Shown here: piece by piece, positions 1-64,000 of the stretch | How positions within the stretch are numbered: the first letter of the stretch is position 1 | Layout: the number at the start of each line of letters is the position of its first letter | From: a virus | IMG/VR virus record: IMGVR_UViG_3300045988_183612 | Direction: 5' to 3' (one strand) | Length of the DNA stretch: 64,000 bases | Notes under the pieces: model-generated | Databases searched by the model: none | The model's input: only the letters and a program-made list of their open reading frames with translations | What the model was told of the DNA's origin: nothing | Position numbers and translations under genes: made by a program

Positions 1-8613: not shown

Positions 8614-8646
8614 TTATTGTGTAAATAAATATAAAGGAGAATAATT

Positions 8647-10980
8647 ATGAGTTCTAAAAAACAACCACTTTATAATGATGATAAAAATATTCCACTAAAA
8701 AAAAGGAAAAATCATCTTTTAACCATATTTAAAATTTTTATATTGATTATTATGATAGTCATATTATTATCTTTAATATCATTATCAGTATTTTATATTA
8801 AATTTTACAGTAAATTCAAATTGGCACAGGAAAATGCATATGAGTCATTACAAAATATGAATCAAGATGAATTTAATAAAGAACTGAATACATATTTTTA
8901 TTATGATGATGGCACATTAATGGCAGCTAATATTAACGGCTCTTATGAATATGTTAATATCAGCGATGTCAGTGATTATATAATACAAGGATATATTGCT
9001 GTGGAAGATAAGAATTTCTATATTCATAAAGGTATTGATGCTAAAGCATTGTTACGAGCTTCTTTGGCTTATATAAAGAATAAAGGAAAAATAACTCAGG
9101 GCGGCAGTACAATTACACAACAGGTTGTAAAAAATATTGTTATAAAAAATTCAGACAAAACAATAGATAGAAAACTTACTGAAATGATAGCATCACTTGA
9201 AATGGAAAAATCATATTCTAAAGAACAAATACTTGAAATGTATTTAAACTCTAATTTCTATGGCAGCAATTGTTACGGAATTCAGGCAGCTTGTAAATAT
9301 TATTTTGGATGTGATGCATCTGATGTAACAATATCTCAGGCCGCAATGTTAATAGGTATTTCAAATGCCCCTACAAAATATAATCCTGAAACAAATTATG
9401 AATTAGCAATATGTAAAAGAAATCAAGTCCTTAATACAATGTATAATCAGAAAATAATTACAGAAAAACAATACAATGAAGCATTAGAAGATCCTCTTGA
9501 TTTAATTTTATATAAAGAAACATCTGATTTACCAACATCTTATGAATTTTCATATACACTTAAATGTTCTATTGAATATCTTATGGAAATAAATGGATTT
9601 AATTTTAAATACCTTTTTGATTCTTCAGAAGATGAGCAAGATTATATTAATCAATATAATAAAATATACTCTAAGTACAAAGAAGAAATATTAACTGGAG
9701 GATACAGGATATATACTTCAATAGATAAAGATAAGCAGCTTGAGCTATTACAAATTTCAAAAAATGTTTTATCACAATATGATAACAGCTTATCCGAGGA
9801 TGGGCGGCATCTTCTTCAAACATCATCCATGTGTATTGATAATGAAACTGGATATGTTAGAGCAATTATAGGTGGACAAGAAGATAATGAATATATAAAT
9901 AGAGCATATCAATCTCCTAGACAACCAGGCTCTTCCATTAAACCAATATTAGATTATGCTCCGGCTTTTGATATTTTAGACTATCATCCATCATCTATGA
10001 TTTTGGATTCTCCACTTGAGGGTAAATATCAGCCTAAAAATCATGATGGATATTACAGAGGCAATATTTCAGTAAGAACAGCTTTATTACAATCAGTCAA
10101 TACAACGGCTGTTAAAACATTAATGAATGTTGGAATAAATAATTGTTTAGAGTATTTAAATAAAATGCACTTTTATAATATTTCATATGAAGATAATAAT
10201 AATGCTGCAATTGCCATAGGTGGTTTTACAAATGGTGTAACAGTAGAAAACATGACTAAAGCATACAATGCATTAGCTAATAATGGTAAATACAATAATA
10301 ATACATGCATCAAACATATGTTGCGTCAAAATGAAGAAATATATCAAAATAAAGAAGATATTCAAGTATATAAAAAAGGCACCGCTTATATGATGACAGA
10401 TTGTTTAATTTCAAATTTTACAGAAGGATACGTCAAAAATTATCAAATAGATAATCAGATTTGTGCAGGAAAAACAGGAACTACAAATGATAATAAGGAT
10501 TCCTGGTTATGTGCTTATACACCATATTATACAACATGTGTATGGACCGGATATGATATTCCTAAAAATTTTGATAATGGTTCAGCAATATGTGGAGAAA
10601 TATGGGAGCAGTTTAATGAATATTTGCACCAGAATTTAGATAATAAGGAATTTGAGAAACCTGAAACTATTTATGAGCATTATATTGACTGGGAAGGGAA
10701 AAAATGTAATTATAATTCTGGTAAAAAAGATTTTTTTCAAATCGATTTTCCTAATTATGAAAATGCCAGTTTTTGTTACAAAAAAGCATATGATGCTTTA
10801 AAAGAAGCTGAGAATACTAATATTTCAGATTATAAAACTGCTAATACTGTTATAAAAAGTCTTGATGATGTTATTATCGATAAGAATGCATTAACTGATC
10901 AACAAGAAATTGATGCTATAAATAAATACTGGGATGAAATATATAATAATATTTTAATAAAAAGACAACAGTTTGGATAA
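8647..10980 (+). CDS. class A penicillin-binding protein (GT51 transglycosylase + transpeptidase)
   Basis: N-terminal TM anchor. GT51 motifs [29 protein letters not shown]...ILEMYLN. Transpeptidase motifs SSIK (SxxK), SVN, KTGTT. Confidence 0.85.
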
Positions 10981-11001
10981 ATCTTTAACATATACTGTTT
11001 T

Positions 11002-11012
11002 TTCTGTCATAT
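11002..11012 (+). promoter_or_regulatory. TTCTGTCATAT-family motif
   Basis: TTCTGTCATAT, 62 bp before ATG 11066. Confidence 0.55.
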
Positions 11013-11065
11013 ATTTTTTATCAATAAATTTAATGGAGAATAACTCCAAGAAGGGAGTCTTATAT

Positions 11066-11353
11066 ATGAGACATTTTAAGAAAGCAAAGGAAGAATTAAT
11101 TCCTTATATCAACAAAATTCTTGAAAGAAAGAATATTGATTATTTCTATAGAGATAACGAAATAATTGTAGATTTATCTGGTAATCAGTTTCATAAGATT
11201 GTTACACGAGCTAAGTGCGAAATGCTTAATGAAAAGGATGGGTTGGATAACAGACATACATATTATGTATCCAAAGCAGAAAATATTGCCCGCTTAATGA
11301 GCGACAATCCGGAATATGAATTCTTTATAGAATATCCATATAATCCAGATTAA
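11066..11353 (+). CDS. hypothetical protein
   Basis: ATG with an AAGAAGGGAG RBS. The upstream extension to 10973 in the ORF track overlaps the PBP gene end. Confidence 0.45.
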   Translation: MRHFKKAKEELIPYINKILERKNIDYFYRDNEIIVDLSGNQFHKIVTRAKCEMLNEKDGLDNRHTYYVSKAENIARLMSDNPEYEFFIEYPYNPD

Positions 11354-11383
11354 ATAATTTTGAAAATTAGAACTATTTGTTTA

Positions 11384-11429
11384 GCTACCTTAAAATGTCT
11401 TTATAGACTTTTTAGGGTAGCTTTTTTTG
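11384..11429 (+). terminator. rho-independent terminator
   Basis: GCTACCTTAAAA...TTTTTAGGGTAGC stem plus TTTTTTT. Confidence 0.55.
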
Positions 11430-11461
11430 TTCGCACATTGCGAAGAAAGGAACGCTGCACT

Positions 11462-12109
11462 ATGGCAGAATTAAATGAAATTATGTCAGACAAAAAGGCT
11501 GGCACATATAAAAAGGATTTTTTTAATGTAGCATCATATATCGAAAAATTTTATGATGCAGAAGAATATCTTTTCAATTTCGAAGCTAATGATTTGGTTG
11601 AAACCAGATCAGGAGCAAATGATTATGTTGAGGAACATACTCCTCATGTGCTACAACATATAGCTCCAGAAATTTCATGGGCTATAAATAAAATTTCTGA
11701 AGCTACAAAAGAAAAGAAAGGAATTAAAGGCGCTAAGAATGGTACCTTTCATCCTACATGGTTTGATTCATTAGAAAGTGCATCTGAAGCATTAGAGAGA
11801 GTTTTAATTGCTTCAAATAATACTTCTATTATTTCTAAAATTCAGAACTGGTGTGAGGATAGAGATATTTATTACAACGACAAAAGACATAATCGTTTAG
11901 TTATAGATATAGTATCTAATACGGTTATAGGAAAAGGAATTGTAAAAGGTACAAATTATGATATTCCTTTTGACTGTCATGGACTTCATATTGTTTTAGA
12001 ATATACAATTTCTAAAAAAGATGGAGAATTTGCAGTCTATGATATGTACCCATATTTCACAGAAGAGGATTGGAGCATAATTAAAAAAGCTAAAAATAAA
12101 AAATCTTAA
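11462..12109 (+). CDS. hypothetical protein
   Basis: Start chosen at MAELNEIM after a hairpin terminator at 11384..11429 (AAAGGAAC RBS). The ORF track extension from 11360 runs through the terminator. Confidence 0.5.
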   Translation: MAELNEIMSDKKAGTYKKDFFNVASYIEKFYDAEEYLFNFEANDLVETRSGANDYVEEHTPHVLQHIAPEISWAINKISEATKEKKGIKGAKNGTFHPTWFDSLESASEALERVLIASNNTSIISKIQNWCEDRDIYYNDKRHNRLVIDIVSNTVIGKGIVKGTNYDIPFDCHGLHIVLEYTISKKDGEFAVYDMYPYFTEEDWSIIKKAKNKKS

Positions 12110-12170
12110 GCAAAAGCAGTCATCATTTGATGGCTGTTTTTTATATTGTTTTTCGAAAAATATTTTTTTA

Positions 12171-12181
12171 AACTGTCATAT
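12171..12181 (+). promoter_or_regulatory. TTCTGTCATAT-family motif
   Basis: AACTGTCATAT, 52 bp before ATG 12225. Confidence 0.55.
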
Positions 12182-12224
12182 ATTTATTAATTAAGATTTT
12201 AATTTAAGGAGTTAAATAGATATT

Positions 12225-12839
12225 ATGTTTATTAATATACCATGTATTGAAAATACCAAAAAAGAAAATGGGCTGTATTCATATGAATTAAAATTCCCAG
12301 ATATCATACAAGAAAACAAAAAGCATATAATACAAAATTCAAGACTTTCTGAAAATAACAAAATTGATTTAAGTGGAACACTTGCATATAACAATAATTA
12401 TTATAATTTATTTTCAGATAAAAACAGATTATTCGTTTTTAATTTTCAATCAAGTGATCTTTATATTATTGATCAGGGAGAAAGTTATTATGAACGAAAA
12501 AAATATTTCTATAGAACAATTAGAGATGGAGAAAACGTCTATTCATTATATGAATCAAAATTATTTAATAAAAACCTTATGTGTATTAAAAAAAATAATG
12601 AAATTATTGTTGTTGTATTACAGTCAATTAATCATGAAACAGAAATATACAATAAATTCTTTTGCTTAGAAAAGAATAAAAGAAATATATCTTATAATTG
12701 CAAAATTAGTAACGATGAAAATAATTTTATTATTTATGCGCTAATCACAATAGGGCACTATGATTGCGTAAAATATTCTAGTAAATTCATAGAATTACAA
12801 GACACAAGTAAATGGATAGAATGGTTTTCTAAACACTAA
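12225..12839 (+). CDS. hypothetical protein
   Basis: AAGGAG RBS, motif at 12171. Confidence 0.5.
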   Translation: MFINIPCIENTKKENGLYSYELKFPDIIQENKKHIIQNSRLSENNKIDLSGTLAYNNNYYNLFSDKNRLFVFNFQSSDLYIIDQGESYYERKKYFYRTIRDGENVYSLYESKLFNKNLMCIKKNNEIIVVVLQSINHETEIYNKFFCLEKNKRNISYNCKISNDENNFIIYALITIGHYDCVKYSSKFIELQDTSKWIEWFSKH

Positions 12840-12908
12840 TTTAAAAAATCACAGCATTTAAGATTTTAATTTAAGAAACAGTATCATAATTTTCATCTTA
12901 TTTTATAT

Positions 12909-12919
12909 TTCTGTCATTC
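12909..12919 (+). promoter_or_regulatory. TTCTGTCATAT-family motif
   Basis: TTCTGTCATTC, 42 bp before ATG 12953. Confidence 0.55.
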
Positions 12920-12952
12920 AATATATATAATAACAAAGCCAAAGGAGAAAAA

Positions 12953-13168
12953 ATGAAGAAGAGATATCAAAAAATGATAGGTGACAGAAAAATATTAATG
13001 CCAATTGCAGATGCACAACAATTAATGGTAATAGCAGATGATTTTTGTGTATTAAATGATAACAGAACTCAGGATTCTATTATTAATATTATTTGCGGAA
13101 GCAAAACATATAATGATGGATTAAGAAAAGTAATCGATATTATTGATACAACTGTACTGGCATCTTAA
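12953..13168 (+). CDS. hypothetical protein (71 aa)
   Basis: AAAGGAGAAAAAATG, motif at 12909. Confidence 0.5.
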   Translation: MKKRYQKMIGDRKILMPIADAQQLMVIADDFCVLNDNRTQDSIINIICGSKTYNDGLRKVIDIIDTTVLAS

Positions 13169-13180
13169 GGAGGTAAATTT

Positions 13181-13693
13181 ATGTATAAATATTATGCTTT
13201 AAAGGATACTATAGAGGAAATCCCGGATTCAATTGAGCCAATAGCTTTTCAAAATTTTAATGAAGCTAAAGATATCATTATAAAGAAGCATGAATCTGAA
13301 AATTCAGAAAGAATAACTGCATTTGGATTTTTATTATCCAAAACTATTATTTCTAAGGCTGATTTAGAAAAGTATAACTGGTATGATGCAGGTATAGTAG
13401 ACCGTCATACATGTGTATCAGAGCTTCCGAGTATAATACAAGAAGCTTTAAGAAGAGAAATAAATCAATTTTATAAAAACTCTAATAGCAATTATAGTAT
13501 GAATCGTGAGAATTTTCTGAGTTTTTACGGAAGTTTTAAACTTGAAGATTTACATAGAATGATGCCAAGAATTGCTAATAAATATAATCTGATTTCAGAC
13601 AAAGATAAATCACCAATAGAAAAATTATTTGATGATAATATAAGAATTGAAAATATTGAACATACAATTACTTCTTCGAATTCATCAATTTAA
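13181..13693 (+). CDS. hypothetical protein
   Basis: AAGGAGG RBS. Co-transcribed with the previous gene. Confidence 0.5.
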   Translation: MYKYYALKDTIEEIPDSIEPIAFQNFNEAKDIIIKKHESENSERITAFGFLLSKTIISKADLEKYNWYDAGIVDRHTCVSELPSIIQEALRREINQFYKNSNSNYSMNRENFLSFYGSFKLEDLHRMMPRIANKYNLISDKDKSPIEKLFDDNIRIENIEHTITSSNSSI

Positions 13694-13723
13694 AAAACAA
13701 CTAGAAAAAAGGAGAATACAATA

Positions 13724-14092
13724 ATGGTAACAACAGCAACAGTGTCAACAAATGCAATAAATAAGACAAATAAGACAATAAAGGTAGGACTCAAAAGATG
13801 TCCATTTTGTAGAAAGTGGGACTCAATGAGTATTATCCCTATTAAAACTAATGGCTTTAAGATTACTTGCGATTACGCAAAAGGAGGCTGTGGAGCCAGC
13901 GGTGGAATGGGTAAGACTAAAGATGAAGCAATAAAAATGTGGAATCTAAGAGTTCCTATTGATCATTTACGTCATGATGTTTCTGAAAAATCATATCATA
14001 ATAGTTTAATGAATTGTGAAGTAATTCCTTCTACGGAAATATATGATGCATTAAATGATGAACAAGAAAAATATTTAGAAATGAATATTTAA
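13724..14092 (+). CDS. Lar-like restriction-alleviation zinc-ribbon protein
   Basis: Zinc-ribbon motif CPFC...C..C, followed by DEAIKMWNLR, which matches the Lar-family C-terminal AIxAWNxR signature. Confidence 0.45.
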   Translation: MVTTATVSTNAINKTNKTIKVGLKRCPFCRKWDSMSIIPIKTNGFKITCDYAKGGCGASGGMGKTKDEAIKMWNLRVPIDHLRHDVSEKSYHNSLMNCEVIPSTEIYDALNDEQEKYLEMNI

Positions 14093-14111
14093 AATGTAAA
14101 TTAATGATTTA

Positions 14112-14140
14112 AAACAGGGTATATATTGCCCTGTTTTTTA
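14112..14140 (+). terminator. rho-independent terminator
   Basis: AAAACAGGGTATATATTGCCCTGTTTTTT. Confidence 0.7.
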
Positions 14141-14145
14141 TTTTG

Positions 14146-14156
14146 TTCTGTCATAT
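14146..14156 (+). promoter_or_regulatory. TTCTGTCATAT-family motif
   Basis: TTCTGTCATAT, 71 bp before ATG 14219. Confidence 0.55.
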
Positions 14157-14218
14157 ATATTATATAGAATTAATTTTCTATCAAACAATATAAGATTAAT
14201 ATATTTTGGAGGATTTAT

Positions 14219-15538
14219 ATGATAACAAAAGTTGAATTTAAGGAAAATAGTAATAAAAACAATAATGTAAAAAAAAGAGCAAATAGGAAATATCCTAAAG
14301 AAATTTTAAAAGCATTTAAATATGATTATAACAAATGTGATATTTTTTATAAAACAATGTATGGATATATGTGCGGCAGGCATATATTAGAATTATCACC
14401 ATTACATATTTATAATTTACAAAATGGATATAATGCAAAAAAGAATGCACTTATTAATTTATTTAAATATGATGATGTTGTTAAATTAAATATTGAAAAT
14501 TTACCTACACGCTCTATTATCGAATTAGCTGACTTAGCTTATGGAATGATTTATAAGGGGTTGGTATTTAAATTAAAAGGATTAGATTTAAATTATTTTA
14601 TGACTCCTGACAAAATTATTAATGCCGGTAATGTTATAAAAAATCATAACGGCACTGAAATTTATGGAGGAAATACAATAAGAGATTTCTTAGCTCATTA
14701 TAGTGTTAATGAGAAAAAATCAAATCTTACAGAAGATAAATTAAATAATATAACAAATTTTTTAAATGAAAGAATAAATATGTATAAAAATTACGGTTCA
14801 ATAAAAAGTATCCCTTTTTCTGTGTTCAGATATTCTTTATATATAAAGACTGATGAAAACAAAAACATTATTGTCCCTGATATAGAAGCAAAACATAATT
14901 TACAAAAAATATTAGGTGTGGAATTATATGAAAAATATCATATTAAGGAACTTAGTATGATAAAAGCGACATATTTTGAAGCAAAAATTATTAAACAGAT
15001 AAAGAAAACATTAACAAAAGAAATGAATTCTGTAGCAAATAATCTTTTAATTGATATTCCAGAGGGAAAATTAAAGGAACACGCTATTTTAGCATCGTCA
15101 ATTGATAATGTAACAGCAATAACTGGTAGTGGAATTATTTGTAATATTCTTGAATTTATGTCAAATAATATTATAAATATTAAAAAATTGTATGCTGAGC
15201 CTGAAAGATTATTTACCGCTGAAGAACAGAAGTCATTATTCCAAATTGAATATACAGCTTTGCGTATGAATCAATTTGAAGCAGGACATAATGTTTTATG
15301 GATTAATGATATTTCAAAGGCTATTAAAGGTAAATATGCAAATTTAAAGTCATTGCAATTATGCATAGAATATAATTTTGCCCCTGTTATTAATGATAAG
15401 TCAATTTTAGATTACAAAATCAGTTATGATGTCCTTTATAATTTTTATGTTCAGTACATAATTGGCTTTGATAAAAACCAAATAATAGAAAATAATGAAG
15501 AAATTATGACTGCATTATCTAATATTATTACTCATTAA
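14219..15538 (+). CDS. hypothetical protein (439 aa)
   Basis: GGAGG RBS, motif at 14146. Confidence 0.5.
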   Translation: MITKVEFKENSNKNNNVKKRANRKYPKEILKAFKYDYNKCDIFYKTMYGYMCGRHILELSPLHIYNLQNGYNAKKNALINLFKYDDVVKLNIENLPTRSIIELADLAYGMIYKGLVFKLKGLDLNYFMTPDKIINAGNVIKNHNGTEIYGGNTIRDFLAHYSVNEKKSNLTEDKLNNITNFLNERINMYKNYGSIKSIPFSVFRYSLYIKTDENKNIIVPDIEAKHNLQKILGVELYEKYHIKELSMIKATYFEAKIIKQIKKTLTKEMNSVANNLLIDIPEGKLKEHAILASSIDNVTAITGSGIICNILEFMSNNIINIKKLYAEPERLFTAEEQKSLFQIEYTALRMNQFEAGHNVLWINDISKAIKGKYANLKSLQLCIEYNFAPVINDKSILDYKISYDVLYNFYVQYIIGFDKNQIIENNEEIMTALSNIITH

Positions 15539-15560
15539 AACCAATTTTTTAGGAGGCCGT

Positions 15561-16181
15561 ATGAAAATAAAATGTTATGCAAATAACTATATGAATATTC
15601 CTGAATATATGGAAATAAAACTTAAAAATAATCAATCTGTTTTAATAAATATTAGTGATTCTGAAACTCAAGATGAAGAATACTTTGAATGTTCAGAAGC
15701 TGAAATTTTAGGAGATGCAGCAGATGAATATGATAGCGACACAAGATTTTTAGATGAAGAACTGAATATTATAGTAAATGATTTTGATTGTGGATTATTT
15801 TGGGAAAAAGTAATATTTGAAGATAATGAAGGTACTGTGATCTATACAATTAATGATGATGAAATCAATATAAGTTCACAATGGAATAATAAAATTGATT
15901 CTGAAGCTGTTAATAAAGATGATAATTTAAATAATAATAAATCTGAAATAAAACAAAATATAAACAATAATGTATTCGATTTATTAAAAGAGGATGAAGG
16001 ATATATTGAAAAAGGAGATATTATGATAATTAACGGTCAGGAGTATTGTTCTTTTAAAAAGCTTGCTGAATTATCACAAAGCCTGTCCCCAGATGATAGA
16101 ATTAAAATTATTAAATCTATTCAAAAAACACAAAATAAACAATTAAATATAAAAAATATGGAAGAAGATATATCCAGATAA
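15561..16181 (+). CDS. acidic hypothetical protein
   Basis: AGGAGG RBS. Asp/Glu/Asn-rich. Confidence 0.5.
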   Translation: MKIKCYANNYMNIPEYMEIKLKNNQSVLINISDSETQDEEYFECSEAEILGDAADEYDSDTRFLDEELNIIVNDFDCGLFWEKVIFEDNEGTVIYTINDDEINISSQWNNKIDSEAVNKDDNLNNNKSEIKQNINNNVFDLLKEDEGYIEKGDIMIINGQEYCSFKKLAELSQSLSPDDRIKIIKSIQKTQNKQLNIKNMEEDISR

Positions 16182-16205
16182 TACTTTACTTTATCAAACT
16201 ATTGT

Positions 16206-16243
16206 AAAAGTCTTTATGTTTAATCGCATAAAGACTTTTTTTC
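16206..16243 (+). terminator. rho-independent terminator
   Basis: AAAGTCTTTATG...CATAAAGACTTTTTTT. Confidence 0.7.
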
Positions 16244-16253
16244 TCTGTCATAT
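16243..16253 (+). promoter_or_regulatory. TTCTGTCATAT-family motif
   Basis: CTCTGTCATAT, 42 bp before ATG 16287. Confidence 0.6.
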
Positions 16254-16286
16254 ATATAATGAACAATATATTAATGGAGAAACATT

Positions 16287-17030
16287 ATGAAAAAATTTTT
16301 AAAACAATTCAATGTTACTTTAAGTTTATTTTTATTTTCACTGTGTATTTGCTTATGTAATTTTAAGCCATATGTGTATGCGGCTGAAAACAAAAAATGT
16401 TCTAATTTTACAAACCATACAATAAAGCCTAATCAATCAGCTTTTTTTACAACAATTCAAAAGAAAATATCAGATAATTCATTAGATGATGATGTTAATT
16501 GTCAAACAATTGAAGAAGTTGAAGTTAATGAAGATAATTCAGATTTAAAATCCGATTCGGATAAAAACGATATTCCTAATATTTATTTATCTGAATATGA
16601 ATTATATGATACTCCTGATAATTGCCATTTCAAATCCTTTATGGATTATAGAACAATTACAGATAAAACATCTAAGCAATTTGATATGCAAGATAATGAA
16701 GCTTATACAGATGTTAATACCGGTCTTAGAATGGTAAATGATAGATATTGTATAGCAGTAGGTTCATTTTATACAAAGACTATAGGTAAAAAAATTGATG
16801 TGGTTTTAGAAAACGGAACTATTATCCCCTGTATTTTTGCTGAAGCTAAATCTGATGAACATACAGATAAACTGACGCATAGGCAGAATCCAAATGGATC
16901 TGTAATAGAATTCATTGTAGATACTCCATTATTGGATAATAGAGTAATCCATACAGGGAACATTGAATCTGTTGATGATTATTTCAAAGGTGAGATTATT
17001 GAAATAAGAGTTGAAAAAGAGGAGCAATAA
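16287..17030 (+). CDS. secreted hypothetical protein (signal peptide)
   Basis: N-terminal hydrophobic signal-like segment ending ...YVYAA. Motif at 16243. Confidence 0.5.
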   Translation: MKKFLKQFNVTLSLFLFSLCICLCNFKPYVYAAENKKCSNFTNHTIKPNQSAFFTTIQKKISDNSLDDDVNCQTIEEVEVNEDNSDLKSDSDKNDIPNIYLSEYELYDTPDNCHFKSFMDYRTITDKTSKQFDMQDNEAYTDVNTGLRMVNDRYCIAVGSFYTKTIGKKIDVVLENGTIIPCIFAEAKSDEHTDKLTHRQNPNGSVIEFIVDTPLLDNRVIHTGNIESVDDYFKGEIIEIRVEKEEQ

Positions 17031-17065
17031 GCTTCTCTTTTTTATGTAAGAAAAATTCACTATAA

Positions 17066-17076
17066 ATCTGTCATAT
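17066..17076 (+). promoter_or_regulatory. TTCTGTCATAT-family motif
   Basis: ATCTGTCATAT. The 55-bp repeat lies between it and the helicase ATG 17181. TTTTTATGTAAG sits 24 nt upstream. Confidence 0.55.
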
Positions 17077-17094
17077 TTTAAATAAAAGATTTTA

Positions 17095-17147
17095 TCGAAG
17101 AATAGTAAGAAAACTCCATCCGACAATAGTCAGTTGCGAGTAGTTCA
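17095..17147 (+). repeat. 55-bp structured intergenic repeat, copy 2
   Basis: ATCGAAGAATAGTAAGAAAACTCCATCCGACAATAGTCAGTTGCGAGTAGTTCA, in the 5' leader of the UvrD helicase gene. Confidence 0.7.
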
Positions 17148-17180
17148 TAAATTTAATAATGGAAAGGATTGTAATAATTT

Positions 17181-19106
17181 ATGATTGATTATAAAGCTGT
17201 TTTAAATGAGCAGCAATATGAAGCTGCTACAACAATTGATGGGCCATTACTTATTATTGCAGGAGCAGGTACAGGTAAAACAGCAACATTAATACATAGA
17301 GTTGCATATATGATAGAAAATGGAATTCCACCTCAGAGTATTCTGCTTTTAACATTCACTAATAAGGCAGCTAATGAAATGAGTGAAAGAGCTGCACAAA
17401 TATTAGATGAAAGATGCAATAAGATTACTGCATGTACATATCATTCTTTTTGTGCCAAAATGTTAAGGATATATGGGGTTTTAGTTGGTCTAAGAAAAAA
17501 CTTTACTATACTTTCTGAGAGCGATGTTGTAAATACAATTAAACTTCTTATAGCTGAAAATCCAGAAAAATATAAAATAAAAAGCGGCTTCTCTGTATCT
17601 GAAATCGCCAAAATATTTAGCATGTCAATTAATCAAGATTTACCATTAGAAACAGTTATTGGGCTTAAAGATAGTAACTTGGCATTTTTATCATATATAT
17701 ATACTGAGCTGTTTGAAAAATACAAAAATTATAAAAAGGAAAATAATCTGGTAGATTATGATGATTTGTTAATATACTTTAACGAATTATTAGATAATAA
17801 AGCTGTCAGAAATCAAATTTCAAGCAGTTATAAATATATTATGGTAGATGAGTATCAAGATACCAATAATCTGCAGGAAAGAATTATATTTAAAATGGCT
17901 CAGAAATATGAGAATCTAGCAGTTGTAGGAGATGATTATCAAAGTATTTATGCTTTCAGAGGAAGCAATGTGTCTAACTTTATTAATTTCCCTAAAAAGC
18001 ATAAAAATTGCAAAGTAATAAAACTTGAAAAGAATTATCGTTCCACTACAGAAATACTTAATTTAGCAAATTCAGTTATGAACCGGTATGCTAATTTTGG
18101 ATATCCTAAGAATATGACAAGTAATAATAAACAAGGAACTATGCCTGAAGTCATAAGCCTTCAAAATCAGGCAGAAGAGGCAACCTGCATTTTAAATAGA
18201 ATAATTAAACTGCATAATAAAAATGTCCCATATAAGGATATAGCAGTGCTAGAGAAGTATTCCAGAGATTCAGCTATATTGGAAACATTGTTAATGAATA
18301 ATAATATTCCATACAAAAAAGTTGGCGGCCCTAAATTTTTTGAAAGAGAAGCTGTCCAGGATATCTTAGCCTATTTAAGAGTTATTGCTAATCCGATTGA
18401 CACATTAGCGTGGTTTAGAATATTGCAATTAATATATGGAATTGGTGATACATATGCAAGAAATATTGTAGAACATGTAACAGAAAAAGATTTCTTGCTG
18501 CATGAGTATCCAACAAAAAAATTTCATCAAGACATGGAAAAATTGCATAATACAATTTTGAATTTTAGAATCAAGTATTATAGGAACCAGTTGAGTATTC
18601 CTGATCTTGTACTAAAAATAAATGAATATTATATTGAACAAAGAAAAGAATTATTGGAAAATGCTAAATTAAATGAAGAGCAAAAAATAAACGAACAGGA
18701 TAAATTAGATGATGATAAAAATATTTTAAAACAGTTGTATGAATTATGTACAGTGTTTAATAATCACAAATCTTTAAACGCTTTTCTTGATAATTTAACT
18801 TTAGGGATGGATAGCAAAGATGAAGAAGAGGGCTTGGTTATTTCAACAGTACATTCAGCAAAAGGTTTGGAATGGGAATATGTATTTGTACTTGATTGTG
18901 TTACAGGAGTTTACCCAGGATTTAATGCTATGAGCATGGCTGAAGAAGAAAGACAGGAAAATCTAAGAGTATTCTATGTTGCTATTACAAGAGCAAAAAA
19001 ACAAATGTACTTATGTGTCCCAGAAATATATCATGAACGTAAAGTATATCTTACCCCATATTTAAAACATTTAAATAATCATATGTCATTTTCGTATAAT
19101 TACTAA
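17181..19106 (+). CDS. UvrD/PcrA/Rep-family SF1 DNA helicase
   Basis: Walker A GAGTGKT, motif II VDEYQDTN, and typical UvrD C-terminal motifs (VHSAKGLEWEYVF, VAITRAK). Confidence 0.9.
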   Translation: MIDYKAVLNEQQYEAATTIDGPLLIIAGAGTGKTATLIHRVAYMIENGIPPQSILLLTFTNKAANEMSERAAQILDERCNKITACTYHSFCAKMLRIYGVLVGLRKNFTILSESDVVNTIKLLIAENPEKYKIKSGFSVSEIAKIFSMSINQDLPLETVIGLKDSNLAFLSYIYTELFEKYKNYKKENNLVDYDDLLIYFNELLDNKAVRNQISSSYKYIMVDEYQDTNNLQERIIFKMAQKYENLAVVGDDYQSIYAFRGSNVSNFINFPKKHKNCKVIKLEKNYRSTTEILNLANSVMNRYANFGYPKNMTSNNKQGTMPEVISLQNQAEEATCILNRIIKLHNKNVPYKDIAVLEKYSRDSAILETLLMNNNIPYKKVGGPKFFEREAVQDILAYLRVIANPIDTLAWFRILQLIYGIGDTYARNIVEHVTEKDFLLHEYPTKKFHQDMEKLHNTILNFRIKYYRNQLSIPDLVLKINEYYIEQRKELLENAKLNEEQKINEQDKLDDDKNILKQLYELCTVFNNHKSLNAFLDNLTLGMDSKDEEEGLVISTVHSAKGLEWEYVFVLDCVTGVYPGFNAMSMAEEERQENLRVFYVAITRAKKQMYLCVPEIYHERKVYLTPYLKHLNNHMSFSYNY

Positions 19107-19180
19107 TATATCCAAGTTTTAATAGTGTCAGAAATGGCACTATTTTTTTTGTGTAAGAAAAAAAATTTTTTTGTCTGTCA

Positions 19181-19191
19181 TAAAGATATAT
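19181..19191 (+). promoter_or_regulatory. TTCTGTCATAT-family motif
   Basis: GTCTGTCATAA, 35 bp before ATG 19218. GTGTAAG sits 24 nt upstream. Confidence 0.55.
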
Positions 19192-19217
19192 ATAAGATTT
19201 TCATAGCGAGGTTATTT

Positions 19218-20984
19218 ATGACAAAACAAAAATTTTTAAATTGTGCAGATAAAAATGAGAAGAGAGCTATTAAATTTATAACAGAACAAGAGAATAAGCA
19301 GTATCAATGCCATTATCAATTTGTTGCATTAAATGTTAATGATTCATCTAAGACAGCAGTTTTTAGGTCTAATGCAGAAGATGTGCTTTCTAATCTCAAT
19401 AAGGATTATTTGAACGAAGAATATAATAGATATATGTGCATTAACCCATTAAAGACATCTGTTGTTTCAGATAAAGAATTCTACGACAAAATTGAAATAG
19501 GTTTTTCTACTTCAGGGTATAGTACTGGTAAGACACCACATAGTAGAATACAAAAGCGAATGGCTAGGTGTGAAAAAAATATATTCTGTCTAAAAGCTAT
19601 ATGTGTAAGAATAATATGGCCAGAAGAAGATTATAAAGACAATATTCAATATTTCCTCAATAACTATGATTGTATTTTAGGAGATGCCCCAAAGCCTAAT
19701 ATTATTAACGCTATATATAATGAAGTTGAATTAATATATGGCATTGAAGAATTATCAAAGGATCTCTTGTGGAAATATAATCTGGTAGGAAAGGTATTGT
19801 CACAGGTTATAAATAAACAAATAGACATGAATGGAATTTCATTAGGTTTCCCTGAAGTAGATAAAGAGTCAGTAAAATGTGACTCTTTAATTCGTGTACC
19901 TGGAACTTATGATGCAATAAATTTTGAGACTCCAACATTATTATTTATTAATAAGAATAAAACAACTGTACATGATTTATATAACACATTACATCCTTTA
20001 TATTTTATAAAGAATAATGATAGATTGCATGATATTGTAAACTATGAAGATTCAGACAGCAAAAACAGCAATAAATTAAACCTTCCTTCATATTTACAGG
20101 ATAATTTAATAAACAGAATAGAATTCCTTAATAATTTTGCTAAGGATGCTGTTCCTAAGTATGTTGATAAATTAGATTTTGCCTATTACGCATATAATAC
20201 TTTAAGAGCAGCATATGATGATGAAACTGCCAAAAAGGAAATGCTGAAGCTAACAAATAAAACTTCAGAGCCATTATCAATTGATGAATTAGAATTATTT
20301 ACATTCAAAGATTTTAATAATGTTAATAATGTGAATTGGTGTAAATTTAAAACAACGACCTTCATAAAAGGGTTAGGATTGGATCCACTTACAGCAAGAA
20401 GAGAATATGGCCTTAAAAATCTTGAAGGCTATAGAATGGAAGAAAAGTTAAAGAAAAAAGAACAGGTAGAAAGAAACAAAAAACGAAGAGAATTTAAATA
20501 TAATAAAATTGTAGAATTATATGCAATGGGTAAAACATATAAGGAAATAATGAAAGAATTGCATGTATCTTCAAATGTAATTTCACGAAAGCTTACTGAA
20601 GATGCTGACAGACTTGAACAGATAAAAAATAATATCAAAGAGGTTAATAAAAGAAAAATTGTTAGCGCTACACGGAGGAATCCCATAGTAGACAAACAAA
20701 AGCTTGTAAAAAAATATAAAGAAAAGTTAGATACAATAAAAAAATATGCAAACAAATATAGAATACTTAAAAAGAAAATAAAGGAATTTATTTTAAATTC
20801 AAGCTTTTTTAATTTATTTGAAAAAATATATTATCAGGATAAAAAATGGGGACTATGGAAAGATGATGTTGACGATATCATCTTTAAACTTGATGCCTGC
20901 GGATTTATGAATAAACATAGCTTAAGTCATAATGACGTAAGTATTGCTCTTAATGCAAATTACAGGCTAGTATTTGATTTATAA
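19218..20984 (+). CDS. hypothetical protein with C-terminal HTH-like segment
   Basis: Start at MTKQK with an RBS. Motif at 19181 lies 35 bp upstream. C-terminal KIVELYAMGKTYKEIMKELHVSSNVISRKL resembles a sigma region-4/LuxR-type helix-turn-helix. Confidence 0.5.
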   Translation: MTKQKFLNCADKNEKRAIKFITEQENKQYQCHYQFVALNVNDSSKTAVFRSNAEDVLSNLNKDYLNEEYNRYMCINPLKTSVVSDKEFYDKIEIGFSTSGYSTGKTPHSRIQKRMARCEKNIFCLKAICVRIIWPEEDYKDNIQYFLNNYDCILGDAPKPNIINAIYNEVELIYGIEELSKDLLWKYNLVGKVLSQVINKQIDMNGISLGFPEVDKESVKCDSLIRVPGTYDAINFETPTLLFINKNKTTVHDLYNTLHPLYFIKNNDRLHDIVNYEDSDSKNSNKLNLPSYLQDNLINRIEFLNNFAKDAVPKYVDKLDFAYYAYNTLRAAYDDETAKKEMLKLTNKTSEPLSIDELELFTFKDFNNVNNVNWCKFKTTTFIKGLGLDPLTARREYGLKNLEGYRMEEKLKKKEQVERNKKRREFKYNKIVELYAMGKTYKEIMKELHVSSNVISRKLTEDADRLEQIKNNIKEVNKRKIVSATRRNPIVDKQKLVKKYKEKLDTIKKYANKYRILKKKIKEFILNSSFFNLFEKIYYQDKKWGLWKDDVDDIIFKLDACGFMNKHSLSHNDVSIALNANYRLVFDL

Positions 20985-21343
20985 AAAAATAATTTCAATA
21001 TTTTAGGATTTTGAATAGCGTATACACGGTATTCCTATTAAAGTTACCCTAAAAGCAAATGAATCATTTCATATATTATTTTTATGAATTTTAAAAATAT
21101 CAACAGCACCCAGAATTATATTTTTGAATATTTTTGATATACAAATTAATCTATTAATAAGCTGATTTATATTTTAGTAATTATTTGTTTTCTAAAATGT
21201 AATTTTATAAAAATTATAGTAAAACTCCATACTCTATTATTAATAAATTTGATATTTTCATATTAATTAAATTAAGTCTAAAAATTACTTTATCATTTAT
21301 TGTAATAAGGGAATAAAAATTATATACATACTCCTATTAATTT

Positions 21344-21354
21344 TTCTGTCATAT
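21344..21354 (+). promoter_or_regulatory. TTCTGTCATAT-family motif
   Basis: TTCTGTCATAT, 45 bp before ATG 21391. Confidence 0.6.
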
Positions 21355-21390
21355 ATCTATCAGAATATAATTAATAAAGGAGAAGAAATA

Positions 21391-21777
21391 ATGAATAAAA
21401 ATATATTAAATCATTTTTTCTTAAAGAAATATAACTCTGTTGCTGCAGGTTATACAACTTATTGGCGTGATATTGAAAAATATACAGCTATGCAGCAGAC
21501 AAAGTTATGTGTAACTTTGTTAATTTCTATTTTTACAAATTTGAATTTATTAACTACAGGTTTAATACATATTATATTAAGTATAATAAGTATTTTGTCT
21601 TATGTTATATTCTTTACTTTTCTTATAGGATTTATAAATGATGTACATTATTTTAAATCTGATGTAAGAAGAGTAAAACAATATTCTTTTTTAGTGGATG
21701 AAAGAATTATTCAAATTTGTAAAGAGATAGATAAACTTCCTAAGTATTATTATTCAGGGTTGTTTTTCTATTTATGA
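21391..21777 (+). CDS. hypothetical membrane protein
   Basis: AAAGGAG RBS. Hydrophobic core. Confidence 0.5.
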   Translation: MNKNILNHFFLKKYNSVAAGYTTYWRDIEKYTAMQQTKLCVTLLISIFTNLNLLTTGLIHIILSIISILSYVIFFTFLIGFINDVHYFKSDVRRVKQYSFLVDERIIQICKEIDKLPKYYYSGLFFYL

Positions 21778-21835
21778 TTCAGAAGTATACATTGTATTGC
21801 ATAAAACAATATAATGTATGCTTTTTATTTTATTT

Positions 21836-21846
21836 TTCTGTCATTA
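21836..21846 (+). promoter_or_regulatory. TTCTGTCATAT-family motif
   Basis: TTCTGTCATTA, 45 bp before the RecJ-like ATG 21883. Confidence 0.6.
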
Positions 21847-21882
21847 ATTTGTTAAATAATATTGAAAAGGAGAACAAATTAT

Positions 21883-23637
21883 ATGTGTATAACATGGAAG
21901 AAGAAAAATACTGATGAGGTAAATTTTATTGAAAAAGCAAATAAATATTTTGCTGATTTTAATAATGGTAGAGAAACATCTGAATATTATAAAATTTCCG
22001 ATTTTGACAAGGCGTTTAATTTACTTAGTTTATTTAAATATAAGCCAGTTAGAATAATAGGAGATTATGATACCGATGGAATATGTTCAACATCTGAATT
22101 AAATCTTATGTTATTAGACCTTAAATTCTCAGATGTAAAATGGTATATACCAGATAGAGAATTAGATGGATATGGAGCTTCTGCAAATATTGTAGAATAT
22201 TTATGTAACGAAATATCAATTCATGGTTTACCAGTTATAAAAAATTATGATACAGGATTATTAATAACTGTAGATAATGGTATCGCAGCTCTTGATGCAA
22301 TAACAAAGGCAAAAGAATTAGGTTGGAGTGTTCTTATTTTAGATCATCACCTTCCAGTTATTGACGAAACCAATAAAAAAAAAATATTGCCACCTGCAGA
22401 TGTAATTATTGATCCTCATGCAGTTGATTGTGGTGCAAAATTCTCAGATTATTGTGGTGCAGGGCTTGTATATAAATTTGCTCAGCATATTAAGCAATTA
22501 AATTTGCCAGAATGGTATATTAAAGATGAAACAATAGATAAGATAAACGGTCTTGCTGCTATTGCAACTGTTGGTGATAGTGTTAATTTAATTGAAAATA
22601 TTAATGGAGTATATGGATATGATAATTATTTAATACTCAAGAACGGGCTATTCACATTAACACAGAATTCTGGACGTACAACCGGAATGTTCTGCTTACT
22701 TGTAGGTCTTAAACCTGATCTTGAAACTGTTGTAACAACTGATGATTTAGCTTATTTAATAAGTCCTACCATTAACGCTATTTCAAGACTGGAAACTTTT
22801 GGTTCTAATCAGGTAGTAGACCTTTTCCTTCAGAATGACAATGACTTTGTTACAGCAATTGCAAAAGCAAAGGTTCTAGTAGAAGCAAACGAAAAAAGAA
22901 AGGCATATACTAATGACCTTTTACCTGTTTTAAAACAGCGTATAGAGGAAGCTCATATGGAAAATGACTATCCTATTGTTATATGTGGTAAGGAAGGAGA
23001 AATACATCCGGGAGTTATTGGCTTAATTGCCGGTAAGTTACAGGAAGAATACAATACTTCTGTTATTGTATTTGCTCCAATAAATAATGGTACCGCCTAT
23101 AAAGGTTCTGCAAGAGCACCAGAAATTGAAGGGGCAAATGTTAATATGAAGTTATTATTAGATCAGGTTAAGCAGTATATGGGTAATTATGGAGGACATC
23201 CGTATGCAGCAGGTATTTCAGAAGTTAAAGCTGAAAATATGGATAAGTTTATTGAAGCTATACATGAAGCTGCAGGAGAAAAGCCAAAAGAGTTCAATTA
23301 CAAGTATTATGATTACGATATTACAGTAGAGCAGGTAAAGGAAGAGCAGGAAGCCTTTCATAATTACATTTTTGGAAAAGGATTTGAAGAGCCAAGATAT
23401 AAAATTTCTTATATGACAGAACTAAGAAAAGGTGTATATTATCAGCTTTTGGGTGCTGAAAAAAAGGTTTTAAAACTCTTTAATAATCAGGCTAACGCAA
23501 TTAATTTTGGCGGGTTAGTTGAAAAATTTGAAAAGCTTGGAGAACCAACTGTTTTAACTTTATATGGAAGATTAAGTGAAAATACATGGAATGGCGTAAC
23601 AACTCCACAGATTATTTTCGAAGATATTGATTATTAA
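21883..23637 (+). CDS. RecJ-like DHH/DHHA1 phosphoesterase (ssDNA exonuclease)
   Basis: DHH motifs IIGDYDTDGI, ILDHHLP. DHHA1 motif GGHPYAAG. Start chosen at the ATG after an AAAAGGAGAAC RBS. Confidence 0.75.
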   Translation: MCITWKKKNTDEVNFIEKANKYFADFNNGRETSEYYKISDFDKAFNLLSLFKYKPVRIIGDYDTDGICSTSELNLMLLDLKFSDVKWYIPDRELDGYGASANIVEYLCNEISIHGLPVIKNYDTGLLITVDNGIAALDAITKAKELGWSVLILDHHLPVIDETNKKKILPPADVIIDPHAVDCGAKFSDYCGAGLVYKFAQHIKQLNLPEWYIKDETIDKINGLAAIATVGDSVNLIENINGVYGYDNYLILKNGLFTLTQNSGRTTGMFCLLVGLKPDLETVVTTDDLAYLISPTINAISRLETFGSNQVVDLFLQNDNDFVTAIAKAKVLVEANEKRKAYTNDLLPVLKQRIEEAHMENDYPIVICGKEGEIHPGVIGLIAGKLQEEYNTSVIVFAPINNGTAYKGSARAPEIEGANVNMKLLLDQVKQYMGNYGGHPYAAGISEVKAENMDKFIEAIHEAAGEKPKEFNYKYYDYDITVEQVKEEQEAFHNYIFGKGFEEPRYKISYMTELRKGVYYQLLGAEKKVLKLFNNQANAINFGGLVEKFEKLGEPTVLTLYGRLSENTWNGVTTPQIIFEDIDY

Positions 23638-23721
23638 TATCTGAATACACAACACAGCAACTAAATATTTTAATAAATAAGGCAATTTCATTGATTTGAG
23701 ATTGTCTTATTTTTCTTTTTA

Positions 23722-23732
23722 AGCTGTCATAT
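23722..23732 (+). promoter_or_regulatory. TTCTGTCATAT-family motif
   Basis: AGCTGTCATAT, 44 bp before ATG 23768. Confidence 0.55.
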
Positions 23733-23767
23733 TTTTAATATAAAGTTATATATATTGGAGGAAAAAT

Positions 23768-24259
23768 ATGGAAAATAATAGACAGATTATATTAGCAATA
23801 GATCCAGGAGATGTTAAATCGGCTTATTCATTATTAGATAGTAATTATCATATATTGGACAAAGGATTATTAGATAATAATGAATTATTAAAATTAATGA
23901 ATAAAATTGATTTTGATATTTTAGCAATAGAAATGATAGCTTCATATGGTATGGCAGTAGGAAAAACTGTATTTGATACATGTGTATGGATTGGCAGATT
24001 CATTCAAGTAACTGAAAGCAGAAATATTAAATGGACGCAAATATACAGAATAGAAGAAAAACAATTTATTTGCCATGATTCGAGAGCAAAGGATGCGAAT
24101 ATAAGGCAAGCATTAATAGATAGATTTGGAATTGTAGGAACTAAAAAGAATCCGGGATGGTTTTATGGCTTTAAAAAAGATATCTGGGCTTCATATGCTG
24201 TTGGTGTAGTCTATTTAGATAAAAAGAGAGAAGAGTTGCTTAAACAAAATGTCTCTTAA
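23768..24259 (+). CDS. RuvC/YqgF-like RNase H-fold resolvase
   Basis: N-terminal IILAIDPGDVKSAY matches the RuvC/YqgF catalytic Asp motif. Sits between the RecJ-like gene and recA. Confidence 0.5.
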   Translation: MENNRQIILAIDPGDVKSAYSLLDSNYHILDKGLLDNNELLKLMNKIDFDILAIEMIASYGMAVGKTVFDTCVWIGRFIQVTESRNIKWTQIYRIEEKQFICHDSRAKDANIRQALIDRFGIVGTKKNPGWFYGFKKDIWASYAVGVVYLDKKREELLKQNVS

Positions 24260-24300
24260 ATATAAATTAAATTAATTTATGTAAAAAATTGTTCAACAAA

Positions 24301-24311
24301 AACTGTCATAT
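24301..24311 (+). promoter_or_regulatory. TTCTGTCATAT-family motif
   Basis: AACTGTCATAT, 47 bp before the recA ATG 24350. Confidence 0.6.
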
Positions 24312-24349
24312 ATATCAATGTATAAATCATTTTTTAGGAGGAATTAAAT

Positions 24350-25444
24350 ATGGGAAGACCACCAAAGAATATTAATGCCGAAACACAGGGTAACGAATCA
24401 ATTTCAAATGACAAATTAAAAGCACTTGATGCTGCAATGTTAGAAATTGAAAAGACTTATGGTAAAGGTTCTGTTTTTAAATTAGGTGATACAAAGAAAT
24501 TAAATGTTGAAACATTTTCATCAGGTTCCTTAGCACTGGATCAGGCTTTAGGCGGAGGAATTCCAAAAGGAAGAATTATAGAAGTATTTGGCCCGGAATC
24601 AAGTGGTAAAACAACTTTAACCTTGCATATGATTGCAGAAATACAAAAAAATGGTGGAATTGCCGGGTTTATTGATGCTGAACATGCATTAGATCCTGTT
24701 TATGCTTCTAATTTAGGTGTGGATATAAATAATTTATATATTTCACAGCCAGACAGCGGAGAACAGGCTTTAGAAATAGCAGAAACAATGGTAAGATCCG
24801 GAGCTTTAGATTTGGTTGTAATAGATTCTGTAGCAGCTCTTGTACCTAAGGCAGAAATTGATGGAGAAATGGGGGATTCACATGTTGGATTACAAGCAAG
24901 ACTTATGTCGCAGGCTTTAAGGAAACTGACTCCCGTTGTAAGTAAAAGTAATTGTTCAGTTATTTTTATTAATCAGTTAAGAGAAAAGGTTGGAATTATG
25001 TTTGGCAACCCAGAAACAACAACTGGGGGACGAGCATTAAAGTTTTACTCTTCTGTAAGAATTGATGTACGAAGAATTGAGTCAATTAAGGAAGGCGGAG
25101 CCATTGTTGCTAACAGAACAAAAGCAAAGGTAGTTAAAAATAAAATAGCTCCTCCATTTAAGGAGGCAACATTTGAAATTTCATTTGGTAAAGGTATAGA
25201 CAAGAATGGTGAAATAATTGATTTAGCTGTTGAACATGGATTTATCAATAAAACTGGAGCTTGGTTTACAGATGTAGAAGATTCTAGTTTAAGATGGCAG
25301 GGCAGAGCAAATGCTAAATTATATATAGAAGAGCACTCGGAATATAAAGATAAATTAGAAACTTTAATCAGAAAAAGACTTAAGGGAGAAGAAAATATTA
25401 CATCCTTTACCGAAAAAAATATAAAAAATGTAATTGATGAGTAA
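24350..25444 (+). CDS. recA: RecA recombinase
   Basis: Canonical RecA along the whole length: [39 protein letters not shown], and loops L1/L2. Confidence 0.95.
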
Positions 25445-25466
25445 AAATCATCATATTATTTTTTAT

Positions 25467-25477
25467 TTCTGTCATAT
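25467..25477 (+). promoter_or_regulatory. TTCTGTCATAT-family motif (no ORF downstream)
   Basis: TTCTGTCATAT heading the ORF-free unit 25467..25891. Confidence 0.55.
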
Positions 25478-25524
25478 TATATATGCTTTCAAATTAATGG
25501 AGTATTTTTGAGTATTATTTACAA

Positions 25525-25800
25525 CATCCTACTTTTTAAAATAAAAAACAATTTGGTTATTATATTTGTTGTAAGCTGACTCAGATTTATATTTTAAGGC
25601 ATAATATATATAGCATCCTACTTTTTAATATTCTGATAGTAAGTATGATTATATCAGGTTTTCTTTTGAGACATCCTGCGGGATTAAATAAAGAATAAAC
25701 TTGTTATAATCATAGATCCTTTTGCTATATGCTGATGTATTAAAATATAAAAAATATATAATAATATTTATGCTAAACATCCTACTTTTATTTCAAATTA
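25525..25800 (+). repeat. three dispersed copies of CATCCTACTTTT plus one CATCCTGCGGG variant in a non-coding unit
   Basis: Copies at ~25525, 25624 and 25788, variant at 25670. They sit between promoter motif 25467 and terminator 25844..25891, with no ORF in between. Confidence 0.6.
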
Positions 25801-25843
25801 TGGAAAATTATTTTTTTGTTTAACGCTGATTATTATATTATTT

Positions 25844-25891
25844 GAGTCTTAATGTCATAGTAAATAAACTATGATATTAAGACTTTTTTTG
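25844..25891 (+). terminator. rho-independent terminator
   Basis: GAGTCTTAATGTCATAG...CTATGATATTAAGACTTTTTTT. Confidence 0.65.
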
Positions 25892-25928
25892 TAAGAACTA
25901 TTGTGTTTATTTTTTTGGAGGTTATATT

Positions 25929-28463
25929 ATGAATAAATCTATTAATTCTATTTTATTTAACAATCTATCTAAGTTTTCAATCCCACAAAATCCCATTGAT
26001 ATTGAATATGAAAACATTAATATGGCTTTATCAGTTAATAGAAATTTGGAAAGTTATGGTTATACATTAAGCACGGATGCTATATCCGCATTAGCTAAAT
26101 TGCCTGCACAAGAAATATGTGGGGTATATAATGATTTGACAGATATTATTAAAGAATATAAAGGGATTGATGAATTTAATTCTGTTGAGTTATTCTATCC
26201 TAATTTCCCGGAAGAAGTCATGGATAAATCTGAGGAAGCATTATATATTAATTCGTTATTATATTATACATTTTCTCAGACAGATGATGAAAGATGTAAA
26301 ACGATAGCACAGATGATAAGAGATTCTGTAACTGAGGAAAAAGTTAATAGACTCCCATTATTGGAAAACTTCCCTGACAAATTAAAGGTAATTAATAATA
26401 CAAATATAAAAGAATTAGATGAATTAATGATAAACAGAATTCATGCGCCAAAAGGTATGAATGAAGAAAACTTGAAAGATGTTGAAACATATTTTCGTGA
26501 ATATCCGTTTAAAATTGATCAAATTGTTTCAACCGAGACATCTTATCAGAGTAAAGAAAATTTAGTTAAAACAGCTAGTCTATTATATAAACTGGGTGCA
26601 AGAAATTCAGCAGTTAATATGATAAAGGATTCTAAAGATGTATTAAGATTTGCAGCAGAACTTTCAAATCAGAATTTTGGAAGCAAAGTTAATGATATAT
26701 CATTAAATACTAAGAAAACAGTTTCAAATAAGAACGGCAAAGTTAAATATAAGTTAACCAATTCAGACAAAAGGTTAATAAAGGATATGTTAAATAACTG
26801 TCCAAATCTTTACTATGATATCTGGAAGGATGAAGGATTATATAAGAGATTAATGAATAGAATTGATTCACATACTGGTCCTGAAAGAGTAGTAAAGGCA
26901 TTCGATAATCTTGCTAATAAAATAAAAAAGGATGAAAATGGTAAGGATATTATTCCAGTCCCAAGACAGTTTGAAAAAGCGATAGATAATCTTATTAAAG
27001 TTTCATCATTTGAAAATGTACAAAAATTTAATAAGCTTGCGGATAATTTTCCTGGGTATTTTGTTCAGCATTATATTCAGTATGTTGATGAAGCAGCAAA
27101 AAAAGGCAATGCTTTAGCTTTAACTTCAATTGCAAACAAAATTATGTATTGTAATGTTCCTGTGCAATCAATGCTTACTATGTATAATTCGTTTGAATTA
27201 AGAAATAAAGAACATGAGAATAGAATTTATAAGAATAAAAATGGAAAATTATTAGTTTCAGACAATAAACCATTACATCTTTCAGATGCTCAAATGAATA
27301 ATATAAGAAATATTATTAGACAGACTATTGTTCATAACATTTCAGATACAAAACAGTTGGGTAAAGTATATATTGACCCTAAATTAGAAGATATTAAAAT
27401 TCCTTTAAGAGATATGAGAGATTGTTCTGCAGGTAATATTATTACTCCATATAGTAGATTATCAGGTGATCAGAATAAAAACTTATTAGCTTATGGAATA
27501 TACTGGAAAAATTATAAGGATAATAATGGACATGAAGTAAGAGGGGACATTGATTTAAGTGTTAAGTTTTATAATGATAAAAACATAGTAGTTGATACTC
27601 TGTATTATTATAATTTAAAATCCGGAAAATTTGGTGTACATAGTGGTGATTATACAGATGCCCCAAATGGTGCTACTGAAATGGTTTTATTAGATAAAAA
27701 AGCTATGAAAGATGCCGGTATTAAATATGCTGTTGTAGAAATTCATGGATTCTCAGTGCCATTTAATAAAGCTGAAGGACTTAAATTTATTGAAATGGAA
27801 AAAGAGGGTTCTTTAGGTGAGTATATGGATACAAGAAAAGCATGTCATAGGGATCATGATGCTGAATATGATGATTATGATGAGACTATTGATTTTACTA
27901 AAGATGAACGATCTGTTATTTTCCTTGGAAAACAGTTCGAAATATCACAGATTGAGCATCCAATTAAAATAAATGCAGCATCAACCATGGCAACTCCATG
28001 TGTTTATGATGTAGAAAACGATGTGACATATTGGATTGACCATGTAGACAGTTTAAATTTAGGTCAGAATGTTGTTTCAAATGATTTAAATAAACAGACA
28101 TCAGTTGAATTAGGATATATATTAAATAACGCTATTCCAGATATGAAACAATTATTTGATTTATATGCCGAAGGCTGCGGAGAGCTTACAGCTGATATAA
28201 AAGAGGCTGATACAGTGTTCTCATTATATCCACTAGATGTTCAAAAAGAAGGTCTGAAAGAGAATGCAAAGGTAGTATCATCGTATGACCTTGATTATAT
28301 TTCTAATGAATTTTGCGGTAAATCTGAAAAATTAGATAATCCTGTTGCAAATAAGGAATTAGAAAAAGAAACAGTAAAGGCAGCAGATGAATTAGATTTA
28401 AAGAATTTATCTAAAGTAAAACATAAGGAAAATAGAATATTTGATGACGAATTAGAATTATAG
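25929..28463 (+). CDS. large hypothetical protein (844 aa), possible TerD-like domain
   Basis: Segment GDIDLSVKF...VHSGDYTDAPNGATEMVLLD resembles the TerD calcium-binding core. Ends in TAG followed by terminator 28483..28513. Confidence 0.5.
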   Translation: MNKSINSILFNNLSKFSIPQNPIDIEYENINMALSVNRNLESYGYTLSTDAISALAKLPAQEICGVYNDLTDIIKEYKGIDEFNSVELFYPNFPEEVMDKSEEALYINSLLYYTFSQTDDERCKTIAQMIRDSVTEEKVNRLPLLENFPDKLKVINNTNIKELDELMINRIHAPKGMNEENLKDVETYFREYPFKIDQIVSTETSYQSKENLVKTASLLYKLGARNSAVNMIKDSKDVLRFAAELSNQNFGSKVNDISLNTKKTVSNKNGKVKYKLTNSDKRLIKDMLNNCPNLYYDIWKDEGLYKRLMNRIDSHTGPERVVKAFDNLANKIKKDENGKDIIPVPRQFEKAIDNLIKVSSFENVQKFNKLADNFPGYFVQHYIQYVDEAAKKGNALALTSIANKIMYCNVPVQSMLTMYNSFELRNKEHENRIYKNKNGKLLVSDNKPLHLSDAQMNNIRNIIRQTIVHNISDTKQLGKVYIDPKLEDIKIPLRDMRDCSAGNIITPYSRLSGDQNKNLLAYGIYWKNYKDNNGHEVRGDIDLSVKFYNDKNIVVDTLYYYNLKSGKFGVHSGDYTDAPNGATEMVLLDKKAMKDAGIKYAVVEIHGFSVPFNKAEGLKFIEMEKEGSLGEYMDTRKACHRDHDAEYDDYDETIDFTKDERSVIFLGKQFEISQIEHPIKINAASTMATPCVYDVENDVTYWIDHVDSLNLGQNVVSNDLNKQTSVELGYILNNAIPDMKQLFDLYAEGCGELTADIKEADTVFSLYPLDVQKEGLKENAKVVSSYDLDYISNEFCGKSEKLDNPVANKELEKETVKAADELDLKNLSKVKHKENRIFDDELEL

Positions 28464-28482
28464 TTTATTATTTCACAATTAA

Positions 28483-28513
28483 ACTGTCAGGACGATTCCT
28501 GACAGTTTTTTTT
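28483..28513 (+). terminator. rho-independent terminator
   Basis: AACTGTCAGGACGATTCCTGACAGTTTTTTTT. Confidence 0.75.
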
Positions 28514-28518
28514 ATTTC

Positions 28519-28529
28519 CTCTGTCATAT
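28519..28529 (+). promoter_or_regulatory. TTCTGTCATAT-family motif
   Basis: CTCTGTCATAT, 46 bp before ATG 28567. Confidence 0.6.
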
Positions 28530-28566
28530 TAAAAATATAATATATTTTTTAATTATGGAGGACTTT

Positions 28567-28989
28567 ATGTTTAAAATTATGAGAAAAACAAAACAAAAAC
28601 AAGTGTCAAGACAAAAAATTAGATATGAATTAAACCAGATAATCAATAATTTCATTTCAGAAATTAATTATGAATATATTTTTAGTTATAATTTTAATAT
28701 ATACAATGGAATTTCTGCATTTACAATTTCGGAAGACAGAATAAGATTTAATGCTAAAGATAAGAAGGTTCATATTATTCAAAATGATCACAAAGATAAA
28801 TTCATAATGAATTATGATAAGTTAAGAAATTTACTAATTAAATATTATGATCTGGATAAATCAGTATTAGAAAATCCAGTATTAACATATACATTCGTGG
28901 ATAACAAAAGCAACATTATAAAAATAGTTTTAATAGAAAACTTTGTAGCAGATGCGGATTCTAATTTAATTAGAATTTTGATTAAATGA
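28567..28989 (+). CDS. hypothetical protein
   Basis: ATGGAGG RBS then ATG. Motif at 28519. Confidence 0.5.
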   Translation: MFKIMRKTKQKQVSRQKIRYELNQIINNFISEINYEYIFSYNFNIYNGISAFTISEDRIRFNAKDKKVHIIQNDHKDKFIMNYDKLRNLLIKYYDLDKSVLENPVLTYTFVDNKSNIIKIVLIENFVADADSNLIRILIK

Positions 28990-29050
28990 TATTTTATGTC
29001 ATATATAAAATATTCAATTAAAAAGGAAAAATCAATTATATTTCTATATT

Positions 29051-29105
29051 ATCGAAGAATAGCAAGAAAATTCCATTCGACAATAGTCGGTTATGAATAG
29101 TTCAT
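29051..29105 (+). repeat. 55-bp structured intergenic repeat, copy 3
   Basis: ATCGAAGAATAGCAAGAAAATTCCATTCGACAATAGTCGGTTATGAATAGTTCA, followed by terminator 29131..29162. Confidence 0.7.
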
Positions 29106-29130
29106 AAAACAATTTAGAAATTAATATTTT

Positions 29131-29162
29131 AGCAGGAGATAAGCAAGTATCTCCTGCTTTTG
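29131..29162 (+). terminator. rho-independent terminator
   Basis: AGCAGGAGATAAGCAAGTATCTCCTGCTTTT. Confidence 0.75.
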
Positions 29163-29207
29163 TTATATCATAATGAATTTAGAATCTCCTTTCATTCATG
29201 ATTTTTT

Positions 29208-29218
29208 TTCTGTCATAT
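29208..29218 (+). promoter_or_regulatory. TTCTGTCATAT-family motif
   Basis: TTCTGTCATAT, 43 bp before ATG 29253. Confidence 0.6.
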
Positions 29219-29252
29219 CCTTTATATCAAAAATTTAAAGGAGGAATTTGTT

Positions 29253-29525
29253 ATGAATAAATTTGATTTTACGCCATGGAGAAAGGCTTTAGCAGTAGAA
29301 GTTAACAAAAATAAAGAGGATAATTATCCATATGTATGCAAAAATGTTTCTTCATCAGAAGGCATTGAATTAATAAACAGTGAAGAAAATGTTTTTTATT
29401 TAGCTCCTGGAGATCATTTATATGCTACAAAGGATCTAGTTGTTGAATCCCTTAAAGCAATTGGCGGATATTGCAGCAATGCGCATATTGAAGGTAATGA
29501 AGTTGTTGTGGAGGCAGTTGCATGA
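29253..29525 (+). CDS. hypothetical protein (90 aa)
   Basis: AAAGGAGG RBS, motif at 29208. Confidence 0.5.
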   Translation: MNKFDFTPWRKALAVEVNKNKEDNYPYVCKNVSSSEGIELINSEENVFYLAPGDHLYATKDLVVESLKAIGGYCSNAHIEGNEVVVEAVA

Positions 29526-30460
29526 AATATGATAGACAAGCTATTGTAGATAGTATTAATATGCTAGATGTTATAAACAAGCTTAATATTAAAGTTTCAA
29601 ATGCTACTGCAGGGACAGATATAGTTACTGGGAATAAACGAGAAATTTTATGTCCGTTTCATAATGATAAACATTTTGGTTCAGCAAGTATATATGTGGA
29701 TTCAAAAAAGCATTTTAAGGGAATCCATTGCTTTGCTTGTGGAGAAAGTTGGAATGTAATTAAACTGGTCCAATTAAAAACAGGGCTAAATTATGGACAG
29801 ACATTAAATTGGCTTGCTGAATTATGTCCTGGAGATAAGTCAAATTACGCATTAGAAGAAGCAAATAATAAATCATCTTGGGGTATTGTTTCTATAGATT
29901 CTTCAGGAAAGTTATCTGTTAAAAATAATAATTCTAATGAAGAAAAATCTAAAGCCATTGACAATCCTATCAAAAATATATTTACATCTGAAGACTTAAA
30001 ATTAATAGGAATTCAGGATTATCCATTAAATATATTTGATAAAAATGGTTCTATAATAGATTGTTTGCAATATGAACCGTCTATAATTGATATACCGGAT
30101 AATTGTGTTGCAGAAAAGGATTATGTTTATAGTACAGATAAGAAAGCTTCAAATGTAAAATTTGACGAAACTCTTGAAGCCGTTTGGTTAATAAAAAAAA
30201 ATGGCATTAACTCAAGATTTACATTCAATGATTTGATTCAGGAAAATCCAGATTGTGCAGTAAATTTGGCTTGTACACGAATTGTTTATCTAATTAAAGA
30301 TAAACAGGTTATCTTGAATAAATTAGCAGGTTCTTCAAATAAAGTCTTAGTTAATGTTGTTCATTTAACGAAGAAAGAAATAAAGCGACTTAAAGAATTA
30401 TATAACAAAATCATGAATGCATGGCTTAAAACTGAAGAATTAAAAATTGAATATATTTAA
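29522..30460 (+). CDS. CHC2 primase-type zinc-finger protein
   Basis: CPFHNDKHFGSASIYVD...HCFACGESWNVIKL matches the DnaG-type CHC2 zinc finger. No TOPRIM domain recognised. ATGA overlap with the upstream gene. Confidence 0.55.
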   Translation: MKYDRQAIVDSINMLDVINKLNIKVSNATAGTDIVTGNKREILCPFHNDKHFGSASIYVDSKKHFKGIHCFACGESWNVIKLVQLKTGLNYGQTLNWLAELCPGDKSNYALEEANNKSSWGIVSIDSSGKLSVKNNNSNEEKSKAIDNPIKNIFTSEDLKLIGIQDYPLNIFDKNGSIIDCLQYEPSIIDIPDNCVAEKDYVYSTDKKASNVKFDETLEAVWLIKKNGINSRFTFNDLIQENPDCAVNLACTRIVYLIKDKQVILNKLAGSSNKVLVNVVHLTKKEIKRLKELYNKIMNAWLKTEELKIEYI

Positions 30461-30467
30461 TTGTGTT

Positions 30468-30507
30468 AAATGCATTTCTATTTATTAATATAGAAATGCA
30501 TTTTTTG
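30468..30507 (+). terminator. rho-independent terminator
   Basis: 14-bp perfect stem AAATGCATTTCTAT/ATAGAAATGCATTT plus TTTT. Confidence 0.7.
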
Positions 30508-30524
30508 TTTATCTTATTTTATTT

Positions 30525-30535
30525 TTCAGTCATAT
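30525..30535 (+). promoter_or_regulatory. TTCTGTCATAT-family motif (CAGTCAT variant)
   Basis: TTCAGTCATAT, 44 bp before ATG 30571. Confidence 0.5.
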
Positions 30536-30570
30536 AAAAGATAAATCAATTTAAAAGGAGGACATACAGT

Positions 30571-31005
30571 ATGTTAGATTTATTTGATGTATTTGACGTA
30601 AAAGAAGAGGATATCGATGTGTTTGAAAATAACATGTTCGATGAATCAATTGGAGAAAAAGAGGTCTATATAGATGAAGATGAATCTTACATTTATATGG
30701 ATAAAAAATTAGTGTTTGGTGAAGGTAAATATGTGCTTTTTATGGGTAGCGATTGCTATTATACAGATGACGGAATGCCTGAACCAGATTGCAATGTTGT
30801 CAGTATTTTTATTAATTCTGATAATATTGACATGAGAAATGATTGCGTATATTCAGAATTGCAGTCATCAATTGAAAGCTGTTTACATAACTTCCAGAAT
30901 ATTGTTAAGTCTTACGAAAAAAGAATTAACAAAGAATTTATTCAAAGAGATATTGCGGCAGCAAAAAGTTTGACTCATAAGCATACCTATGCACTGTATG
31001 CTTGA
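30571..31005 (+). CDS. acidic hypothetical protein
   Basis: AAAGGAGG RBS, motif variant at 30525. Confidence 0.5.
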   Translation: MLDLFDVFDVKEEDIDVFENNMFDESIGEKEVYIDEDESYIYMDKKLVFGEGKYVLFMGSDCYYTDDGMPEPDCNVVSIFINSDNIDMRNDCVYSELQSSIESCLHNFQNIVKSYEKRINKEFIQRDIAAAKSLTHKHTYALYA

Positions 31006-31029
31006 CAATAAATTTTAAACCTCCCTCCT

Positions 31030-31062
31030 GAATGGCTATGTGAAAACATAGCCATTTTTTTA
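31030..31062 (+). terminator. rho-independent terminator
   Basis: ATGGCTATGTGAAAACATAGCCATTTTTTT. Confidence 0.7.
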
Positions 31063-31083
31063 TGTAAAAAAAATAAATTAAAT

Positions 31084-31094
31084 ATCTGTCATAT
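31084..31094 (+). promoter_or_regulatory. TTCTGTCATAT-family motif
   Basis: ATCTGTCATAT. The 55-bp repeat lies between it and the flotillin ATG. TTTTTTTATGTAAAAAAAA sits 24 nt upstream. Confidence 0.55.
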
Positions 31095-31135
31095 TATTAA
31101 TGACTGGCGTAAACAAAATAATTTAAAAGATGTTT

Positions 31136-31190
31136 ATCGCAATCAAGCAAGAAAGCTCCACCCGACTAATGTCGTTTGTGAGTAGTTCAT
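31136..31190 (+). repeat. 55-bp structured intergenic repeat, copy 4
   Basis: ATCGCAATCAAGCAAGAAAGCTCCACCCGACTAATGTCGTTTGTGAGTAGTTCA, in the 5' leader of the flotillin gene. Confidence 0.7.
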
Positions 31191-31223
31191 GCTTATTTTT
31201 ACTAAAAGAAAGGAATAAAATTT

Positions 31224-32798
31224 ATGGGAATTGAAGTAACGATTGGAATTGTAGTAGCGGTGGTTGTAGTATTAATTGCATTATTATTTGCAAGTTATAT
31301 TAAGGCCCCGACAGACAAGGCACTTATTGTATCAGGACTTAGAAAGACACCTAAGTATGTAATTGGAAGGTCATCACTTAAGATACCATTTTTACAGAGA
31401 GTTGATAAACTTGATTTAAAGATGATTTCTGTTGATGTCAAGACAAAGGAATCAGTACCAACAAATGAGTATATCAATGTTAATATTGATTCTGCTGTAA
31501 AGATTAAGATTGGTTCATCACCTGAAATGCTTGGAAAAGCGGCAAGTAACTTCCTTAATAAAAATTCAGATTATATCAGAGAATCAGTTGTAGATGTACT
31601 TGAAGGTAATGTCCGTGAAATTATAGGACAGATGAAGCTTGAGGATATTGTACAGGACAGAAAGTTATTTGCTGAAAAGGTACAGGAGAATGCTGCTCCT
31701 GATATGGAAAGAATGGGTCTTGAAATTGTAAGCTTTAATGTTCAGAATGTTACAGATGAAGGTAATGTTATTGAAAATCTTGGTATTGACAGGGTTGTAA
31801 GTATCAGTAAGTCAGCACAGATATCAAGAGCTGAGTCTGAAAGAGATATTGCAGTTGCAAAGGCTAATGCTGAAAAGCAGGCAAATGATGCAAGGATTGA
31901 AGCTGAGACAGCTATTGCAGAAAGAAATAATGAACTTGAGATAAAGAAGCAGGAATTAAAGAGAGCAGCAGATGTCAAGAAGGCTGAAGCTGATGCGGCA
32001 TATGAAATTCAGCAGCAGGAACAGAGAAAGACAATTGAAATTACAACTGCCAATGCTAATATTGCAAAGCAGGAAAAGGAAATTGAATTAAGAGAAAAGG
32101 AAATCACTGTTAAGGAAAAGACACTTGATGCCGATATCCGTAAGCAGGCTGAAGCTGAAAAGTATGCAGCACAGCAGAAGGCAGATGCAGAACTTTATCA
32201 GAGACAGAAGGAAGCAGAAGCAAAGCAGTTTGAAATTCAGAAGCAGGCTGAAGCTAAGAAATCACAGGCAGAAGCAGACAGATTTGCTAAGGAACAGGAA
32301 GCTGAAGCAGTAAAGGCACAGGGCTTTGCAGAAGCAGAGAGTATTAAGGCAAAAGGTGTTGCTGATGCTGAAAGTATTAAGGCAAGGGGATTAGCTGAAG
32401 CTGAAGCTATGGAGAAGAAAGCAGATGCAATGGCTAAGTATGGTAAGGCTGCCATGACTGAAATGATTATCAAAGTACTTCCAGAGATGGCAGGAGCTAT
32501 TGCAAAGCCATTAGAAGCCATTGATAAGGTAACAATTATTGACAGCGGTAATGGAGAAACCGGAGTAGGTTCATTTAGCAGTAATGTACCATCAGTACTT
32601 GCAAAGACAATTGAATCTGTTAAGGAAACAACCGGTTTTGATCTTACAGAAGTAATGAAGGCTAATACATATGATGCCAAGACAACAAAGAATGTGAACT
32701 TTACAGGTATTCCAGAAGATGCTGACCCGGAGATTAAGGTAACTGTAAAGAATGTTCCTGAAAAAGTGTCTAAGTCAGAAAAGAATTCTACTAAGTAA
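31224..32798 (+). CDS. flotillin-like SPFH/band-7 protein (YqiK-like)
   Basis: N-terminal TM helix, an SPFH core, and a long A/E/K-rich flotillin-type coiled-coil repeat region. Confidence 0.8.
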   Translation: MGIEVTIGIVVAVVVVLIALLFASYIKAPTDKALIVSGLRKTPKYVIGRSSLKIPFLQRVDKLDLKMISVDVKTKESVPTNEYINVNIDSAVKIKIGSSPEMLGKAASNFLNKNSDYIRESVVDVLEGNVREIIGQMKLEDIVQDRKLFAEKVQENAAPDMERMGLEIVSFNVQNVTDEGNVIENLGIDRVVSISKSAQISRAESERDIAVAKANAEKQANDARIEAETAIAERNNELEIKKQELKRAADVKKAEADAAYEIQQQEQRKTIEITTANANIAKQEKEIELREKEITVKEKTLDADIRKQAEAEKYAAQQKADAELYQRQKEAEAKQFEIQKQAEAKKSQAEADRFAKEQEAEAVKAQGFAEAESIKAKGVADAESIKARGLAEAEAMEKKADAMAKYGKAAMTEMIIKVLPEMAGAIAKPLEAIDKVTIIDSGNGETGVGSFSSNVPSVLAKTIESVKETTGFDLTEVMKANTYDAKTTKNVNFTGIPEDADPEIKVTVKNVPEKVSKSEKNSTK

Positions 32799-32812
32799 AA
32801 ATATATAATTTT

Positions 32813-32848
32813 AAGGACAGGTTGAAGTATAATCAGCCTGTCCTTTTT
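32813..32848 (+). terminator. rho-independent terminator
   Basis: AGGACAGGTTGAAGTATAATCAGCCTGTCCTTTTT. Confidence 0.7.
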
Positions 32849-32980
32849 ATAATAAAAGCTTTGGAAATAAAGCAATATTGTATAAAGAAACTAATTTAAA
32901 GCTAAGTTAATGAAATAAGAAGTGCTATGGATATTGATATTAAATTTCAAGATGGAATTATTGTTACTCTTAAATATTTT

Positions 32981-32991
32981 TTCTGTCATAT
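32981..32991 (+). promoter_or_regulatory. TTCTGTCATAT-family motif
   Basis: TTCTGTCATAT, 41 bp before ATG 33024. Confidence 0.6.
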
Positions 32992-33023
32992 TTTCTTTAT
33001 CAAAATAATAAAGGAGATATTTT

Positions 33024-35945
33024 ATGAAAGTATTAAAATCAGAAGAGTTAAGAGGCAAATATCATTGTCGTCTTATGAAGAACTTAAAAAAGGAAATTGA
33101 AGTTACTACAAAGAAAAATGACAATTATGATAATGCTATTATCATTAAGCAGATTATTATGGGTTATTTAAAAGGTGAATTTCAAATTAATGAATTTCAC
33201 GATTTAGTGTCTGAAGGTGTTGAAGAGAATAATTTACCCGTGGAAACTAATGAAGGAAGAATTAAGCGTCTTACAGAAATTCTTACAAGATATGCGTCTT
33301 GTGAAAAAAGAAAACTTGAAGTTGAAGTTGATGCTAAGGATATTCCTGTAAGTCAGGATTATGCAATTCATATTAGACCTGATGCTGTTTCTGTTAATAA
33401 AAATGAAATTGAAGCAATCAAGTTTTTTGCTTCAAAGCCCGTGGTAACTGTCTCAGGTAAGAAACAGGATTTATCTGTTTTAAAGTGTCCGGAAATATAT
33501 GCATTATATTTATATGCAAAATCATTACTTAAACCAGGTGAAAAAAAGATTATTAAAGGATCTTATTATTACTTAAGAAAAAGCACAGATACTTCTAAAT
33601 GTATGACTGATGCTGATTTCTTTTCAGGTTATGGCGGTAATGTTGTTTCATTTGAAAAAGAAGTTGAATGGGGTAAAGATAGCCTTTGTGGAGAAGAATT
33701 AGATTATATCAAGCAGATCAATTTATCTGAGCAGGGTCATATTCAGTGTACAGAAGATGATTGTAAAACATGTTCTTATAATATGCTTTGCCATTATGCA
33801 AAAACTCCTGCACATTTCGAAAAGAAAACGCTTAAGAAGAGAGATAAAATTATTTTATCAGACGAACAGCAGCAGATAGTTGATTTTAGAAAAGGAATTG
33901 CAAGGGTAATTGCTACAGCCGGTGCAGGTAAAACAGAATGTGTTACTGAAAGAGGAGCACAAATGTTTGTTGAAGGTGTCAAGCCGGAAGAAATGTTATT
34001 TATAACATTTACAGACGCAGGTGCAGCAGAAATGAAAACAAGGATTGCAAGTAAGTGTTTAACTTATGGACTTTCTGTAAGTCCTGACGATATTCAGGCA
34101 ATGACTTTTAACAGTTTTGCTTATAATATTGTTAAATTTGAGTATAAGGAATTGGGATTTACAAATCCTCCTGTTGTAATTGATGATGTAAGAAATCGTA
34201 AGATTATTACTCAATTATTAACTGATAATCATATTAACGGAATCGATTACTTGAACTTTATGACAGATACACCTAACTTAAGAGGCGCATTAGCTTGTGC
34301 TGAAAAATGCTTTGAGTTGATTAAAACTGAACATGTTGACATTACACTTCCAGATGCAAATAATCAGCTTACAGAACTTTTAAGAGATAAGGGTTATTCA
34401 AGATTTATGGGCTCTGGTATTGCTGTTACACAGTTAATGGATTTATATTCTGAATACCAGAAACAGCTACTTGAAGATTCACTTATTACATTTGCTGATC
34501 AGGAACCAATGATGTTTAACATTATCAATGCGCATCCGGGTTATTTAGAAAGATTAGGTTTTAAGCATATTATAGTAGATGAGTTTCAGGATTCTAATGA
34601 TATTCAGATGGATACAATAAAGGAGCTATGTAATTGTAAATGTTTTGAGTCTTTAATGGTTGTAGGTGATGATTCTCAGAGTATTTATGGGTTCAGACAT
34701 ACATCTCCGGAAAACATGATTCATTTCTTCCATAAGTTAGGCATAAAAGGTATAGATATTAATCTATCAGTTAATAGAAGAAGTACTCCTGAAATACTTA
34801 AGGTCGCAACTGATATAGAAGCACTTAATAAGGAAAGACTTATTAAAGCTATGAATCCATGTAAGGATCATGGTGCACCTGTAACAGTAAAGGGCTTTTA
34901 TAGCAAAGATGAAGAAATTGAGTATATTGTAGATACAATTAAAGAGATGTTGGATTTAAACGAACATATTCCAGAAGACATTGCAGTGCTTACATATACA
35001 AAGGCTGAACTTGTTTCTATTGGAGCCGCATTATCAAAAGCAAATATTCCTTGGGTAATGATGAATCCAATGCCATTAGCTGAAAATGGAAAGGTTAAAG
35101 CTGCATTATCTTTAGCTGATGCATTTTATCAGCCTGAAGCAGATAAGCTTTATTTAGATTATCTGGCTGCGAAATATAATGGAGAAATATTAAATCTTTT
35201 ATCATTTAATGATATTAATGAGGAAATTTCTAAATTAAAGCAGCAGTTTATGAATATGGATATGATAGCAATTCCGTCTCAGAGACAAATCTTCCATAAT
35301 ATGCTTGATGCACTTAAGGGAGATGAAGGAGATGAAATCTATGAATATTTCTTAGATTTAGTATATGCAAATGAGGATTTACAGTCTGAATTGGAATATA
35401 TTCAGGATTTCAAAGTATTTGGAACTAATTGCTGTAAGAAAATGGAACAGACTTACGAAGGTGTTGTACTTACAACAGCTCACTCATCAAAAGGACTTGA
35501 ATGGCCGGTTATATTTAACAGTGTTACAAAGTATGATAGCAAGCATTTGCATAGCATCCGTAATAAAGTTAATCATGAAAAAGAAATTGAGGAAATGAGA
35601 AGATTATTATTTGTTTCCTTAACCAGAGCAAAGGATGAATTATTTATAACAGGTCAATATGTTTGTTATTCAGATAAGGAACATGGAGAAATATATAATA
35701 CATTCCTTAAGGAAGTATTTGATGTAACTAATACTAATTATGTTCCTATTGACCCAAACAAGGCATTAAAAGAAGCTGCTAAGTTAAGAGAACAGGATGC
35801 TAAGATTAAAAAGGTAAGAGCTAATTCTCATGCATCTTCTTCTGTTAAAGCTAAGAAGAATTCATCAGCACTTGCAAAAATTGATACAAAAAAAATTGCT
35901 GCTGCATATAGTACTAAGCCTAAAAATAAGAAGTCAGTATCTTAA
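33024..35945 (+). CDS. PD-(D/E)XK (Cas4/RecB-like, 4-Cys) nuclease fused to UvrD-type helicase
   Basis: N-terminal nuclease-like motifs IRPDAV...EIEAIKF plus a Cys cluster C..C..C.....C. C-terminal helicase motifs ATAGAGKTE, IIVDEFQDSN, VLTTAHSSKGLEWPVIF. Confidence 0.7.
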   Translation: MKVLKSEELRGKYHCRLMKNLKKEIEVTTKKNDNYDNAIIIKQIIMGYLKGEFQINEFHDLVSEGVEENNLPVETNEGRIKRLTEILTRYASCEKRKLEVEVDAKDIPVSQDYAIHIRPDAVSVNKNEIEAIKFFASKPVVTVSGKKQDLSVLKCPEIYALYLYAKSLLKPGEKKIIKGSYYYLRKSTDTSKCMTDADFFSGYGGNVVSFEKEVEWGKDSLCGEELDYIKQINLSEQGHIQCTEDDCKTCSYNMLCHYAKTPAHFEKKTLKKRDKIILSDEQQQIVDFRKGIARVIATAGAGKTECVTERGAQMFVEGVKPEEMLFITFTDAGAAEMKTRIASKCLTYGLSVSPDDIQAMTFNSFAYNIVKFEYKELGFTNPPVVIDDVRNRKIITQLLTDNHINGIDYLNFMTDTPNLRGALACAEKCFELIKTEHVDITLPDANNQLTELLRDKGYSRFMGSGIAVTQLMDLYSEYQKQLLEDSLITFADQEPMMFNIINAHPGYLERLGFKHIIVDEFQDSNDIQMDTIKELCNCKCFESLMVVGDDSQSIYGFRHTSPENMIHFFHKLGIKGIDINLSVNRRSTPEILKVATDIEALNKERLIKAMNPCKDHGAPVTVKGFYSKDEEIEYIVDTIKEMLDLNEHIPEDIAVLTYTKAELVSIGAALSKANIPWVMMNPMPLAENGKVKAALSLADAFYQPEADKLYLDYLAAKYNGEILNLLSFNDINEEISKLKQQFMNMDMIAIPSQRQIFHNMLDALKGDEGDEIYEYFLDLVYANEDLQSELEYIQDFKVFGTNCCKKMEQTYEGVVLTTAHSSKGLEWPVIFNSVTKYDSKHLHSIRNKVNHEKEIEEMRRLLFVSLTRAKDELFITGQYVCYSDKEHGEIYNTFLKEVFDVTNTNYVPIDPNKALKEAAKLREQDAKIKKVRANSHASSSVKAKKNSSALAKIDTKKIAAAYSTKPKNKKSVS

Positions 35946-35973
35946 TTAATTTAATACAATTGAATATAATAAA

Positions 35974-36004
35974 AATAGCAGGTTAATTCCTGCTATTTTT
36001 TTTG
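35974..36004 (+). terminator. rho-independent terminator
   Basis: AATAGCAGGTTAATTCCTGCTATTTTTTTT. Confidence 0.75.
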
Positions 36005-36009
36005 TTTCA

Positions 36010-36020
36010 CTCCGTCATAT
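36010..36020 (+). promoter_or_regulatory. TTCTGTCATAT-family motif (CCGTCAT variant)
   Basis: CTCCGTCATAT, 114 bp before ATG 36126. Confidence 0.4.
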
Positions 36021-36125
36021 TAATATATATAAACTTTTTTAAGAAGGAATTATAATAATAGACTTAATAGAAATTAAAAAATCATATCAAAATAAAAATA
36101 AAGCAATTTGGAGGTCAACAAAATA

Positions 36126-36992
36126 ATGATTAAACAAATTACAAAGATTATTGGAATAGTATTTGCCTTTCTTATTACTCAAATTGTATGTACATTGGGC
36201 GTATTTATTTTTAAATTGTTTTCTGATTCACAATGGTATGATAATTTATATGTATGTATAGAAACAGGTAATTTACTTTCATATAGTTATCTTAGTATGC
36301 TCAGTGAATTAATTATGCCTGCATTATTTGTTTCTGACATTATAATACTTGAGTTTGTTGTGCTTAAAGAATATAAAGTTAATAAATCAATCATATTTAT
36401 TTCAAAATTATCATTAAAAGATGTCAAGACATTTATTTTAACAGGCATTATTATGAATTTTTTAGCTTCTGTGGTAATAGATTCCTTACCTAATAATTTA
36501 GTTTCTAACTCATATAATTCTTTGATGAATGTTGCTGTAACCGGAAATTGGCTTCAAGTACTCTTAATAACAGGTGTTATTACGCCAGTTGTTGAAGAAT
36601 TAATATTTAGATACGGTATTACAAAAATAATAAAGCAAAACAAATTCTTTAAGAAACCAGATGTAAGCTCAATTTATATATCAGCTTTCGTTTTTGGATT
36701 AGTGCATTTTAATATTATTCAAAGCACTTATGCATTTATTTTCGGTATTATATTAGCCTATGTATATATAAAAACAGATAATTTATTGCCCTCTATTTTA
36801 ATTCATATTGGAGTTAATGCAAGTAGTGTATTGTATTCATTTATGCCTGTTATGTTGCAAAATATTTGTTTAATCGTAATGAGTATTATATTTTTCATAA
36901 TTGTTATAAGAAATATTTTAGTAATAAGAAATAACAATTTAAATTCTAATGTAAATAATTTTCTGTCATATCTTCTTTATCAAACAAAATAA
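36126..36992 (+). CDS. CPBP-family intramembrane metalloprotease (CAAX protease/Abi)
   Basis: Multipass membrane protein with EELIFRYGI, FGLVHF and HIGVN motifs. GGAGG RBS. Confidence 0.75.
   Translation: MIKQITKIIGIVFAFLITQIVCTLGVFIFKLFSDSQWYDNLYVCIETGNLLSYSYLSMLSELIMPALFVSDIIILEFVVLKEYKVNKSIIFISKLSLKDVKTFILTGIIMNFLASVVIDSLPNNLVSNSYNSLMNVAVTGNWLQVLLITGVITPVVEELIFRYGITKIIKQNKFFKKPDVSSIYISAFVFGLVHFNIIQSTYAFIFGIILAYVYIKTDNLLPSILIHIGVNASSVLYSFMPVMLQNICLIVMSIIFFIIVIRNILVIRNNNLNSNVNNFLSYLLYQTK
36961..36971 (+). promoter_or_regulatory. TTCTGTCATAT-family motif
   Basis: TTCTGTCATAT, 43 bp before the methyltransferase ATG 37006. It lies inside the 3' end of the CPBP gene. Confidence 0.55.
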
Positions 36993-37005
36993 AGGAGAAT
37001 ATAAT

Positions 37006-37902
37006 ATGAGTATTTTATCAAACCTATTAGCGGCTTTTAAACCAGGACAGCAGTTTACATTAAAAGAAGCATATGCTGTTAATCTTTCATATCAAAAAGA
37101 GTCAGTCAGAGCAAGAATTTATGAAAATTTAGGTAAAGAATTTAAGAAACTATCAAAAGGACTATATGTAACAGATGATGTAGTTCTTATTGAAGGCGAT
37201 GGAAGAGATTTATCTGTTTTTGAAAGTGAATCTATGGATTGCATAATTACTGATCATCCATGGGATGATAAGAAATCTAATAATGGTGGAACAAGACATT
37301 TAGCTCAGTATGATTGTTTTAAATATACCTTATCAGATTTTATGGAAAAAGCTAGGGTATTAAAGGAAGGTAGTTTTTTAGTAGAAATTTTACCTGCAGA
37401 AAATGAAAATAATTTTGATTATTTATATGAGATTAAGAAGATGGCAGAACAGGCAGGATTTAAGTATTATGCAAAAGTTGCATGGAAAAAAGGTACATTT
37501 GTAAGTAATACAGGAAGAAAAGCTAAAAATACAGAAGACATAATGATTTTTAGTAAAGGTAAGCCAAGAGCATTAAGACCAGATAAGCAAAGAGGCGTTA
37601 TAAATGGAGTACCTACCAGATTTATGAGTGGAGCTAATGGAATGCTGCCTACTGAATTTAATGTGCAGGCCATTCCTAATAAATTAAAGAATGTCCAGAC
37701 AGAAAAACCAGTTGCTTTATTTGAACAGTTGTTAGAATATTTTACTTTACCTGGTGAATTAGTTTTAGATCAATTTGCAGGTAGTGGTGTTACAGGAGAA
37801 GCATGTCTTAATAAAAAAAGGAAATGTATTTTAATTGAAAAATGTAAGGAGCATGTAGCAAGTATAATAACCCGGTTAAATTTGCAATGTGCAGTAATTT
37901 AA
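37006..37902 (+). CDS. DNA methyltransferase (N6-adenine/N4-cytosine, beta-class)
   Basis: Motif IV-like IITDHPW precedes motif I FAGSGVTGEA, which is the beta-class order. AAAGGAG RBS. Confidence 0.65.
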   Translation: MSILSNLLAAFKPGQQFTLKEAYAVNLSYQKESVRARIYENLGKEFKKLSKGLYVTDDVVLIEGDGRDLSVFESESMDCIITDHPWDDKKSNNGGTRHLAQYDCFKYTLSDFMEKARVLKEGSFLVEILPAENENNFDYLYEIKKMAEQAGFKYYAKVAWKKGTFVSNTGRKAKNTEDIMIFSKGKPRALRPDKQRGVINGVPTRFMSGANGMLPTEFNVQAIPNKLKNVQTEKPVALFEQLLEYFTLPGELVLDQFAGSGVTGEACLNKKRKCILIEKCKEHVASIITRLNLQCAVI

Positions 37903-37928
37903 TATGGAAAGAAAAAAAGGAGAACATC

Positions 37929-38183
37929 ATGGATAAATATATAGTAGGCATAAGAAAAGGAATAGATAGTGTAATATTTTCTTGTATAATTGAAGCTTTT
38001 ATGTTCATTCCTGATATTGCTTTTGATGTTATTAAGCACTTTAATAACATAATCCCAGGAGTTATTTTAATTGTAGTTAACGCTTTATTTATTGCAAAAA
38101 TAATATCATCTTATATAATAATAGCTGATAAAAATGATGTCATTAATATTGATAATATTAATGAAAATATGGATGATAAATAG
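37929..38183 (+). CDS. small hypothetical membrane protein
   Basis: AAAAAGGAGAAC RBS. Ends in TAG followed by terminator 38215..38237. Confidence 0.45.
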   Translation: MDKYIVGIRKGIDSVIFSCIIEAFMFIPDIAFDVIKHFNNIIPGVILIVVNALFIAKIISSYIIIADKNDVINIDNINENMDDK

Positions 38184-38214
38184 CATTAATTCATAAAAAT
38201 AATTTTTAGTCCCA

Positions 38215-38237
38215 TTTAATTAAATGGGACTTTTTTT
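38215..38237 (+). terminator. rho-independent terminator
   Basis: TAGTCCCATTTAATTAAATGGGACTTTTTTT. Confidence 0.75.
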
Positions 38238-38246
38238 CTGTCATAT
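38236..38246 (+). promoter_or_regulatory. TTCTGTCATAT-family motif
   Basis: TTCTGTCATAT, 43 bp before ATG 38281. Confidence 0.6.
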
Positions 38247-38280
38247 ATTTAATAAATTTTAAGATAAAAGGAGTTAATAT

Positions 38281-38430
38281 ATGAAAGAAAATGGTAAATA
38301 TACAAGAATAAAAAAAGAAATTCAAAATTGGGAAATTAAAAGGGACCAGTATTCGGAATCCGGTAATGAATTAGAAGCTGACAGATGCCAGAACCGCATT
38401 GATGAATTATATAATTGCTTATGGCATTAG
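38281..38430 (+). CDS. small hypothetical protein (49 aa)
   Basis: AAAGGAG RBS, motif at 38236. Confidence 0.4.
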   Translation: MKENGKYTRIKKEIQNWEIKRDQYSESGNELEADRCQNRIDELYNCLWH

Positions 38431-38456
38431 TTATTAATTATTAGGAGAATTTCAAT

Positions 38457-39020
38457 ATGGATAAAAAGACAATAATTGCAGTTATAGGGAAAACATCAAG
38501 TAGCAAAGATACAGTCGCAAAGGTATTAAATGAAAAGTATGGAATTCCTTCAGTTGTTTCAATGACAACAAGGCCCAAAAGAGAATATGAGACAAATGGT
38601 GTGGAACATGTATTTATTTCAAAGGAAGAAATGAGCAATGTTTTAAAAGAAAAAACAATCATAGCTTATACAAAAAATAATAAAACTGGAATAGAATATT
38701 GTGCTGCATTAGAAGCTTTACCTTCAAATATATGCGTATACATTATAAATCCCGATGGCGTTAAATGGTTAAAAGAGCATAATAAACGTAATTTATTTAA
38801 TTTGATTTGTGTATATGTTGATTTGGCTGAAAATAAAATAATTAAAAGAGGGCTTCTGAGAGGAGATAATCCTGATACTTTGCGAATACGCTTAGAGAGT
38901 GAAAGAGAGGAATTTGATACATATAAAAATTCAAAAGAATATGATTTTTTAATAACTAACGATAAAGATTTGCAATATTTGTATCATCAGGTTGATTTAT
39001 TTTATTCGAAATATTTTTAA
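38457..39020 (+). CDS. guanylate kinase-like P-loop protein
   Basis: P-loop IGKTSSSKDT. MTTRPKREYETNGVEHVFISKEEM matches the guanylate kinase TTRPPRxGE..G.DY.F block. Confidence 0.5.
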   Translation: MDKKTIIAVIGKTSSSKDTVAKVLNEKYGIPSVVSMTTRPKREYETNGVEHVFISKEEMSNVLKEKTIIAYTKNNKTGIEYCAALEALPSNICVYIINPDGVKWLKEHNKRNLFNLICVYVDLAENKIIKRGLLRGDNPDTLRIRLESEREEFDTYKNSKEYDFLITNDKDLQYLYHQVDLFYSKYF

Positions 39021-39031
39021 ATGATTTTAGA

Positions 39032-39062
39032 AAAGAGGTGGCAAAAACCATCTCTTTTTTTA
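39032..39062 (+). terminator. rho-independent terminator
   Basis: AAAGAGGTGGCAAAAACCATCTCTTTTTTT. Confidence 0.7.
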
Positions 39063-39083
39063 TGTAAAAAAATGAGTAATTAA

Positions 39084-39094
39084 ATCTGTCATAT
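39084..39094 (+). promoter_or_regulatory. TTCTGTCATAT-family motif
   Basis: ATCTGTCATAT, 55 bp before ATG 39141. TTTTTTTATGTAAAAAAA sits 24 nt upstream. Confidence 0.55.
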
Positions 39095-39140
39095 ATTAAA
39101 TGTCTTTAAAAAATATTTTAATTAAGAAAGGATTTAACAA

Positions 39141-39254
39141 ATGGGAATTACAGCAAAGCCTTTTGGCAAGAAGAAATCAATTTTTGTAAAGATGGAGAAT
39201 AGTCTTTTAAAGGAAAAGGAAGAAAACAAGAAGAAAAATAATAAGGCAGAATAA
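39141..39254 (+). CDS. small basic hypothetical protein (37 aa)
   Basis: RBS, motif at 39084. Confidence 0.35.
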   Translation: MGITAKPFGKKKSIFVKMENSLLKEKEENKKKNNKAE

Positions 39255-39401
39255 TTTATTATTCAGCTTTAACATTTTCCTTTATTGTTTTTCAATAAAA
39301 GTAAATAGTGAAACTCAACCTAAGCATTTTGCTTACCTGTAAAAGGCAGGATTTTAATAATAAAGATTAGAGAAGAAGAAATAAAATGGGAGGAACAGAT
39401 T

Positions 39402-39569
39402 ATGTTAGATTTTTTGCATGATTGTGGCATTTATGTTGTGATGATAGCTATTATTTGGATCAGTGCAATAATGTTTGTGGTAGGCTATGGCATTAGAAAT
39501 ACAGCTAAGAATACGAATGTTGAAACACAGCAGACAGAAGCTGCAGTAGAGAACTATGCAAATGAATAG
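39402..39569 (+). CDS. small membrane protein (55 aa)
   Basis: AAATGGGAGG RBS. Single hydrophobic helix. Confidence 0.4.
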   Translation: MLDFLHDCGIYVVMIAIIWISAIMFVVGYGIRNTAKNTNVETQQTEAAVENYANE

Positions 39570-39830
39570 CAATTAATGTGTGATGTGTTTTGAGTAGTGT
39601 TGATCGATAATAAAGTTATGACTATAGCTGGTATTTTGAGCAATAAAATGAGGTGAATAAGACGCTCATCGATGGAATACATGCCATTGCCAGTGAAATA
39701 TCTGAAGATGGGATTTCAGTCGATGTTTATTTGTATATGATGATATTGAAGTATTAAAAATGCTATTTTAAAACTCTAAGTTAATTTTTAAATTATAGTT
39801 TTAGAGTATATTTAAATGTAAGGAGATTTT

Positions 39831-40427
39831 ATGTTAAATGTAATAAGCACATGTTTAGGCTGCTTAGGGGTTATCATTGTTGTTATAGGTTTTTTTAATA
39901 TACTTGGATCGATTTTAAATGATGATGAGTCAGGAGTATCTAGTGGAGTTGGTAACTGTATAGTGGGGACAATCTTGATTTCTTCAAGATTTATATTTTC
40001 TATTTTAATTTCAATTTTAAGAACCGAATATAATACTTCACAAACAGATTCGGAAAGTACTACAGAAGCTACAGAAAATATTGGAAATAGCGTATCAGAT
40101 GTTTTAACTAATATTCCGGTTAAGGGTATATTAATTGGTTTAGGTATTTTTATAGTTATTGTTATTGCGATAATAGTTATCGGTAATATAATTCGTAAGA
40201 ATAATGAAAAAAGAAAAACTGAAAAGGAAAAAATGGAGCATGTTCTTAAGACATCACTATCAGATCTTGTAAATGAAGAATTAGAAAAAGCTGATTATGC
40301 TAATAATAATTCTCAGAATTTAAGAACTGATTTTGATGAATATGTAGATTCTTTGGCAAAAAAGTATGATACAGAAAAGCAAAAATCATATAAAATAAAT
40401 GATAAAATCAGCAATCAATTAATTTAA
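39831..40427 (+). CDS. hypothetical membrane protein
   Basis: AAGGAG RBS. Two hydrophobic helices and a K/E-rich C-terminus. Confidence 0.5.
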   Translation: MLNVISTCLGCLGVIIVVIGFFNILGSILNDDESGVSSGVGNCIVGTILISSRFIFSILISILRTEYNTSQTDSESTTEATENIGNSVSDVLTNIPVKGILIGLGIFIVIVIAIIVIGNIIRKNNEKRKTEKEKMEHVLKTSLSDLVNEELEKADYANNNSQNLRTDFDEYVDSLAKKYDTEKQKSYKINDKISNQLI

Positions 40428-40497
40428 ATAAATTTTAATAATTAATAAAAAATAGGATTTACAAAAAACAAGTCCCATTTTTTGTTTATTTTTATTT

Positions 40498-40508
40498 TTC
40501 TGTCATAT
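40498..40508 (+). promoter_or_regulatory. TTCTGTCATAT-family motif
   Basis: TTCTGTCATAT, 49 bp before ATG 40549. Confidence 0.6.
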
Positions 40509-40548
40509 GTAATTTGTATTAAATAAAAAATAAAAGGAGGACTTAATC

Positions 40549-41598
40549 ATGAGAATAAACAAGATTAAGACTAATGTAACAGTATTAAACAAGGTAGACC
40601 GTAAGAATTATCAGATAATTAATGTTGATGGTTCAGGTGATTCCATTAAAGGAACAGCCAAGTTAATTAAGGAGGATGGTTCACTTGATGATTCGGTTAC
40701 TGCAGTAATTACAGCTAATAATGCAATAGCTTACAAGTTGATTGATGATCCTAATATTCCAGATGTTCCAACTGGATATACTGTAGAAAACGGAATTTTG
40801 CTTAAGAATGGAGTCCCTGCTACAGAACAGGGTTCACTGGTAATTAATAGTATTATTACAGGTGTTGCAGGAAGACTTATTTTATCTGTTGAACCAAGAG
40901 AATCAAGAGAAGGTTATTTCGATATTATGTCATATACAGTTGAGTCAGATAAGTTTAATAAGCTTATCAGAAGATCTATTCCAGAAGTTACAATCATTGC
41001 TTCTTCTGAGAATAAGATGCAGTTATATATGACATATTCAAGAACTTATACTAAGGATAAGAAGCTTGAAGATGGAACTATTGAAACAGATAATATCTTT
41101 GATGCTGCAGCAATCATGTTATATGATGTAATGTCTGATGCAGTTGTTGATCATGTTTCTTTTGCGGAGCCAATTAAGGCTGTAGATTCTGTTAAGGCAC
41201 CTAATGAAACAATTTTCGCAATTGAAGCAGATACAGTAGTCGATTCTGACGGAATTATCAAGGAAGATGATTATATTACATTAAGATTTGTTGCTTCTGA
41301 AGGCCATTCATTAAGTTTTTATAAGACAACAGCAATTGACAGTGTTCCAGAATCAATTTCAAAGGGATATAACGCAAGTCTTATTAAAGCTTCTTCAGGC
41401 AAGTGGTATATTAATGATATCACATATAAGATCCCAGATAAGATAGTTGCTGAGCTTGCAGGTTATAATGTAATTGTGGATATTACATCTAAGGATCATG
41501 TTACAAGAATTTCTCTTGCTAATACAAATACTATGGAGATAAAGACTCTTGTTATTTCTGAAACAAGAGATAGAGGAGACATTATAACCATAGAGTAA
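40549..41598 (+). CDS. paralog family protein A (possible virion/structural protein)
   Basis: Shares N- and C-terminal blocks (NVTVLNKVD..., VTRISLANTN.EIK..VI.ET.DRGD) with the next gene. AAAAGGAGG RBS. Confidence 0.55.
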   Translation: MRINKIKTNVTVLNKVDRKNYQIINVDGSGDSIKGTAKLIKEDGSLDDSVTAVITANNAIAYKLIDDPNIPDVPTGYTVENGILLKNGVPATEQGSLVINSIITGVAGRLILSVEPRESREGYFDIMSYTVESDKFNKLIRRSIPEVTIIASSENKMQLYMTYSRTYTKDKKLEDGTIETDNIFDAAAIMLYDVMSDAVVDHVSFAEPIKAVDSVKAPNETIFAIEADTVVDSDGIIKEDDYITLRFVASEGHSLSFYKTTAIDSVPESISKGYNASLIKASSGKWYINDITYKIPDKIVAELAGYNVIVDITSKDHVTRISLANTNTMEIKTLVISETRDRGDIITIE

Positions 41599-41682
41599 TT
41601 GATATTAACGGAATTCTCTATAATTAATTTAAAAAGTAGGGTTAAGGCATGTATATGCTTTAATCCTATTTTGTTTTATTTT

Positions 41683-41693
41683 TTCTGTCATAT
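41683..41693 (+). promoter_or_regulatory. TTCTGTCATAT-family motif
   Basis: TTCTGTCATAT, 45 bp before ATG 41730. Confidence 0.6.
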
Positions 41694-41729
41694 TTTATTT
41701 GAATAAAATAAAAAAGGAGATTTTTCATT

Positions 41730-42881
41730 ATGAGAGAAAACAAAATTTTAGAAAATGTAACAGTATTAAACAAGGTTGACAACAGACAGTATTTAATTAC
41801 ATCTGTTACCGATGGCGTAGGAACGGCTTGTCTTTTAGAAAATGGTGAAGTAAACGAGGATATATCTGTTATGATATCATCATCTAACGTAATTGCTTTT
41901 AGACTTATCAGCAATCCTAATATTCCAGATATTCCAGATGGATATTCAGTAGAAGACGGAATTTTACTTAAGGATGGTGTTGCTGCTACACAGCAGGGTT
42001 CACTGGTAATTAAGAGTATCGTTACATCTGTTCCAGGTAAGCTTTTATTAGCTGTATTGCCTAGAGAAAACACAACAGAACATGATGATTATATTGATTT
42101 ATTTGCTTATAAGCCGGATGAGGATAAGTTTAAGAAACTTATTCCAGTTTCAATTCCAATGCCGGAAGTTATAGGTGTATGTGACAAATATGTGATACTA
42201 AAGACTTCCTATACACACTTTGAAACAAAGAAGGATTGTAATGGAAAAGATATTTTCGCTGAATATTTTGATAATGCTGAAATTATCGTTTATGATGGTG
42301 CAAAGAATTATATTTCAAGTTATTTAATGCTTGACGCACCAATAAATAATGTCATTACTGTAAGAAATTCAATGAATGTACCTACATGGGTCATTGAATA
42401 TACAGAGCAGGTATGTAATAATAATTATTATAATCCTAATTGTGATTGTGGTTATGACTGCGAAAATGATTGTGGAGATTATGATGAATGCAATAATTGT
42501 GACTATCATTTAGATACAATTACTAATACTAAGGAATTAATCGAGATGGATCATATTAAAGCAGAAATGATTGCTCTTAATGGTGGTACATTAATGAGGC
42601 TCAATAGCATTAATATCCCTTCACATATTAAATCTGTTTCAATTGGTTGGAATAGTGCTGATTTTATCAGACTTGAAGACAGAATTATGATTGGAGAGTA
42701 TGTTGATAAAATCATTACTGATTCAAAGATAATGTCTGCAGTTGAAGGATATGATTGGATTGTCGATACAAGTAAGGAAGATAATGTAACAAGAATTGCT
42801 CTTGCAAACGACAATATGGAAATCAAGTATATTGTTATTACTGAAACATCAGATAGAGGAGACGTTGTTAAGGTAAAATAA
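41730..42881 (+). CDS. paralog family protein B with Cys-rich insert
   Basis: Homologous end-to-end to 40549..41598, with an inserted Cys/Asp/Asn-rich segment CNNNYYNPNCDCGYDCENDCGDYDECNNC. Confidence 0.55.
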   Translation: MRENKILENVTVLNKVDNRQYLITSVTDGVGTACLLENGEVNEDISVMISSSNVIAFRLISNPNIPDIPDGYSVEDGILLKDGVAATQQGSLVIKSIVTSVPGKLLLAVLPRENTTEHDDYIDLFAYKPDEDKFKKLIPVSIPMPEVIGVCDKYVILKTSYTHFETKKDCNGKDIFAEYFDNAEIIVYDGAKNYISSYLMLDAPINNVITVRNSMNVPTWVIEYTEQVCNNNYYNPNCDCGYDCENDCGDYDECNNCDYHLDTITNTKELIEMDHIKAEMIALNGGTLMRLNSINIPSHIKSVSIGWNSADFIRLEDRIMIGEYVDKIITDSKIMSAVEGYDWIVDTSKEDNVTRIALANDNMEIKYIVITETSDRGDVVKVK

Positions 42882-42912
42882 TAAAATAATTAACAATTAA
42901 ATAATGTGCATT

Positions 42913-42950
42913 TATACACCAGTTGACTAATCTCAACTGGTGTATTTTTT
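42913..42950 (+). terminator. rho-independent terminator
   Basis: TACACCAGTTGACTAATCTCAACTGGTGTATTTTTT. Confidence 0.75.
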
Positions 42951-42959
42951 CTGTCATGT
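42949..42959 (+). promoter_or_regulatory. TTCTGTCATAT-family motif
   Basis: TTCTGTCATGT, 42 bp before the dnaE exon-1 ATG 42993. Confidence 0.6.
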
Positions 42960-42992
42960 ATTAATTATAAAATTTATAAAGGAGGAAATTTA

Positions 42993-44786
42993 ATGTCAAT
43001 GTTTGAACATGTAAAAATTGGAGAATTAACAAAAAAGGTTATTGAGTCAGGAGTTACAGTGTGTGAACATAACCATCCAGGAGGCTCTTTGTTTGATGCC
43101 GTAGATGAACCTAAACGTTATTTAGATGCTGCATTTAATGCAGGATATACTAAATTTGCTGTTACGGACCATGCATCATTTTCAGCAATGCAAACATGTA
43201 TTGATTACGCTAAGAAAATAAGTACTGAGGAACATCCATTTAATATCATTTATGGCGTAGAGGCTTATATTGAAGTGCCACCATTTAAGATAAATGAACA
43301 GATTGGCCATATGATTATGTTAGCCACTTCAGAAAGAGGCAAGCATATTATTGATAAGTTAAATTCTAAGGCTTCTGAAAAAAGAATGGGAAAGCCTGTT
43401 ATTACAATATCAGATTTAAAGAAATATAACTTTAACGGTGATATAATAGCAACTTCAGCTTGCGTTTCGGGTGCACCAGCTCTGCAATTATTATCAGATG
43501 ATGTTTTGGATAAAATGATTAACAGAGAAAGAAAAGCACAGCAGCATACTACTGAAAAAGACGAGCTAGTTATACATGATTGTATAAGTCCTGATGATAA
43601 AGAATATCTTTCAGCTAAAGATGAATTTGAAAGGGTATCGGCAGATTTAGATGAATTGATTAATATTCGTGATTCCAAGGAACTTAAATCAGAAAGAACA
43701 CAGATTTCAAGAAAATTAAGAGATGCAAGAAAGTGTTTAAATGATGATGATCCAGAGCTTATTAAACTGATTAACGAATATGAGGAGATAAATAATAAAA
43801 TTCTGGAAGCTAAAGATAAAATTCCTAATGTCAGAAAATTAGTTAATGCTAAGAAAGCCGAGTTGAAGGATATAAGTCTTAAGGTAGAGGAATACATTAA
43901 TCATGAAAATAAGATACAGCATTATGAATCATTAAAGAAAAGCCCAATAGAATTAATGTCTGAAGCAGAAAAGACAATGCTTTTTTATCAGGAAATTTTT
44001 GGAGCAGGTAATTATTACATTGAAGTTCAGAATCATGGGCTTGAAATGGAAAGCAGAACATATCCTGTGTTAGCTCAGTTAGCAAGGAAGCATAATATTC
44101 CATTAGTTGCTGCTAATGATGCACATATGGCAGATAATTCTGATAGAAGTATTGATATGCGTAATGTAGCTAAATTTTTAAGATTTATTAAGATAAGTGA
44201 GTCGGAATCAGATAAAGAGTTATATGTAAAGACACCTTATGAACTTGCTCAGGCCTTATCAGCTATATTAACAGATGATCAGGTTGCAGAAGCACTCAAT
44301 AACTTAAATGTAATTGGAAAAAGATGTGCTTATATTCCAGAAAAATCTAATCATTATCCAGTATTTGATAAGAATAAGGATTCAAACGAATTATTAAGAT
44401 CTGAAGCAATTAAGGGAATTAATTGGAGATATCCTAACGGAAAAGGATGGGATGAAGAACATCAGAAACGAATGGAATACGAACTTAATATTATCATTCA
44501 GATGGGCTTTGCCGATTATCATTTAATTGTAAAGGACTTCCTGGAATATGGAAGAATTTGTGGATTAGTACCTATGGATAAACTATCAGAAGTACCTTTA
44601 ACAATTGAAGGTGCAAAAGAGTATGTTAAGGCTCACAATTATAATACCGGAATTGGAATAGGCATTGGAAGAGGTTCAGGTGCCGGTTCATTGGTTACAT
44701 ATTTACTTGGTATTACCGGAATTGATCCATTTAAGTATAATCTGATTTTTGAACGATTCTTAAATCCAGAAAGAGTAAGTATGCCT
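42993..44786 (+). CDS. dnaE: DNA polymerase III alpha (DnaE-type) exon 1: PHP domain with coiled-coil insertion
   Basis: PHP motifs [33 protein letters not shown]...[10 protein letters not shown]. Exon ends ...[13 protein letters not shown] at the conserved DnaE SMP|DIDIDF junction. Read-through into the intron gives a spurious tail to 44834. Confidence 0.8.
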
Positions 44787-45211
44787 AAATATATTGGGCG
44801 TTCAGCGTGGACTCTAACTCAGAGGTGTGCTTAATATTTTATTATTAAGTGCTAACGGTAGAAGTTGAATAAGACTGCTATATAAAGTGTCACAACAGGA
44901 TATATAGCTTAACCCATAGACGAAGCAGCTTCGTAAGAGAACCTACGGTCCTAATATTTTTATATAAAAGATATTGAAGGATAGCAGGCGATACCGTGCT
45001 AAGATTATAAATAATATTATATAAATAAAAAATTGTTCGTATATAATATTATTTATTTTAAAGTGTAACGACTATCCTTTTTAAGGAGTACAACTGAGAA
45101 TGGTTACAGTTGGAAGTGCGTTGAAATATAATATTAATAATATTATATTGAGATATAGTCTAATCCCACTTATACAAGTGTTAAAGTACTACGAAAGTAG
45201 GGGTATATTTG
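44787..45211 (+). other. group I self-splicing intron (no ORF) in dnaE
   Basis: 5' exon ends in U and the intron ends in G. Conserved core elements AACGACTATCC (R, P7 5' strand) and GAGATATAGTCTAA (S, P7 3' strand) are in the right order. Flanking exons join into the continuous conserved DnaE sequence. Confidence 0.75.
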
Positions 45212-45967
45212 GATATCGATAGTGATCTTGCTCTTGGAGTAAGAGAAAAGACAATTGAGTATGTAAGAGCTAAATATGGTAGTGAAGCTGTTGTTGGAAT
45301 TATTACAGAATCAAGACAGCAGGCTAAAGGTGCTATCAGAGATGCTGCAAGATATTATGGAAAGAAAGCCTATGATGATGAAAAGAAATTCTTATCTTTA
45401 GGAGATCAGATTCGTAAGAAAGTGCCTGCTAAAGCAACTAATTTTGAAGATATTGTTGGCATGAAAGATACTAATAGGGTTGATGAATTAGGCATTAATA
45501 TTCAGGACAGCGTTTCTTTGTTAGATTTTTTAAAGGATGAATATAATAGTAATCCAGATGCTATTTCTATTCTTAATATTGCAGCTCATTGCGAAGGTAT
45601 GCTTACGACATACGGACAACATGCCGCAGGTGTTATTATTTATGATAGTAATGATGTTACTGATTATATTCCTATTAGAGATGGAAAAAAGGGAATTAAA
45701 ACTACAGAAATGGACATGATTCAGTGCGAAGCTAATGGATTATTAAAAATGGATTTTCTTGGATTAAAAACTCTTACAATTATTACTGACACACTCAGAA
45801 TGATTCAGAGAGATACAGGAGAAGTAATTGATGTAATGAATATTCCATTAGAGGGTCCTAAAGCTGATAAGGTATACAAAGAAGTATATGCAAAAGGAAG
45901 AACTAAGAATGTTTTCCAGTTTGAGTCAGCCGGTATGAGGAATAACCTTAAGAAGTTATGCTCATAG
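45212..45967 (+). CDS. dnaE: DNA polymerase III alpha exon 2 (palm region)
   Basis: DIDSDLALGVREKTIEYVRAKYG...AIRDAARYYG, MDFLGLKTL and VFQFESAGMRNNLKKL match the DnaE palm region. Ends in TAG-TGA, followed by a terminator. Confidence 0.8.
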   Translation, partial: DIDSDLALGVREKTIEYVRAKYGSEAVVGIITESRQQAKGAIRDAARYYGKKAYDDEKKFLSLGDQIRKKVPAKATNFEDIVGMKDTNRVDELGINIQDSVSLLDFLKDEYNSNPDAISILNIAAHCEGMLTTYGQHAAGVIIYDSNDVTDYIPIRDGKKGIKTTEMDMIQCEANGLLKMDFLGLKTLTIITDTLRMIQRDTGEVIDVMNIPLEGPKADKVYKEVYAKGRTKNVFQFESAGMRNNLKKLCS

Positions 45968-45996
45968 TGAATAGTTAATTGAATATTTTGTATTAA

Positions 45997-46026
45997 AACG
46001 CATGTCATTATGATGTGCGTTTTTTC
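45997..46026 (+). terminator. rho-independent terminator after dnaE exon 2
   Basis: ACGCATGTCATTATGATGTGCGTTTTTT (stem includes G-U pairs). Confidence 0.6.
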
Positions 46027-46034
46027 TGTCATAT
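46024..46034 (+). promoter_or_regulatory. TTCTGTCATAT-family motif
   Basis: TTCTGTCATAT, 46 bp before ATG 46072. Confidence 0.6.
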
Positions 46035-46071
46035 TTCTTTTAAATTATAATAAATAAAGGAGAACAATATT

Positions 46072-46308
46072 ATGGAGAAAAATAATAAAACTCTTATGCA
46101 ACGGTTTATTGAGGCTGGATATTCTGCAAAAGATATATTTCACCATGAATCAGATTTATATGTATTTGTCACACCAATTACTACTAGAGTTATTAATGAA
46201 TGGTGTAAGGAAACAGGATTTGATAAGGATTGGCATTGCCCTATATTCACAGATCAGATAACTGAGAAACAAATGTATGATTGTGCATTCCAATACTATA
46301 CTGAATAA
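46072..46308 (+). CDS. hypothetical protein (78 aa)
   Basis: AAAGGAGAAC RBS, motif at 46024. Confidence 0.5.
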   Translation: MEKNNKTLMQRFIEAGYSAKDIFHHESDLYVFVTPITTRVINEWCKETGFDKDWHCPIFTDQITEKQMYDCAFQYYTE

Positions 46309-46335
46309 AAATAAATAAAGTTTAAGGAGAAAAAT

Positions 46336-46968
46336 ATGGCAATATTTCATGAACATTTACAATACCATCCAGACACAGTAGAGAAACATAAAATTACAGA
46401 TAAAGAAATCAAATTTTTGTCTGATTTGCAGCATGAATTAAATACACAGGACCATGTAGGACAAGCTGATCCTCGATTTTGGGTTATTATGGGAAAAGAA
46501 AAGTGTATTGTTCCAGAAGGATATGAAGACGGTGTAACATTAATAGATAATGAGGCAGTCGAAGAAATTGCTGATAATATTGATGATGCAATTGTATTTT
46601 TTAATAAGGAATTTGAAGAAAACGGTGATGCTTGGGTTATTTCAAAAGAATATGATGGATATTATGTTACATCAAAAGAAGATAATGATTACGAGGAATG
46701 TTTAGCTGATCTTGATGATTTAAAGACTTGGTTGAATGAGCATAATTATGGCAGATATACTTTCACCTGTTATGCATATAGAGATAAAATTTATGAAAAC
46801 ACAATGTTTTTAACAGAAAAGGCAGCCGCTGAACATCTAAAGGCAAATCGTTATCATTACGATGAGTACGCTCATACCTATGCTATGACTGCATGGAGAA
46901 GTCCTGAAGTAGAAGATATCATTAAGATTTTACAGTCAGTAGATTTTTCTGCTATTGTTAGAAAATAA
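46336..46968 (+). CDS. acidic hypothetical protein
   Basis: AAGGAG RBS. Confidence 0.5.
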   Translation: MAIFHEHLQYHPDTVEKHKITDKEIKFLSDLQHELNTQDHVGQADPRFWVIMGKEKCIVPEGYEDGVTLIDNEAVEEIADNIDDAIVFFNKEFEENGDAWVISKEYDGYYVTSKEDNDYEECLADLDDLKTWLNEHNYGRYTFTCYAYRDKIYENTMFLTEKAAAEHLKANRYHYDEYAHTYAMTAWRSPEVEDIIKILQSVDFSAIVRK

Positions 46969-46980
46969 AAGAATGATATT

Positions 46981-47034
46981 ATCGCAATTAAGCAAAAAAC
47001 CCCAACCGACAATAGCCGGTTGTGGGTAGTTCAA
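46981..47034 (+). repeat. 55-bp structured intergenic repeat, copy 5
   Basis: ATCGCAATTAAGCAAAAAACCCCAACCGACAATAGCCGGTTGTGGGTAGTTCA, in the leader of the nucleotidyltransferase gene. Base changes in the stem are partly compensatory. Confidence 0.7.
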
Positions 47035-47056
47035 TTACAAGGATAGGAAAGAGAAT

Positions 47057-48046
47057 ATGATAAATAAAAATATATTAAATATGCCTGAGTATTCATTTTT
47101 AAAGGAAAATCAAAATTTAGATAAGAATATTTGTATACTTGGATTAGGTGGTAGCAGAGCATATGGGACAAATCTTCCAGAAAGCGATATTGATATAAGA
47201 GGAGTTGCTGTTAGAAGAAAAGAAGATATCTTGTTAGGTAATGATTTTGAAAATTTTGTAGATGTTAATACAGATACAACTATTTATAGTTTTGACAAAA
47301 TTATTGAATTATTAACTAAATGCAATCCAAATACTATTGAATTTTTAGGATTAGATGCAGATGATTATATTTATAAAAATGAAATTGGGGAATTATTATT
47401 AAAAAATAAAGATATTTTTTTATCAAATAGATGTATCAATACATTTAGTGAATATGCATTGCAACAGTTATATCGTATGCAGCAGAAGACCAATGCTGCT
47501 TTAACGGAAAAAGAATTAAATAGACACATTTCTGGAGTGCTTAATAATATGTCCAAGAAAATGAATGATAAGTACAATTTAGATGAAAATAATGTGTCTT
47601 TTTATTTGGTTGATGGCAAAATCAAATGTAATATTATTGCAACACAGTGTTCAATGGAAGATTTGTCAGGAATGCTTTCAGAATTTAATAACACTTTAAG
47701 AGATTACCGGAAAACAAGTAAAAGGAATGAACATGCATTAAATCATGGTAAAATAGCAAAACATAGTATGCATTTACTTAGATTATATATGATGGGAATT
47801 GATTTAGTTTCTGAAGGGAAAATTCAAACGAAAAGAATTAAAGAACATGATTTGTTGATGGACATTAGAAATGGTGTATATCTTGATGAAAATGGAATCC
47901 CTAATAAACATTTTTTCAAAATAGTAGATGAATACAAGAATAAGTTTGAAAATGCATGTAAAAACTCTGTATTGCCAGATGAGCCGGATATAGACAAAAT
48001 CAATAAATTTAGAATGGAAATCAATGAGAAAATTGTAAAGTTATAA
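47057..48046 (+). CDS. Pol-beta superfamily nucleotidyltransferase (GS...DxD motif)
   Basis: LGLGGSRAYGTNLPESDIDIRG is a G[GS]x9-13[DE]h[DE]h nucleotidyltransferase signature. The 329-aa size is compatible with the MNT-like or CD-NTase-like classes. Preceded by 55-bp repeat copy 5. Confidence 0.55.
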   Translation: MINKNILNMPEYSFLKENQNLDKNICILGLGGSRAYGTNLPESDIDIRGVAVRRKEDILLGNDFENFVDVNTDTTIYSFDKIIELLTKCNPNTIEFLGLDADDYIYKNEIGELLLKNKDIFLSNRCINTFSEYALQQLYRMQQKTNAALTEKELNRHISGVLNNMSKKMNDKYNLDENNVSFYLVDGKIKCNIIATQCSMEDLSGMLSEFNNTLRDYRKTSKRNEHALNHGKIAKHSMHLLRLYMMGIDLVSEGKIQTKRIKEHDLLMDIRNGVYLDENGIPNKHFFKIVDEYKNKFENACKNSVLPDEPDIDKINKFRMEINEKIVKL

Positions 48047-48051
48047 AATTA

Positions 48052-48079
48052 AACTGGTTACTATTAGTAGCCAGTTTTT
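48052..48079 (+). terminator. rho-independent terminator
   Basis: AACTGGTTACTATTAGTAGCCAGTTTTTTT. Confidence 0.65.
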
Positions 48080-48085
48080 TTATTT

Positions 48086-48096
48086 TTCTGTCATTG
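48086..48096 (+). promoter_or_regulatory. TTCTGTCATAT-family motif
   Basis: TTCTGTCATTG, 43 bp before ATG 48131. Confidence 0.55.
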
Positions 48097-48130
48097 TATT
48101 ATTATAAAATTTAAAAAGGAGAATAAAATT

Positions 48131-48589
48131 ATGAAAACTAATGCATTTGAAATTAAGGAAAACAACTTAGAAACAGTAAATGATATGATAGAGGCACTAT
48201 TGGAAGTGCCTAAGAATTATTTACTGCATCCATTAGGACAGAAATGCGCAATTGCAGTTGATAATTACCATAAATGTGTATATTTAGACGATCCTAATAT
48301 GATGAGCGAGTTTAAATATGAATTAGAAGAAGATATAAAAGAAAATGATGATTGGGATGGAGAAATCCCTGACGACAGTGATAGCCTTGAAAGATTTTCA
48401 TTTTATTATGTTTGGATAGGATATGAGTCAGATTGCGGAGACAATTCAGGAGAATATTCATATTTTTTAAATGAGGATATGGCAAATGATTTCTTTGAAT
48501 CTTCTAAAAATACTGATAAAACATTAGGAACTGCTTCATTTATAAACGGCAGATTAGAACCTGTTAAAGTTATAAAAAGTACATTGTAA
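48131..48589 (+). CDS. acidic hypothetical protein
   Basis: AAAAGGAG RBS, motif at 48086. Confidence 0.5.
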   Translation: MKTNAFEIKENNLETVNDMIEALLEVPKNYLLHPLGQKCAIAVDNYHKCVYLDDPNMMSEFKYELEEDIKENDDWDGEIPDDSDSLERFSFYYVWIGYESDCGDNSGEYSYFLNEDMANDFFESSKNTDKTLGTASFINGRLEPVKVIKSTL

Positions 48590-48604
48590 AAAGAAAGGAA
48601 TTTT

Positions 48605-48874
48605 ATGAAAACTTTAAATATTATAAATAACTTTATTAAAACTTCAGAATCAGAAACAGAAAATAATATGTTGAATATCATTAAAAATACTTTAATAAAT
48701 GAGATTTCAGAAGCTTCTAAAGAAGTTTCTGAGGCGAGTTGGTTGACTGAAAGTACATATGATGACGATGGATATTCTAACGATGATGGCGAGGAAGTTA
48801 TTTATGCAGATACAGCAGTTAATATAATTGAAAGCGTCATATATGATAATTCTGATGAAAATAATAACAACTAA
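48605..48874 (+). CDS. acidic hypothetical protein
   Basis: AAGGAA RBS. Confidence 0.45.
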   Translation: MKTLNIINNFIKTSESETENNMLNIIKNTLINEISEASKEVSEASWLTESTYDDDGYSNDDGEEVIYADTAVNIIESVIYDNSDENNNN

Positions 48875-48886
48875 GGAGAATAAATA

Positions 48887-49144
48887 ATGATAATAATAAG
48901 AAATGGTAAGGAAATAAAATTAACAGATGATGAGATTTATAAGGCTCATAAGGAATTTGTTTCAACATGGATGATTAATACAGCTAAAGAAATTATTCAG
49001 CCTCAGTATCATTCTGATATTACTGAGAATGATTATATTGATATTGGTGAAGCAGCTTATGATACTTACGCAGAAGGTAATGGACTTACTGAATATGAAG
49101 CTGTTGAAGATGCTGTGGAAAAATTCTTAAGTGAAAGAAATTGA
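48887..49144 (+). CDS. hypothetical protein
   Basis: AAGGAG RBS. Confidence 0.45.
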   Translation: MIIIRNGKEIKLTDDEIYKAHKEFVSTWMINTAKEIIQPQYHSDITENDYIDIGEAAYDTYAEGNGLTEYEAVEDAVEKFLSERN

Positions 49145-49205
49145 ATATTTTTCATAACTGAATAAGATTTTTTGAAAGCGGGAGACTTATGTTTTCTGCT
49201 TTTTT

Positions 49206-49216
49206 TTCTGTCATAA
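49206..49216 (+). promoter_or_regulatory. TTCTGTCATAT-family motif
   Basis: TTCTGTCATAA, 40 bp before the flap-exonuclease ATG 49248. Confidence 0.6.
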
Positions 49217-49247
49217 ATATATTAAAAATTATAAAGGAGAAAAATTA

Positions 49248-50129
49248 ATGAAAAATATTATGATTTTTGATGGGAATTACATTCTCAGAAGATCTTTTTA
49301 CGGTGTTCCAGAATTAAAAACCTCAAAGGGATTTCCGACTAATGCAATTAAAGGAGCTTTAAATACAATTCTATATATGAAAGAAAAGTATAGTCCTGAT
49401 GAATTAATTGTTGCATTTGATACTGCAAAGCCAACTTTCAGGCATTTAATGTATAATGGGTACAAGGCAACTAGAGATCCTGCACCGGAAGAATTTAAGA
49501 TTCAGAGACAGGCTATTGTCCCTATTCTTAAAACAATGAATATATGTGTTATTGAAAAAGAAGGATATGAAGCAGATGATATTATAGGGACAATTTCAAC
49601 TATTGAAAGTAAAGCAGGTAATAAAGTAAATATCATATCTGCGGATCATGATTTGTTGCAATTATGTAATGATTTAGTATCATTAATTGTTCCAAACAAC
49701 CCGGAAGATATTTGGACTCCGGCAGAAATTATGAATGAATATTCCGTTACTCCTAAACAGTTTATTGATGTAAAAGCATTAATGGGAGATAAATCGGATA
49801 ATATTCCTGGAGCTGCAGGTATTGGACCTAAAACTGCAAGTAAACTAATACATAAGTATGGAAATTTGTTTAACATATATATGAATATTTCAGATATTGA
49901 ATCTAATATGTCTAAAGGAAAAAGTATTTCAACTTGTTTGATAAATAGTGAAGATAATATTTTGTTGTCAAAAATTTTAGCAACAATAAAAACAGATGTA
50001 GAACTTGATGCTTATAACGCTAATGTATCAGATAATATGTTAAATGAAATTAGTGAGCAGATATTAGGTTTGTATGAACTTAACAGTATTATAAGTATAC
50101 TTAAAAATGGTAACATTGTTTGCCTATAA
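49248..50129 (+). CDS. 5'-3' exonuclease / flap endonuclease (Pol I N-terminal domain family)
   Basis: MIFDGNYILRRSFYG, FDTAKPTFRHLMYNGYKATR, EADDIIGT, SADHDLLQL and the H3TH motif LMGDKSDNIPGAAGIGPKTASKLI. Confidence 0.9.
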   Translation: MKNIMIFDGNYILRRSFYGVPELKTSKGFPTNAIKGALNTILYMKEKYSPDELIVAFDTAKPTFRHLMYNGYKATRDPAPEEFKIQRQAIVPILKTMNICVIEKEGYEADDIIGTISTIESKAGNKVNIISADHDLLQLCNDLVSLIVPNNPEDIWTPAEIMNEYSVTPKQFIDVKALMGDKSDNIPGAAGIGPKTASKLIHKYGNLFNIYMNISDIESNMSKGKSISTCLINSEDNILLSKILATIKTDVELDAYNANVSDNMLNEISEQILGLYELNSIISILKNGNIVCL

Positions 50130-50257
50130 TTATATTTAAGGAGAAAATCATGATAATTGAAATTTTAACAAATGGTTAGTGTAATATTAAATTCGAAAAG
50201 ACAAATTGTAGAGTAAACGCTTCATATTTAACCGATGTCCAAAATGACTTATTAAAT

Positions 50258-50566
50258 ATGTGCATTAATTATTATAACAATAATACGGCATCCTGTTATT
50301 TTGATTCTGAAGGCTCTACAGCAACGCTAGTTTTGACACCGGATACAGCTTTCATAATTCATGAATGGGAGCATTTAGGCTTAATTAAACTATTGGAATT
50401 ACCAAAGGAAATCATTGATTGTATAGTAAAGGAAATTGTAAAACAAATTGATTCTGTTGCAAGTTTTTTATCATGTGAATGTGATGATTTATTTCAGTAT
50501 GAAAAAAGAAAATCTGAATTAATACAAAAATTATATTTTGTACATGATAAGAGTAATTCAAATTAA
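50258..50566 (+). CDS. hypothetical protein (possibly 50150..50566 with an in-frame TAG)
   Basis: ATG at 50258 has a weak RBS. A strong AAGGAGAAAATCATG at 50150 is in the same frame but hits a TAG at 50175. Confidence 0.4.
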   Translation: MCINYYNNNTASCYFDSEGSTATLVLTPDTAFIIHEWEHLGLIKLLELPKEIIDCIVKEIVKQIDSVASFLSCECDDLFQYEKRKSELIQKLYFVHDKSNSN

Positions 50567-50617
50567 AACAAATGCTTAATAACAAGTACCCATTAATAGG
50601 TACTTGTTATTTTATTT

Positions 50618-50628
50618 TTCTGTCATTT
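50618..50628 (+). promoter_or_regulatory. TTCTGTCATAT-family motif
   Basis: TTCTGTCATTT, 46 bp before ATG 50666. Confidence 0.55.
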
Positions 50629-50665
50629 ATTTATTATAACAATAAATGGAAGGAGAGTAAAAAAT

Positions 50666-51247
50666 ATGATTAAAGAATTTAAGGAATTAGTAAATGCAAT
50701 AAATTCGCCAGATAATGAATATAGAGAGAATGATTTAGATATGTTAAATTACAATATGGCCGCATTTGGAGAATATGTACAGATTGTTTATCATCAAAAC
50801 TATTCAACTCCAATTAAATATGCTACACTTGAGGGAGAAGAATTACGAGAAGCTATTCAGTCTATGGATAAAAATCGGAGAATTAAACATGAAGCTGCAA
50901 TAGCTGCGTGTTCCCAAATCAATAGAGATTGTGAATATTATAATGTTCCTAAGTTTTGCCCTGAAACAACTGATAGACATATAATCGCAGATTTTTGCGC
51001 TCAGGTAACGGCTGCTTTTTATCTTGACGGAATCGGTAGAGATGCTAAAACTATAGATGATGTTATAAAGGCAATGACTCAAAATTGTAAAAGTGTTAAT
51101 ATTAGTAATATAACAAACAATATTGACACAAATGAACTATCAGATATTGATTTAGATTTAGGCGGAGAAGATGATGAAGATAAAATTATGCCAGATGTAA
51201 TTCATACTGAAATTAATAAAGATAACAGAGAGGAAGAAGTAAGATAA
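50666..51247 (+). CDS. hypothetical protein
   Basis: GGAAGGAG RBS, motif at 50618. Confidence 0.5.
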   Translation: MIKEFKELVNAINSPDNEYRENDLDMLNYNMAAFGEYVQIVYHQNYSTPIKYATLEGEELREAIQSMDKNRRIKHEAAIAACSQINRDCEYYNVPKFCPETTDRHIIADFCAQVTAAFYLDGIGRDAKTIDDVIKAMTQNCKSVNISNITNNIDTNELSDIDLDLGGEDDEDKIMPDVIHTEINKDNREEEVR

Positions 51248-51552
51248 TGGTAACTTTTATTAGAACATATGAATCCGGTCCATGGATAATAGATGAATAC
51301 GATAATAAAACATATAGAATTCTATTAAGAAGAGATTTAAGAACAGGTAAAGTCATAAGATTCTTTTTTACTCCAAAGATTCCATATTATGATATTGAAA
51401 TTAAAACCATAAAAGATGATTTTTATATTAGTATTACTGGTAATGTTTCATATGATATTAATGATATTGATAAATTAAAAGGCAGAATAGATTATGCTAA
51501 AAATTTGATAACTTATATAAAAGAAAATATATGTAACAAGTATTCTTTTTAA
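51247..51552 (+). CDS. hypothetical protein
   Basis: ATAATGG overlap with the upstream gene (translational coupling). Confidence 0.45.
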   Translation: MVTFIRTYESGPWIIDEYDNKTYRILLRRDLRTGKVIRFFFTPKIPYYDIEIKTIKDDFYISITGNVSYDINDIDKLKGRIDYAKNLITYIKENICNKYSF

Positions 51553-51561
51553 TATTCATGC

Positions 51562-51588
51562 AAGCGTCCAAAATTGGACGCTTTTTTT
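51562..51588 (+). terminator. rho-independent terminator before the DnaE C-terminal piece
   Basis: AAGCGTCCAAAATTGGACGCTTTTTTT. Confidence 0.75.
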
Positions 51589-51592
51589 AATT

Positions 51593-51603
51593 TTCTGTCA
51601 TAA
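51593..51603 (+). promoter_or_regulatory. TTCTGTCATAT-family motif
   Basis: TTCTGTCATAA, 44 bp before ATG 51639 of the DnaE C-terminal piece. Confidence 0.6.
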
Positions 51604-51638
51604 ATTATATAGTTATGAATTGAAAGGAGAAATTTAAA

Positions 51639-53324
51639 ATGAATAAAACAGGTATTGAAGATTTAATAGCAATGAATGCTTTATATCGTCCTGGTCCTGA
51701 AAAGTTTATACCTGATTTCATAGAAGGTAAAAAGGATGCATCTAAGATTAAATATTTATGTCCTCAATTAGAGCCAATTTTGTCAACTACTTATGGACAG
51801 ATAGTTTATCAGGAACAGGTAATGCAGATTGTTCGTGATTTAGCAGGATATACATGGGGGCGTTCTGATTTAGTCCGTAGAGCTATGTCAAAAAAACATC
51901 AGGATGAAATTGATGCTGAAAGACACACTTTTGTATATGGCAATGCTGATACTAAAAAAGAAAATGAAGCATTAGTACCAGGTTGTATTTCAAATGGAAT
52001 ACCAGAAGAAATTGCTCATAAAATCTGGGATGCGATGGTTGATTTTGCTAAGTATGCTTTTAATAAGTCACATGCCTCTGCTTATGCTGTTACATCATAT
52101 TGGACTGCTTTTCTTAAGTATTATTATCCGGCTTATTATCTTACAAATGTAATAAATCATACTGATAAGATTGATGAAGTCGCTGATGATATTAGTGATG
52201 CTCTTGATTTTGGAGTAAAGGTATTGCCTCCGGACATTAATGCTTCAAATTTACATTGTGATGTTGTAGATGGAAATATTTTGTATGGTCTGAGTAATAT
52301 TAAGAATGTTGGAGCAGAAGCAGCTAAAATTATTGAAGATAGAAATGTTAATGGAGAATATTCTGATATTAAGGATTTTATCAAACGAACAAATATTAAT
52401 GCAGAAGCATTAAGTTCCTTAATTAAAGCAGGTGCTTTTGATTGCCTTGGTTATACAAGAACAATGATATCATTAGATATGATTTGTATGAAAGAAATTC
52501 AGGATACAATCAAGAAAATCAGAGAGAAGAGTAAGTTTATTGAAAACGCAAGTAAAGTTATTGAATTTGTGGAAGATTATATTGATCTTGATGAGTTTAA
52601 GGAAAAAATTTCAGAAGAAAATATTTCCTTTCAAGTTACTTCAAAAAAGATGCCAACTAAGGATTCCATAATTAAACGTATCAATTCAGCTAAGACAGTT
52701 ATAGAAAGCTTAGAAGATGATCTTGAAAATATAGATATTGATTATGTAGAAGATGATTTAGGTCAGATTCTAAATGATGAAAAAGAAGTGTTAGGTGTTT
52801 ATATTACAGGGCATCCAATTGATGAGTATAATATTTATACAGATCCCATTTCTGATATTTCAACAGAAGTTAATGATGTATCTGGTATAATTAAAAATCT
52901 TGTTATAAGAAAGGACAGAAATGGATACGAATGGGTAACTTTTGAGGTAGAAGATAAAACAGGTTCTATTAATGGTGTATGTTTTTCTAAGGATTATGCA
53001 AATATTAGAGACTTACTTGTTAATGATGCTAAATTATGTTTATCAGGGAAAATTCAAGTAGATGATTTTAGATCTTCAGATGACGAAACTGTATATCAGA
53101 TTATTGTTAAATCTGTTAAACCTTTAAAGAAAAATAAGTCTTCATATAGATTTATTTGTACTGTTTCCGAAGTAAACGATGTTCTTGATTCTATTAATGA
53201 ATATCTGGTGGACGTTGATGGAGATTATTTATATTGGCTTGATTCAACAACTGGAATTGAACATTTATGTAAGAAATTCATTAACCCTGATATGTCAGCC
53301 CCTTCAATAGTACGCAAATGCTAA
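51639..53324 (+). CDS. dnaE: DNA polymerase III alpha C-terminal piece (fingers, HhH, OB) as a separate ORF
   Basis: ALYRPGP and NKSHASAYAVTSYWTAFLKYYYP are DnaE motifs. Has its own motif (51593), AAAGGAGA RBS and ATG. The N-terminus abuts the end of exon 2 in the DnaE alignment. Confidence 0.8.
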   Translation: MNKTGIEDLIAMNALYRPGPEKFIPDFIEGKKDASKIKYLCPQLEPILSTTYGQIVYQEQVMQIVRDLAGYTWGRSDLVRRAMSKKHQDEIDAERHTFVYGNADTKKENEALVPGCISNGIPEEIAHKIWDAMVDFAKYAFNKSHASAYAVTSYWTAFLKYYYPAYYLTNVINHTDKIDEVADDISDALDFGVKVLPPDINASNLHCDVVDGNILYGLSNIKNVGAEAAKIIEDRNVNGEYSDIKDFIKRTNINAEALSSLIKAGAFDCLGYTRTMISLDMICMKEIQDTIKKIREKSKFIENASKVIEFVEDYIDLDEFKEKISEENISFQVTSKKMPTKDSIIKRINSAKTVIESLEDDLENIDIDYVEDDLGQILNDEKEVLGVYITGHPIDEYNIYTDPISDISTEVNDVSGIIKNLVIRKDRNGYEWVTFEVEDKTGSINGVCFSKDYANIRDLLVNDAKLCLSGKIQVDDFRSSDDETVYQIIVKSVKPLKKNKSSYRFICTVSEVNDVLDSINEYLVDVDGDYLYWLDSTTGIEHLCKKFINPDMSAPSIVRKC

Positions 53325-53345
53325 TTTAATATTTATTTTATGTTT

Positions 53346-53375
53346 TACCGCTGTTTATTGCAGCGGTATTTTTTT
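53346..53375 (+). terminator. rho-independent terminator
   Basis: TACCGCTGTTTATTGCAGCGGTATTTTTTT. Confidence 0.75.
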
Positions 53376-53397
53376 ATGTAAAGATTTTTAAAATTGT

Positions 53398-53408
53398 ATC
53401 TGTCATAT
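53398..53408 (+). promoter_or_regulatory. TTCTGTCATAT-family motif
   Basis: ATCTGTCATAT, 37 bp before ATG 53437. It heads the CPBP/sigma-factor operon. TTTTTTTATGTAAAG sits 24 nt upstream. Confidence 0.55.
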
Positions 53409-53436
53409 ATATATTAGAAAGGTTGGAGGAAAATAT

Positions 53437-54348
53437 ATGATACTTAGTAACAACAACAGTAATATTAAGGAATTAAGAAATAAAAAAAATAAGCATGATT
53501 TAAATTCTTATATGGATTTTATGGCAAAAAACAAAATGAAAAGTAATTCTTTCTTTTCAAAATCAAAACAGTATATAAAGATTTTTATTCCATTTATTAT
53601 TTCTGTTTTTATAATTTTATTTTCTATGTTTATTGCAACATTTATAGACAGTCTATTAAATATGTATATGAATGATGCAGGAGGAATTTCAACTAAAATA
53701 GATTATGAAGGATTTCGATTAATTTACACAATATCAACATATACATTAATGTTTGTTATGTGCATTATTTGTATAAAAAGCTCATTTTACAATTATAAAA
53801 AAGATTTGTTTATGAAAAATAAATTAGTAGTAAATTGGAATTTTGTATTTTGTTTCATATTAACTTCTGTAATATTGCAGCTTATTTCAGGAATTCAAAT
53901 GCATTTTGTAAATGTATCAAATATTGATTATGGAAGTTTAGGAATAAAAACAATTATATCTACAATAATAGCAACTTTTGTGGCACCTATTATTGAGGAA
54001 TTGACTTTTAGATATATAATTTATGGCTATGCATATAAAGCAAGCAACAATAAATTATGTGCAAATATAATCCAAGCAGTTTTATTTGGAATAATTCATT
54101 TTAATTTTATTTTATTCCCTATATATGCTTTTGGCGGATATTTGTTAGGTGCTGTAAGAGATAAATATGGTATTAAACTTAGCAGCTTATATCATATTCT
54201 AATAAACTGTGTGGCATTAATACCATTTACGTTTTTTATAACAAATATATATTTACAGGTATGCATTTTAATAGTCTGCATAATGAGTTTAATTTATTTT
54301 GTAATTAAGTGTTTTGAAAATATCAATATAGAAATTAAGGAGCAATAA
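53437..54348 (+). CDS. CPBP-family intramembrane metalloprotease (second copy)
   Basis: IEELTFRYIIYG, FGIIHF. Multipass membrane protein. GGAGG RBS. Confidence 0.75.
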   Translation: MILSNNNSNIKELRNKKNKHDLNSYMDFMAKNKMKSNSFFSKSKQYIKIFIPFIISVFIILFSMFIATFIDSLLNMYMNDAGGISTKIDYEGFRLIYTISTYTLMFVMCIICIKSSFYNYKKDLFMKNKLVVNWNFVFCFILTSVILQLISGIQMHFVNVSNIDYGSLGIKTIISTIIATFVAPIIEELTFRYIIYGYAYKASNNKLCANIIQAVLFGIIHFNFILFPIYAFGGYLLGAVRDKYGIKLSSLYHILINCVALIPFTFFITNIYLQVCILIVCIMSLIYFVIKCFENINIEIKEQ

Positions 54349-54351
54349 TTT

Positions 54352-54747
54352 ATGGAAACAAATATGAATAATGAATTAAAAAATAAGTCTATAAGTGATA
54401 TCCTTGAAGCTTCTTCAACGGATTTATATGAATGGTATTTAATTAATTTTAAGAAAGAAATTCCTAGATCAGATGAAATAGATTTATTGGAAATAGGAAA
54501 TTTATTGAGTGAAGTAGGAAATTATTTTACCTATTTTTCCTCAATGCATTCTATTTTAGATTCAATGGTAAAAGAAATGAAATTACACAAAGAGTCTTCA
54601 GATAAATGTAAAGAGCTTATGATTAAACGAGATATATTAGGAACCTTTGAAGAGCAATCTAAATTTACATATAATGCAATTAGTAGAATATGTACAATGA
54701 AAATAGAAGCAAATAATGAATTAAAAATGCTAGGACATCAATGTTAA
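54352..54747 (+). CDS. hypothetical protein
   Basis: AAGGAG RBS. Immediately follows the CPBP gene. Confidence 0.45.
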   Translation: METNMNNELKNKSISDILEASSTDLYEWYLINFKKEIPRSDEIDLLEIGNLLSEVGNYFTYFSSMHSILDSMVKEMKLHKESSDKCKELMIKRDILGTFEEQSKFTYNAISRICTMKIEANNELKMLGHQC

Positions 54748-54759
54748 GAGGAGATTTTT

Positions 54760-55788
54760 ATGGCAGATAAGAATTTATTATTAAATAAAAAAAACAATAA
54801 AGATGAATATGTTGATGAATTATTTGATACAAATAAACCAATAGAAAACATAAATATTTTATCAGAGGATAATTATACCGATATTTTAAATGATAAAGAG
54901 ATTTTAAATGAAAAAGAGAAACTATTATTAGAAAATAATATAACTTATTATATTAAATCATTCGCTGATTATCCGGTTTTATCCAAAGATGAAACTCTTA
55001 AATTATTTGAAGAGATAAAAAAACATCCTAAAAAGAAAAAAGAAATAACCGAAAAATTGATTTTATCTAATATGCGTTTAGTCATCAGTATTGCTAAAGC
55101 CGTTACAGCTAAAACGCAAAGTTTTGAAATGGATGATTTATGTCAGGCCGGTATTTTCGGATTATACAGAGCTATACAAATGTTTGATTATAAATTAGGA
55201 TATGCATTTTCAACTTATGCAACTCATTGGATTAGACAGAGTATATATAGAGAATTAGCCAATTATGATTTATTAGTTAGATTCCCTGTACATGTAAGAG
55301 AACAGGATTCTTTTGTTAAGACTACATTTGTGGATTTAACTAATAAACTTCAAAGAAAACCTACAATTGATGAATTATATGATGTAGTAAAACAAAGATA
55401 TCCTCTTTTAACTAAAGAAATGCTTGTACATATTCAGAGCTTTAATGAATTGGTTTCATTAGATGCACCTATTCAAAGTGATGAAGGCCATGACGATTCG
55501 TGTTTGGCTGATTATATAGAAGCTCCTGAACCTAAAGTTGAAGATACGATTATTCAAAAAGAAATGAATGAACTGCTTTGGAAAGAAGTTGAAGATTGTC
55601 TCACTCCTAGAGAATTATATGTAATTAAGAGTAGAATGGGATATGGTTCAAAGGTTAAAACTTTAAAAGATATAGGTACTGAATGGAATGTTTCCAGAGA
55701 ACGAATCAGACAAATTGAATCAAAAGCAATAAAAAAGATTAGAGTTCGTTTCAGACGGAAAGGATATAGTATACAATCTTTTATGTAA
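54760..55788 (+). CDS. sigma-70 family RNA polymerase sigma factor
   Basis: Region 2 ILSNMRLVISIAKAV and FSTYATHWIRQSIYRELAN. Region 3 RFPVHVREQD...KPTIDEL. Region 4 LTPRELYVIKSRMGYG..KTLKDIGTEWNVSRERIRQIESKAIKKIR. Confidence 0.85.
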   Translation: MADKNLLLNKKNNKDEYVDELFDTNKPIENINILSEDNYTDILNDKEILNEKEKLLLENNITYYIKSFADYPVLSKDETLKLFEEIKKHPKKKKEITEKLILSNMRLVISIAKAVTAKTQSFEMDDLCQAGIFGLYRAIQMFDYKLGYAFSTYATHWIRQSIYRELANYDLLVRFPVHVREQDSFVKTTFVDLTNKLQRKPTIDELYDVVKQRYPLLTKEMLVHIQSFNELVSLDAPIQSDEGHDDSCLADYIEAPEPKVEDTIIQKEMNELLWKEVEDCLTPRELYVIKSRMGYGSKVKTLKDIGTEWNVSRERIRQIESKAIKKIRVRFRRKGYSIQSFM

Positions 55789-56628
55789 TATATAAATAAA
55801 ATGCAGTTATCAATAGGTAGCTGTATTTTTTTATGATTACACTTCCTTTAAGTGTAATATGTCATACACCTTCTTCAAAGCCCTTCTATTATTTTCTTTT
55901 TCATTGATACGCTTTTTATTATTAAAATATAAAAATTAGAGCCTTATATAATACATTTGATTATTCCTTAATAGCGTTTTAAGACTTAATATAATAACCG
56001 CCAGAATATTATTAAGGATTAAAAGCGTATAACTATTATTGTTATATCCTTATACAATATCATTTATCAGCTTAATACATTTTGTGTTTATTTCCCTGGC
56101 AATTCCTTACCTGTCTCTAGCAAGCACTTCATTTATCCCAATTAATGCCTTTAATATACCAATAAATCATATAATTTTCTTATATATAATATATGATAAT
56201 TACAAAAATTATGATTACTAGATTCCTGTAAATCTATTCTTCGCCCTGCAAATGCCTTAGTAAGCCCAATAATCCCATTTCTGTCTCAATAGATGCATTC
56301 ATATACACTAATTCTTTCTTATTTGCTCTTAGATCTATTTCCTTTACTCTATCATTTCTATATATGTTCCCAGTAATTCCATTAATTAACTTTAGTAAAT
56401 AATAATTATATCCCATTAATCAGTTATATTTATTTTTCTCACTAATTATACAGTTTATTGTACCCAATTAATCCATATATAATTGCTAATATTACCAATT
56501 ACATGTTATCAAATTAACATTTTTTATCTCTTAAATCAGCATATAATAACTACATCATGGTATTATTCTGACACATATAAGGCATTTTATTGGCTATGCA
56601 ACGGATAATACATTACTACATATTGTTA

Positions 56629-56872
56629 TCATTATTACATTTATGTATTAAATATTTAGCTATATATTGTTAATTTTATTGCACAAATTTTTCTATTCTA
56701 TAACATAATGTTGTTAGTTTTAATGTATATTAAATCATATTTTATATCTATATATTGTTATTATTTTTGTATCTTAGCTATATTTTAATAAATCTTAAAT
56801 AACTATATATTGTTAATAAAGTTAACATATTAAACTAATATACAACAATAAACGTACAATATATTGTTATTA
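56629..56872 (+). repeat. iteron-like direct repeats TATATATTGTTA x5
   Basis: Copies at ~56629, 56665, 56752, 56807 and 56861. They lie inside a 1.2-kb ORF-free AT-rich region that also carries CCCAATTAAT repeats (56132, 56421, 56466) and TTATCCCA DnaA-box-like words. Confidence 0.6.
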
Positions 56873-57021
56873 TTTTTCCCAAGTAAAGGCATAGTATACC
56901 CAATAAAGTGCTTAGAAGAACACAAAAACGGGATATTTTAATAAATAAAAGGCATTTACATTTAGTTACTGACTTATTTTGATACACATCAATTATTTTA
57001 TGTAAAATAATAATTCATTTT

Positions 57022-57032
57022 TTCTGTCATAT
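57022..57032 (+). promoter_or_regulatory. TTCTGTCATAT-family motif
   Basis: TTCTGTCATAT, 44 bp before ATG 57068. Confidence 0.6.
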
Positions 57033-57067
57033 TAAAAATATAACTAAATAAAAGGAGAACTAATTAT

Positions 57068-58003
57068 ATGCAAAAAATGAATTACGAAGATTTTCTTAAA
57101 CATCTTAAATTCGAATTACTTCAAAATATTGAAGATATTACACCAACAGATATAGTTTACACATCAGATAAGCTTATTTTTCATTCTAAAAATCAGTTTA
57201 TGCGTCCCTTAGAATTTAAATTAAATCAATTATATAAACAATATTTAAATAATTCGTCAATAGAAGAAATTGCATTGTCAATATCTGAAGCATTTTATAG
57301 AAACAAAAATTCTAATGGTAGTGAATATAAACTTAATAATTTAGCTCCAGAAATTAATTCAAATGATATAAAACACTATATTATGCCTCAATTAATACAA
57401 AAGCCGGACAATATGGAAGATTTAAGCGGCATTCCTCATAAGCCATTTTATGAGTTCGAAATAATTTATAATGTGATCATACCTAAAGAAAATTCAGAAG
57501 GTACAATGTTTGTAATTGATAATAACTATATGAGGGACATACTGAAAATTAATGAAAACGAATTGTACAATCTTGCAATTCATTCAATATATTCCAACAA
57601 ATATTTTATCAGTGTATTAGGTGATTATTTTTTGACGCAACTGGCAGATGATGATAATTATGAAAAGACAAAGAAAGAATTATCTTTTCTAAGTAATTCT
57701 GGTGGGTTTGAGAGCAAATGTATTAAAGGAATATATGCAATTCAAAATGTAATCGACTTTTATAATACAAGTGCTATTCTGAACAATAATTTGCTTAAGA
57801 ATATTTCAGAGAAACTGAAAACAAATTTATACATTATTCCTGTTACAGCACATATTCTGTTGATATGTAAATACAGTGAATTTACTCCTGAAGAAATTCA
57901 AATGGCATTAAAGATATTTGGTATTCAGGAAGAAGAAGATTATCTGAGTTCAGATATATTTATATTTAACAAAGAATCAGGTGAATTAAATAAAATAGAA
58001 TAA
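57068..58003 (+). CDS. hypothetical protein (311 aa)
   Basis: AAAAGGAGAAC RBS, motif at 57022. Confidence 0.5.
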   Translation: MQKMNYEDFLKHLKFELLQNIEDITPTDIVYTSDKLIFHSKNQFMRPLEFKLNQLYKQYLNNSSIEEIALSISEAFYRNKNSNGSEYKLNNLAPEINSNDIKHYIMPQLIQKPDNMEDLSGIPHKPFYEFEIIYNVIIPKENSEGTMFVIDNNYMRDILKINENELYNLAIHSIYSNKYFISVLGDYFLTQLADDDNYEKTKKELSFLSNSGGFESKCIKGIYAIQNVIDFYNTSAILNNNLLKNISEKLKTNLYIIPVTAHILLICKYSEFTPEEIQMALKIFGIQEEEDYLSSDIFIFNKESGELNKIE

Positions 58004-58042
58004 ATAATACAATATAATTTAAAACAGAAAGGAAAGAGAAAA

Positions 58043-58585
58043 ATGATTATAACTATATTAATAAATGTAGTCTTTGTTGTTTCATTGATTATGTTTAGTT
58101 TTTATTTTGTGACTGCAATCAAATACGATATAACTCTTATTGATAAGGCATATATGAGCTTACTTATAGGAGTATTCCCGGGAATTGTTAATGTAAGTTT
58201 TAAAAATTCTATAGCTACTGTGATAGTTTTATTAATTAGTGTAACGGCTCTTATATGGATAGCTTTTACAAAATTTTTTGAGAAAGAACATAAAAAAGAA
58301 ATTCTTTATGATTGTTTGCTTTATGATATATCACAGGATGATTTAAAGAAATTCAGACATATGAGCCGTAATAAACAGATTGCTTTTCTAAAGTCTGTTA
58401 TTACAACTGTAGAATCAGCAGAAAAAGAAGAGTCCACTGATGAGAACGGTAATAAGGTTATTACAACCAAGACAGTAATACAGCAAGTACCTTTAATTGA
58501 AAATGACGAAGAATTAGCAGAGTATGAACCAATTCTTAGAAAAAATAAAGTATGGAGCATTTATTATGACGCTTACAGGAAATGA
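58043..58585 (+). CDS. small membrane protein (AFLKS...YEPIL family)
   Basis: Two N-terminal TM helices. Shares QIAFLKS and YEPILR with 59147..59437. Confidence 0.5.
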   Translation: MIITILINVVFVVSLIMFSFYFVTAIKYDITLIDKAYMSLLIGVFPGIVNVSFKNSIATVIVLLISVTALIWIAFTKFFEKEHKKEILYDCLLYDISQDDLKKFRHMSRNKQIAFLKSVITTVESAEKEESTDENGNKVITTKTVIQQVPLIENDEELAEYEPILRKNKVWSIYYDAYRK

Positions 58586-58739
58586 TGCTGTTGATTTTTT
58601 TTGAATCAATGCAGCACCCAGACGAAAGGCAGCAGGAAATATTATCTAAGATTAAAAGCAATATAACCTTAAGGAATATTCCTAATGGGTATGAAGCTGA
58701 TATAAAGAATTTGGACATGTCTTTTTTAGGAGAAAAATA

Positions 58740-59015
58740 ATGACATTTAAAGAAGCTAGAAAAGAAGCAAGAAAAATAGCACAGCAAACTGGATATTGGG
58801 GATATATTTTTAAGGATAAATCCGGGGAATGGTTTACATCAGACTGTAATAATTTTACTTCTGATAATTCATTCTATGTAAATAAGGATGGTAAGATCCT
58901 TAACATGCAAAAATATGAGAAGATAAAAAAGAAGCTTGATAAGCAGGGAATTAAAGGACTGTGTTTATTTTCACCCGAATTAATGAAATATATTGAACAG
59001 CATGGTGATTATTAG
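58740..59015 (+). CDS. hypothetical protein
   Basis: GGAGAAAAATAATG RBS. Confidence 0.45.
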   Translation: MTFKEARKEARKIAQQTGYWGYIFKDKSGEWFTSDCNNFTSDNSFYVNKDGKILNMQKYEKIKKKLDKQGIKGLCLFSPELMKYIEQHGDY

Positions 59016-59146
59016 AAATATGATAAAAAAATTACAATATATAGTGATTTTTCTTTAATTTAAGTTAGTACATTTACACTACTTAAATATAAAATAGTGT
59101 GGATTTTACACTATTTAGATAGAAGATAATAAATGGGGGGCTATTT

Positions 59147-59437
59147 ATGAAGATTATTATACTTTCGTTTGTTATAACTTTTATGGTAATAATGCTGTTT
59201 AAATCAACTATTGATTTAATTGACAGAGTAAAAGAGAAGTCATTTCTATATAGTCTTATTGAGCAATGCACTGATTGCAGCCATGATGAGATTATTACCT
59301 TTAAGAAGCAGTTATCAAGGGAAGAGCAGATGGCATTTTTAAAGTCACTTAAGTATAAGGAGTCTTATAAGAATGGATTTCTTATTACAGAAGAGATAGA
59401 TTTAAAAATATATGAACCAATACTAAAAAGGAGATAA
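59147..59437 (+). CDS. small membrane protein (AFLKS...YEPIL family)
   Basis: TM helix plus QMAFLKSL...YEPILKRR. Paralog of 58043..58585. Confidence 0.5.
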   Translation: MKIIILSFVITFMVIMLFKSTIDLIDRVKEKSFLYSLIEQCTDCSHDEIITFKKQLSREEQMAFLKSLKYKESYKNGFLITEEIDLKIYEPILKRR

Positions 59438-59440
59438 GTT

Positions 59441-60118
59441 ATGAAATTTAAGAAAAAGAAATCATTTTGGAAAGAATTTTTTAATGAGTGTATAGGAGTA
59501 ATATTAGTCGGGGCAATTATAATATATATTGCCTTATCTGCCATTATAGGAAATCTGATATTGCCATACATAAATAATGGAAAAGAAATAAATCCGTATA
59601 TAGAAGATGTAAGCAGTAAGTTTACAATATTTTTAATAAAAACAATCATAGGTGCTATATATCTATTTGGCGCAATTTTCATGCTGTTAATTGCTTTTGC
59701 TATTATAAGCATAATTGTAATAGCAATAGTAACCGGAATAACACATATAACAGCCGTAAAACGATATACATATTTGCCTCTTACAGTAGATGAAGTAAGA
59801 GAAGCTATAAATGCAGGATTATTTAAAGATACTCCTGAAAGCTATACAGATTATCTTACAAAACAGATGAAGTATTTTGATGGCAGTATAACCTTTTCAG
59901 TTGATGATATGAAAATAATAACAAAAACAATAAAAGAAATATGGGATGAATCATTTAAACTTAATAAAGATTATCTTATCAGGAATAAAATAGAAAGTTA
60001 TGATTATCTCCCATTTGAATTTAGGGATGACAGAGATGATTTATTTTGCCAGTTAAAGAAAGGCAAAACAGTAACTTTTGATATGGATGAAGGGTCTTTG
60101 ATTCAGACTATTAAATAA
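59441..60118 (+). CDS. hypothetical membrane protein
   Basis: AAAAAGGAG RBS. Two hydrophobic helices. Its last ~90 bp are duplicated at 60517..60605. Confidence 0.5.
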   Translation: MKFKKKKSFWKEFFNECIGVILVGAIIIYIALSAIIGNLILPYINNGKEINPYIEDVSSKFTIFLIKTIIGAIYLFGAIFMLLIAFAIISIIVIAIVTGITHITAVKRYTYLPLTVDEVREAINAGLFKDTPESYTDYLTKQMKYFDGSITFSVDDMKIITKTIKEIWDESFKLNKDYLIRNKIESYDYLPFEFRDDRDDLFCQLKKGKTVTFDMDEGSLIQTIK

Positions 60119-60134
60119 AAGAGAGAGGCATGGA

Positions 60135-60497
60135 ATGAAAAAAATTGGGACTATAATATTATATTTTATAATCGGAGTTACAGTCATAGCAGTTATGAAA
60201 GAAACCACAGAAGAAGTCCAGCTTTACAGTATCAGTACGGATAAGGAATATGAAGGTTCATTTGTATTAGGTTCAGGAAGTATTGATTCACAGGAATATA
60301 TAACTGCTTATCAAATTACAGAAGATGGTGGTAAGAAGTATTTCAAAATGAATAGAGATAAAGTAACAATCTATGAGACATTAAACAATAATGAACAGGC
60401 TTATGCCGTGATAAAAAAGGCTTTATTAGGTATTGAAGAAATTAAATTGTATGTTCCAAAAAATACAATAGAAAAGGAAATTAATCTTAATTTATAG
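60135..60497 (+). CDS. membrane-anchored hypothetical protein
   Basis: N-terminal signal or TM helix. GAGAGAGG RBS. Confidence 0.45.
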   Translation: MKKIGTIILYFIIGVTVIAVMKETTEEVQLYSISTDKEYEGSFVLGSGSIDSQEYITAYQITEDGGKKYFKMNRDKVTIYETLNNNEQAYAVIKKALLGIEEIKLYVPKNTIEKEINLNL

Positions 60498-60516
60498 TAG
60501 GGATAAATTTTGGATT

Positions 60517-60605
60517 GACAGATATGATTTATTTTGCCAGTTAGAGAGAAACAAAACAGTTGCTTTTGATATTGATGGTTGTTCTTTAATTCAAAATGTC
60601 AAATA
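60517..60605 (+). pseudogene. duplicated 3' fragment of gene 59441..60118 (no start codon)
   Basis: ~75% nucleotide identity to 60029..60118. It encodes DRYDLFCQLERNKTVAFDIDGCSLIQNVK*, compared with DRDDLFCQLKKGKTVTFDMDEGSLIQTIK*. Confidence 0.6.
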
Positions 60606-60702
60606 AAGAAAAAGGAAAAATTTTGATACATTTGATGATACTGATATAAAAAATCAAAAAGACAAAATTAATAAAGAATCATTAATAGTAGGAGAATAAG
60701 GT

Positions 60703-61224
60703 ATGAATTTAAAATTAAAAACACATAACGAATATTTGAATATTAATTTTGATAATGCGACTGATGAAAATATTAATAAATCTTTATCAAAAAAACGAAT
60801 AGCTAAAATTGTTTTAGCAGGTATTCTTATATGTTTTATTTTAAGAATTATAAGTTTGATTATAAAACTTACATTTATTTCAATAATTGCGTTAATAGGT
60901 TTTAGTGTTTTTATATATTTAAGTTTATTTATATTTATCAGTAAAGACATTGATTCCACTGTTATAGGTATTAAAAATTTAAAATATTGGGATAAAATAA
61001 TAGCTTTAAAAAAGGTTATTCAAGAAATAGACATGAATAAAGAAGTATATTTTCAATCAGATTTTACAGAGCTTCTTTATTTTAAAAAAAATAGCAGCAT
61101 ATATTCTGAATATAAGTTACCTTTAAGTGAAATAAAATATTCTGAATCAGATAACTTTGATTTAACTTATGACAAAAATACATTAAATATAATTTTGTAT
61201 GTTCCTATAAAATACATGTATTGA
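60703..61224 (+). CDS. hypothetical membrane protein
   Basis: AGGAGAATAAGG RBS. Central double TM segment. Confidence 0.5.
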   Translation: MNLKLKTHNEYLNINFDNATDENINKSLSKKRIAKIVLAGILICFILRIISLIIKLTFISIIALIGFSVFIYLSLFIFISKDIDSTVIGIKNLKYWDKIIALKKVIQEIDMNKEVYFQSDFTELLYFKKNSSIYSEYKLPLSEIKYSESDNFDLTYDKNTLNIILYVPIKYMY

Positions 61225-61274
61225 AAAAGCAACAAATGATTTTATTCTTAATTCTAAAAGAAAGGATGATCGTT

Positions 61275-61565
61275 ATGACAGATAAAGAATTTCATGATTT
61301 GAATAATTATAAAAAAGAAATAGGAAAAATGAGTGTTGAAATGGCAAATGCAAAATTCCATAAAGGATATTCTGATGATTCTGATGGATATAGTTTTGAA
61401 GATTCAATAGCTGATTTAGAATTTAAGCGAGATATTCTAAGAGGAGTTGATCCTATTGACGCATTATGTGACCTACAAGAGAAAACACTTGTATATCAAT
61501 TATTAAATCCTAATCCAAATATTTATGAGCAGGAAGAAATTTTTGATTACGATGAGGATTATTAA
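61275..61565 (+). CDS. hypothetical protein
   Basis: AAAGGA RBS, start MTDKEFHDL. Confidence 0.45.
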   Translation: MTDKEFHDLNNYKKEIGKMSVEMANAKFHKGYSDDSDGYSFEDSIADLEFKRDILRGVDPIDALCDLQEKTLVYQLLNPNPNIYEQEEIFDYDEDY

Positions 61566-62147
61566 TTACAGTAAAATAAAATCTACCATAGGAGCAGGAA
61601 CGAATTTCTTCTCAAAGAAAGCAAGAAAAGAACAATCGAAAATATTGAAACTAATGGCTTTGAAGAATATGACATTGAAACTGAAGAAGAATGGAAAGTT
61701 ATTAAAAATGAAATTTTAGATATTTGTATTGAATGTATTAAGAAGCTAAACCTTTGGAGACCCACTTATACCTTGTACTCAGCATAATTTTATCAGCTAT
61801 CCAATATAGTATTAAATTTGCACTTTAGAATTTATATCCTGACATACCACATTAAAACTAAATACAATCTGATTTTTGTATAGAAGATGATTGAAGCCAT
61901 ACCCTGTTATATTAAACTGCTAAACACATGTATAGCTCTTAATGTTAACAGGGTATTTTATGTTTTTCTCTGACATTCAGATACTTCTGTTTGGATATCA
62001 GATCATATGCTTATTTTTACATATAGGTTCCCCATCAAACCATAAATTAGTAACTTAAAGCTTCGGCAGGATTACTGATATTACTTGAAAATATAAACGG
62101 CACACTTAATGATATATGCTTTTTATGTCAAAAATTTAATTTAAAAT

Positions 62148-62158
62148 TCTGCCATATT
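62148..62158 (+). promoter_or_regulatory. TTCTGTCATAT-family motif (CTGCCAT variant)
   Basis: TTCTGCCATAT, 60 bp upstream of the next copy. Confidence 0.35.
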
Positions 62159-62205
62159 AACTTTAGCAATTTAAATTTCTGAATAAAAAATTTAAATATT
62201 ATTTA

Positions 62206-62216
62206 TTCTGTCATAT
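62206..62216 (+). promoter_or_regulatory. TTCTGTCATAT-family motif
   Basis: TTCTGTCATAT, 46 bp before ATG 62254. Confidence 0.6.
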
Positions 62217-62253
62217 TAATAAATAAAAAATATAAATAAGAAAGGAAATAAAA

Positions 62254-62601
62254 ATGAGTAAAATACAATTATTAAAAAGAAGCAAAAAAATGTTTTATTG
62301 TTTCCCGGCAATTTGTCTGTTGTTATCAGGATGTGGATTATTTAATAATAGTGTGCAACCAATTAATATAGTTACAGAGGAAAGTACTGTTTCAAACAAT
62401 AATCAGACTTATATTGATAACAAAGAATATGACAAAATAGTTATAAACAGTGAAGAAGAAGCTGAAGCTTTATTAAATGCCAATACATTACCGGTAACAA
62501 TCAATACTGAATCAATTTCTTATGATGGTCCTATAGACCCTGAAACTATTAATCAAGAAGTAAAAGAAAAATATGGAGAAAATGCTGAATTTGACATGTA
62601 G
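62254..62601 (+). CDS. lipoprotein (lipobox LSGC)
   Basis: Signal peptide with LLSGCGLF lipobox. Motif at 62206. Ends at TAG, but the frame stays open and protein-like for 63 more codons to 62790. Confidence 0.55.
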   Translation: MSKIQLLKRSKKMFYCFPAICLLLSGCGLFNNSVQPINIVTEESTVSNNNQTYIDNKEYDKIVINSEEEAEALLNANTLPVTINTESISYDGPIDPETINQEVKEKYGENAEFDM

Positions 62602-62842
62602 GAATGGAATATCAAAATAACTACATACACATTACCGGATGGAACAAAACTTCAAACAAGTAATGAAACTTCTTTTAATTCAGGAAGCAGTTTTATATTT
62701 AATGATAATAACAATAATGAGTATCGTTTTTATAATTTTATGGAAAACCAAGAGGGTTTTTATGTAATTCCCAGCAAATTATATCAGCTATAAAAGAGCA
62801 GATTAATTAATGAAAATCAAAAAATAAGAAAGGAAACATAAA

Positions 62843-63106
62843 ATGATAAAAAATTCTGATACTTTCAAAAATTGTACAAATTTAACAGAAATTGTAGGTA
62901 TTAATAATTGTACAAGTTTAACAGAGATAACAATACCAGATAGTGTAAAAACTATAAGTATGTACGCATTTAATAAATGTACTAATTTAACAAGTGTAAT
63001 ATATAAAGGAACTACATATACAACTAAAAGTAGCTTATCCAGTGCTTTAAAAGCTAATGGTGTAAAATGTGATTCAGATGCATTTAATAATGCAGGATTA
63101 AAATAA
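62843..63106 (+). CDS. BspA-type leucine-rich repeat fragment protein
   Basis: Two CTNLTEI...IPDSVKTI...AFNKCTNLTSV repeats. Followed by terminator 63122..63149. Confidence 0.5.
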   Translation: MIKNSDTFKNCTNLTEIVGINNCTSLTEITIPDSVKTISMYAFNKCTNLTSVIYKGTTYTTKSSLSSALKANGVKCDSDAFNNAGLK

Positions 63107-63121
63107 AATATAAATATCTTT

Positions 63122-63149
63122 AAGCCGGTTACTTTTGTAGCCGGCTTTT
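63122..63149 (+). terminator. rho-independent terminator
   Basis: AAGCCGGTTACTTTTGTAGCCGGCTTTT. Confidence 0.7.
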
Positions 63150-63283
63150 CTGATGCGTTTTTAAATCATTTAATACTATAAAAATTGTTAGCATTGTATA
63201 TAATTAAATGACAAAAACAAATACAAGAACCATTAAAAAAGATATTGAAAACAAATATTTTGTGTCAAATAATTTATTTAATT

Positions 63284-63294
63284 TTCTGTCATAT
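63284..63294 (+). promoter_or_regulatory. TTCTGTCATAT-family motif
   Basis: TTCTGTCATAT, 46 bp before ATG 63332. Confidence 0.6.
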
Positions 63295-63331
63295 AGTATA
63301 GGAAAATATATTATATAAAGGAGAATTCACT

Positions 63332-63769
63332 ATGTTAATTGATGATTTAAGAAACAATATTAAAATTTCTTTAAAGGAGAAGATTGAAACAAGAAATAGT
63401 ATTAATTATTCTGTATACAAGAATATATTAGACAAGGCTCAGAAAGATGCAAAAGAAAATAAATGTGATGTAATTGCTGATGAATATATAATAAGAGCAG
63501 CAAGAAAGGAATTAAAGCAGCTTGAGGATACTCTTTCATATATTACAAACGAGAGTGATCCAAAGAGATTTTCAGAGCTTACAGAAAGCATTGCAGTTGT
63601 AAATAATTTCTTACCTAAGTCTGTATCAAAGCAGGAAATTGCTGAATATTTATTAGACTCTCATATTGAAAAGAATATGGGAATATGTATGAAATCACTT
63701 AAGCTCAAGTTTGGAGCATTGTTAGACAGTAAAATTGCATCAGAAGTTGTAAAGGAATATATTAAATAA
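63332..63769 (+). CDS. hypothetical protein
   Basis: AAAGGAGAA RBS, motif at 63284. Confidence 0.5.
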   Translation: MLIDDLRNNIKISLKEKIETRNSINYSVYKNILDKAQKDAKENKCDVIADEYIIRAARKELKQLEDTLSYITNESDPKRFSELTESIAVVNNFLPKSVSKQEIAEYLLDSHIEKNMGICMKSLKLKFGALLDSKIASEVVKEYIK

Positions 63770-63799
63770 TATGAATAAAAGAAAAGAGAGGTATTAAAT

Positions 63800-63997
63800 A
63801 TGCTTGGTTGCCCATTTTGCGGTCATTCTGATGGGAATGATGATGAAATCATTGAGAAAGAAATTAATTATATGAATAATGAAGAATGCCAGATTGATAT
63901 TATAAAAGAATGTGATATATGTGGAAAAAAGTATAAGGTTGAAAAGACATTCACTAAATCCTATGAAAAGTATTCTTATGATTATGATTGTAATTAA
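63800..63997 (+). CDS. small zinc-ribbon protein
   Basis: CPFCGH...CDICGKKY four-Cys arrangement. RBS GAGAGG. Confidence 0.45.
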   Translation: MLGCPFCGHSDGNDDEIIEKEINYMNNEECQIDIIKECDICGKKYKVEKTFTKSYEKYSYDYDCN

Positions 63998-64000
63998 ATA

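Follow-up and report, generated by a model that had tools for sequence, protein, structure and literature searches.

A class A penicillin-binding protein gene on a probable giant conjugative element of human-gut Clostridia

Bifunctional peptidoglycan synthases on giant elements

Genes of peptidoglycan synthases are usually counted among the core genes of the chromosome, and the enzymes are regarded as fixed targets of antibiotics. Bifunctional synthases on giant plasmid-like elements are already known, and the class A penicillin-binding protein (PBP) gene described here, located in a stretch of 64,000 nucleotides (the whole of which is called the window below), is a further case. The Inocles, giant elements of the oral cavity, all carry a bifunctional transglycosylase (Kiguchi et al., 2025, PMC12340149), which, like the window PBP, combines an N-terminal transmembrane segment with a transglycosylase and a PBP transpeptidase domain (PMC12340149). 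The likeness extends to the elements themselves. Inocles are giant low-GC plasmid-like elements of Bacillota with VirB4 and VirD4, they encode DNA polymerase III, RecJ, helicases, an exonuclease and a sigma factor, their ORFs are co-oriented with GC skew, and they are missing from isolate genomes as well as from plasmid and phage databases (PMC12340149), in all of which they resemble the element carrying the window. On the other hand, Inocles are oral, rare in faeces, circular with 245–395 kb, and linked to Streptococcus (PMC12340149), whereas the present element is found in the gut, on contigs of up to 0.73–0.76 Mb, and has a RecA nearest to that of Lachnospiraceae, which sets it apart from the Inocles as described. 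The Inocle marker InoC (~454 aa) contains a PF13814 replication-relaxation domain (PMC12340149). No InoC-like PF13814 gene was found among the ORFs of 350–550 aa in the window and its flanks (~95 kb of the element), and we found no gut counterpart of the Inocles in the literature.

The best labelled sequence relative of the window PBP is the PBP1A-family protein of the clostridial plasmid pCLK (39% identity over 669 aa, E 1e-144). Plasmids pCLK and pCLJ (C. botulinum / C. sporogenes, 240–275 kb) are conjugative, bear a type IV secretion system (T4SS) and encode a full bifunctional PBP, as is the case here, and genes for HD-GYP, sigma-factor, SPFH and primase proteins are likewise present on pCLK. 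However, its PBP falls outside the clade of the window PBP, and the gene follows FtsE/FtsX-like genes and not genes of c-di-GMP turnover as in the window. Membership of the element in the pCLK/pCLJ group was rejected, as only 6 of the 78 window ORFs have a tblastn match on the whole 267-kb pCLK and positions 1–25000 of the window yield no megablast match. Hodors, another group of conjugative megaplasmids, have a GC content of 44–47%, Rep_3, multiple sortases, and sizes of 211–389 kb (PMC12934698). Identity with these was likewise rejected, given a GC content of ~27% in the window and no sortase or Rep_3 gene seen.

The protein, its conservation and its neighbours

The preliminary description placed a full-length class A PBP with all GT51 motifs, the SxxK/SxN/KTG triad and an N-terminal anchor at positions 8647–10980. 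These limits proved to be exact, and Pfam domains, invariant motifs and a fold match to PBP2 bear out each part of that assignment (Table 1). The ORF is intact, with an ATG start and 777 codons followed by a stop. Transgly (E 1.2e-56, 191 bits versus a cut-off of 27) and Transpeptidase (E 8.5e-23, 81 bits versus a cut-off of 22) are both recognized by Pfam, and the GT51 domain displays its five conserved motifs together with both catalytic glutamates. In an alignment of 56 homologous sequences all catalytic-motif residues are invariant: E120, D121, H127 and G129 (EDxxFxxHxG), G152–Q159 (GGSTITQQ), R175, K176 and E179 (RKxxE), K192, E197, Y199 and N201 (KxxxxExYxN) in the glycosyltransferase domain, and S429-x-x-K432, S483-x-N485 and K609-T-G611 in the transpeptidase domain. 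With the NCBIfam model TIGR02074 (PBP_1a_fam) the protein scores 477 bits. This is just below the trusted cut-off of 508.75, a near miss that points to a divergent member of this family.

Table 1. Position and basis of the annotated features of the window.
Feature	Coordinates	Strand	Basis or remark
Mob_Pre (MOBV-type) relaxase, edge of a conjugation module continuing leftward	1..1206	-	PF01076, E 3.8e-30
Membrane-bound HD-GYP phosphodiesterase, HD and GYP motifs present	5878..7092	+	PF13487, E 1.2e-38
Membrane-bound GGDEF diguanylate cyclase, GGEEF motif	7235..8368	+	PF00990, E 4.7e-32
Terminator-like hairpin, 10 bp stem, loop TTAAT, T-run	8568..8592	+	between GGDEF gene and PBP gene
Ribosome-binding site AAAGGAG	8633..8639	+	7 nt 5' of ATG; sequence inspection
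Class A penicillin-binding protein gene	8647..10980	+	Pfam Transgly and Transpeptidase, S. aureus PBP2 fold match
N-terminal membrane anchor, ~residues 24-51, after Lys/Arg-rich tail	8716..8799	+	sequence inspection, AlphaFold2 helix
GT51 peptidoglycan glycosyltransferase domain, residues 98-265, catalytic E120 and E179	8938..9441	+	PF00912
DD-transpeptidase domain, residues 396-636, S429xxK432 / S483xN485 / K609TG611	9832..10554	+	PF00905
C-terminal small beta domain and helical tail, residues 637-777	10555..10977	+	AlphaFold2 secondary structure
Lar-like restriction-alleviation protein	13724..14092	+	PF14354, 28.4 bits vs cut-off 28.6; also in precomputed annotation

The AlphaFold2 model of the protein (mean pLDDT 87.7) finds its top PDB match by Foldseek in S. 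aureus PBP2 (3dwk/2olv, E ~1e-35, ~635 columns), and the top matches further include A. baumannii PBP1a (3udf) and E. coli PBP1b, with E values from 1e-35 to 1e-27. These enzymes share the two-domain fold and the catalytic motifs with the window PBP, although sequence identity to solved class A PBPs is only 22–27%. The window PBP possesses its own C-terminal beta domain with a helical tail and has none of the UB2H/OB insertions known from Gram-negative PBP1b/1a. At the N-terminus a tail rich in Lys and Arg precedes the hydrophobic stretch, which lies within an AlphaFold2 helix spanning residues 17–69. By the positive-inside rule, the protein would have a single anchor, a cytoplasmic tail and extracellular catalytic domains. 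Taken as a whole, it appears to be a full-length, active class A PBP.

The DNA of the gene is 100% identical in 7 other metagenome contigs from different cohorts. Between the gene and a variant copy, 18 synonymous and 7 non-synonymous changes were counted, and a natural variant has lost the last 60 amino acids through deletion of 1 nt at nt 2151. In comparison with homologues of 46–61% identity, synonymous sites are saturated at a dN of 0.31–0.49, and conservation is highest in the two catalytic domains. With the homologue from the related element L011, identity reaches 76% in the GT51 domain (the highest in the protein) and 70% in the transpeptidase domain, versus 45% in residues 637–777, the least conserved part, the tail of which is the shortest in the family. 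The gene is under purifying selection.

In the phylogenetic tree the window PBP groups in one clade with sequences P0002–P0007, which are encoded by related giant elements of low GC. Both in this clade and in the sister clade, members are found in similar contexts resembling those of extrachromosomal elements (ECEs), with other genes of the window in common. Judging from the relatives of 46–61% identity that keep it, the gene is old in the lineage of these elements. The preliminary description had proposed to trace the donor lineage by BLASTP or phylogeny. This resolved the clade of relatives but named no single donor, because the protein is ~40–45% identical to many class A PBPs (aPBPs) of Bacillota, chromosomal-like and plasmid-borne alike.

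This history also bears on a suspected role in antibiotic response. Here, a low-affinity PBP would continue to cross-link the wall while the PBPs of the host are acylated, and would have been selected for beta-lactam tolerance. An additional PBP on a transmissible element would fit such a role, and the high prevalence of the element, which is nearly clonal across cohorts with a 100% identical gene, is compatible with recent selection. On the other hand, retention of the gene in relatives of 46–61% identity implies that it predates the use of antibiotics, its active-site motifs all follow the family consensus, and we saw no further resistance gene in the window. Furthermore, the established low-affinity resistance proteins PBP2a and PBP5 belong to class B. 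We thus regard selection for tolerance as very doubtful.

In four of these low-GC giant elements the PBP gene adjoins genes of c-di-GMP turnover. The HD-GYP gene is also present in L011 (58% identity) and L041, the GGDEF gene lies directly upstream of the PBP gene in L011 too (57% identity), and in L035 a GGDEF-EAL gene takes its position. The hairpin separating the GGDEF and PBP genes has a counterpart in L011 (9914–9936), at an equal relative position and with the same loop on a different stem. Most probably it terminates the preceding c-di-GMP operon and leaves the PBP gene as a transcription unit of its own, which suggests that the PBP gene is transcribed separately from the c-di-GMP genes, so that a functional link between the two would be a matter of conserved adjacency only. 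A riboswitch or leader, for c-di-GMP or otherwise, was considered for the 279 nt upstream of the PBP gene and rejected: no Rfam family matches at the gathering threshold, matches up to E = 1 are at chance level, and the hairpin, which belongs to no Rfam family, is best read as an operon terminator. The recurrent c-di-GMP neighbourhood suggests that the PBP may belong to an element-encoded envelope or lifestyle module.

The carrier element

The window begins with the relaxase gene, and immediately to its left (as read in the contigs L014 and L025) lie genes of PrgI, a VirB4-like ATPase of 845 aa and a VirD4-like coupling protein of the CD1115 family of 982 aa. In agreement with the preliminary description, the PBP gene appears to be located on a mobile genome and not on an ordinary host chromosome. 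A boundary between 8.4 and 11 kb, which would have separated the gene from the element, was not found, and at least 9 independent contigs from metagenomes share the same gene order from the relaxase to UvrD. The window (GC ~27%) further encodes an orphan methyltransferase, a primase, RecA, RecJ, UvrD, a split dnaE and a sigma factor, next to long one-strand arrays of ORFans, and contains iteron-like repeats at 56605–56877. Most ORFs in the ~95 kb of window and flanks are ORFans without a Pfam or PHROG match. These features are drawn from ~95 kb, the element as a whole measuring at least 400–760 kb. No Rep or Par gene was found in these 95 kb; a ParA-like gene (ParA/CbiA) is seen in the relative L011.

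The preliminary description took the element to be phage-like, and a huge phage or a prophage using the PBP to remodel the wall during infection or sporulation would indeed share with the window its genes for replication, recombination and a sigma factor, its one-strand arrays and its many ORFans. A sub-threshold group I intron match inside dnaE points in the same direction. Moreover, the PBP matches PHROG 33002, another window protein strongly matches a PHROG of unknown function, and a jumbo phage of Microcystis (MaAM05) encodes an aPBP-like protein, "mtgA". These are distant likenesses: both mtgA (30% identity over residues 58–675) and PHROG 33002 (E 1.9e-46) are full-length GT51 and transpeptidase matches, and their carriers are genuine or putative viruses, unlike the element of the window. 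Further matches labelled "Bacteriophage sp." (36–40% identity) stem from unverified faecal contigs of 10–20 kb with a GC content of 38–44%, which share essentially the PBP only with the window (one adds a weak HD-GYP match of 24%), and were not accepted as phage precedents.

Against a phage stand the relaxase, coupling protein, VirB4 and PrgI genes contiguous with the window, while the ~95 kb yielded no match to a terminase, portal, capsid or tail gene or to any other gene of phage structure or packaging. Peptide patterns derived from the PBP have no match in IMG/VR, and window positions 1–25000 have no megablast match among the 50,697 phage records of INPHARED. Similar gut elements, the Hodors, had initially been classified as huge phages before they were shown to be megaplasmids (PMC12934698). 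The phage reading is hence highly improbable, and we consider the window plasmid-like because a T4SS and a relaxase adjoin it. The claim that mobile genomes rarely carry such a gene is to be divided accordingly. It holds for genuine phages, as a structure search of BFVD revealed no class A PBP-like fold and the 62 phage-database matches to the PBP are mostly unverified contigs. It does not hold for large plasmids, since tblastn with the PBP matched 626 PLSDB records, including C. botulinum pCLK/pCLJ.

The exact PBP protein is indexed in 156 blocks of metagenome collections, on contigs of up to 731 kb, and the RecA of the element is found on contigs of up to 760 kb. All contigs with a stated source are from human gut metagenomes, none being oral. 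PLSDB contains no megablast match to window positions 1–25000, and the PBP-derived patterns retrieve from the GTDB representatives of 185,579 species only an unrelated, 27%-identical match in Brachyspira. The nearest named RecA homologues, at 72–74% identity, are those of Lachnospiraceae metagenome-assembled genomes. The host is therefore probably to be sought among the Bacillota of the human gut, in the Clostridia/Lachnospiraceae.

The size of these contigs (0.69–0.76 Mb) and the lack of rep and par genes in the 95 kb seen would also suit a chromosomal location, in a huge integrative conjugative element or in the reduced genome of an uncultured organism related to Clostridia, the PBP being the own synthase of the cell or island. 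RecA (73% identity to Lachnospiraceae RecA), an RpoD-like sigma factor, dnaE, a FloT flotillin and a guanylate kinase are housekeeping-like genes of the window that fit this idea. However, no ribosomal or translation gene was found in ~95 kb of mostly ORFans, and no tRNA in the 64-kb window; the adjoining conjugation module likewise speaks against it. The PBP patterns are without a copy in the species representatives despite hundreds of metagenome blocks, and no contig exceeds 1 Mb among 156–484 blocks. In addition, GC is ~27%, as compared to 35% in L022, the sole homologue context that looks chromosomal. A chromosomal origin appears unlikely on these grounds. We favor, with good though not full confidence, the view that the carrier is a giant, conjugative and plasmid-like element from Clostridia of the human gut.

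The position of the PBP gene on such an element invites yet another explanation, in which the protein would be expressed early from the leading region and would repair or rebuild the peptidoglycan, either where the mating cells join or in the recipient. The gene lies ~7.4 kb from the relaxase gene, on the strand and side that would be expected of a leading region, and a palindrome at 1262–1279 is a candidate oriT. The Lar-like protein is consistent with plasmid establishment or a leading region, and its gene, together with the methyltransferase, primase and RecA genes, is found nearby in the same orientation. In relatives, however, the PBP gene is not consistently near a conjugation module, with ParA upstream in L011 and other neighbours in L013, L036 and L042. 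To our knowledge, the known Gram-positive T4SS use wall hydrolases, not synthases. We judge a role in conjugation or establishment to be very unlikely.

Proposed role and significance

Based on this dataset, we consider it likely that the gene encodes a catalytically competent aPBP, vertically inherited on giant conjugative elements, which adds to the wall-synthase capacity of the host. In this model, the PBP is a single-pass membrane protein, the extracellular GT51 domain of which would polymerize lipid II into glycan strands, while its transpeptidase domain would cross-link the stem peptides. Its gene would be a long-standing, vertically inherited part of a family of giant low-GC (26–32%) conjugative plasmid-like elements. 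Upon entry of the element into a cell, the PBP would insert into the host membrane and provide additional peptidoglycan-synthase capacity beside the PBPs of the host. The element would thus carry its own wall synthase, the same role as has been proposed for the Inocle bifunctional transglycosylase. Supply of an extra peptidoglycan synthase to the host is, in our opinion, the most likely function of the protein.

The carrier element is a more interesting lead than the PBP itself, and it may be undescribed. We tentatively propose, as a possibility for which the odds are somewhat less than even, that it represents an undescribed family of giant (0.4 to >0.7 Mb) low-GC conjugative ECEs, a counterpart in gut Clostridia of the oral Inocles, equipped with a PBP and HD-GYP/GGDEF module. 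If so, this module would rewire wall synthesis and surface lifestyle of the host, and the family would recur at high prevalence, and nearly clonally, in human gut metagenomes.

The possible consequences for a clostridial host may be illustrated by C. difficile. According to a recent study, its PBP1 is a class A PBP acting as the septal synthase of a non-canonical divisome, so that the key synthase of division in some Clostridia is an aPBP instead of FtsW-FtsI (PMC12539705). By analogy, an element-borne aPBP in a Clostridia host could touch an essential process. However, the window PBP is not an orthologue of C. difficile PBP1, and its best chromosomal-type homologues are only 40–45% identical.

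The window also holds a lesson for classification, being rich in replication genes and ORFans and therefore seemingly phage-like, while the adjoining T4SS and relaxase show it to be plasmid-like. A prevalent element of up to ~0.7 Mb that is missing from the collections searched merits a dedicated description. Together with the earlier examples, the gene strengthens the case that giant plasmid-like elements of Gram-positive commensals are routinely equipped with a bifunctional synthase of their own. Should the enzyme be active in the host, such elements could alter wall architecture, anchoring of surface proteins, division or the response to beta-lactams in abundant gut Clostridia, and such a trait could spread by conjugation.

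The penicillin-binding protein gene and its conservation

An open reading frame on the + strand of the window encodes a full-length class A penicillin-binding protein (PBP; aPBP), exactly at the coordinates given in the preliminary description, which is hereby confirmed in this point by Pfam domains, invariant motifs, N-terminal segment and fold. In an alignment of 56 sequences the GT51 catalytic residues (E120/D121/H127/G129, GGSTITQQ at 152–159, R175-K176-x-x-E179 and K192/E197/Y199/N201) are invariant, as are S429xxK432, S483xN485 and K609TG611 of the transpeptidase domain. At the N-terminus, a tail rich in Lys and Arg leads into a hydrophobic segment (about residues 24–51), which lies within a long helix of the model. 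Confidence in the AlphaFold2 model is high (mean pLDDT 87.7), and its top fold match in the PDB is S. aureus PBP2 (3dwk/2olv, about 635 columns aligned at E about 1e-35), followed by A. baumannii PBP1a and E. coli PBP1b, all of them full-length class A PBPs; a PDB sequence search agrees. The score against NCBIfam PBP_1a_fam is slightly below the cut-off (477 versus 508.75 bits), which marks a divergent subfamily member rather than a defective protein.

Seven further contigs, drawn from different cohorts, carry the coding sequence at 100% identity, and an eighth departs from it by one nucleotide. A more distant copy (contig L014) displays 18 synonymous and 7 non-synonymous changes, and a 1-nt deletion that costs the last 60 residues only, beyond both catalytic domains. 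Comparison with homologues at 46–61% identity yields pS of 0.58–0.73 (saturated) and dN of 0.31–0.49. The two catalytic domains are the most conserved segments: identity with the homologue on contig L011 is 76% in GT51, 70% in the transpeptidase domain, 51% in the linker and 45% in the tail. This pattern is as would be expected for an enzyme kept by long-term purifying selection.

Features of the window and of contigs carrying the same or related PBP genes
Feature	Position	Details
Class A PBP gene, 777 aa	8647–10980	+ strand; ATG start, upstream RBS AAAGGAG
GT51 transglycosylase domain	residues 98–265	Pfam E 1.2e-56, far over gathering cut-off
Transpeptidase domain	residues 396–636	Pfam E 8.5e-23, far over gathering cut-off
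Palindrome, 18 nt, perfect	1262–1279	AAGTGTATA/TATACACTT halves; in divergent region 1207–1312, between Mob_Pre relaxase gene and first + strand ORF
PARP-like ADP-ribosyltransferase (ART)	4217–5503	PF00644, E 1e-18
Terminator-like hairpin, strong	8568–8592	between GGDEF and PBP genes
Weak RNase A-like CdiA-CT toxin domain	11360–12109	PF18431, 24.9 bits, sub-cut-off; just downstream of PBP
RecA	24350–25444	full-length
Flotillin (FloT-like), two CAAX/Rce1-like intramembrane proteases	31224–32798, 36108–36992, 53437–54348	membrane/envelope proteins
Split dnaE (Pol III alpha), three ORFs	42993–44834, 45209–45967, 51639–53324	spacer 44835–45208
Sub-threshold group I intron match	45072–45182	RF00028, 23.6 bits, E 8e-4
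ORF-free stretch, 1.3 kb	55789–57067	coincides with GC-skew dip
5–6 copies of CTATATATTGTTA	56605–56877	direct and inverted; upstream of DUF5688 gene
Gram-positive conjugation module, PrgI to VirD4-like protein	L025 6808–14542; L014 13585–16533	directly upstream of window
L011 (PBP P0005, 62% identity, window clade)		ParA, thymidine kinase, PIF1, HD-GYP, GGDEF, PBP; PARP-like gene downstream
L011 hairpin	9914–9936	same place and loop (TTAAT) as window hairpin
L041 (PBP P0002, 67% identity, window clade)		HD-GYP gene and phospholipase-C-like gene upstream of PBP
L013 (PBP P0007, 51% identity, window clade)		PBP with PD-(D/E)XK nuclease, LCP wall-polymer ligase, 5'-3' exonuclease
L035 (sister clade)		GGDEF-EAL gene directly upstream of PBP; YqeY protein 62% identical to that of window
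L036 (sister clade)		stand-alone C-terminal DnaE piece, CAAX protease, RNase-A-like protein, SSB, UvrD-type helicase
L042 (sister clade)		RecD2-type helicases, TnpB, SSB

The carrier element

The window has about 27% GC, nearly all genes on the + strand and a steady rise in GC skew; no tRNA was found in it. A Mob_Pre relaxase, the PARP-like ART and membrane-bound HD-GYP and GGDEF proteins precede the PBP. Further genes encode a Lar-like protein, two UvrD-type helicases, RecJ, RecA, CHC2 primase, the flotillin and both CAAX proteases, an orphan N6/N4 methyltransferase, guanylate kinase, the three-ORF dnaE, a 5'-3' exonuclease, an RpoD-like sigma factor, a DUF5688 protein and many ORFans. What decides the type of element lies immediately beyond the window. 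To its left, contigs that share precisely this gene set encode, in order, PrgI, a VirB4-like ATPase of 845 aa, proteins of 246 and 1288 aa (the latter with no match in Pfam or PHROG), a VirD4-like coupling protein of 982 aa, a 109-aa product, a NERD protein and one of 277 aa, after which comes the relaxase of the window. Best plasmid matches of the coupling protein are "VirD4-like, CD1115 family" proteins from Bacillota plasmids. The right flank comprises more than 10 kb of small ORFans on one strand. Because the left flank holds conjugation genes and searches of about 95 kb with Pfam and PHROGs detected no phage structural or packaging protein, the gene content argues for a conjugative giant plasmid-like element and not a phage, and the earlier designation as a phage-like element has to be abandoned.

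The exact PBP occurs in 156 indexed blocks of the metagenome collection and its neighbour genes in 374–484; contigs naming a source are labelled human gut metagenome. The longest contigs measure 731 kb for the PBP and 689–760 kb for RecA, and none exceeds 1 Mb. That the region belongs to a chromosome or an integrative conjugative element (ICE) instead of an extrachromosomal element (ECE) is unlikely in our estimation; we keep this alternative because extrachromosomal state, size and replicon genes are judged from a partial view of the element. No close DNA relative of window positions 1–25000 was found in INPHARED or PLSDB, and searches with peptide patterns taken from the PBP turned up no copy, either in IMG/VR or among the representative genomes of 185,579 species. 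The nearest named homologues of RecA (72–74% identical) belong to Lachnospiraceae MAGs, and the PBP is 40–45% identical to many aPBPs of Clostridia and Bacilli; from these similarities we infer that the host is likely a member of the Clostridia. The exact RecA is present on 184 contigs (longest 689 kb), an N-terminally shorter form of 357 aa on contigs reaching 760 kb, and intermediates of 80–85% identity on other contigs of 150–309 kb.

Several further features of the element deserve description. The breaks in dnaE fall exactly on the boundaries of Pfam profiles (positions 102/103 of the NTPase domain, 59/63 of the finger domain); pieces 1 and 2 are separated by the 374-nt spacer with its intron match, pieces 2 and 3 by 5.6 kb with 7 unrelated ORFs. 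The stand-alone C-terminal piece recurs in the distant relative L036, which also has a comparable weak RNase A-like match about 3.6 kb upstream of its PBP. The CTATATATTGTTA repeats are iteron-like and may represent an origin or an operator array. The palindrome qualifies as a candidate for oriT, in which case the leading region would comprise the + strand genes that follow it, encoding the PARP-like ART, the c-di-GMP enzymes, the PBP, Lar, methyltransferase, primase and RecA. The flotillin scores 346 bits, under the equivalog cut-off.

Related elements and c-di-GMP neighbours

In a neighbour-joining tree, the PBP clusters with six homologues (P0002–P0007, 47–66% identity in the alignment), outside of which lie the protein of the C. 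botulinum megaplasmid pCLK and a chromosomal-looking group (context seen for P0015). The search for a donor lineage, as proposed in the preliminary description, points to no specific donor: similarity at about 40–45% extends to many aPBPs across Bacillota, both chromosomal-like and plasmid-borne. The sister-clade contexts are ECE-like too, and clade and contexts together indicate that the aPBP is retained throughout a broad set of related giant elements of low GC (26–32%). A 230-kb contig (L023, PBP P0037), one-strand and ECE-like, bears a 42%-identical aPBP next to a RlaP nucleotidyltransferase, a CCA-adding enzyme, two signal peptidases and an RNA polymerase omega-like protein; aPBPs are thus found repeatedly on several distinct giant elements.

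A c-di-GMP enzyme lies immediately upstream of the PBP in 4 of the 9 ECE-like contexts examined, and the tie to c-di-GMP is one of adjacency. L011 and window proteins are 58% (HD-GYP) and 57% (GGDEF) identical. The PARP-like ART, at 77%, is conserved above these and the PBP; it may serve in anti-defence or in modifying the host. The stems of the two hairpins differ entirely in sequence, as if by compensatory change. No Rfam family matched the hairpin and no riboswitch was found upstream of the PBP, which, given the terminator-like hairpin before it, is probably its own transcription unit.

Proposed role and known systems

In the reading that we consider best supported, and rather probable, the element encodes a predicted active, membrane-anchored aPBP that would polymerise lipid II and cross-link the product in the host envelope, and so supplement or modify host wall synthesis. 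Narrower roles are conceivable, such as beta-lactam tolerance, mating-junction repair or early establishment, or coupling to c-di-GMP-controlled surface functions. A role in division could be conceived in a Clostridia host, because the septal synthase of C. difficile is an aPBP (PMC12539705).

The closest described system are the Inocles, giant circular plasmid-like elements of oral Streptococcus (245–395 kb, GC 32% or 24%); VirB4 and VirD4 are present in all of them. Two envelope genes are conserved in every Inocle, one of which encodes a bifunctional protein with TM, transglycosylase and PBP transpeptidase, and they also encode DNA polymerase III, RecJ, helicase, exonuclease and a sigma factor (PMC12340149). 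The gut element resembles them in VirB4/VirD4, the bifunctional PBP and replication/sigma genes, but is set apart by habitat (faeces rarely contain Inocles), apparent size and likely host; InoC, the defining Inocle marker, was not seen in its available part. The megaplasmids pCLK/pCLJ of C. botulinum carry a PBP1A-family gene (39% identical) beside FtsE/FtsX-like genes; only 6 of the 78 window ORFs are shared with pCLK, which also encodes an SPFH protein, as the gut element does with its flotillin. Hodor megaplasmids, a separate family of higher GC, illustrate how such elements end up misfiled as huge phages (PMC12934698).

The statement that carriage of such a gene by a mobile genome is rare holds for viruses, but not for large plasmids. 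BFVD contains no fold matching the PBP, and the one credible phage case is a 30%-identical gene of a Microcystis jumbo phage; genuine viral carriage is rare. Closer "Bacteriophage sp." matches were set aside as unverified contigs having essentially the PBP alone in common with the window. On the other hand, tblastn against PLSDB matched 626 records, mainly megaplasmids and chromids. Carriage of aPBPs by conjugative giant plasmid-like elements has already been published. For the gut carrier no published description was found, and this element itself, prevalent in the gut and up to about 0.7 Mb in size, is the more novel lead.

Follow-up and report, generated by a model that had tools for sequence, protein, structure and literature searches.

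Gene structure and expression signals of the dnaE locus

The window, i.e., the whole stretch of 64,000 nt that was analyzed, covers 64 kb of an approximately 100-kb gut mobile element, which is phage or plasmid-like and Lachnospiraceae-associated. The gene for its DnaE-type (C-family) DNA polymerase consists of three coding pieces: exon 1 (A) and exon 2 (B) of an upstream gene, here called N, and a separate downstream gene (C). The features of the locus are listed below.

42914..42958, + strand: signals upstream of the N gene; terminator-like hairpin from the terminator scan (42914-42945) and promoter-like motif TTCTGTCATG (42949-42958)
42993..44787, + strand: DnaE-N exon 1, 598 codons; PHP domain and start of the polymerase core (ORF list, Pfam, and tblastn)
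43503..43952, + strand: PHP insertion, ~150 aa, charged; N residues 171-320, near the C-terminal end of the PHP domain
44788..45211, + strand: group I intron, 424 nt, without ORF, separating exon 1 from exon 2
45212..45970, + strand: DnaE-N exon 2, 251 codons; coding to 45964, then stops
45996..46033, + strand: signals after the N gene; hairpin with T-run (45996-46025), overlapping promoter-like TTCTGTCATA (46024-46033) of the first gap operon
46072..48046, + strand: gap unit 1; ORFs of 78 aa (no match), 210 aa (phrog_3205, unknown function), and 329 aa (nucleotidyltransferase)
48131..49144, + strand: gap unit 2; three small acidic ORFs of 152, 89, and 85 aa
49248..50566, + strand: gap unit 3; 5'-3' (flap) exonuclease of 293 aa, then a 102-aa ORF
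50666..51552, + strand: gap unit 4; DUF3232 protein of 193 aa and a 101-aa ORF
51562..51629, + strand: signals of the C gene; scanner-called terminator (51562-51583), promoter-like TTCTGTCATA (51593-51602), and RBS AAAGGAG (51623-51629)
51639..53324, + strand: DnaE-C gene, 561 aa, starting MNKTGIEDLIAMNALYRPGP
53346..53368, + strand: terminator after the C gene (terminator scan)

Exon 1 matches the Pfam families PHP and DNA_pol3_alpha, and the ORF that contains it (42993..44834) encodes DnaE sequence until nt 44787 and non-DnaE sequence beyond. Exon 2 begins with DIDSDL, contains the catalytic DIDSD and KMDFLGL motifs, the thumb, and the first part of the fingers, and ends with FESAGMRNNLKKL-CS, followed by the tandem stops TAG-TGA at 45965-45970. 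The initial annotation had located these stops correctly but omitted the last two residues, CS. Splicing of both exons gives an N protein of 849 aa, and a natural intron-less allele of the same length (P0241, 841/849 residues identical) reads ...RVSMPDIDSDL... over the exon junction. In the P1 helix of the intron, exon AUGCCU pairs with the internal guide GGGCGU, with a U.G pair at the 5' splice site; the final intron base is a G, and the folding z-score is -3.3. A search of the intron (44788-45211) against Rfam gave no match, and its sequence shares 69-79% similarity with intervening sequences of phages of Staphylococcus, Bacillus, Enterococcus, and S. thermophilus. The DnaE-like polymerase of the SPbeta-like Mammaliicoccus phage phi127 has an intron at the identical position, immediately ahead of the catalytic D-x-D motif, with intron ends that are 72% similar. 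The homing-endonuclease ORF is optional in these introns: it is GIY-YIG-like in phi127, whereas L087 and L001, an IMG/VR contig 98-99% identical to the window, have an HNH endonuclease, encoded in L001 by a 515-nt insertion at window position 45028, and the window copy has no ORF.

The ~150-aa insertion that had been noticed inside the PHP domain is real. It has no counterpart in bacterial DnaE and is present throughout the mobile-element clade, in split and unsplit members (occupancy per alignment block); the Pfam PHP match ends at residue 175, and tblastn matches in relatives skip residues 172-321. The insertion is older than the split.

The C protein comprises the rest of the fingers with the RRAMSKK and FNKSHA motifs, an HhH domain, a helical insertion, an OB fold, and a C-terminal tail (Pfam families PF17657, PF14579, and PF01336). 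Together, N and C amount to ~1,410 aa, of which C makes up 40% and not the C-terminal third, as was originally proposed. The terminator-promoter-RBS-ATG module ascribed to the C gene was recovered in full, with a terminator, a promoter-like motif, and a strong RBS upstream of the start codon. Both N and C genes carry the same promoter-like motif as the other genes of the element. With ~36-60 copies upstream of genes in the window, against 9 expected, this motif is promoter-like in a purely statistical sense, that of enrichment.

The gap between the N and C genes measures 5.7 kb and contains 10 ORFs, 9 of which have a clear Shine-Dalgarno sequence; the 102-aa ORF of unit 3 has no obvious one. 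These had been described as ten independently promoted genes, and the number holds, but they are arranged in about four terminator/promoter-motif units. The hairpin at 45996-46025 was read from the sequence and was not flagged by the terminator scanner. Unit 2, whose ORFs match no Pfam or phrog family, is bordered by terminators at 48051 and 49174, with a promoter-like motif at 48086. The nucleotidyltransferase and the flap exonuclease reported for the gap were both identified, the former as an RlaP/pol-beta-type enzyme (phrog_388) and the latter by Pfam 5_3_exonuc_N and 5_3_exonuc and phrog_107, and a DUF3232 protein was found in addition.

Position and conservation of the split

In ~75 unsplit IMG/VR relatives, the match to C follows directly on that to B (offset -3 nt) and the sequence reads straight through the junction; C thus contributes a single surplus residue, its initiator Met, and nothing is lost at the junction. 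DnaE sequences from the PDB agree that C continues the alignment at the next residue, as first claimed. With phmmer, B249 aligns with residue 623 and C6 with residue 628 of E. coli alpha, the break corresponding to residues 623/624; B248 and C1 align with the adjacent residues 644 and 645 of M. tuberculosis DnaE1 (5lew). The break was correctly placed inside the catalytic core. The cut is, however, not at the palm/fingers border, as implied by a division into PHP plus palm and fingers, but ~60 residues inside the fingers, so that N consists of PHP, palm, thumb, and the start of the fingers. DIDSD and KMDFLGL lie in N and RRAMSKK in C, where R80/R81 align with Taq R766/R767. The RRAM arginines may be nucleotide binding, as in the Taq ternary complex. 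An artificially fused B+C sequence was modeled using AlphaFold2 with an alignment (pLDDT 93.4, pTM 0.86). The model matches the solved DnaE structures 7pu7, 2hpi, 3e0d, 5fku, and 2hnh with E-values of 1e-44 to 1e-30, and the break falls in a loop of 4 residues (250-253) between fingers helices 240-249 and 254-263.

The same break was found in independent assemblies of relatives with 41-99% identity, and the N and C protein clusters contain 251 and 203 member sequences, respectively (ENA, Logan, and NCBI). Without exception, stand-alone C proteins (41-99% identity) begin a few residues ahead of IEDxIAMNALYRPGP, and stand-alone N proteins (47-99% identity) end with ...LKxL plus a variable tail of 2-4 residues (CS, FA, FAQN, FS, LN, LEV, or MK). 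The distance between the halves and the genes in between differ. L001 has the 5.7-kb spacer and the layout of the window. The spacers of other relatives measure 0.8 kb with an ADP-ribosyltransferase (L089), 2.0 kb with an exonuclease, and a DUF3232 gene and ~107-aa ORF preceding C (L081), 3.9 kb with an AAA_5 gene plus a CobT_C-like gene (L099), and 4.0 kb with an exonuclease (L094). The exonuclease-DUF3232-small ORF set is common to the window and L081, and the exonuclease also to L094. In the widest case, both halves lie on one 110.6-kb contig with 18.4 kb and opposite-strand genes between them. L097 has a second break site ~32 residues downstream, with a spacer of just 89 nt that holds a terminator, promoter, and RBS. 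Wherever long contigs permit the check (the window, L001, L081, L089, L094, L097, L099, and L083/L091), N and C co-occur.

Compared to L001, dN/dS is 0.026 for A, 0.15 for B, and 0.07 for C; compared to L081, dN is 0.19-0.28 and dS is saturated. The residues flanking the cut show the same conservation as in unsplit DnaE. The split dnaE is thus maintained under purifying selection in an entire clade of related elements. A continuous ORF, which would have spoken against the split, does occur in distant relatives (<=55% identity) but not in close ones. Since unsplit relatives are found at 47-55% identity, the split is not required for function in the clade, and one unsplit lineage appears from its sequence to be an in-frame secondary re-fusion. 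The central proposal, a DnaE made of two polypeptides that neither an intein nor an intron rejoins, survived all tests that were run, and we consider it confirmed that this polymerase is encoded as two proteins.

A probable two-chain polymerase and alternative explanations

The best explanation, which we hold to be quite probable, is that two independently transcribed and translated genes give rise to a non-covalent two-chain DnaE-type polymerase. In this model, the self-splicing group I intron would be removed from the N transcript, yielding an N subunit with the PHP domain and its clade-specific insertion, the palm with the three catalytic aspartates, the thumb, and approximately the first 60 residues of the fingers. 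The C subunit, expressed from its own promoter-like motif and RBS, would supply the remaining fingers with the RRAM arginine motif, the HhH domain, the OB fold, and the tail. Because the cut separates two fingers helices at a loop of 4 residues, non-covalent fragment complementation is likely, and we infer that the chains associate, the fingers segment of N packing against the fingers of C to rebuild one active site from two chains, and that this enzyme serves as the replicase of the element. It may instead be a repair or accessory polymerase, beside another polymerase encoded outside the 64 kb. Neither piece alone would be expected to polymerize. The split may have originated when a terminator/promoter module or gene cassette broke up the loop, after which the break would have become a site of gene gain and loss.

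Alternatively, N and C might have parted functionally and no longer make up a single polymerase. For example, N could be a PHP exonuclease or a polymerase of the distributive type, and C a free factor that binds DNA or the clamp, perhaps with the host replisome. Each piece is a stable unit of recognizable domains, NCBI names the C protein OB-fold nucleic-acid-binding protein and nothing more, some C proteins have N-terminal leaders of 45-70 aa, and the halves can be 18.4 kb apart with differing neighbors, C adjoining Rep3/ParA in L083 and L085. We nevertheless consider this unlikely, since the cut is within a single folded domain and not at a domain boundary, conservation on both sides equals that of unsplit DnaE, N and C co-occur on all long contigs that could be checked, and one lineage has seemingly re-fused the halves in frame.

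It is highly improbable that the halves are rejoined, either by a group I or II intron over the gap that is very large or splices in trans, or by a split intein. A genuine group I intron does lie 750 nt upstream in the same gene, cyanobacterial dnaE is known to be rejoined by a split intein, and the G of the ATG preceding the N-K-T-G codons could formally be a terminal intron G. However, Rfam gave no intron-family match across 45900-51720, permissive thresholds included, and in L081 and L094 the next gene begins 15-17 nt after the N stop codon, which leaves no room for a 5' intron half. The short variable N tails and the variable C leaders, which have no conserved Asn-Cys/Ser/Thr, indicate that there are no intein halves. 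The opposite-strand genes in the 18.4-kb spacer and the terminator, motif, RBS, and ATG of the C gene also argue against rejoining.

Excision of the gap block from the DNA during the life cycle, restoring dnaE as the B. subtilis skin element does for sigK, would fit the short related sequences TTTTCTGTCATA that flank the block at 46022-46033 and 51591-51602. There is very little chance of this, since the flanking motif is the one that recurs upstream of genes and is thus promoter-like and not an attachment-site pair, Pfam and phrog identified no recombinase in the 10 gap ORFs, recombination at the motif would give no in-frame junction, and the intervening DNA is entirely different among relatives. 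Finally, the window is metagenome-derived and without a cultured relative (INPHARED megablast found no close match to it, and PLSDB no C protein match above 60% identity), and a 5.7-kb block inside an essential-looking gene could suggest a mis-assembly or a decaying pseudogene newly hit by a mobile insertion, yet this is hardly credible and refuted by the conserved split in independent IMG/VR, ENA, Logan, and NCBI assemblies down to 41% identity, by purifying selection (dN/dS 0.03-0.15, no internal stops), and by the clean stop, RBS, and start signals at the break.

Comparison with known split polymerases

We found no report of a split full-length DnaE. Known polymerases that are split without an intein belong to family B, and jumbo phages have a minimal split Pol III alpha. 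In cyanobacteria such as Synechocystis and Nostoc, the dnaE-n and dnaE-c products carry intein fragments and are ligated by protein trans-splicing into one chain. As in the element, two distant genes together encode a full-length DnaE-type Pol III alpha that is cut in the fingers region, but the cyanobacterial cut adjoins the FNKSH motif, which in the element lies inside the C protein at residue 141. Since the element has no intein fragments, its enzyme would have to work as two chains, unlike that of cyanobacteria. Intein-free split family-B polymerases exist in some T4-like Aeromonas phages (gp43A/gp43B) and in Methanothermobacter thermautotrophicus (two-subunit PolB). These are natural, non-covalent two-polypeptide replicative polymerases, in the phage cases also in a mobile-element genome, but they differ in family and fold (B versus C) and in split position. 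An engineered Pfu polymerase that was divided close to the tip of the fingers (PMC3061061) shows that family B can tolerate a cut in this domain.

The 'fractured genes' of Dassa et al. 2009 (PMC2677866), in which split-intein halves flank a free-standing homing-endonuclease gene, are likewise replication genes of uncultured phage-like elements, in two ORFs with other genes between them, whereas the break described here has neither split-intein halves nor a free-standing homing-endonuclease gene. For T4-like jumbo phages, Iyer et al. 2021 (PMC7824862) predict that a C-family catalytic module, a minimal Pol III alpha, is rebuilt from two stand-alone proteins whose genes lie far apart. These highly reduced proteins consist of the nucleotidyltransferase and template-binding subdomains only and lack PHP, HhH, and OB; they occur alongside a family-B replicase and were regarded as ancestral. 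The polymerase of the element is, in contrast, a complete host-like DnaE of ~1,410 aa that was secondarily cut at a loop.

Three DnaE coding stretches and their domains

DnaE-type (Pol III alpha) coding sequence was found in three stretches between 42993 and 53324 of the AT-rich window (G+C ~28%), in which the + strand holds nearly all substantial open reading frames (ORFs) of the stretches surveyed.

DnaE coding stretches of the window
42993-44787, + strand: piece A, PHP domain and start of the polymerase core; the ORF runs on into unrelated sequence, with a stop at 44834
45212-45964, + strand: piece B, catalytic DIDSD at its start; it ends ...FQFESAGMRNNLKKL, followed by an extra CS and the tandem stops TAG-TGA
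51639-53324, + strand: piece C, starting MNKTGIEDLIAMNALYRPGP, with finger, HhH, and OB domains

Pieces A and B together encode an N protein of 849 aa, and piece C encodes a separate protein of 561 aa. The N protein carries an N-terminal PHP domain (PF02811 at residues 26-175, E = 1e-18 in Pfam) with its HxH motif (HNH) at residue 26, and the palm aspartates are present in MPDIDSD at the exon junction and in KMDFLGL at residue 777, both of which aligned to the same motifs of solved DnaE structures. The C protein carries PF17657, PF14579, and PF01336, i.e., fingers, HhH, and OB in the order of DnaE, and its residues 5-281 and 377-473 were aligned by phmmer with residues 686-959 and 998-1106 of Taq alpha. 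It also contains the motif RRAMSKK, in which R80/R81 aligned with Taq R766/R767, arginines that contact the incoming nucleotide in the Taq ternary complex. The OB fold is C-terminal in this polymerase, as in DnaE, versus N-terminal in PolC. Since single-sequence AlphaFold2 gave an unusable model of artificially fused B and C (pLDDT 33), the prediction was rerun with a 114-sequence alignment, which resulted in a pLDDT of 93.4 and a pTM of 0.86. The best structural matches of this model were solved DnaE structures (7pu7, 2hpi, 3e0d, 4iqj, 5fku, and 2hnh), with Foldseek E-values of 1e-44 to 1e-30 for DnaE, far better than the ~1e-13 for PolC. Judged by the PHP domain, the palm aspartates, and the fingers/HhH/OB order, the encoded polymerase is of the C family and of the DnaE type (Pol III alpha).

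Two insertions were observed relative to known DnaE proteins. The ~150-aa insertion that the initial annotation reported in the PHP domain is real and may form the coiled coil proposed there: N residues 171-320 (nt 43503-43952) are highly charged, absent from bacterial DnaE, and found in essentially all members of the mobile-element clade. Because split and unsplit members have it alike, the PHP insertion is older than the split. The second is a helical insertion of ~95 residues in the C protein (residues ~282-376; window 52480-52770), located after the HhH region and before the OB fold in comparison with Taq and E. coli alpha, and predicted confidently as long helices. In E. coli alpha, this region holds the usual internal clamp-binding motif.

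A group I intron between pieces A and B

The interruption between A and B (44788-45211) is a group I intron, on which four lines of evidence agree. Its precise removal restores the reading frame, and a natural intron-less allele, P0241, which belongs to a cluster of 251 sequences, corresponds exactly to the product expected from splicing (849 aa, 841/849 identical, with ...RVSMPDIDSDL... at the junction). The same intron is present in the IMG/VR strain L001 (98-99% identical), where it contains a 515-nt insertion encoding an HNH endonuclease (L001 2869-3382; window position 45028), and the intron of the 80% relative L087 contains an HNH_3 ORF (6966-7484). The copy in the window is without an ORF, and the relatives L081 and L094 lack the intron altogether. 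The intron is polymorphic for the homing endonuclease, and intron-less alleles such as P0241 also circulate. Its ends and core segments are 69-79% identical to sequences that interrupt genes of Staphylococcus, Bacillus, Enterococcus, and S. thermophilus phages, for which group I introns are known, and a homologous element with a different, GIY-YIG-like endonuclease ORF interrupts the DnaE-like polymerase of Mammaliicoccus phage phi127 at this same codon. The codon before the catalytic D-x-D looks like a recurrent homing site. By inspection only, a P1 helix can be drawn in which exon AUGCCU pairs with intron GGGCGU (intron positions 10-15), with the canonical U.G at the 5' splice site; the terminal intron base (45211) is a G, and the folding z-score of the intron is -3.3.

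Despite this strong comparative evidence, the intron gave no match in Rfam 15, either at the gathering score or at E-values up to 10, so covariance-model scans can miss introns of this type. Since a genuine group I intron was also missed, silence of Rfam is weak evidence on its own.

Several unrelated elements (L025, L027, L043, and L073; also L090, 2501-3488) likewise have DnaE interrupted at the codon preceding the D-x-D motif, by 452, 1064, 1320, and 273 nt.

The break between pieces B and C and the intervening genes

The initial annotation placed the split within the catalytic core, with C continuing at exactly the next residue, and this continuity held: B and C lie head to tail in ~75 unsplit IMG/VR relatives with an offset of -3 nt, the sole surplus being the initiator Met of C, and phmmer searches against PDB sequences placed B249 at residue 623 and C6 at residue 628 of E. 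coli alpha, and B248 and C1 at residues 644 and 645 of M. tuberculosis DnaE1. In the AlphaFold2 model, the break falls in a 4-residue loop, NKTG, flanked by helices 240-249 and 254-263. The position assigned within the fold requires correction, since with the fingers of E. coli alpha taken to span residues 561-911, the cut lies ~60 residues into the fingers and not at the palm/fingers border.

The ~5.7 kb between the N and C genes (45968-51638) contains ten ORFs, nine of which have a good Shine-Dalgarno sequence, and the nucleotidyltransferase and flap exonuclease proposed at the outset were both recovered, as RlaP-type and 5'-3' exonuclease matches.

Gap ORFs with a family match (the other gap ORFs had none)
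46336-46968: phrog_3205 protein
47057-48046: RlaP-type nucleotidyltransferase
49248-50129: 5'-3' flap exonuclease
50666-51247: DUF3232 protein

All ten ORFs are intact and, except for two very short ones, show dN/dS values below 0.35 against L001. In L081, too, the halves are separated by the exonuclease, the DUF3232 protein, and a small ORF, and in L094 the exonuclease is again among the intervening genes. These genes may therefore have occupied the gap first, with 46072-49144 added later.

A recurrent motif, consisting of a T-run followed by TTCTGTCATA, occurs in 60 copies in the window when one mismatch is allowed, versus 9 expected. There are 36 strict copies of TTCTGTCATA, on the + strand (e.g., at 42949, 46024, 48086, 49206, 50618, 51593, 53398, and 57022), and for the 20 of these with a detected Shine-Dalgarno sequence and start codon, the motif is located 42-64 nt (mostly 42-51) upstream of the start. 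It typically follows a T-run, often directly after a terminator hairpin, and from its placement behaves as a promoter-like element. It is unlike the sigma-70 consensus, and the sigma factor that the element itself encodes (54760-55788) may recognise it; a scan for the sigma-70 consensus itself gave 75 sites versus 78 expected and is uninformative in this AT-rich DNA. The positions of motifs and terminators divide the gap ORFs into about four units of 3+3+2+2 genes, instead of the ten independently promoted genes described initially.

An intron spanning the gap would call for ribozyme structures at both borders and for either one transcript or two half-transcripts that pair. Rfam scans, covering the whole window at gathering scores and both borders and the gap in E-value mode, gave no intron match at the borders or in the gap, and terminators are present at both borders. 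The relatives also argue against this explanation, since their next gene begins 15-17 nt past the N stop (L081 and L094) or opposite-strand genes lie between the halves. Joining of the chains by a split intein would require, directly after the N-extein, an N-intein of ~100 aa with Cys or Ser as its first residue, whereas only two residues (CS) separate the last DnaE residue from TAG-TGA, and relatives have 2-4 variable residues here. Instead of a C-intein of ~35 aa that ends in Asn and is followed by Cys, Ser, or Thr, the C protein consists of Met and then directly DnaE sequence (NKTGIEDL...), and a conserved Asn-Cys/Ser/Thr is absent from the variable C leaders of relatives. With tails and leaders this short, no ribozyme signatures, and terminators at the borders, the exclusion of both intein and intron by the initial annotation is upheld. 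Programmed DNA excision finds little to act on, as the sole shared flanking sequence is the promoter-like TTCTGTCATA, a repeat search across the gap for attachment-site-like sequences returned only this recurrent motif, and family searches found no recombinase among the gap ORFs. An artefact or pseudogene is ruled out by the conservation of the split in relatives' contigs and by purifying selection. Stop-codon recoding can be dismissed, since ORFs end in TAA, TAG, and TGA as usual and read-through would be unable to bridge 5.7 kb.

The polymerase lies in a replication and recombination module that also encodes RecJ, two UvrD-type helicases, a primase-like protein, a RecA/UvsX-like protein, and a sigma factor, a context compatible with a putative role as the element's replicase. 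In relatives, ParA and Rep3 adjoin the C gene, and the element may therefore be a plasmid or phage-plasmid. No virion genes were found among the window ORFs scanned. Just upstream of the N gene are two tandem paralogues (40549-41598, 349 aa, and 41730-42881, 383 aa) with similar N- and C-termini, the second of which has a Cys/Asp/Asn-rich insertion (…NPNCDCGYDCENDCGDYDECNNCDY…); neither gave a Pfam or PHROGs match. The window also carries cargo (4217-10980, 31224-32798, 36108-36992, and 53437-54348) that is unusual for a contig catalogued as viral, with genes for a PARP-domain protein, a GGDEF diguanylate cyclase, an HD-GYP-type HD domain protein, a flotillin/SPFH protein, a class A penicillin-binding protein (transglycosylase and transpeptidase), and two Rce1-like CPBP proteases.

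Conservation of the split and comparison with known systems

All stand-alone C proteins, with identities ranging from 99% to as low as 41%, start a few residues before IEDxIAMNALYRPGP, and stand-alone N proteins, from 99% to 47% identity, end in ...LKxL plus 2-4 variable residues. Wherever contigs are long enough, both halves are on the same strand, and the DNA between them differs.

DNA between the two DnaE halves in the window and in relatives' loci
L089: 0.8 kb; ADP-ribosyltransferase and a 32-aa ORF
L081: 2.0 kb; exonuclease, DUF3232, and a 107-aa ORF
L099: 3.9 kb; AAA_5 and CobT_C-like
L094: 4.0 kb; eight ORFs, exonuclease among them
Window and L001: 5.7 kb; ten ORFs
L083/L091 (one 110.6-kb contig): 18.4 kb; many genes, some on the opposite strand

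Selection on all three pieces is purifying, with dN/dS values against L001 of 0.026 (A), 0.15 (B), and 0.07 (C); against L081, dN is 0.19-0.28 with dS saturated. Another lineage has a second break ~32 residues downstream of the first (L097 9780-10010, ENA NODE_90_length_182548; also L098), where L097 has an N protein ending ...RPGPLDSIPEYIEGALKARAN and a C protein beginning MIFKETDQD.... The spacer is only 89 nt long and is made up of a terminator hairpin, a motif related to that of the window, and an RBS, with no gene between. The N proteins with their break at the ...LKxL site form one clade in a neighbour-joining tree, and P0261 and P0263, which are N-only and end ~25-30 residues later, are at its base or just outside. 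Nested within the clade is an unsplit DnaE of 1,403 aa, P0247 (L093 6001-10212), the junction of which (LKEL-LHDGKGS-IEDII) has three residues more than the canonical LKxL-xPxx-IED, as if an N tail had been fused to a C leader. Together with the nesting among split proteins in what is a simple neighbour-joining tree, this junction suggests that P0247 may be a secondary re-fusion. Judged from these sequence comparisons, the split is real, old, and maintained, and the proposal that the polymerase is made as two polypeptides from two separate genes is, with minor corrections, supported by the comparative evidence. In evolutionary terms, many related elements thereby document that an essential replication gene can be disrupted by insertion of a cassette and kept in pieces for long, while cargo is gained and lost at the break, and that it can perhaps be re-fused.

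We infer a non-covalent association of the N chain (849 aa) with the C chain (561 aa), in which the two fragments complement each other within the fingers domain. The active site would then be composite, with the aspartates (DIDSD and KMDFLGL) provided by N and RRAMSKK by C, and neither chain would be expected to polymerise alone. Some stand-alone C proteins related to window 51639-53324 (P0012, P0016-P0018, P0021, P0022, P0026, and P0030) have an extra N-terminal leader of 45-85 aa before the IEDxIAMN helix (e.g., MEINKKILTAAEILYSSGLTAKEALNSPD...), and such a long leader might aid docking to the N chain. If the two chains reconstitute an active enzyme, they would represent a natural, evolution-tested split site in a C-family replicative polymerase and would imply that the fingers of Pol III alpha can assemble in trans, offering a handle on how the fingers close on the nucleotide and a route to engineering split or conditionally assembled DnaE without inteins.

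We consider it unlikely that the break in the inter-helix loop at the start of the fingers is reversible and under selection, as opposed to an accident that is tolerated, although two neighbouring break sites, one break formed by a terminator and promoter only, and one apparent re-fusion are compatible with this reading. Were the loop such a selected break point, the element would have an obligate two-chain C-family replicase with an active site formed only by both products, replication could be controlled through when, or in what stoichiometry, the C subunit is made, or C subunits could be exchanged, and cargo genes such as those for the flap exonuclease, the nucleotidyltransferase, and the ADP-ribosyltransferase would have a protected slot at the break. 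At present, C is annotated as "OB-fold nucleic acid binding protein" and N carries no name, and genome-quality and pseudogene checks would misread the DnaE halves.

Among INPHARED phages, the 10.5-kb region had no megablast match, and tblastn with the C protein found only unsplit or unannotated relatives of ≤40% identity. The same search in PLSDB gave nothing above 60%, the matches listed being 31-38% identical, and in GTDB species representatives almost only chromosomal Clostridia DnaE (≤41%) was found, plus two short MAG contigs (49-55%). In cyanobacteria, dnaE is split and rejoined by a split intein; the family is the same as here, whereas the mechanism and the split site differ. Intein-free split replicative polymerases occur in family B, in some T4-like Aeromonas phages and in Methanothermobacter. 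In jumbo phages, a minimal Pol III alpha module has been predicted to be split into two distant genes (Iyer et al. 2021, PMC7824862), but the proteins concerned are reduced forms without PHP, HhH, or OB. 'Fractured genes' require split inteins together with an endonuclease gene (PMC2677866), whereas the break between B and C has no split intein. In the literature covered, which was incomplete so that a prior description is possible, no description was found of a full-length DnaE that is split without an intein, and split DnaE goes unmentioned in a 2026 survey of bacterial polymerases. The arrangement extends the known theme of split replicative polymerases.

Follow-up and report, generated by a model that had tools for sequence, protein, structure and literature searches.

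What separates the two coding parts of the DnaE-type polymerase gene in this viral genome? The window, by which we mean the whole stretch of 64,000 nucleotides that was analyzed (IMG/VR virus record IMGVR_UViG_3300045988_183612), encodes the N-terminal piece of such a polymerase, and its coding sequence is interrupted by 425 nt. We propose, with a probability of about 90%, that positions 44787 to 45211 are a group I intron whose IA-type core is similar to those of T4 td and Twort, and that this intron is presumably spliced from the transcript. The locus is made up of the following parts.

42993..44786, plus strand: dnaE exon 1, which covers the PHP domain and the beginning of the palm and ends in ...NPERVSMP; placed by ORF, Pfam and colinearity with L005 (described below).
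44787..45211, plus strand: group I intron without a homing-endonuclease ORF, 425 nt; precisely absent from L005, with a fold supported by covariation.
45212..45967, plus strand: dnaE exon 2, beginning with DIDSD... and covering the remainder of the palm and ~60 positions at the start of the finger domain; placed by Pfam and colinearity with L005.

The open reading frame called for exon 1 (42993-44834) encodes the N terminus of a DnaE-type polymerase (PHP and DNA_pol3_alpha) and meets a stop 16 codons into the insert, and the ORF list and Pfam show the same polymerase family continued in the frame at 45209-45967. A T precedes the insert, its last base is G, and none of its three frames is free of stops. 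The last codon of exon 1, CCT, occupies 44784-44786, with T44786 as the U of the 5′ splice site; exon 2 opens with GAT ATC GAT AGT GAT (DIDSD) at 45212 and has its stop codon at 45965-45967. A reading of the locus made from the DNA letters alone (the sequence-only reading) had claimed that the exons jointly rebuild a conserved DnaE block. Protein comparison confirms this, as the Pfam DNA_pol3_alpha profile is covered by exon 1 up to position 102 and by exon 2 from position 103, and the joined peptide aligns without a gap over the junction to the Thermus aquaticus Pol III alpha structures 3E0D and 2HPI. In the motif ...SMP/DIDSD, the intron site separates the codon for Pro from that for the first catalytic Asp. 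We take the Asp-x-Asp that follows the junction to be the palm active-site aspartates, as established for Pol III alpha. Further downstream, in the finger domain, the polymerase of the window is also split into two genes.

The exact ends of the insertion are fixed by an allele that lacks it. When the product of conceptual splicing was used as a protein query, the search returned a 93.7-kb contig, L005, which encodes an uninterrupted protein of 849 aa with 99% identity to the spliced window product. Positions 1-9794 of L005 correspond to window positions 35007-44786, and 9795-18550 to 45212-53962, at ~98% identity over 18.5 kb; the 2550-nt ORF of L005 corresponds to the two window exons joined at ATGCCT/GATATC, from which it differs by 32 substitutions. 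The boundaries first proposed from the window, an element of 425 nt that follows a U and ends in G, are therefore borne out to the base. A third allele is found in L004 (the same IMG/VR contig as L032), which is ~98% identical and carries the same intron at a length of 940 nt. The window copy has 514 nt fewer, with the deletion point at 45028 in the P6a loop, a position set by BLAST, as the gap was misplaced when the two copies were aligned globally by MAFFT. The 514-nt insert of L004 contains a Shine-Dalgarno sequence and an ORF of 172 aa with an HNH_3 domain and a NUMOD4 motif. A search for related loci with exon 1 likewise led to a single contig with ~98% DNA identity and the longer, endonuclease-bearing intron; a value of 100% identity applies to the best protein segment only. 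No ORF of more than 40 aa is present in the window intron (the longest that touches it in the ORF list has 40 aa, at 45100-45222), in agreement with the earlier statement that a homing-endonuclease ORF is missing. Hence, three states of one site, empty, with intron and HNH endonuclease, and with intron but no endonuclease, coexist in ~98%-identical genomes. The window copy is either a derivative that lost its endonuclease or one that never gained one. Positions 45029-45046 (AAAATTGTTCGTATATAA) are identical to the end of the L004 HNH ORF (its final five codons and stop), and this retained tail mildly favors loss over primary absence, without proving the direction.

Does the RNA have the architecture of a group I intron? 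We aligned 18 distinct same-site introns, including those of Bacillus phage G, a Staphylococcus SPbeta-like phage and Mammaliicoccus phage phi127, after trimming the P6a loops and adding 8 nt from each exon (487 columns). A structure model comprising P1, P10, P3 to P9, P7.1 and P7.2 (21 helices, 97 pairs) was written from the window sequence and this alignment. In the window it has the following elements.

44781..44801, plus strand: P1, formed by exon AUGCCU (44781-86) and the internal guide GGGCGU (44796-801), with 6/6 pairs present in the window.
44791..44795, plus strand: P10, 5′ strand, AUAUU, paired with exon 2 GAUAU (45212-45216); 5/5 pairs in the window, 90.6% of alignment cells.
44802..44807, plus strand: P3, 5′ strand, UCAGCG, paired with CGUUGA (45119-45124), one base before P8; 5/6 pairs compensatory, 98% of cells paired.
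44812..44849, plus strand: two hairpins between the P3 5′ strand and J3/4, CUCU/AGAG at 44812-24 and CUUAAUA/UAUUAAG at 44830-49.
44850..44853, plus strand: tentative inner P3, UGCU paired with AGUA (45087-45090), then J3/4 AAC; 4/4 pairs in the window.
44856..45064, plus strand: P4-P6 domain, all helices fully paired in the window.
44856-60 / 44992-96, plus strand: P4, CGGUA/UACCG; 1 compensatory pair.
44861-65 / 44928-32, plus strand: P5, GAAGU/GCUUC, covarying with UCAGU/GCUGA.
44877-44908, plus strand: P5a and P5b, with compensatory pairs in each.
44942-44988, plus strand: extra hairpin of the P4-P6 domain, with compensatory pairs.
44998-45000 / 45062-64, plus strand: P6, GCU/AGU, with the alternates GCC/GGU, GCG/CGU and GUC/GAU.
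45007-23 / 45040-56, plus strand: P6a, a 17-bp stem.
45024..45046, plus strand: P6a loop and start of the P6a 3′ strand, the site of the homing-endonuclease ORF in relatives.
45067-45077, plus strand: R-like element, AACGACTATCC.
45070..45075, plus strand: P7, 5′ strand, GACUAU (in the R element), paired with AUAGUC at 45155-45160 (in the S element); 6/6 pairs in the window.
45076-86, plus strand: P7.1, CCUU/AAGG; covaries, absent in 4/18 relatives.
45092-111, plus strand: P7.2, AACUG/CAGUU; 4/5 pairs with double changes, 100% of cells paired.
45126..45148, plus strand: P8 hairpin, 10 bp; 5 pairs with double changes.
45150-45163, plus strand: S-like element, GAGATATAGTCTAA.
45165..45203, plus strand: P9 region, CCC/GGG around two hairpins, ACUU/AAGU and CUAC-GAAA-GUAG; the closing pair covaries between CG and GC.
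45211, plus strand: omega-G, the guanosine that ends the intron at its 3′ splice site; a G in 18/18 aligned homologues as in the window.

The 5′ splice site is marked by the wobble U44786·G44796 in P1, which is U·G in 18/18 homologues. Position -4 of P1 covaries with the exon codon before Pro: the pair is GC in 11 homologues (Met or Leu codons), CG in 4 (Tyr or Phe) and AU in 3 (Leu). The guide sequence thus tracks the exon, which is strong evidence for the use of P1. P10 covaries little because the exon is nearly invariant. All seven pairs of the hairpin at 44830-49 show double changes; the one at 44812-24 has a single such pair, with 88.7% of cells paired. The inner P3 (UGCU/AGUA) is retained tentatively, as it shows no covariation, two of its pairs being invariant and two having mismatches among the homologues. 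Near the 3′ end, the GAAA tetraloop (45193-96) is invariant and its hairpin has double changes in 4/4 pairs. Three other pairings were discarded: GUGCU/AGUAC as P3, in which only 4 bp hold and none covaries (the covarying P3 is UCAGCG/CGUUGA), and, by eye on the alignment, GUAC/GUGC as a closing pair of P7.2, which fails in L016 and L055, and CAGU/GCUG as P5, which fails in L008 and was replaced by GAAGU/GCUUC.

The R-like and S-like elements had been proposed from the start to form P7, and this pairing holds up well: the elements at 45067-45077 and 45150-45163 supply 6/6 P7 pairs, and the pattern AACGACTATC-N50-80-GATATAGTC is present a single time in the window, compared with 0/100 dinucleotide-preserving shuffles. 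Five of the P7 pairs are invariant in the 18 homologues. P7 is the helix expected to bind guanosine, and in the model it makes a pseudoknot with P3.

Over the whole model, 94.0% of alignment cells hold standard pairs, compared with 34-46% when the 3′ partners are slid by 1-3 columns; 48 of the 97 pairs change on both sides (16-25 in the slid controls), and the covariation score is 0.429, compared with 0.06-0.09 after sliding and reached by 0/500 shuffles. These counts are to be read with the knowledge that the fold was derived from the same alignment on which they were made and that, since several rows are close relatives, cell counts overstate the independent events; sturdier measures are the slid controls and the number of pairs that occur as several pair types. 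The unconstrained minimum free energy fold of the window intron has a z score of -3.81, better than 100/100 shuffles, and recovers P3, P4, P5a/b, P6a, P7.1, P8 and the hairpins of P9. An nhmmer search of the window with the alignment profile found no second copy of the intron.

We compared the window intron with the T4 td intron, which is annotated as group IA and carries I-TevI, and with the orf142 introns of Staphylococcus phage Twort. Window and td share UAACGACUAUCC followed by the P7.1 hairpin and then GGAGUA, the P7 3′ strand GAGAUAUAGUCU, and CCGUGCUAA at the P4/P6 boundary (P4′/P6); the R/S core, AACGACUAUCC plus GAGAUAUAGUCU, is identical in the two. The J6/7-P7 sequence UAACGACUAU is common to the window, td and Twort. 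As in td and Twort, introns of the dnaE lineage reside in a phage gene of DNA metabolism and carry the endonuclease ORF, if they have one, in the P6a loop. Peripheral hairpins P7.1 and P7.2 are typical of IA-type introns, and in the window both are found between P7 and the P3 3′ strand, where the IA2 (td/Twort) type has them. Because the core is shared with td, we call the intron IA-type and td-like, a label that stops short of a subgroup. There are also differences. The host gene of the window intron is a DnaE-type polymerase, and the window copy has no endonuclease ORF, unlike td and Twort. The P4-P5 region is much larger than that of td (about 130 nt, with the invariant blocks GUUGAAUAAGAC and GACGAAGC), and whereas P2 precedes P3 in td, the P3 5′ strand of the window comes directly after P1 and is separated from J3/4 by two hairpins. 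This layout apparently departs from the usual order P1-P2-P3-P4 and, together with the inner P3 that does not covary, is a point against our reading.

The splicing pathway of group I introns is established and consists of an attack by guanosine followed by exon ligation. For the window intron, the fold suggests how this would proceed. In the pre-mRNA, the guide GGGCGU would pair with the exon end AUGCCU to form P1, and AUAUU with the start of exon 2 to form P10. Free guanosine docked at P7 would attack after U44786, and the 3′-OH of exon 1, held by P1, would then attack after G45211, with exon 2 aligned by P10. Ligation would yield ...AUGCCU-GAUAUC..., which restores the reading frame and the catalytic Asp-x-Asp codons. 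We infer splicing, its dependence on guanosine and the mobility of the window intron from the sequence and its relatives. As it has no endonuclease gene, the window intron would not home on its own; its spread would still be possible by recombination or by means of the endonuclease of a co-infecting relative.

The group I identity proposed at the outset is supported by the U·G pair and the terminal G, P10, the P3/P7 pseudoknot, the P4-P6 domain, the covariation in 18 homologues and the empty allele. A check suggested in the sequence-only reading, the scan with the Rfam model Intron_gpI (RF00028), stays below its threshold. At the gathering score, the model has no match in the window; a local scan gives a partial match at 45072-45182 (P7 to P9) with 23.6 bits, below the curated cut-off of 50, and E = 0.0011. 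Rfam at the gathering threshold also reports no Intron_gpI on nine loci that hold clear homologues, including compact forms of 352-358 nt, its only finding there being one tRNA. Since these nine loci are missed too, the failure is a property of the whole lineage and does not count against the structural evidence, nor is the lack of a covariance-model match a valid test for refuting this intron. The model looks insensitive to the dnaE introns.

Could the element be a decayed group I intron that no longer splices, leaving dnaE as a pseudogene or a source of truncated product only? The homing-cycle model expects degeneration once an intron has lost its endonuclease, and the missing endonuclease gene, which fits this expectation, and the Rfam score below the threshold would speak for such a fate. 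We consider it unlikely, because every helix of the model, including all those of the core, is fully paired in the window copy, and because the intron, once the P6a loops are trimmed, differs by a single base (in the P8 loop) from the endonuclease-bearing copy of L004. Both exons next to it are intact and share 98.7% identity with the uninterrupted L005 allele, and seven other endonuclease-free copies at the same site (346-452 nt) keep the same fold.

Still less probable, in our judgment, is that the gene is split into two separately translated polypeptides that assemble without RNA splicing, the second being made from a TTG start at 45209. This codon does lie behind a Shine-Dalgarno-like AGGGG motif, a genuine split of this polymerase into two genes does exist in the finger domain, and the homologue in the SPbeta-like phage is annotated in GenBank as dnaE_2 plus dnaE_1. 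However, the break between Pro and the catalytic Asp-x-Asp bisects the active site, so that neither half would have a complete one, and the last three bases of the intron are no start codon in many homologues (AAG, TAG, AGG). A plain intergenic spacer would also need no conserved, covarying ribozyme fold with a guide that tracks the exon. The chance that the insertion is another kind of element altogether is negligible: DnaE is a well-known intein host, but an intein is excluded by the stops in all three frames, a group II intron is contradicted by a local Rfam scan of 44600-45400 whose only entries with E values of 10 or less are Intron_gpI and two matches by chance, and by the lack of a reverse-transcriptase ORF, and an assembly artefact by the presence of the same insertion in independent assemblies (L004, L006, L007) and in the genomes of cultured phages.

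A group I intron at this site is not confined to the window and its closest relatives. A blastn search of the intron against GenBank phages returned known phage intron regions and the same DnaE position in several phages, among them the following.

Bacillus phage G (gp329/gp330): same site, with an unannotated intron that carries a GIY-YIG endonuclease.
Staphylococcus phage SPbeta-like: a 31-codon ORF labeled "hypothetical protein" separates the annotated genes dnaE_2 and dnaE_1.
Mammaliicoccus phages phi116/phi127: DNA polymerase gene with a same-site intron and endonuclease, of the GIY-YIG type in phi127.

The introns of these phages share with the window the codon boundary (...P/DID...), a homologous RNA and the same fold. 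The 31-codon ORF of the SPbeta-like phage is a GIY-YIG remnant (MNLVKIYIITN..VYNGQ). In IMG/VR, a degenerate 25-nt pattern from the P3-P5 region retrieved 55 loci, of which 28 have a DnaE-type 5′ junction; L036, although missed by the junction pattern, is also a same-site case. In every resolved same-site case, the exons read ...P followed by D(I/V)D.D, and the residues before the site in the strongly diverged DnaE proteins are MP, LP or YP. The same-site introns range from 346 to 1207 nt, and every long copy has its endonuclease ORF in the P6a loop. These ORFs are of the HNH_3 family in L004, L006-L008 and L014, with a frameshift in that of L006, and of the GIY-YIG/NUMOD3 type in phage G, L016, L017, L055 and phi127; the endonucleases of phage G and phi127 therefore differ from the HNH_3 enzyme in the closest relatives of the window.

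We regard it as possible, rather than probable, that these introns form an undescribed and widespread IA-type lineage specialized on phage DnaE genes. Its members would sit at two sites or more, one in front of the catalytic DxD and one immediately past the finger domain, and would be characterized by an atypical layout with P3 after P1, two hairpins before J3/4 and a large conserved P5 extension. If this reading were true, the atypical layout would explain why Intron_gpI misses these introns, and the lineage would deserve a model or subgroup of its own.

How unusual is such an intron? Group I introns are classical residents of phage replication genes, with td, nrdB, the SPO1 and Bastille polymerases and the Twort introns as examples. 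Our literature search turned up group I introns in family A polymerases, terminase, ribonucleotide reductase (RNR) and recA, and described DnaE as an intein host (PMC2677866, PMC4760082). Moonbeam has group I introns in its terminase and polymerase (PMC4299906). Group I introns are present in the family A polymerase genes of SPO1/SP82, Bastille (I-BasI) and Moonbeam and are mobile, often accompanied by HNH or GIY-YIG endonucleases (PMC4299906; references in PMC2504315). Like the window intron, they interrupt a phage replicative polymerase at catalytic motifs that are highly conserved; unlike them, the window intron has an unrelated, C-family (DnaE) enzyme as its host. For a group I intron in phage dnaE, the searchable literature yielded no paper, and this is weak evidence because most subscription journals lie outside it. 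The claim that such introns are rarely reported in DnaE-type polymerases is thus correct for the searchable literature and incorrect for the sequence data, in which at least 28/55 IMG/VR loci and several cultured phages have one.

The element is real but ordinary in kind, and many same-site examples are present, unrecognized, in public genomes. It extends the targeting of catalytic motifs of replication enzymes by group I introns to a C-family polymerase and introduces no new mechanism. Because gene callers fragment the polymerase and the Rfam model is silent, the DnaE of many phages is mis-annotated as truncated or duplicated. The value of the locus, modest as it is, lies in annotation and in the stages of the homing cycle: the empty site, the intron with an HNH endonuclease and the intron without one form a clean natural series in ~98%-identical genomes that illustrates this cycle, to which distant relatives add frameshifted or truncated endonucleases and another endonuclease family in the same loop.

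The majority of phage DnaE genes run through this site without a break: 340 records match a junction-spanning query over 80% or more of its length in a single place. The intron-core motif is also found in family A polymerase genes (L042, L035). Among cultured phages with same-site introns, the hosts are Bacillus, Staphylococcus and Mammaliicoccus.

Besides the intron, the DnaE-type polymerase gene of the window has a second break, which lies in the finger domain and gives two ordinary genes, part A and part B.

DnaE finger-domain split: regions concerned and the two products
Window 45965-46035 and 51639-53324; L068 (the 61%-identical relative) 10001-15021; L066, a further retrieved locus: regions concerned
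Part A: 849 aa after splicing; stop at 45967, then a terminator-like hairpin
Part B: has a ribosome-binding site of its own and starts at 51639; 561 aa comprising the finger remainder, HhH and OB

When aligned with a fused relative of 1403 aa, part A matches residues 15 to 840 and part B matches residues 845 to 1400; hence, there is no intein at the split and almost nothing is absent there. The gap between the two parts spans about 5.7 kb in the window and holds roughly 10 ORFs, including those for an RlaP-like nucleotidyltransferase and a 5'-3' exonuclease. The same gap is only about 0.8 kb long in the 61%-identical relative, with an ADP-ribosyltransferase-like gene inside, and in a 55%-identical relative there is no part B within 10 kb. 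Such a C-family polymerase, which occurs naturally in two pieces separated by a slot for variable cargo, is perhaps worth a separate study.

The 61%-identical relative also carries an IS200/IS605-type pair (L068 8215-9754; a Y1 transposase and an OrfB/TnpB-like gene) directly upstream of its dnaE N-terminal gene.

At a second site in phage DnaE genes, just past the finger domain, lie introns that share the P3-P5 core motif of the window intron.

DnaE introns at the second site
After ...SSYMFG: L011, L047
After ...MSFGY: L019, L037, L043, L051, L059

Part B of the window is not interrupted at the corresponding motif, FAKYAFNKSH. The core motif also occurs in two family A polymerase genes (L042 and L035), one of which contains an intein as well.

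Within the P5 extension of the intron, two blocks, GUUGAAUAAGAC (window 44866-44877; columns 93-102 of A1, the alignment of 18 distinct same-site dnaE introns) and GACGAAGC (44918-44925; columns 161-168), are invariant or near-invariant in all 18 introns, while the neighboring helices covary freely. The GAAA tetraloop of the last intron hairpin is likewise invariant in A1. The two blocks and the tetraloop may plausibly form a tertiary contact.

Two related introns form an endonuclease decay series. In the Staphylococcus SPbeta-like intron (L001 4202-4297; KT429160), a 31-codon "hypothetical protein" reads like the N terminus of a GIY-YIG endonuclease (KIYIITN...VYNGQ). The HNH ORF of L006 (6095-6641) is split by a frameshift into two ORFs, one of 67 or 76 aa, depending on the ORF call, and one of 108 aa.

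Follow-up and report, generated by a model that had tools for sequence, protein, structure and literature searches.

The locus described here raises the question of which promoters are read by a sigma factor that is carried on a mobile genome. A first-pass annotation of this DNA had proposed that the sigma factor is phage-encoded and redirects the RNA polymerase (RNAP) of the host to promoters of the element's own class. We analyzed the whole stretch of DNA containing the gene (64,000 nucleotides; here called the window) and related loci from other lineages.

We found that the 342-aa ORF is a genuine full-length sigma-70 family protein and is RpoD-like. The 64 kb contains no other sigma-like ORF, and AGAGGAG stands ahead of the ATG of the gene. 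The peptides previously assigned to regions 2 and 4 (FSTYATHWIRQSI and VSRERIRQIESKAIKKIR, respectively) are present, and both regions score above the Pfam cut-offs. Residues 100-167 match Sigma70_r2 (PF04542; 53.7 bits, cut-off 24) and residues 279-328 match Sigma70_r4 (PF04545; 41.8 bits, cut-off 24.1). Region 3, which had also been called intact, did not reach the cut-off for Pfam Sigma70_r3 (PF04539; 13.3 bits, E 0.09, cut-off 25.3). In contrast, the alignment to RpoD_Cterm (TIGR02393) is unbroken from residue 98 to residue 334 (model positions 3-231 of 238), region 3 included, and alignments to SigA proteins in the PDB pass through this region. The AlphaFold model contains a three-helix sigma-3 bundle at residues 177-228 (pLDDT 86-93), and sigma-2 and sigma-4 are also visible. 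The earlier description of region 3 held for the alignments and the predicted structure, but not for the Pfam model.

The sporulation factors SigF, SigG, SigE and SigK, and SigB, had been proposed for comparison. The protein is RpoD-like instead: RpoD_Cterm scored 179 bits, versus 98 for SigBFG (TIGR02980; cut-off 234) and 97 for FliA, and the SigE and SigK models were absent from the best 25 of the 48 families that matched. Its closest relatives in the PDB are SigA, RpoD and RpoS, and Foldseek searches with the predicted structure ranked SigA and sigma-S at the top. The protein has the architecture of group 1/2 sigma factors, with regions 1.2, 2, 3 and 4 and without region 1.1 (no Pfam match to PF03979 or PF00140). 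The 58 residues that precede region 1.2 are acidic, variable and, based on pLDDT, predicted to be disordered. Region 2.2 is recognizable yet altered (DLCQAGIFGL versus DLIQEGNLGL). Family-specific insertions are found after region 1.2 (HPKKKKE) and in region 3.1 (4-5 residues), and the 3.2 linker was modeled with low confidence.

This protein is not a housekeeping sigma factor. It is below every curated RpoD and RpoS cut-off (TIGR02393, 179 versus 354; PRK09210, 172 versus 572; TIGR02394, 151 versus 378.7; PRK05657, 147 versus 394), the nearest cellular RpoD is ~37% identical, and genes for a relaxase and a type IV secretion system (T4SS) coupling protein are nearby.

We found that the upstream motif attributed to genes of this DNA is real. 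Matches to TTCTGTCATAT with at most one mismatch numbered 44, compared to 3.68 ± 1.64 in shuffled sequences, and the motif was present in approximately 80% (35/43) of the intergenic gaps that are 60 nt or longer. Motif finding by expectation maximization (EM) recovered it de novo. Its orientation follows the strand of the downstream gene, for genes on both strands, with a median distance of 45 nt to the start codon. The copies in the window and the other features of the locus are listed in Table 1.

The motif is arranged like an extended -10 promoter that has C at -12, with the start site predicted at +17. In a position weight matrix (PWM) built from 32 sites, T0, C1, T2, G3, T4, C5, A6 and T7 were invariant or nearly so, and a conserved T+16/R+17 placed a pyrimidine/purine step exactly 7 nt past the CATATn hexamer, the distance at which a start site is expected from a -10 element. 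In the copy upstream of the sigma operon, TCTG would occupy -17 to -14 and CATATA (53404-53409) -12 to -7, with transcription predicted to begin at the A at 53416.

The motif promoters show no -35 element in the PWM of 32 sites. We considered two candidates around the motif. RTGTAA was rejected since it is 22 nt from the CATATn hexamer; the copy at the sigma operon is at approximately -40 to -35 of the predicted start, and is thus too far upstream for a canonical -35. The T-run and RTG are conserved at the orthologous promoter in three related loci (L007, L022 and L025). CTGTCA, which matches TTGACA at 4/6 positions, was rejected because, with a -10 at 17 nt beyond it, transcription would begin within the Shine-Dalgarno sequence or past it. 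Region 4.2 (VSRERIRQIESKAIKKIR) is almost identical to that of primary sigma factors, yet the promoters lack a -35, and this counts against the sigma factor of the element as their reader. Searching the literature for the motif string turned up nothing but unrelated primer sequences.

Table 1. Features of the window. Positions are those of the 64-kb window; aa numbers refer to the sigma factor; "ahead of" a number gives the start of the downstream gene.
Feature	Position	Strand	Basis or remark
Motif copy TTCTGTCATAT, upstream of Mob_Pre relaxase gene (1-1206)	1242..1252	-	gene on minus strand
Motif copy, intergenic	2555..2563	+
Motif copy	3954..3962	+	1 mismatch; 46 nt ahead of ATG
Motif copy ahead of HD-domain gene 5878	5829..5837	+
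Motif copy ahead of PBP1A gene 8647	8604..8612	+
Motif copy	11003..11011	+
Motif copy	12172..12180	+	1 mismatch
Motif copy	12910..12918	+	1 mismatch
Motif copy ahead of gene 14219	14147..14155	+
Motif copy ahead of gene 16287	16244..16252	+
Motif copy ahead of UvrD-like helicase 17181	17067..17075	+	RTGTAA-N17
Motif copy	19174..19182	+	GTGTAA-N17
Motif copy ahead of gene 21391	21345..21353	+
Motif copy ahead of RecJ-like gene	21837..21845	+	1 mismatch
Motif copy ahead of gene 23768	23723..23731	+	1 mismatch
Motif copy ahead of RecA 24350	24302..24310	+	1 mismatch; ATGTAA-N17
Motif copy ahead of gene 28555	28520..28528	+
Motif copy	29209..29217	+
Motif copy ahead of gene 30571	30526..30534	+	1 mismatch
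Motif copy ahead of flotillin 31224	31085..31093	+	ATGTAA-N17
Motif copy ahead of 973-aa UvrD-like helicase 33024	32982..32990	+
Motif copy ahead of second CPBP gene 36108	36011..36019	+	1 mismatch
Motif copy ahead of methyltransferase 37006	36962..36970	+
Motif copy	38237..38245	+
Motif copy	39085..39093	+	ATGTAA-N17
Motif copy ahead of gene 40549	40499..40507	+
Motif copy ahead of gene 41730	41684..41692	+
Motif copy ahead of DnaE N-terminal part 42993	42950..42958	+	1 mismatch
Motif copy	46025..46033	+
Motif copy ahead of gene 48131	48087..48095	+	1 mismatch
Motif copy ahead of 5'-3' exonuclease 49248	49207..49215	+
Motif copy ahead of gene 50666	50619..50627	+	1 mismatch
Motif copy ahead of DnaE C-terminal part 51639	51594..51602	+
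Intrinsic-terminator-like hairpin and T-run, end of DnaE C-terminal gene	53346..53375	+	9-bp stem, 5 GC pairs
ATGTAA upstream element	53376..53381	+	exactly 17 nt before TCTGTC; same RTGTAA-N17 at ~10 promoters
Promoter-like motif TCTGTCATAT of sigma operon	53399..53408	+	PWM of 32 sites, enrichment
Motif to predicted start site, sigma operon	53399..53416	+	predicted
CPBP / Rce1-like intramembrane glutamic protease, 303 aa, first operon gene	53437..54348	+	Pfam PF02517, 57.7 bits
131-aa soluble helical-hairpin protein	54352..54747	+	between CPBP and sigma in 5/5 lineages where the operon was seen
Sigma-70 family factor, RpoD-like, 342 aa	54760..55788	+	Pfam, curated models, PDB alignments, AlphaFold, Foldseek
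Region 1.2-like segment, aa 60-88	54937..55023	+	alignment to cellular RpoD
Region 2, aa 100-167, including 2.3/2.4 FSTYATHWIRQSIYRE	55057..55260	+	Pfam r2, alignments
Region 3, aa 176-258	55285..55533	+	alignments, AlphaFold; Pfam r3 sub-threshold
Region 4, aa 260-334	55537..55761	+	Pfam r4, alignments
Terminator-like hairpin and T-run, end of sigma operon	55798..55837	+	hairpin
Motif copy ahead of DUF5688 gene 57068	57023..57031	+	ATGTAA-N17
Motif copy ahead of gene 62254	62207..62215	+	second copy (1 mismatch) at 62148
Motif copy ahead of YqeY-like gene 63332	63285..63293	+

As judged from the related loci, the sigma family and the motif are co-conserved. The sigma operon was found in five lineages (A-E), and a sixth (F), available as short contigs only, has the sigma gene and one copy of the motif. 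Loci of ~20 kb contained 6-13 copies in lineages A-C and 2-4 copies in lineages D and E, compared to 0.1-0.3 expected. De novo EM converged for lineages A and C; it did not for B, D and E, whose loci are small and in which the motif was read by eye and from k-mer counts. Lineages D and E have forms of their own, TCTGT(C/T)ATAT and TTTCTTATATAT, respectively.

In E. coli numbering, the factor in the window has H in place of W433 and Y in place of T440, and keeps Q437. T440 is lost in all six lineages (Y, I, L, I, R and Q) and W433 in five of the six; among 253 other RpoD-like proteins, T440 is kept in 72% and W433 in 92%. Position 440 is not invariant among primary sigma factors either. H455 and E458, which contact the TG of extended -10 promoters, are retained in region 3.0 (PVHVRE), also across the family. 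We found no simple covariation of residues 437 and 440 with the base at -12. Residue 437 is T in lineage F, and residues 437 and 440 differ between lineages while the motif stays TCTGTCATAT, leaving no clean residue-to-base correspondence. This variation in the specificity residues, with a constant motif, counts against recognition by the element's sigma factor.

Based on the geometry of the motif, the invariant C at -12, the loss of T440 in six lineages, and the co-conservation of sigma factor and motif, the best-supported reading is that the sigma factor probably brings the core RNAP of the host to a class of promoters private to the element, as SigN does on plasmid pBS32. The factor would bind the core RNAP of the host, and the resulting holoenzyme would recognize T(-17) C T G T C(-12) A T A T as an extended -10 promoter without a -35, starting transcription ~17 nt after the first T. 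Most of the element's operons would be transcribed from such promoters, among them those for replication and recombination, those in the region of the relaxase and the coupling protein, and the sigma operon. The presence of the same motif at the sigma operon would create positive feedback.

Alternatively, the primary sigma factor of the host might read TCTGTCATAT as ordinary extended -10 (TG) promoters, with the element's factor doing a narrower or different job, either as a stress-type (RpoS-like) accessory for a subset of genes or for the host chromosome, or as a competitor that modulates host transcription. The TG at -15/-14 and the A-11/T-10 of the motif are usable by a primary sigma factor, and a comparable factor of Inocles was annotated as RpoS, a stress factor (PMC12340149). 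The constancy of the motif despite varying specificity residues also agrees with a host factor. The sigma operon carries its own copy of the motif and requires a pre-existing factor in order to fire; its first expression in a naive cell is not accounted for by the preferred reading. However, C is invariant at both -12 and -16 (32/32 sites). Changing T to C at -12 is a down mutation for E. coli sigma70 that is tolerated only with Q437H or T440I (PMC2613000). A canonical primary sigma factor should disfavor C at -12. In addition, the motif is confined to this element family and occurs at chance level in unrelated low-GC contigs, and matches to the sigma-70 consensus promoter around the operon were fewer than in shuffled sequences (25 versus 38). 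We consider recognition by the host factor unlikely.

We found that the sigma gene is the last of three genes located between two terminator-like hairpins (53346-53368 and 55798-55829). The upstream hairpin and T-run form the 5' boundary of the operon. The genes encode a CPBP protease, a 131-aa protein and the sigma factor, with intergenic gaps of 3 nt and 12 nt. Co-transcription of the sigma gene with the protease gene, as had been proposed, agrees with this arrangement; the sigma gene is promoter-distal, however, rather than promoter-proximal. The EExxxR, FxxxH and HxxxN motifs are present in the translated protease. The trio follows the DnaE C-terminal gene in lineages A-E, and the position of the CPBP gene is conserved across all five. 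The protease and the helical 131-aa protein may help to control the sigma factor.

The 131-aa protein also enters into a second alternative, in which the motif is read by some other factor of the element (an activator, the 131-aa protein itself, or an RNAP or second sigma factor encoded outside the window) and the RpoD-like protein is incidental. Between lineages, the 131-aa protein is 54-62% conserved, approximately as conserved as DnaE, compared to 40-46% for the sigma factor. A homologue is found in another plasmid family (lineage G), which has a different recurring promoter-like motif, CTTGCATWA, and no RpoD-like sigma gene within 10 kb of the homologue in either direction. Both the higher conservation of this partner and the lineage G homologue with its own motif count against the preferred reading. 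Most of the element is outside the sequence examined, and a further sigma factor, RNAP or activator could be encoded elsewhere on it. In contrast, the motif overlaps the -10 region, which is normally read by sigma itself, and the 131-aa protein, a plain helical hairpin, lacks a transmembrane segment and any recognizable DNA-binding fold. No RNAP-like ORF was found in the window. An 844-aa ORF (25929-28463) was considered as a YonO-like single-subunit RNAP and rejected, as it has no DxDGD motif and no relative in the PDB. We regard a different reader of the motif as distinctly improbable.

The carrier of the sigma gene looks like a very large plasmid-like element, conjugative or mobilizable, judging from its gene content. 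The GC content of the window is 27-28%. The window begins with a Mob_Pre relaxase gene, and a gene for a TraG/VirD4-type T4SS coupling protein is located just outside. PcfJ and DUF5688 are also present. We examined ~100 kb; the whole may reach 0.26-0.81 Mb, as contigs of this range (up to 812 kb) are present in human gut assemblies. The element is common in human gut metagenomes and abundant in stool assemblies. There was no near-identity DNA match to positions 45000-64000 among PLSDB plasmids and INPHARED phages, and scanning GTDB species representatives with the sigma factor yielded only distant, generic sigma factors, which did not point to a host. Recoding of stop codons, as in Lak-type megaphages, was rejected (TAA 44, TGA 5, TAG 4).

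That a phage sigma factor switches host RNAP to middle or late promoters during infection is very improbable. In favor of this reading, PHROG 351 (phage sigma factors) matches the protein (1.4e-54), IMG/VR includes one 103-kb contig of the element, a relative's locus has a YopX gene, and numerous small unknown ORFs follow to the right of the window. Against it, the element has the relaxase, coupling protein, PcfJ and DUF5688 genes described above, no capsid, portal, terminase or tail gene was found among 24 window proteins scanned against PHROGs or in the precomputed Pfam annotations of the fetched loci, and a single promoter class spans genes for replication, for repair and for transfer instead of being limited to a temporal subset. 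With transfer genes and no virion gene in the ~100 kb seen, we do not retain the term phage-encoded.

A broader and rather doubtful proposal is that transcription of the giant element is essentially orthogonal. One RpoD-derived master sigma factor and a single extended -10 promoter that is private to the element, with C at positions -16 and -12, might then serve nearly every operon of a replicon of several hundred kb (replication, repair, cell-envelope and transfer). The CPBP protease and the 131-aa protein would gate the sigma factor as a pro-sigma or anti-sigma type of switch, and the whole element would be turned up or down as a unit upon an envelope signal.

If the sigma factor reads TCTGTCATAT, then the genes of a prevalent human gut element, giant and as yet uncultivated, are shielded from promoter recognition by the host and controlled via a single factor. 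This would explain the coherent expression of hundreds of kb of foreign AT-rich DNA. It would also provide a simple handle (one sigma factor and one 10-bp promoter) for studying or switching the element, and give low-GC Gram-positive hosts a further, naturally orthogonal pair of RpoD-like sigma factor and promoter. The conserved operon of protease, helical protein and sigma factor is a candidate for a new sigma-control module.

Two known systems were compared and rejected. The match to MzaA of the MZA anti-phage system (179.7 bits versus 800) covers only model positions 456-708; PADLOC matches the sigma part only, and the neighboring genes, with no PADLOC match, do not indicate MZA or another defense system. 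Hodor conjugative megaplasmids have 44-47% GC and a MOBH-like relaxase, as opposed to 27-28% GC and Mob_Pre here.

Like RpoD/SigA and RpoS, the sigma factor has regions 1.2, 2, 3 and 4 in this order, a nearly identical region 4.2 (RERIRQIE), and conserved H455, E458, Q437 and region 2.3 aromatic residues. Unlike them, it scores below the cut-offs, lacks region 1.1, has the W433 to H and T440 to Y changes and the insertions, and is on a mobile carrier. RpoD-like sigma factors of phages (PHROG 351; for example those of cyanophage S-CBS3, Microcystis phage MaAM05 and Staphylococcus Kayvirus) are also truncated and carried on mobile genomes. They are 34-40% identical to the element's factor across regions 2-4, none spanning at least 80% of the query; the element's factor differs in having no phage context.

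Genes for membrane proteases are linked to sigma genes in spoIIGA-sigE and in PrsW/RsiW/SigW, where the proteases activate sigma by removal of a pro-sequence or cleavage of an anti-sigma factor, and the PrsW superfamily is related to CPBP. In contrast to these systems, the 131-aa protein has no transmembrane segment and the N-terminal extension of the sigma factor is poorly conserved.

Inocles are giant extrachromosomal elements of oral Streptococcus (245-395 kb, 24-32% GC) with conserved genes for DNA Pol III alpha, an exonuclease, a bifunctional transglycosylase/PBP and an "RpoS" that is transcribed in saliva (PMC12340149). Their defining marker is InoC, of ~454 aa and with the PF13814 replication-relaxation domain, and they are seldom found in feces; their sigma factor was read as a stress factor, with no promoter analysis (PMC12340149). 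Compared by description only, the window shares the low GC content and the gene repertoire. In contrast, our element is found in stool assemblies, in contigs of up to 0.8 Mb, and no InoC-like gene (PF13814) was among the annotations of the window and flanks. If the element's sigma factor reads the motif, the view of comparable oral Inocle factors as stress-response RpoS would be revised.

The closest parallel in our reading is SigN (ZpdN) of the Bacillus subtilis plasmid pBS32, with ~19 plasmid promoters that include those of gyrase, Pol III and exonuclease genes and of its own gene; the regulon also includes peptidoglycan-related genes (PMC6751061). Compared by description, both sigma factors are encoded on plasmid-type carriers on which one consensus precedes many operons, and the mechanism proposed here is that of SigN; here too the motif is upstream of many operons including that of the sigma gene. 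SigN, however, is weakly ECF-like, uses a bipartite -35/-10 promoter (ATTTACGTTT ... CAGATATAA), is controlled by LexA and is linked to cell death. In contrast, the sigma factor described here is full-length and RpoD-like, has a presumed extended -10 promoter without a -35 in ~80% of gaps, and its gene shares a conserved operon with that of a CPBP protease.

We found that the ORF proposed at first pass as a sigma-70 family factor encodes a complete, real sigma factor of the RpoD type. The gene specifies 342 amino acids, and its ATG lies six bases 3' of AGAGGAG. Pfam detected Sigma70_r2 (aa 100-167; 53.7 bits, cut-off 24) and Sigma70_r4 (aa 279-328; 41.8 bits, cut-off 24.1). The first-pass annotation had described regions 2, 3 and 4 as intact and textbook. 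For region 3, "textbook" overstates the Pfam result (13.3 bits, cut-off 25.3), but the region is present. NCBIfam RpoD_Cterm gave a single unbroken alignment (aa 98-334; 3-231 of the 238 model positions), SigA chains of known structure aligned in phmmer without a break across region 3, and an AlphaFold model made from 42 sequences contained a confident three-helix sigma-3 (aa 177-228, pLDDT 86-93). In the model, sigma-1.2/sigma-2 spans aa 60-170 and sigma-4 aa 260-334, the 3.2 linker has low confidence, and the N-terminal 58 residues are disordered. Its top Foldseek matches in the PDB were B. subtilis SigA, E. coli sigma-S and S. aureus SigA (280-340 aligned columns).

Placement against SigF/G/E/K, SigB and phage sigma factors gave a clear result: the protein is RpoD-like. 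It scored 179 bits with RpoD_Cterm and 170-179 with several RpoD equivalogs, compared to 151 with RpoS, 109 with RpoH, 98 with SigB/F/G and 97 with FliA. None of the curated cut-offs of these families was reached, indicating that it belongs neither to the housekeeping RpoDs nor to RpoS. Among 5.8 billion database proteins, only two other clusters were close (98% and 51% identity); cellular Clostridia-type RpoDs came next, at ~37% identity. An exhaustive HMM search yielded three further family members (P0134, P0135 and P0136) and then generic RpoD scores; one additional lineage was reached via the small gene neighbouring sigma. Compared to two cellular RpoDs, the family lacks region 1.1 and has a lysine-rich insertion (HPKKKKE) after region 1.2, two extra residues before region 2.2 and four to five in region 3.1. 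Region 4.2 is nearly the same (VSRERIRQIESKAIKKIR). The window's sigma keeps Q437 and the TG-reading residues H455 and E458, and has H for W433 and Y for T440 (E. coli numbering).

The sigma gene had been described as promoter-proximal in an operon with a CPBP protease. The shared operon stands: intergene gaps are 3 and 12 nt, every gene is preceded by a Shine-Dalgarno sequence, and terminator-like hairpins flank the unit (table). However, sigma is its distal gene. The order DnaE C-terminal part, CPBP, small ORF (125-142 aa), sigma is kept in five lineages (the window, L007, L022, L025 and L026/L027). In a sixth, represented by 1.5-kb contigs only (P0136), the small ORF again precedes sigma. 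Within the small ORF, ~85 nt upstream of the sigma start, is a 10/12 match to the sigma-70 consensus, in a region where such matches are below chance; it could be a host-dependent start-up promoter for sigma. Downstream of the sigma terminator is a 1.2-kb non-coding, very AT-rich spacer with ~5 copies of CTATATATTGTTA and a local reversal of GC skew, which may represent iterons, or else a regulatory or an origin-like stretch.

Features of the window and of related loci (window positions unless a locus is named; identities are to the window protein in other lineages)
Feature	Position	Strand	Remarks
Mob_Pre relaxase	1-1206	minus	first gene
Motif copy upstream of relaxase gene	1242-1252	minus	
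Cluster adjoining relaxase	4217-10980		PARP-like ADP-ribosyltransferase, HD(-GYP-like), GGDEF, class A PBP (transglycosylase and transpeptidase)
844-aa ORF	25929-28463		PHROG 33734
Second CPBP/Rce1-like protease	36108-36992		
N6/N4 DNA methyltransferase	37006-37902		downstream of second CPBP
DnaE (Pol III alpha), three ORFs	42993-44834, 45209-45967, 51639-53324		C-terminal part 56-70% identity
Terminator-like hairpin and T-run	53346-53368		upstream bound of sigma operon
Motif copy of sigma operon	53399		
CPBP/Rce1-like intramembrane protease	53437-54348		PF02517, 57.7 bits; EExxxR, FxxxH, HxxxN motifs; 32-44% identity
131-aa small ORF	54352-54747		between CPBP and sigma; 54-62% identity
TTGAAG-17-TATAAT	54647-54675		inside 3' end of 131-aa gene
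Sigma	54760-55788	plus	40-46% identity
Terminator-like hairpin and T-run	55798-55829		downstream bound of sigma operon
AT-rich spacer	55830-57020		CTATATATTGTTA near 56618, 56660, 56748, 56802, 56859
(A/G)TGT(A/C)A 17 nt before TCTGTC	motif starts 8386, 17067, 19174, 24302, 31085, 39085, 53399, 57023, 62148, 63285		mostly right behind terminator T-run
Very small ORFs (>30)	62000-64000; L030/L031 10400-20400	one strand	50-165 aa; no Pfam matches; long array to the window's right
TnpB and Y1 transposase insertions	L001/L003 19218-20324; L022 14309-15980		
Genes behind TTTCTTATATAT (examples)	L026 1500-1580, 6170-6250, 6890-6965, 12240-12315		lineage E

The upstream motif said to be shared across the element is real. 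TTCTGTCATAT with at most one mismatch occurs 44 times (3.68 +/- 1.64 expected from dinucleotide shuffles), and the exact 9-mer TCTGTCATA 29 times on the plus strand and 5 times on the minus strand (0.75 expected). Nearly all genes in the window are on the plus strand, and one minus-strand copy lies upstream of the minus-strand relaxase gene. In the flank left of the window, displayed reversed with most genes on its minus strand, eight copies are on the minus and two on the plus strand. Of the 43 intergenic gaps that span 60 nt or more, 35 contain the motif, and TTTTTTCTGTCATAT was the top signal that a home-made EM motif finder returned from upstream regions.

A weight matrix from 32 sites has a T-rich tract, then the invariant or nearly invariant T0 C1 T2 G3 T4 C5 A6 T7, then A8 T9; T at +16 and A/G at +17 form another conserved pair. 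The Shine-Dalgarno sequence lies at ~+32, and the median position of the start codon is +45. Judged from sequence, TCTG fits a "TRTG"-like extended -10 at -17 to -14, an element reportedly described in Gram-positive bacteria by Voskuil and Chambliss. CATATn would then be the -10 hexamer, its C at -12, and the conserved Y/R pair, 7 nt further on, the predicted start site. We rejected CTGTCA as a -35, since the start site it implies would be inside the ribosome-binding site or past it. Where a -35 would be expected, none can be seen. RTGTAA lies exactly 17 nt upstream of TCTGTC at ~10 promoters, including that of the sigma operon, and three other lineages retain the T-run and RTG at the promoter of the orthologous sigma operon. 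It is too far upstream to be a -35; this subset of promoters could form a second class, or an additional factor could bind there at ~-40.

Our results are probably best explained if the sigma of the element directs host RNAP onto a private promoter class, as the first-pass annotation had suggested. The sigma family and the motif co-occur in every lineage with enough DNA, the motif is at chance level in unrelated low-GC contigs, and the window has no other sigma-like ORF. C at -12 is invariant in the motif, and E. coli sigma70 accepts it only with Q437H or T440I (review PMC2613000). In the sigma family, T440 is replaced in all six lineages, by Ile in two, and W433 in five of six; among 253 other RpoD-like proteins, T440 is kept in 72% and W433 in 92%. 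The retained H455 and E458 and the precedent of SigN also favor this explanation. However, covariation between residues and bases is not clean. Residues 436, 437 and 440 vary between lineages, with Q437T and T440Q in lineage F, but the motif remains TCTGTCATAT. In lineage D both C and T occur at -12, and in lineage E many TTTCTTATATAT sites accompany TCTGTCATAT. Variants of the motif in lineage D (L025) include TCTGTTATAT, and in lineage E (sigma P0135) several genes lie behind TTTCTTATATAT; these are possibly natural promoter variants.

Two further points limit the explanation by the element's own sigma. Sigma's own operon carries the motif, so start-up in a naive cell would need leaky host recognition or another promoter. 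Region 4.2 of sigma suits a TTGACA-like -35, and the motif promoters have none. Of the main rivals, a reading of the motif by the host's primary sigma is unlikely, given the chance-level counts in unrelated contigs. Still less probable is that another element-encoded factor reads the motif. A different plasmid family (L032/L033) encodes a 124-aa protein homologous to the 131-aa one, with no RpoD-like sigma within 10 kb on either side, indicating that the small protein is not strictly tied to sigma. These loci contain no TCTGTCATA; on both strands, a T-run and CTTGCAT(T/A)A recur ~45-48 nt before start codons, so private -10-region motifs may be more widespread. The small-protein gene there has its own canonical TGnTATATA extended -10, and a 169-aa coiled-coil ORF and a RemA-like gene follow where the window has sigma.

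As far as the evidence goes, calling the factor phage-encoded was wrong. Of the 24 window proteins scanned against PHROGs, none matched a virion, packaging or lysis family, and there were no near matches in INPHARED or PLSDB and no relatives among GTDB species representatives. What can be seen is best described as a giant plasmid-like element, conjugative or mobilisable. A NERD protein and a 982-aa coupling protein of the TraG/VirD4 type are encoded directly outside the window. Index entries for the exact sigma protein cover 470 assembly blocks (the six places listed are ENA metagenome assemblies), and the longest contigs with it are 260-777 kb; an exact-sequence look-up found 245 contigs, the longest 812 kb. 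The IMG/VR entry is one 103-kb fragment. Records of other family loci carry the label human gut or Hadza. GC content is 23-34% along the window (28% overall), the standard code is used, and there are no tRNA genes within the window.

The window encodes two UvrD-like helicases, RecJ, RecA, a DnaG-type primase, a 5'-3' exonuclease and a split DnaE; a PARP-like protein, an HD-domain protein, a GGDEF protein, PBP1A, flotillin and a second CPBP; and a methyltransferase, guanylate kinase and a DUF5688 protein. The cluster adjoining the relaxase is cell-wall and signalling cargo of a mobile element. Among the relatives compared (L001, L002, L007, L022, L026), some have an HNH_3 endonuclease gene between the first two DnaE parts, and in others (L001, L022) these parts are fused (849 aa). 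In the window lineage, the middle and C-terminal parts are ~5.6 kb apart, with unrelated genes (RlaP nucleotidyltransferase, 5'-3' exonuclease, DUF3232) in between. The split looks like a polymorphism from insertion of a mobile intron, intein or homing endonuclease. IS605-family TnpB (Cas12f-like) and Y1 transposase insertions occur in some copies of the element and are missing from others. The 844-aa ORF has no Pfam or PDB relative and its PHROG is of unknown function; GDIDLS and HSGDYTD in its C-terminal half are reminiscent of TerD-like domains.

Mobile-element sigmas with private regulons are already known as a kind. New here are a full-length RpoD derivative whose presumed promoter carries C at -12 and -16 but no -35, the span of that promoter over most operons of a giant gut element, and the place of sigma beside a membrane protease and a helical partner in an operon that is conserved. 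Hodor megaplasmids were excluded by GC content. By description only, the closest likeness in gene content, size and GC is to Inocles of oral Streptococcus (245-395 kb, 24-32% GC), which encode Pol III alpha, an exonuclease and a bifunctional transglycosylase, and whose "RpoS" has transcripts in saliva (PMC12340149). InoC is the defining marker of Inocles, which are seldom found in faeces. For the proposed plasmid-wide, self-activating regulon, the precedent is SigN of pBS32, a plasmid sigma with such a regulon (PMC6751061).
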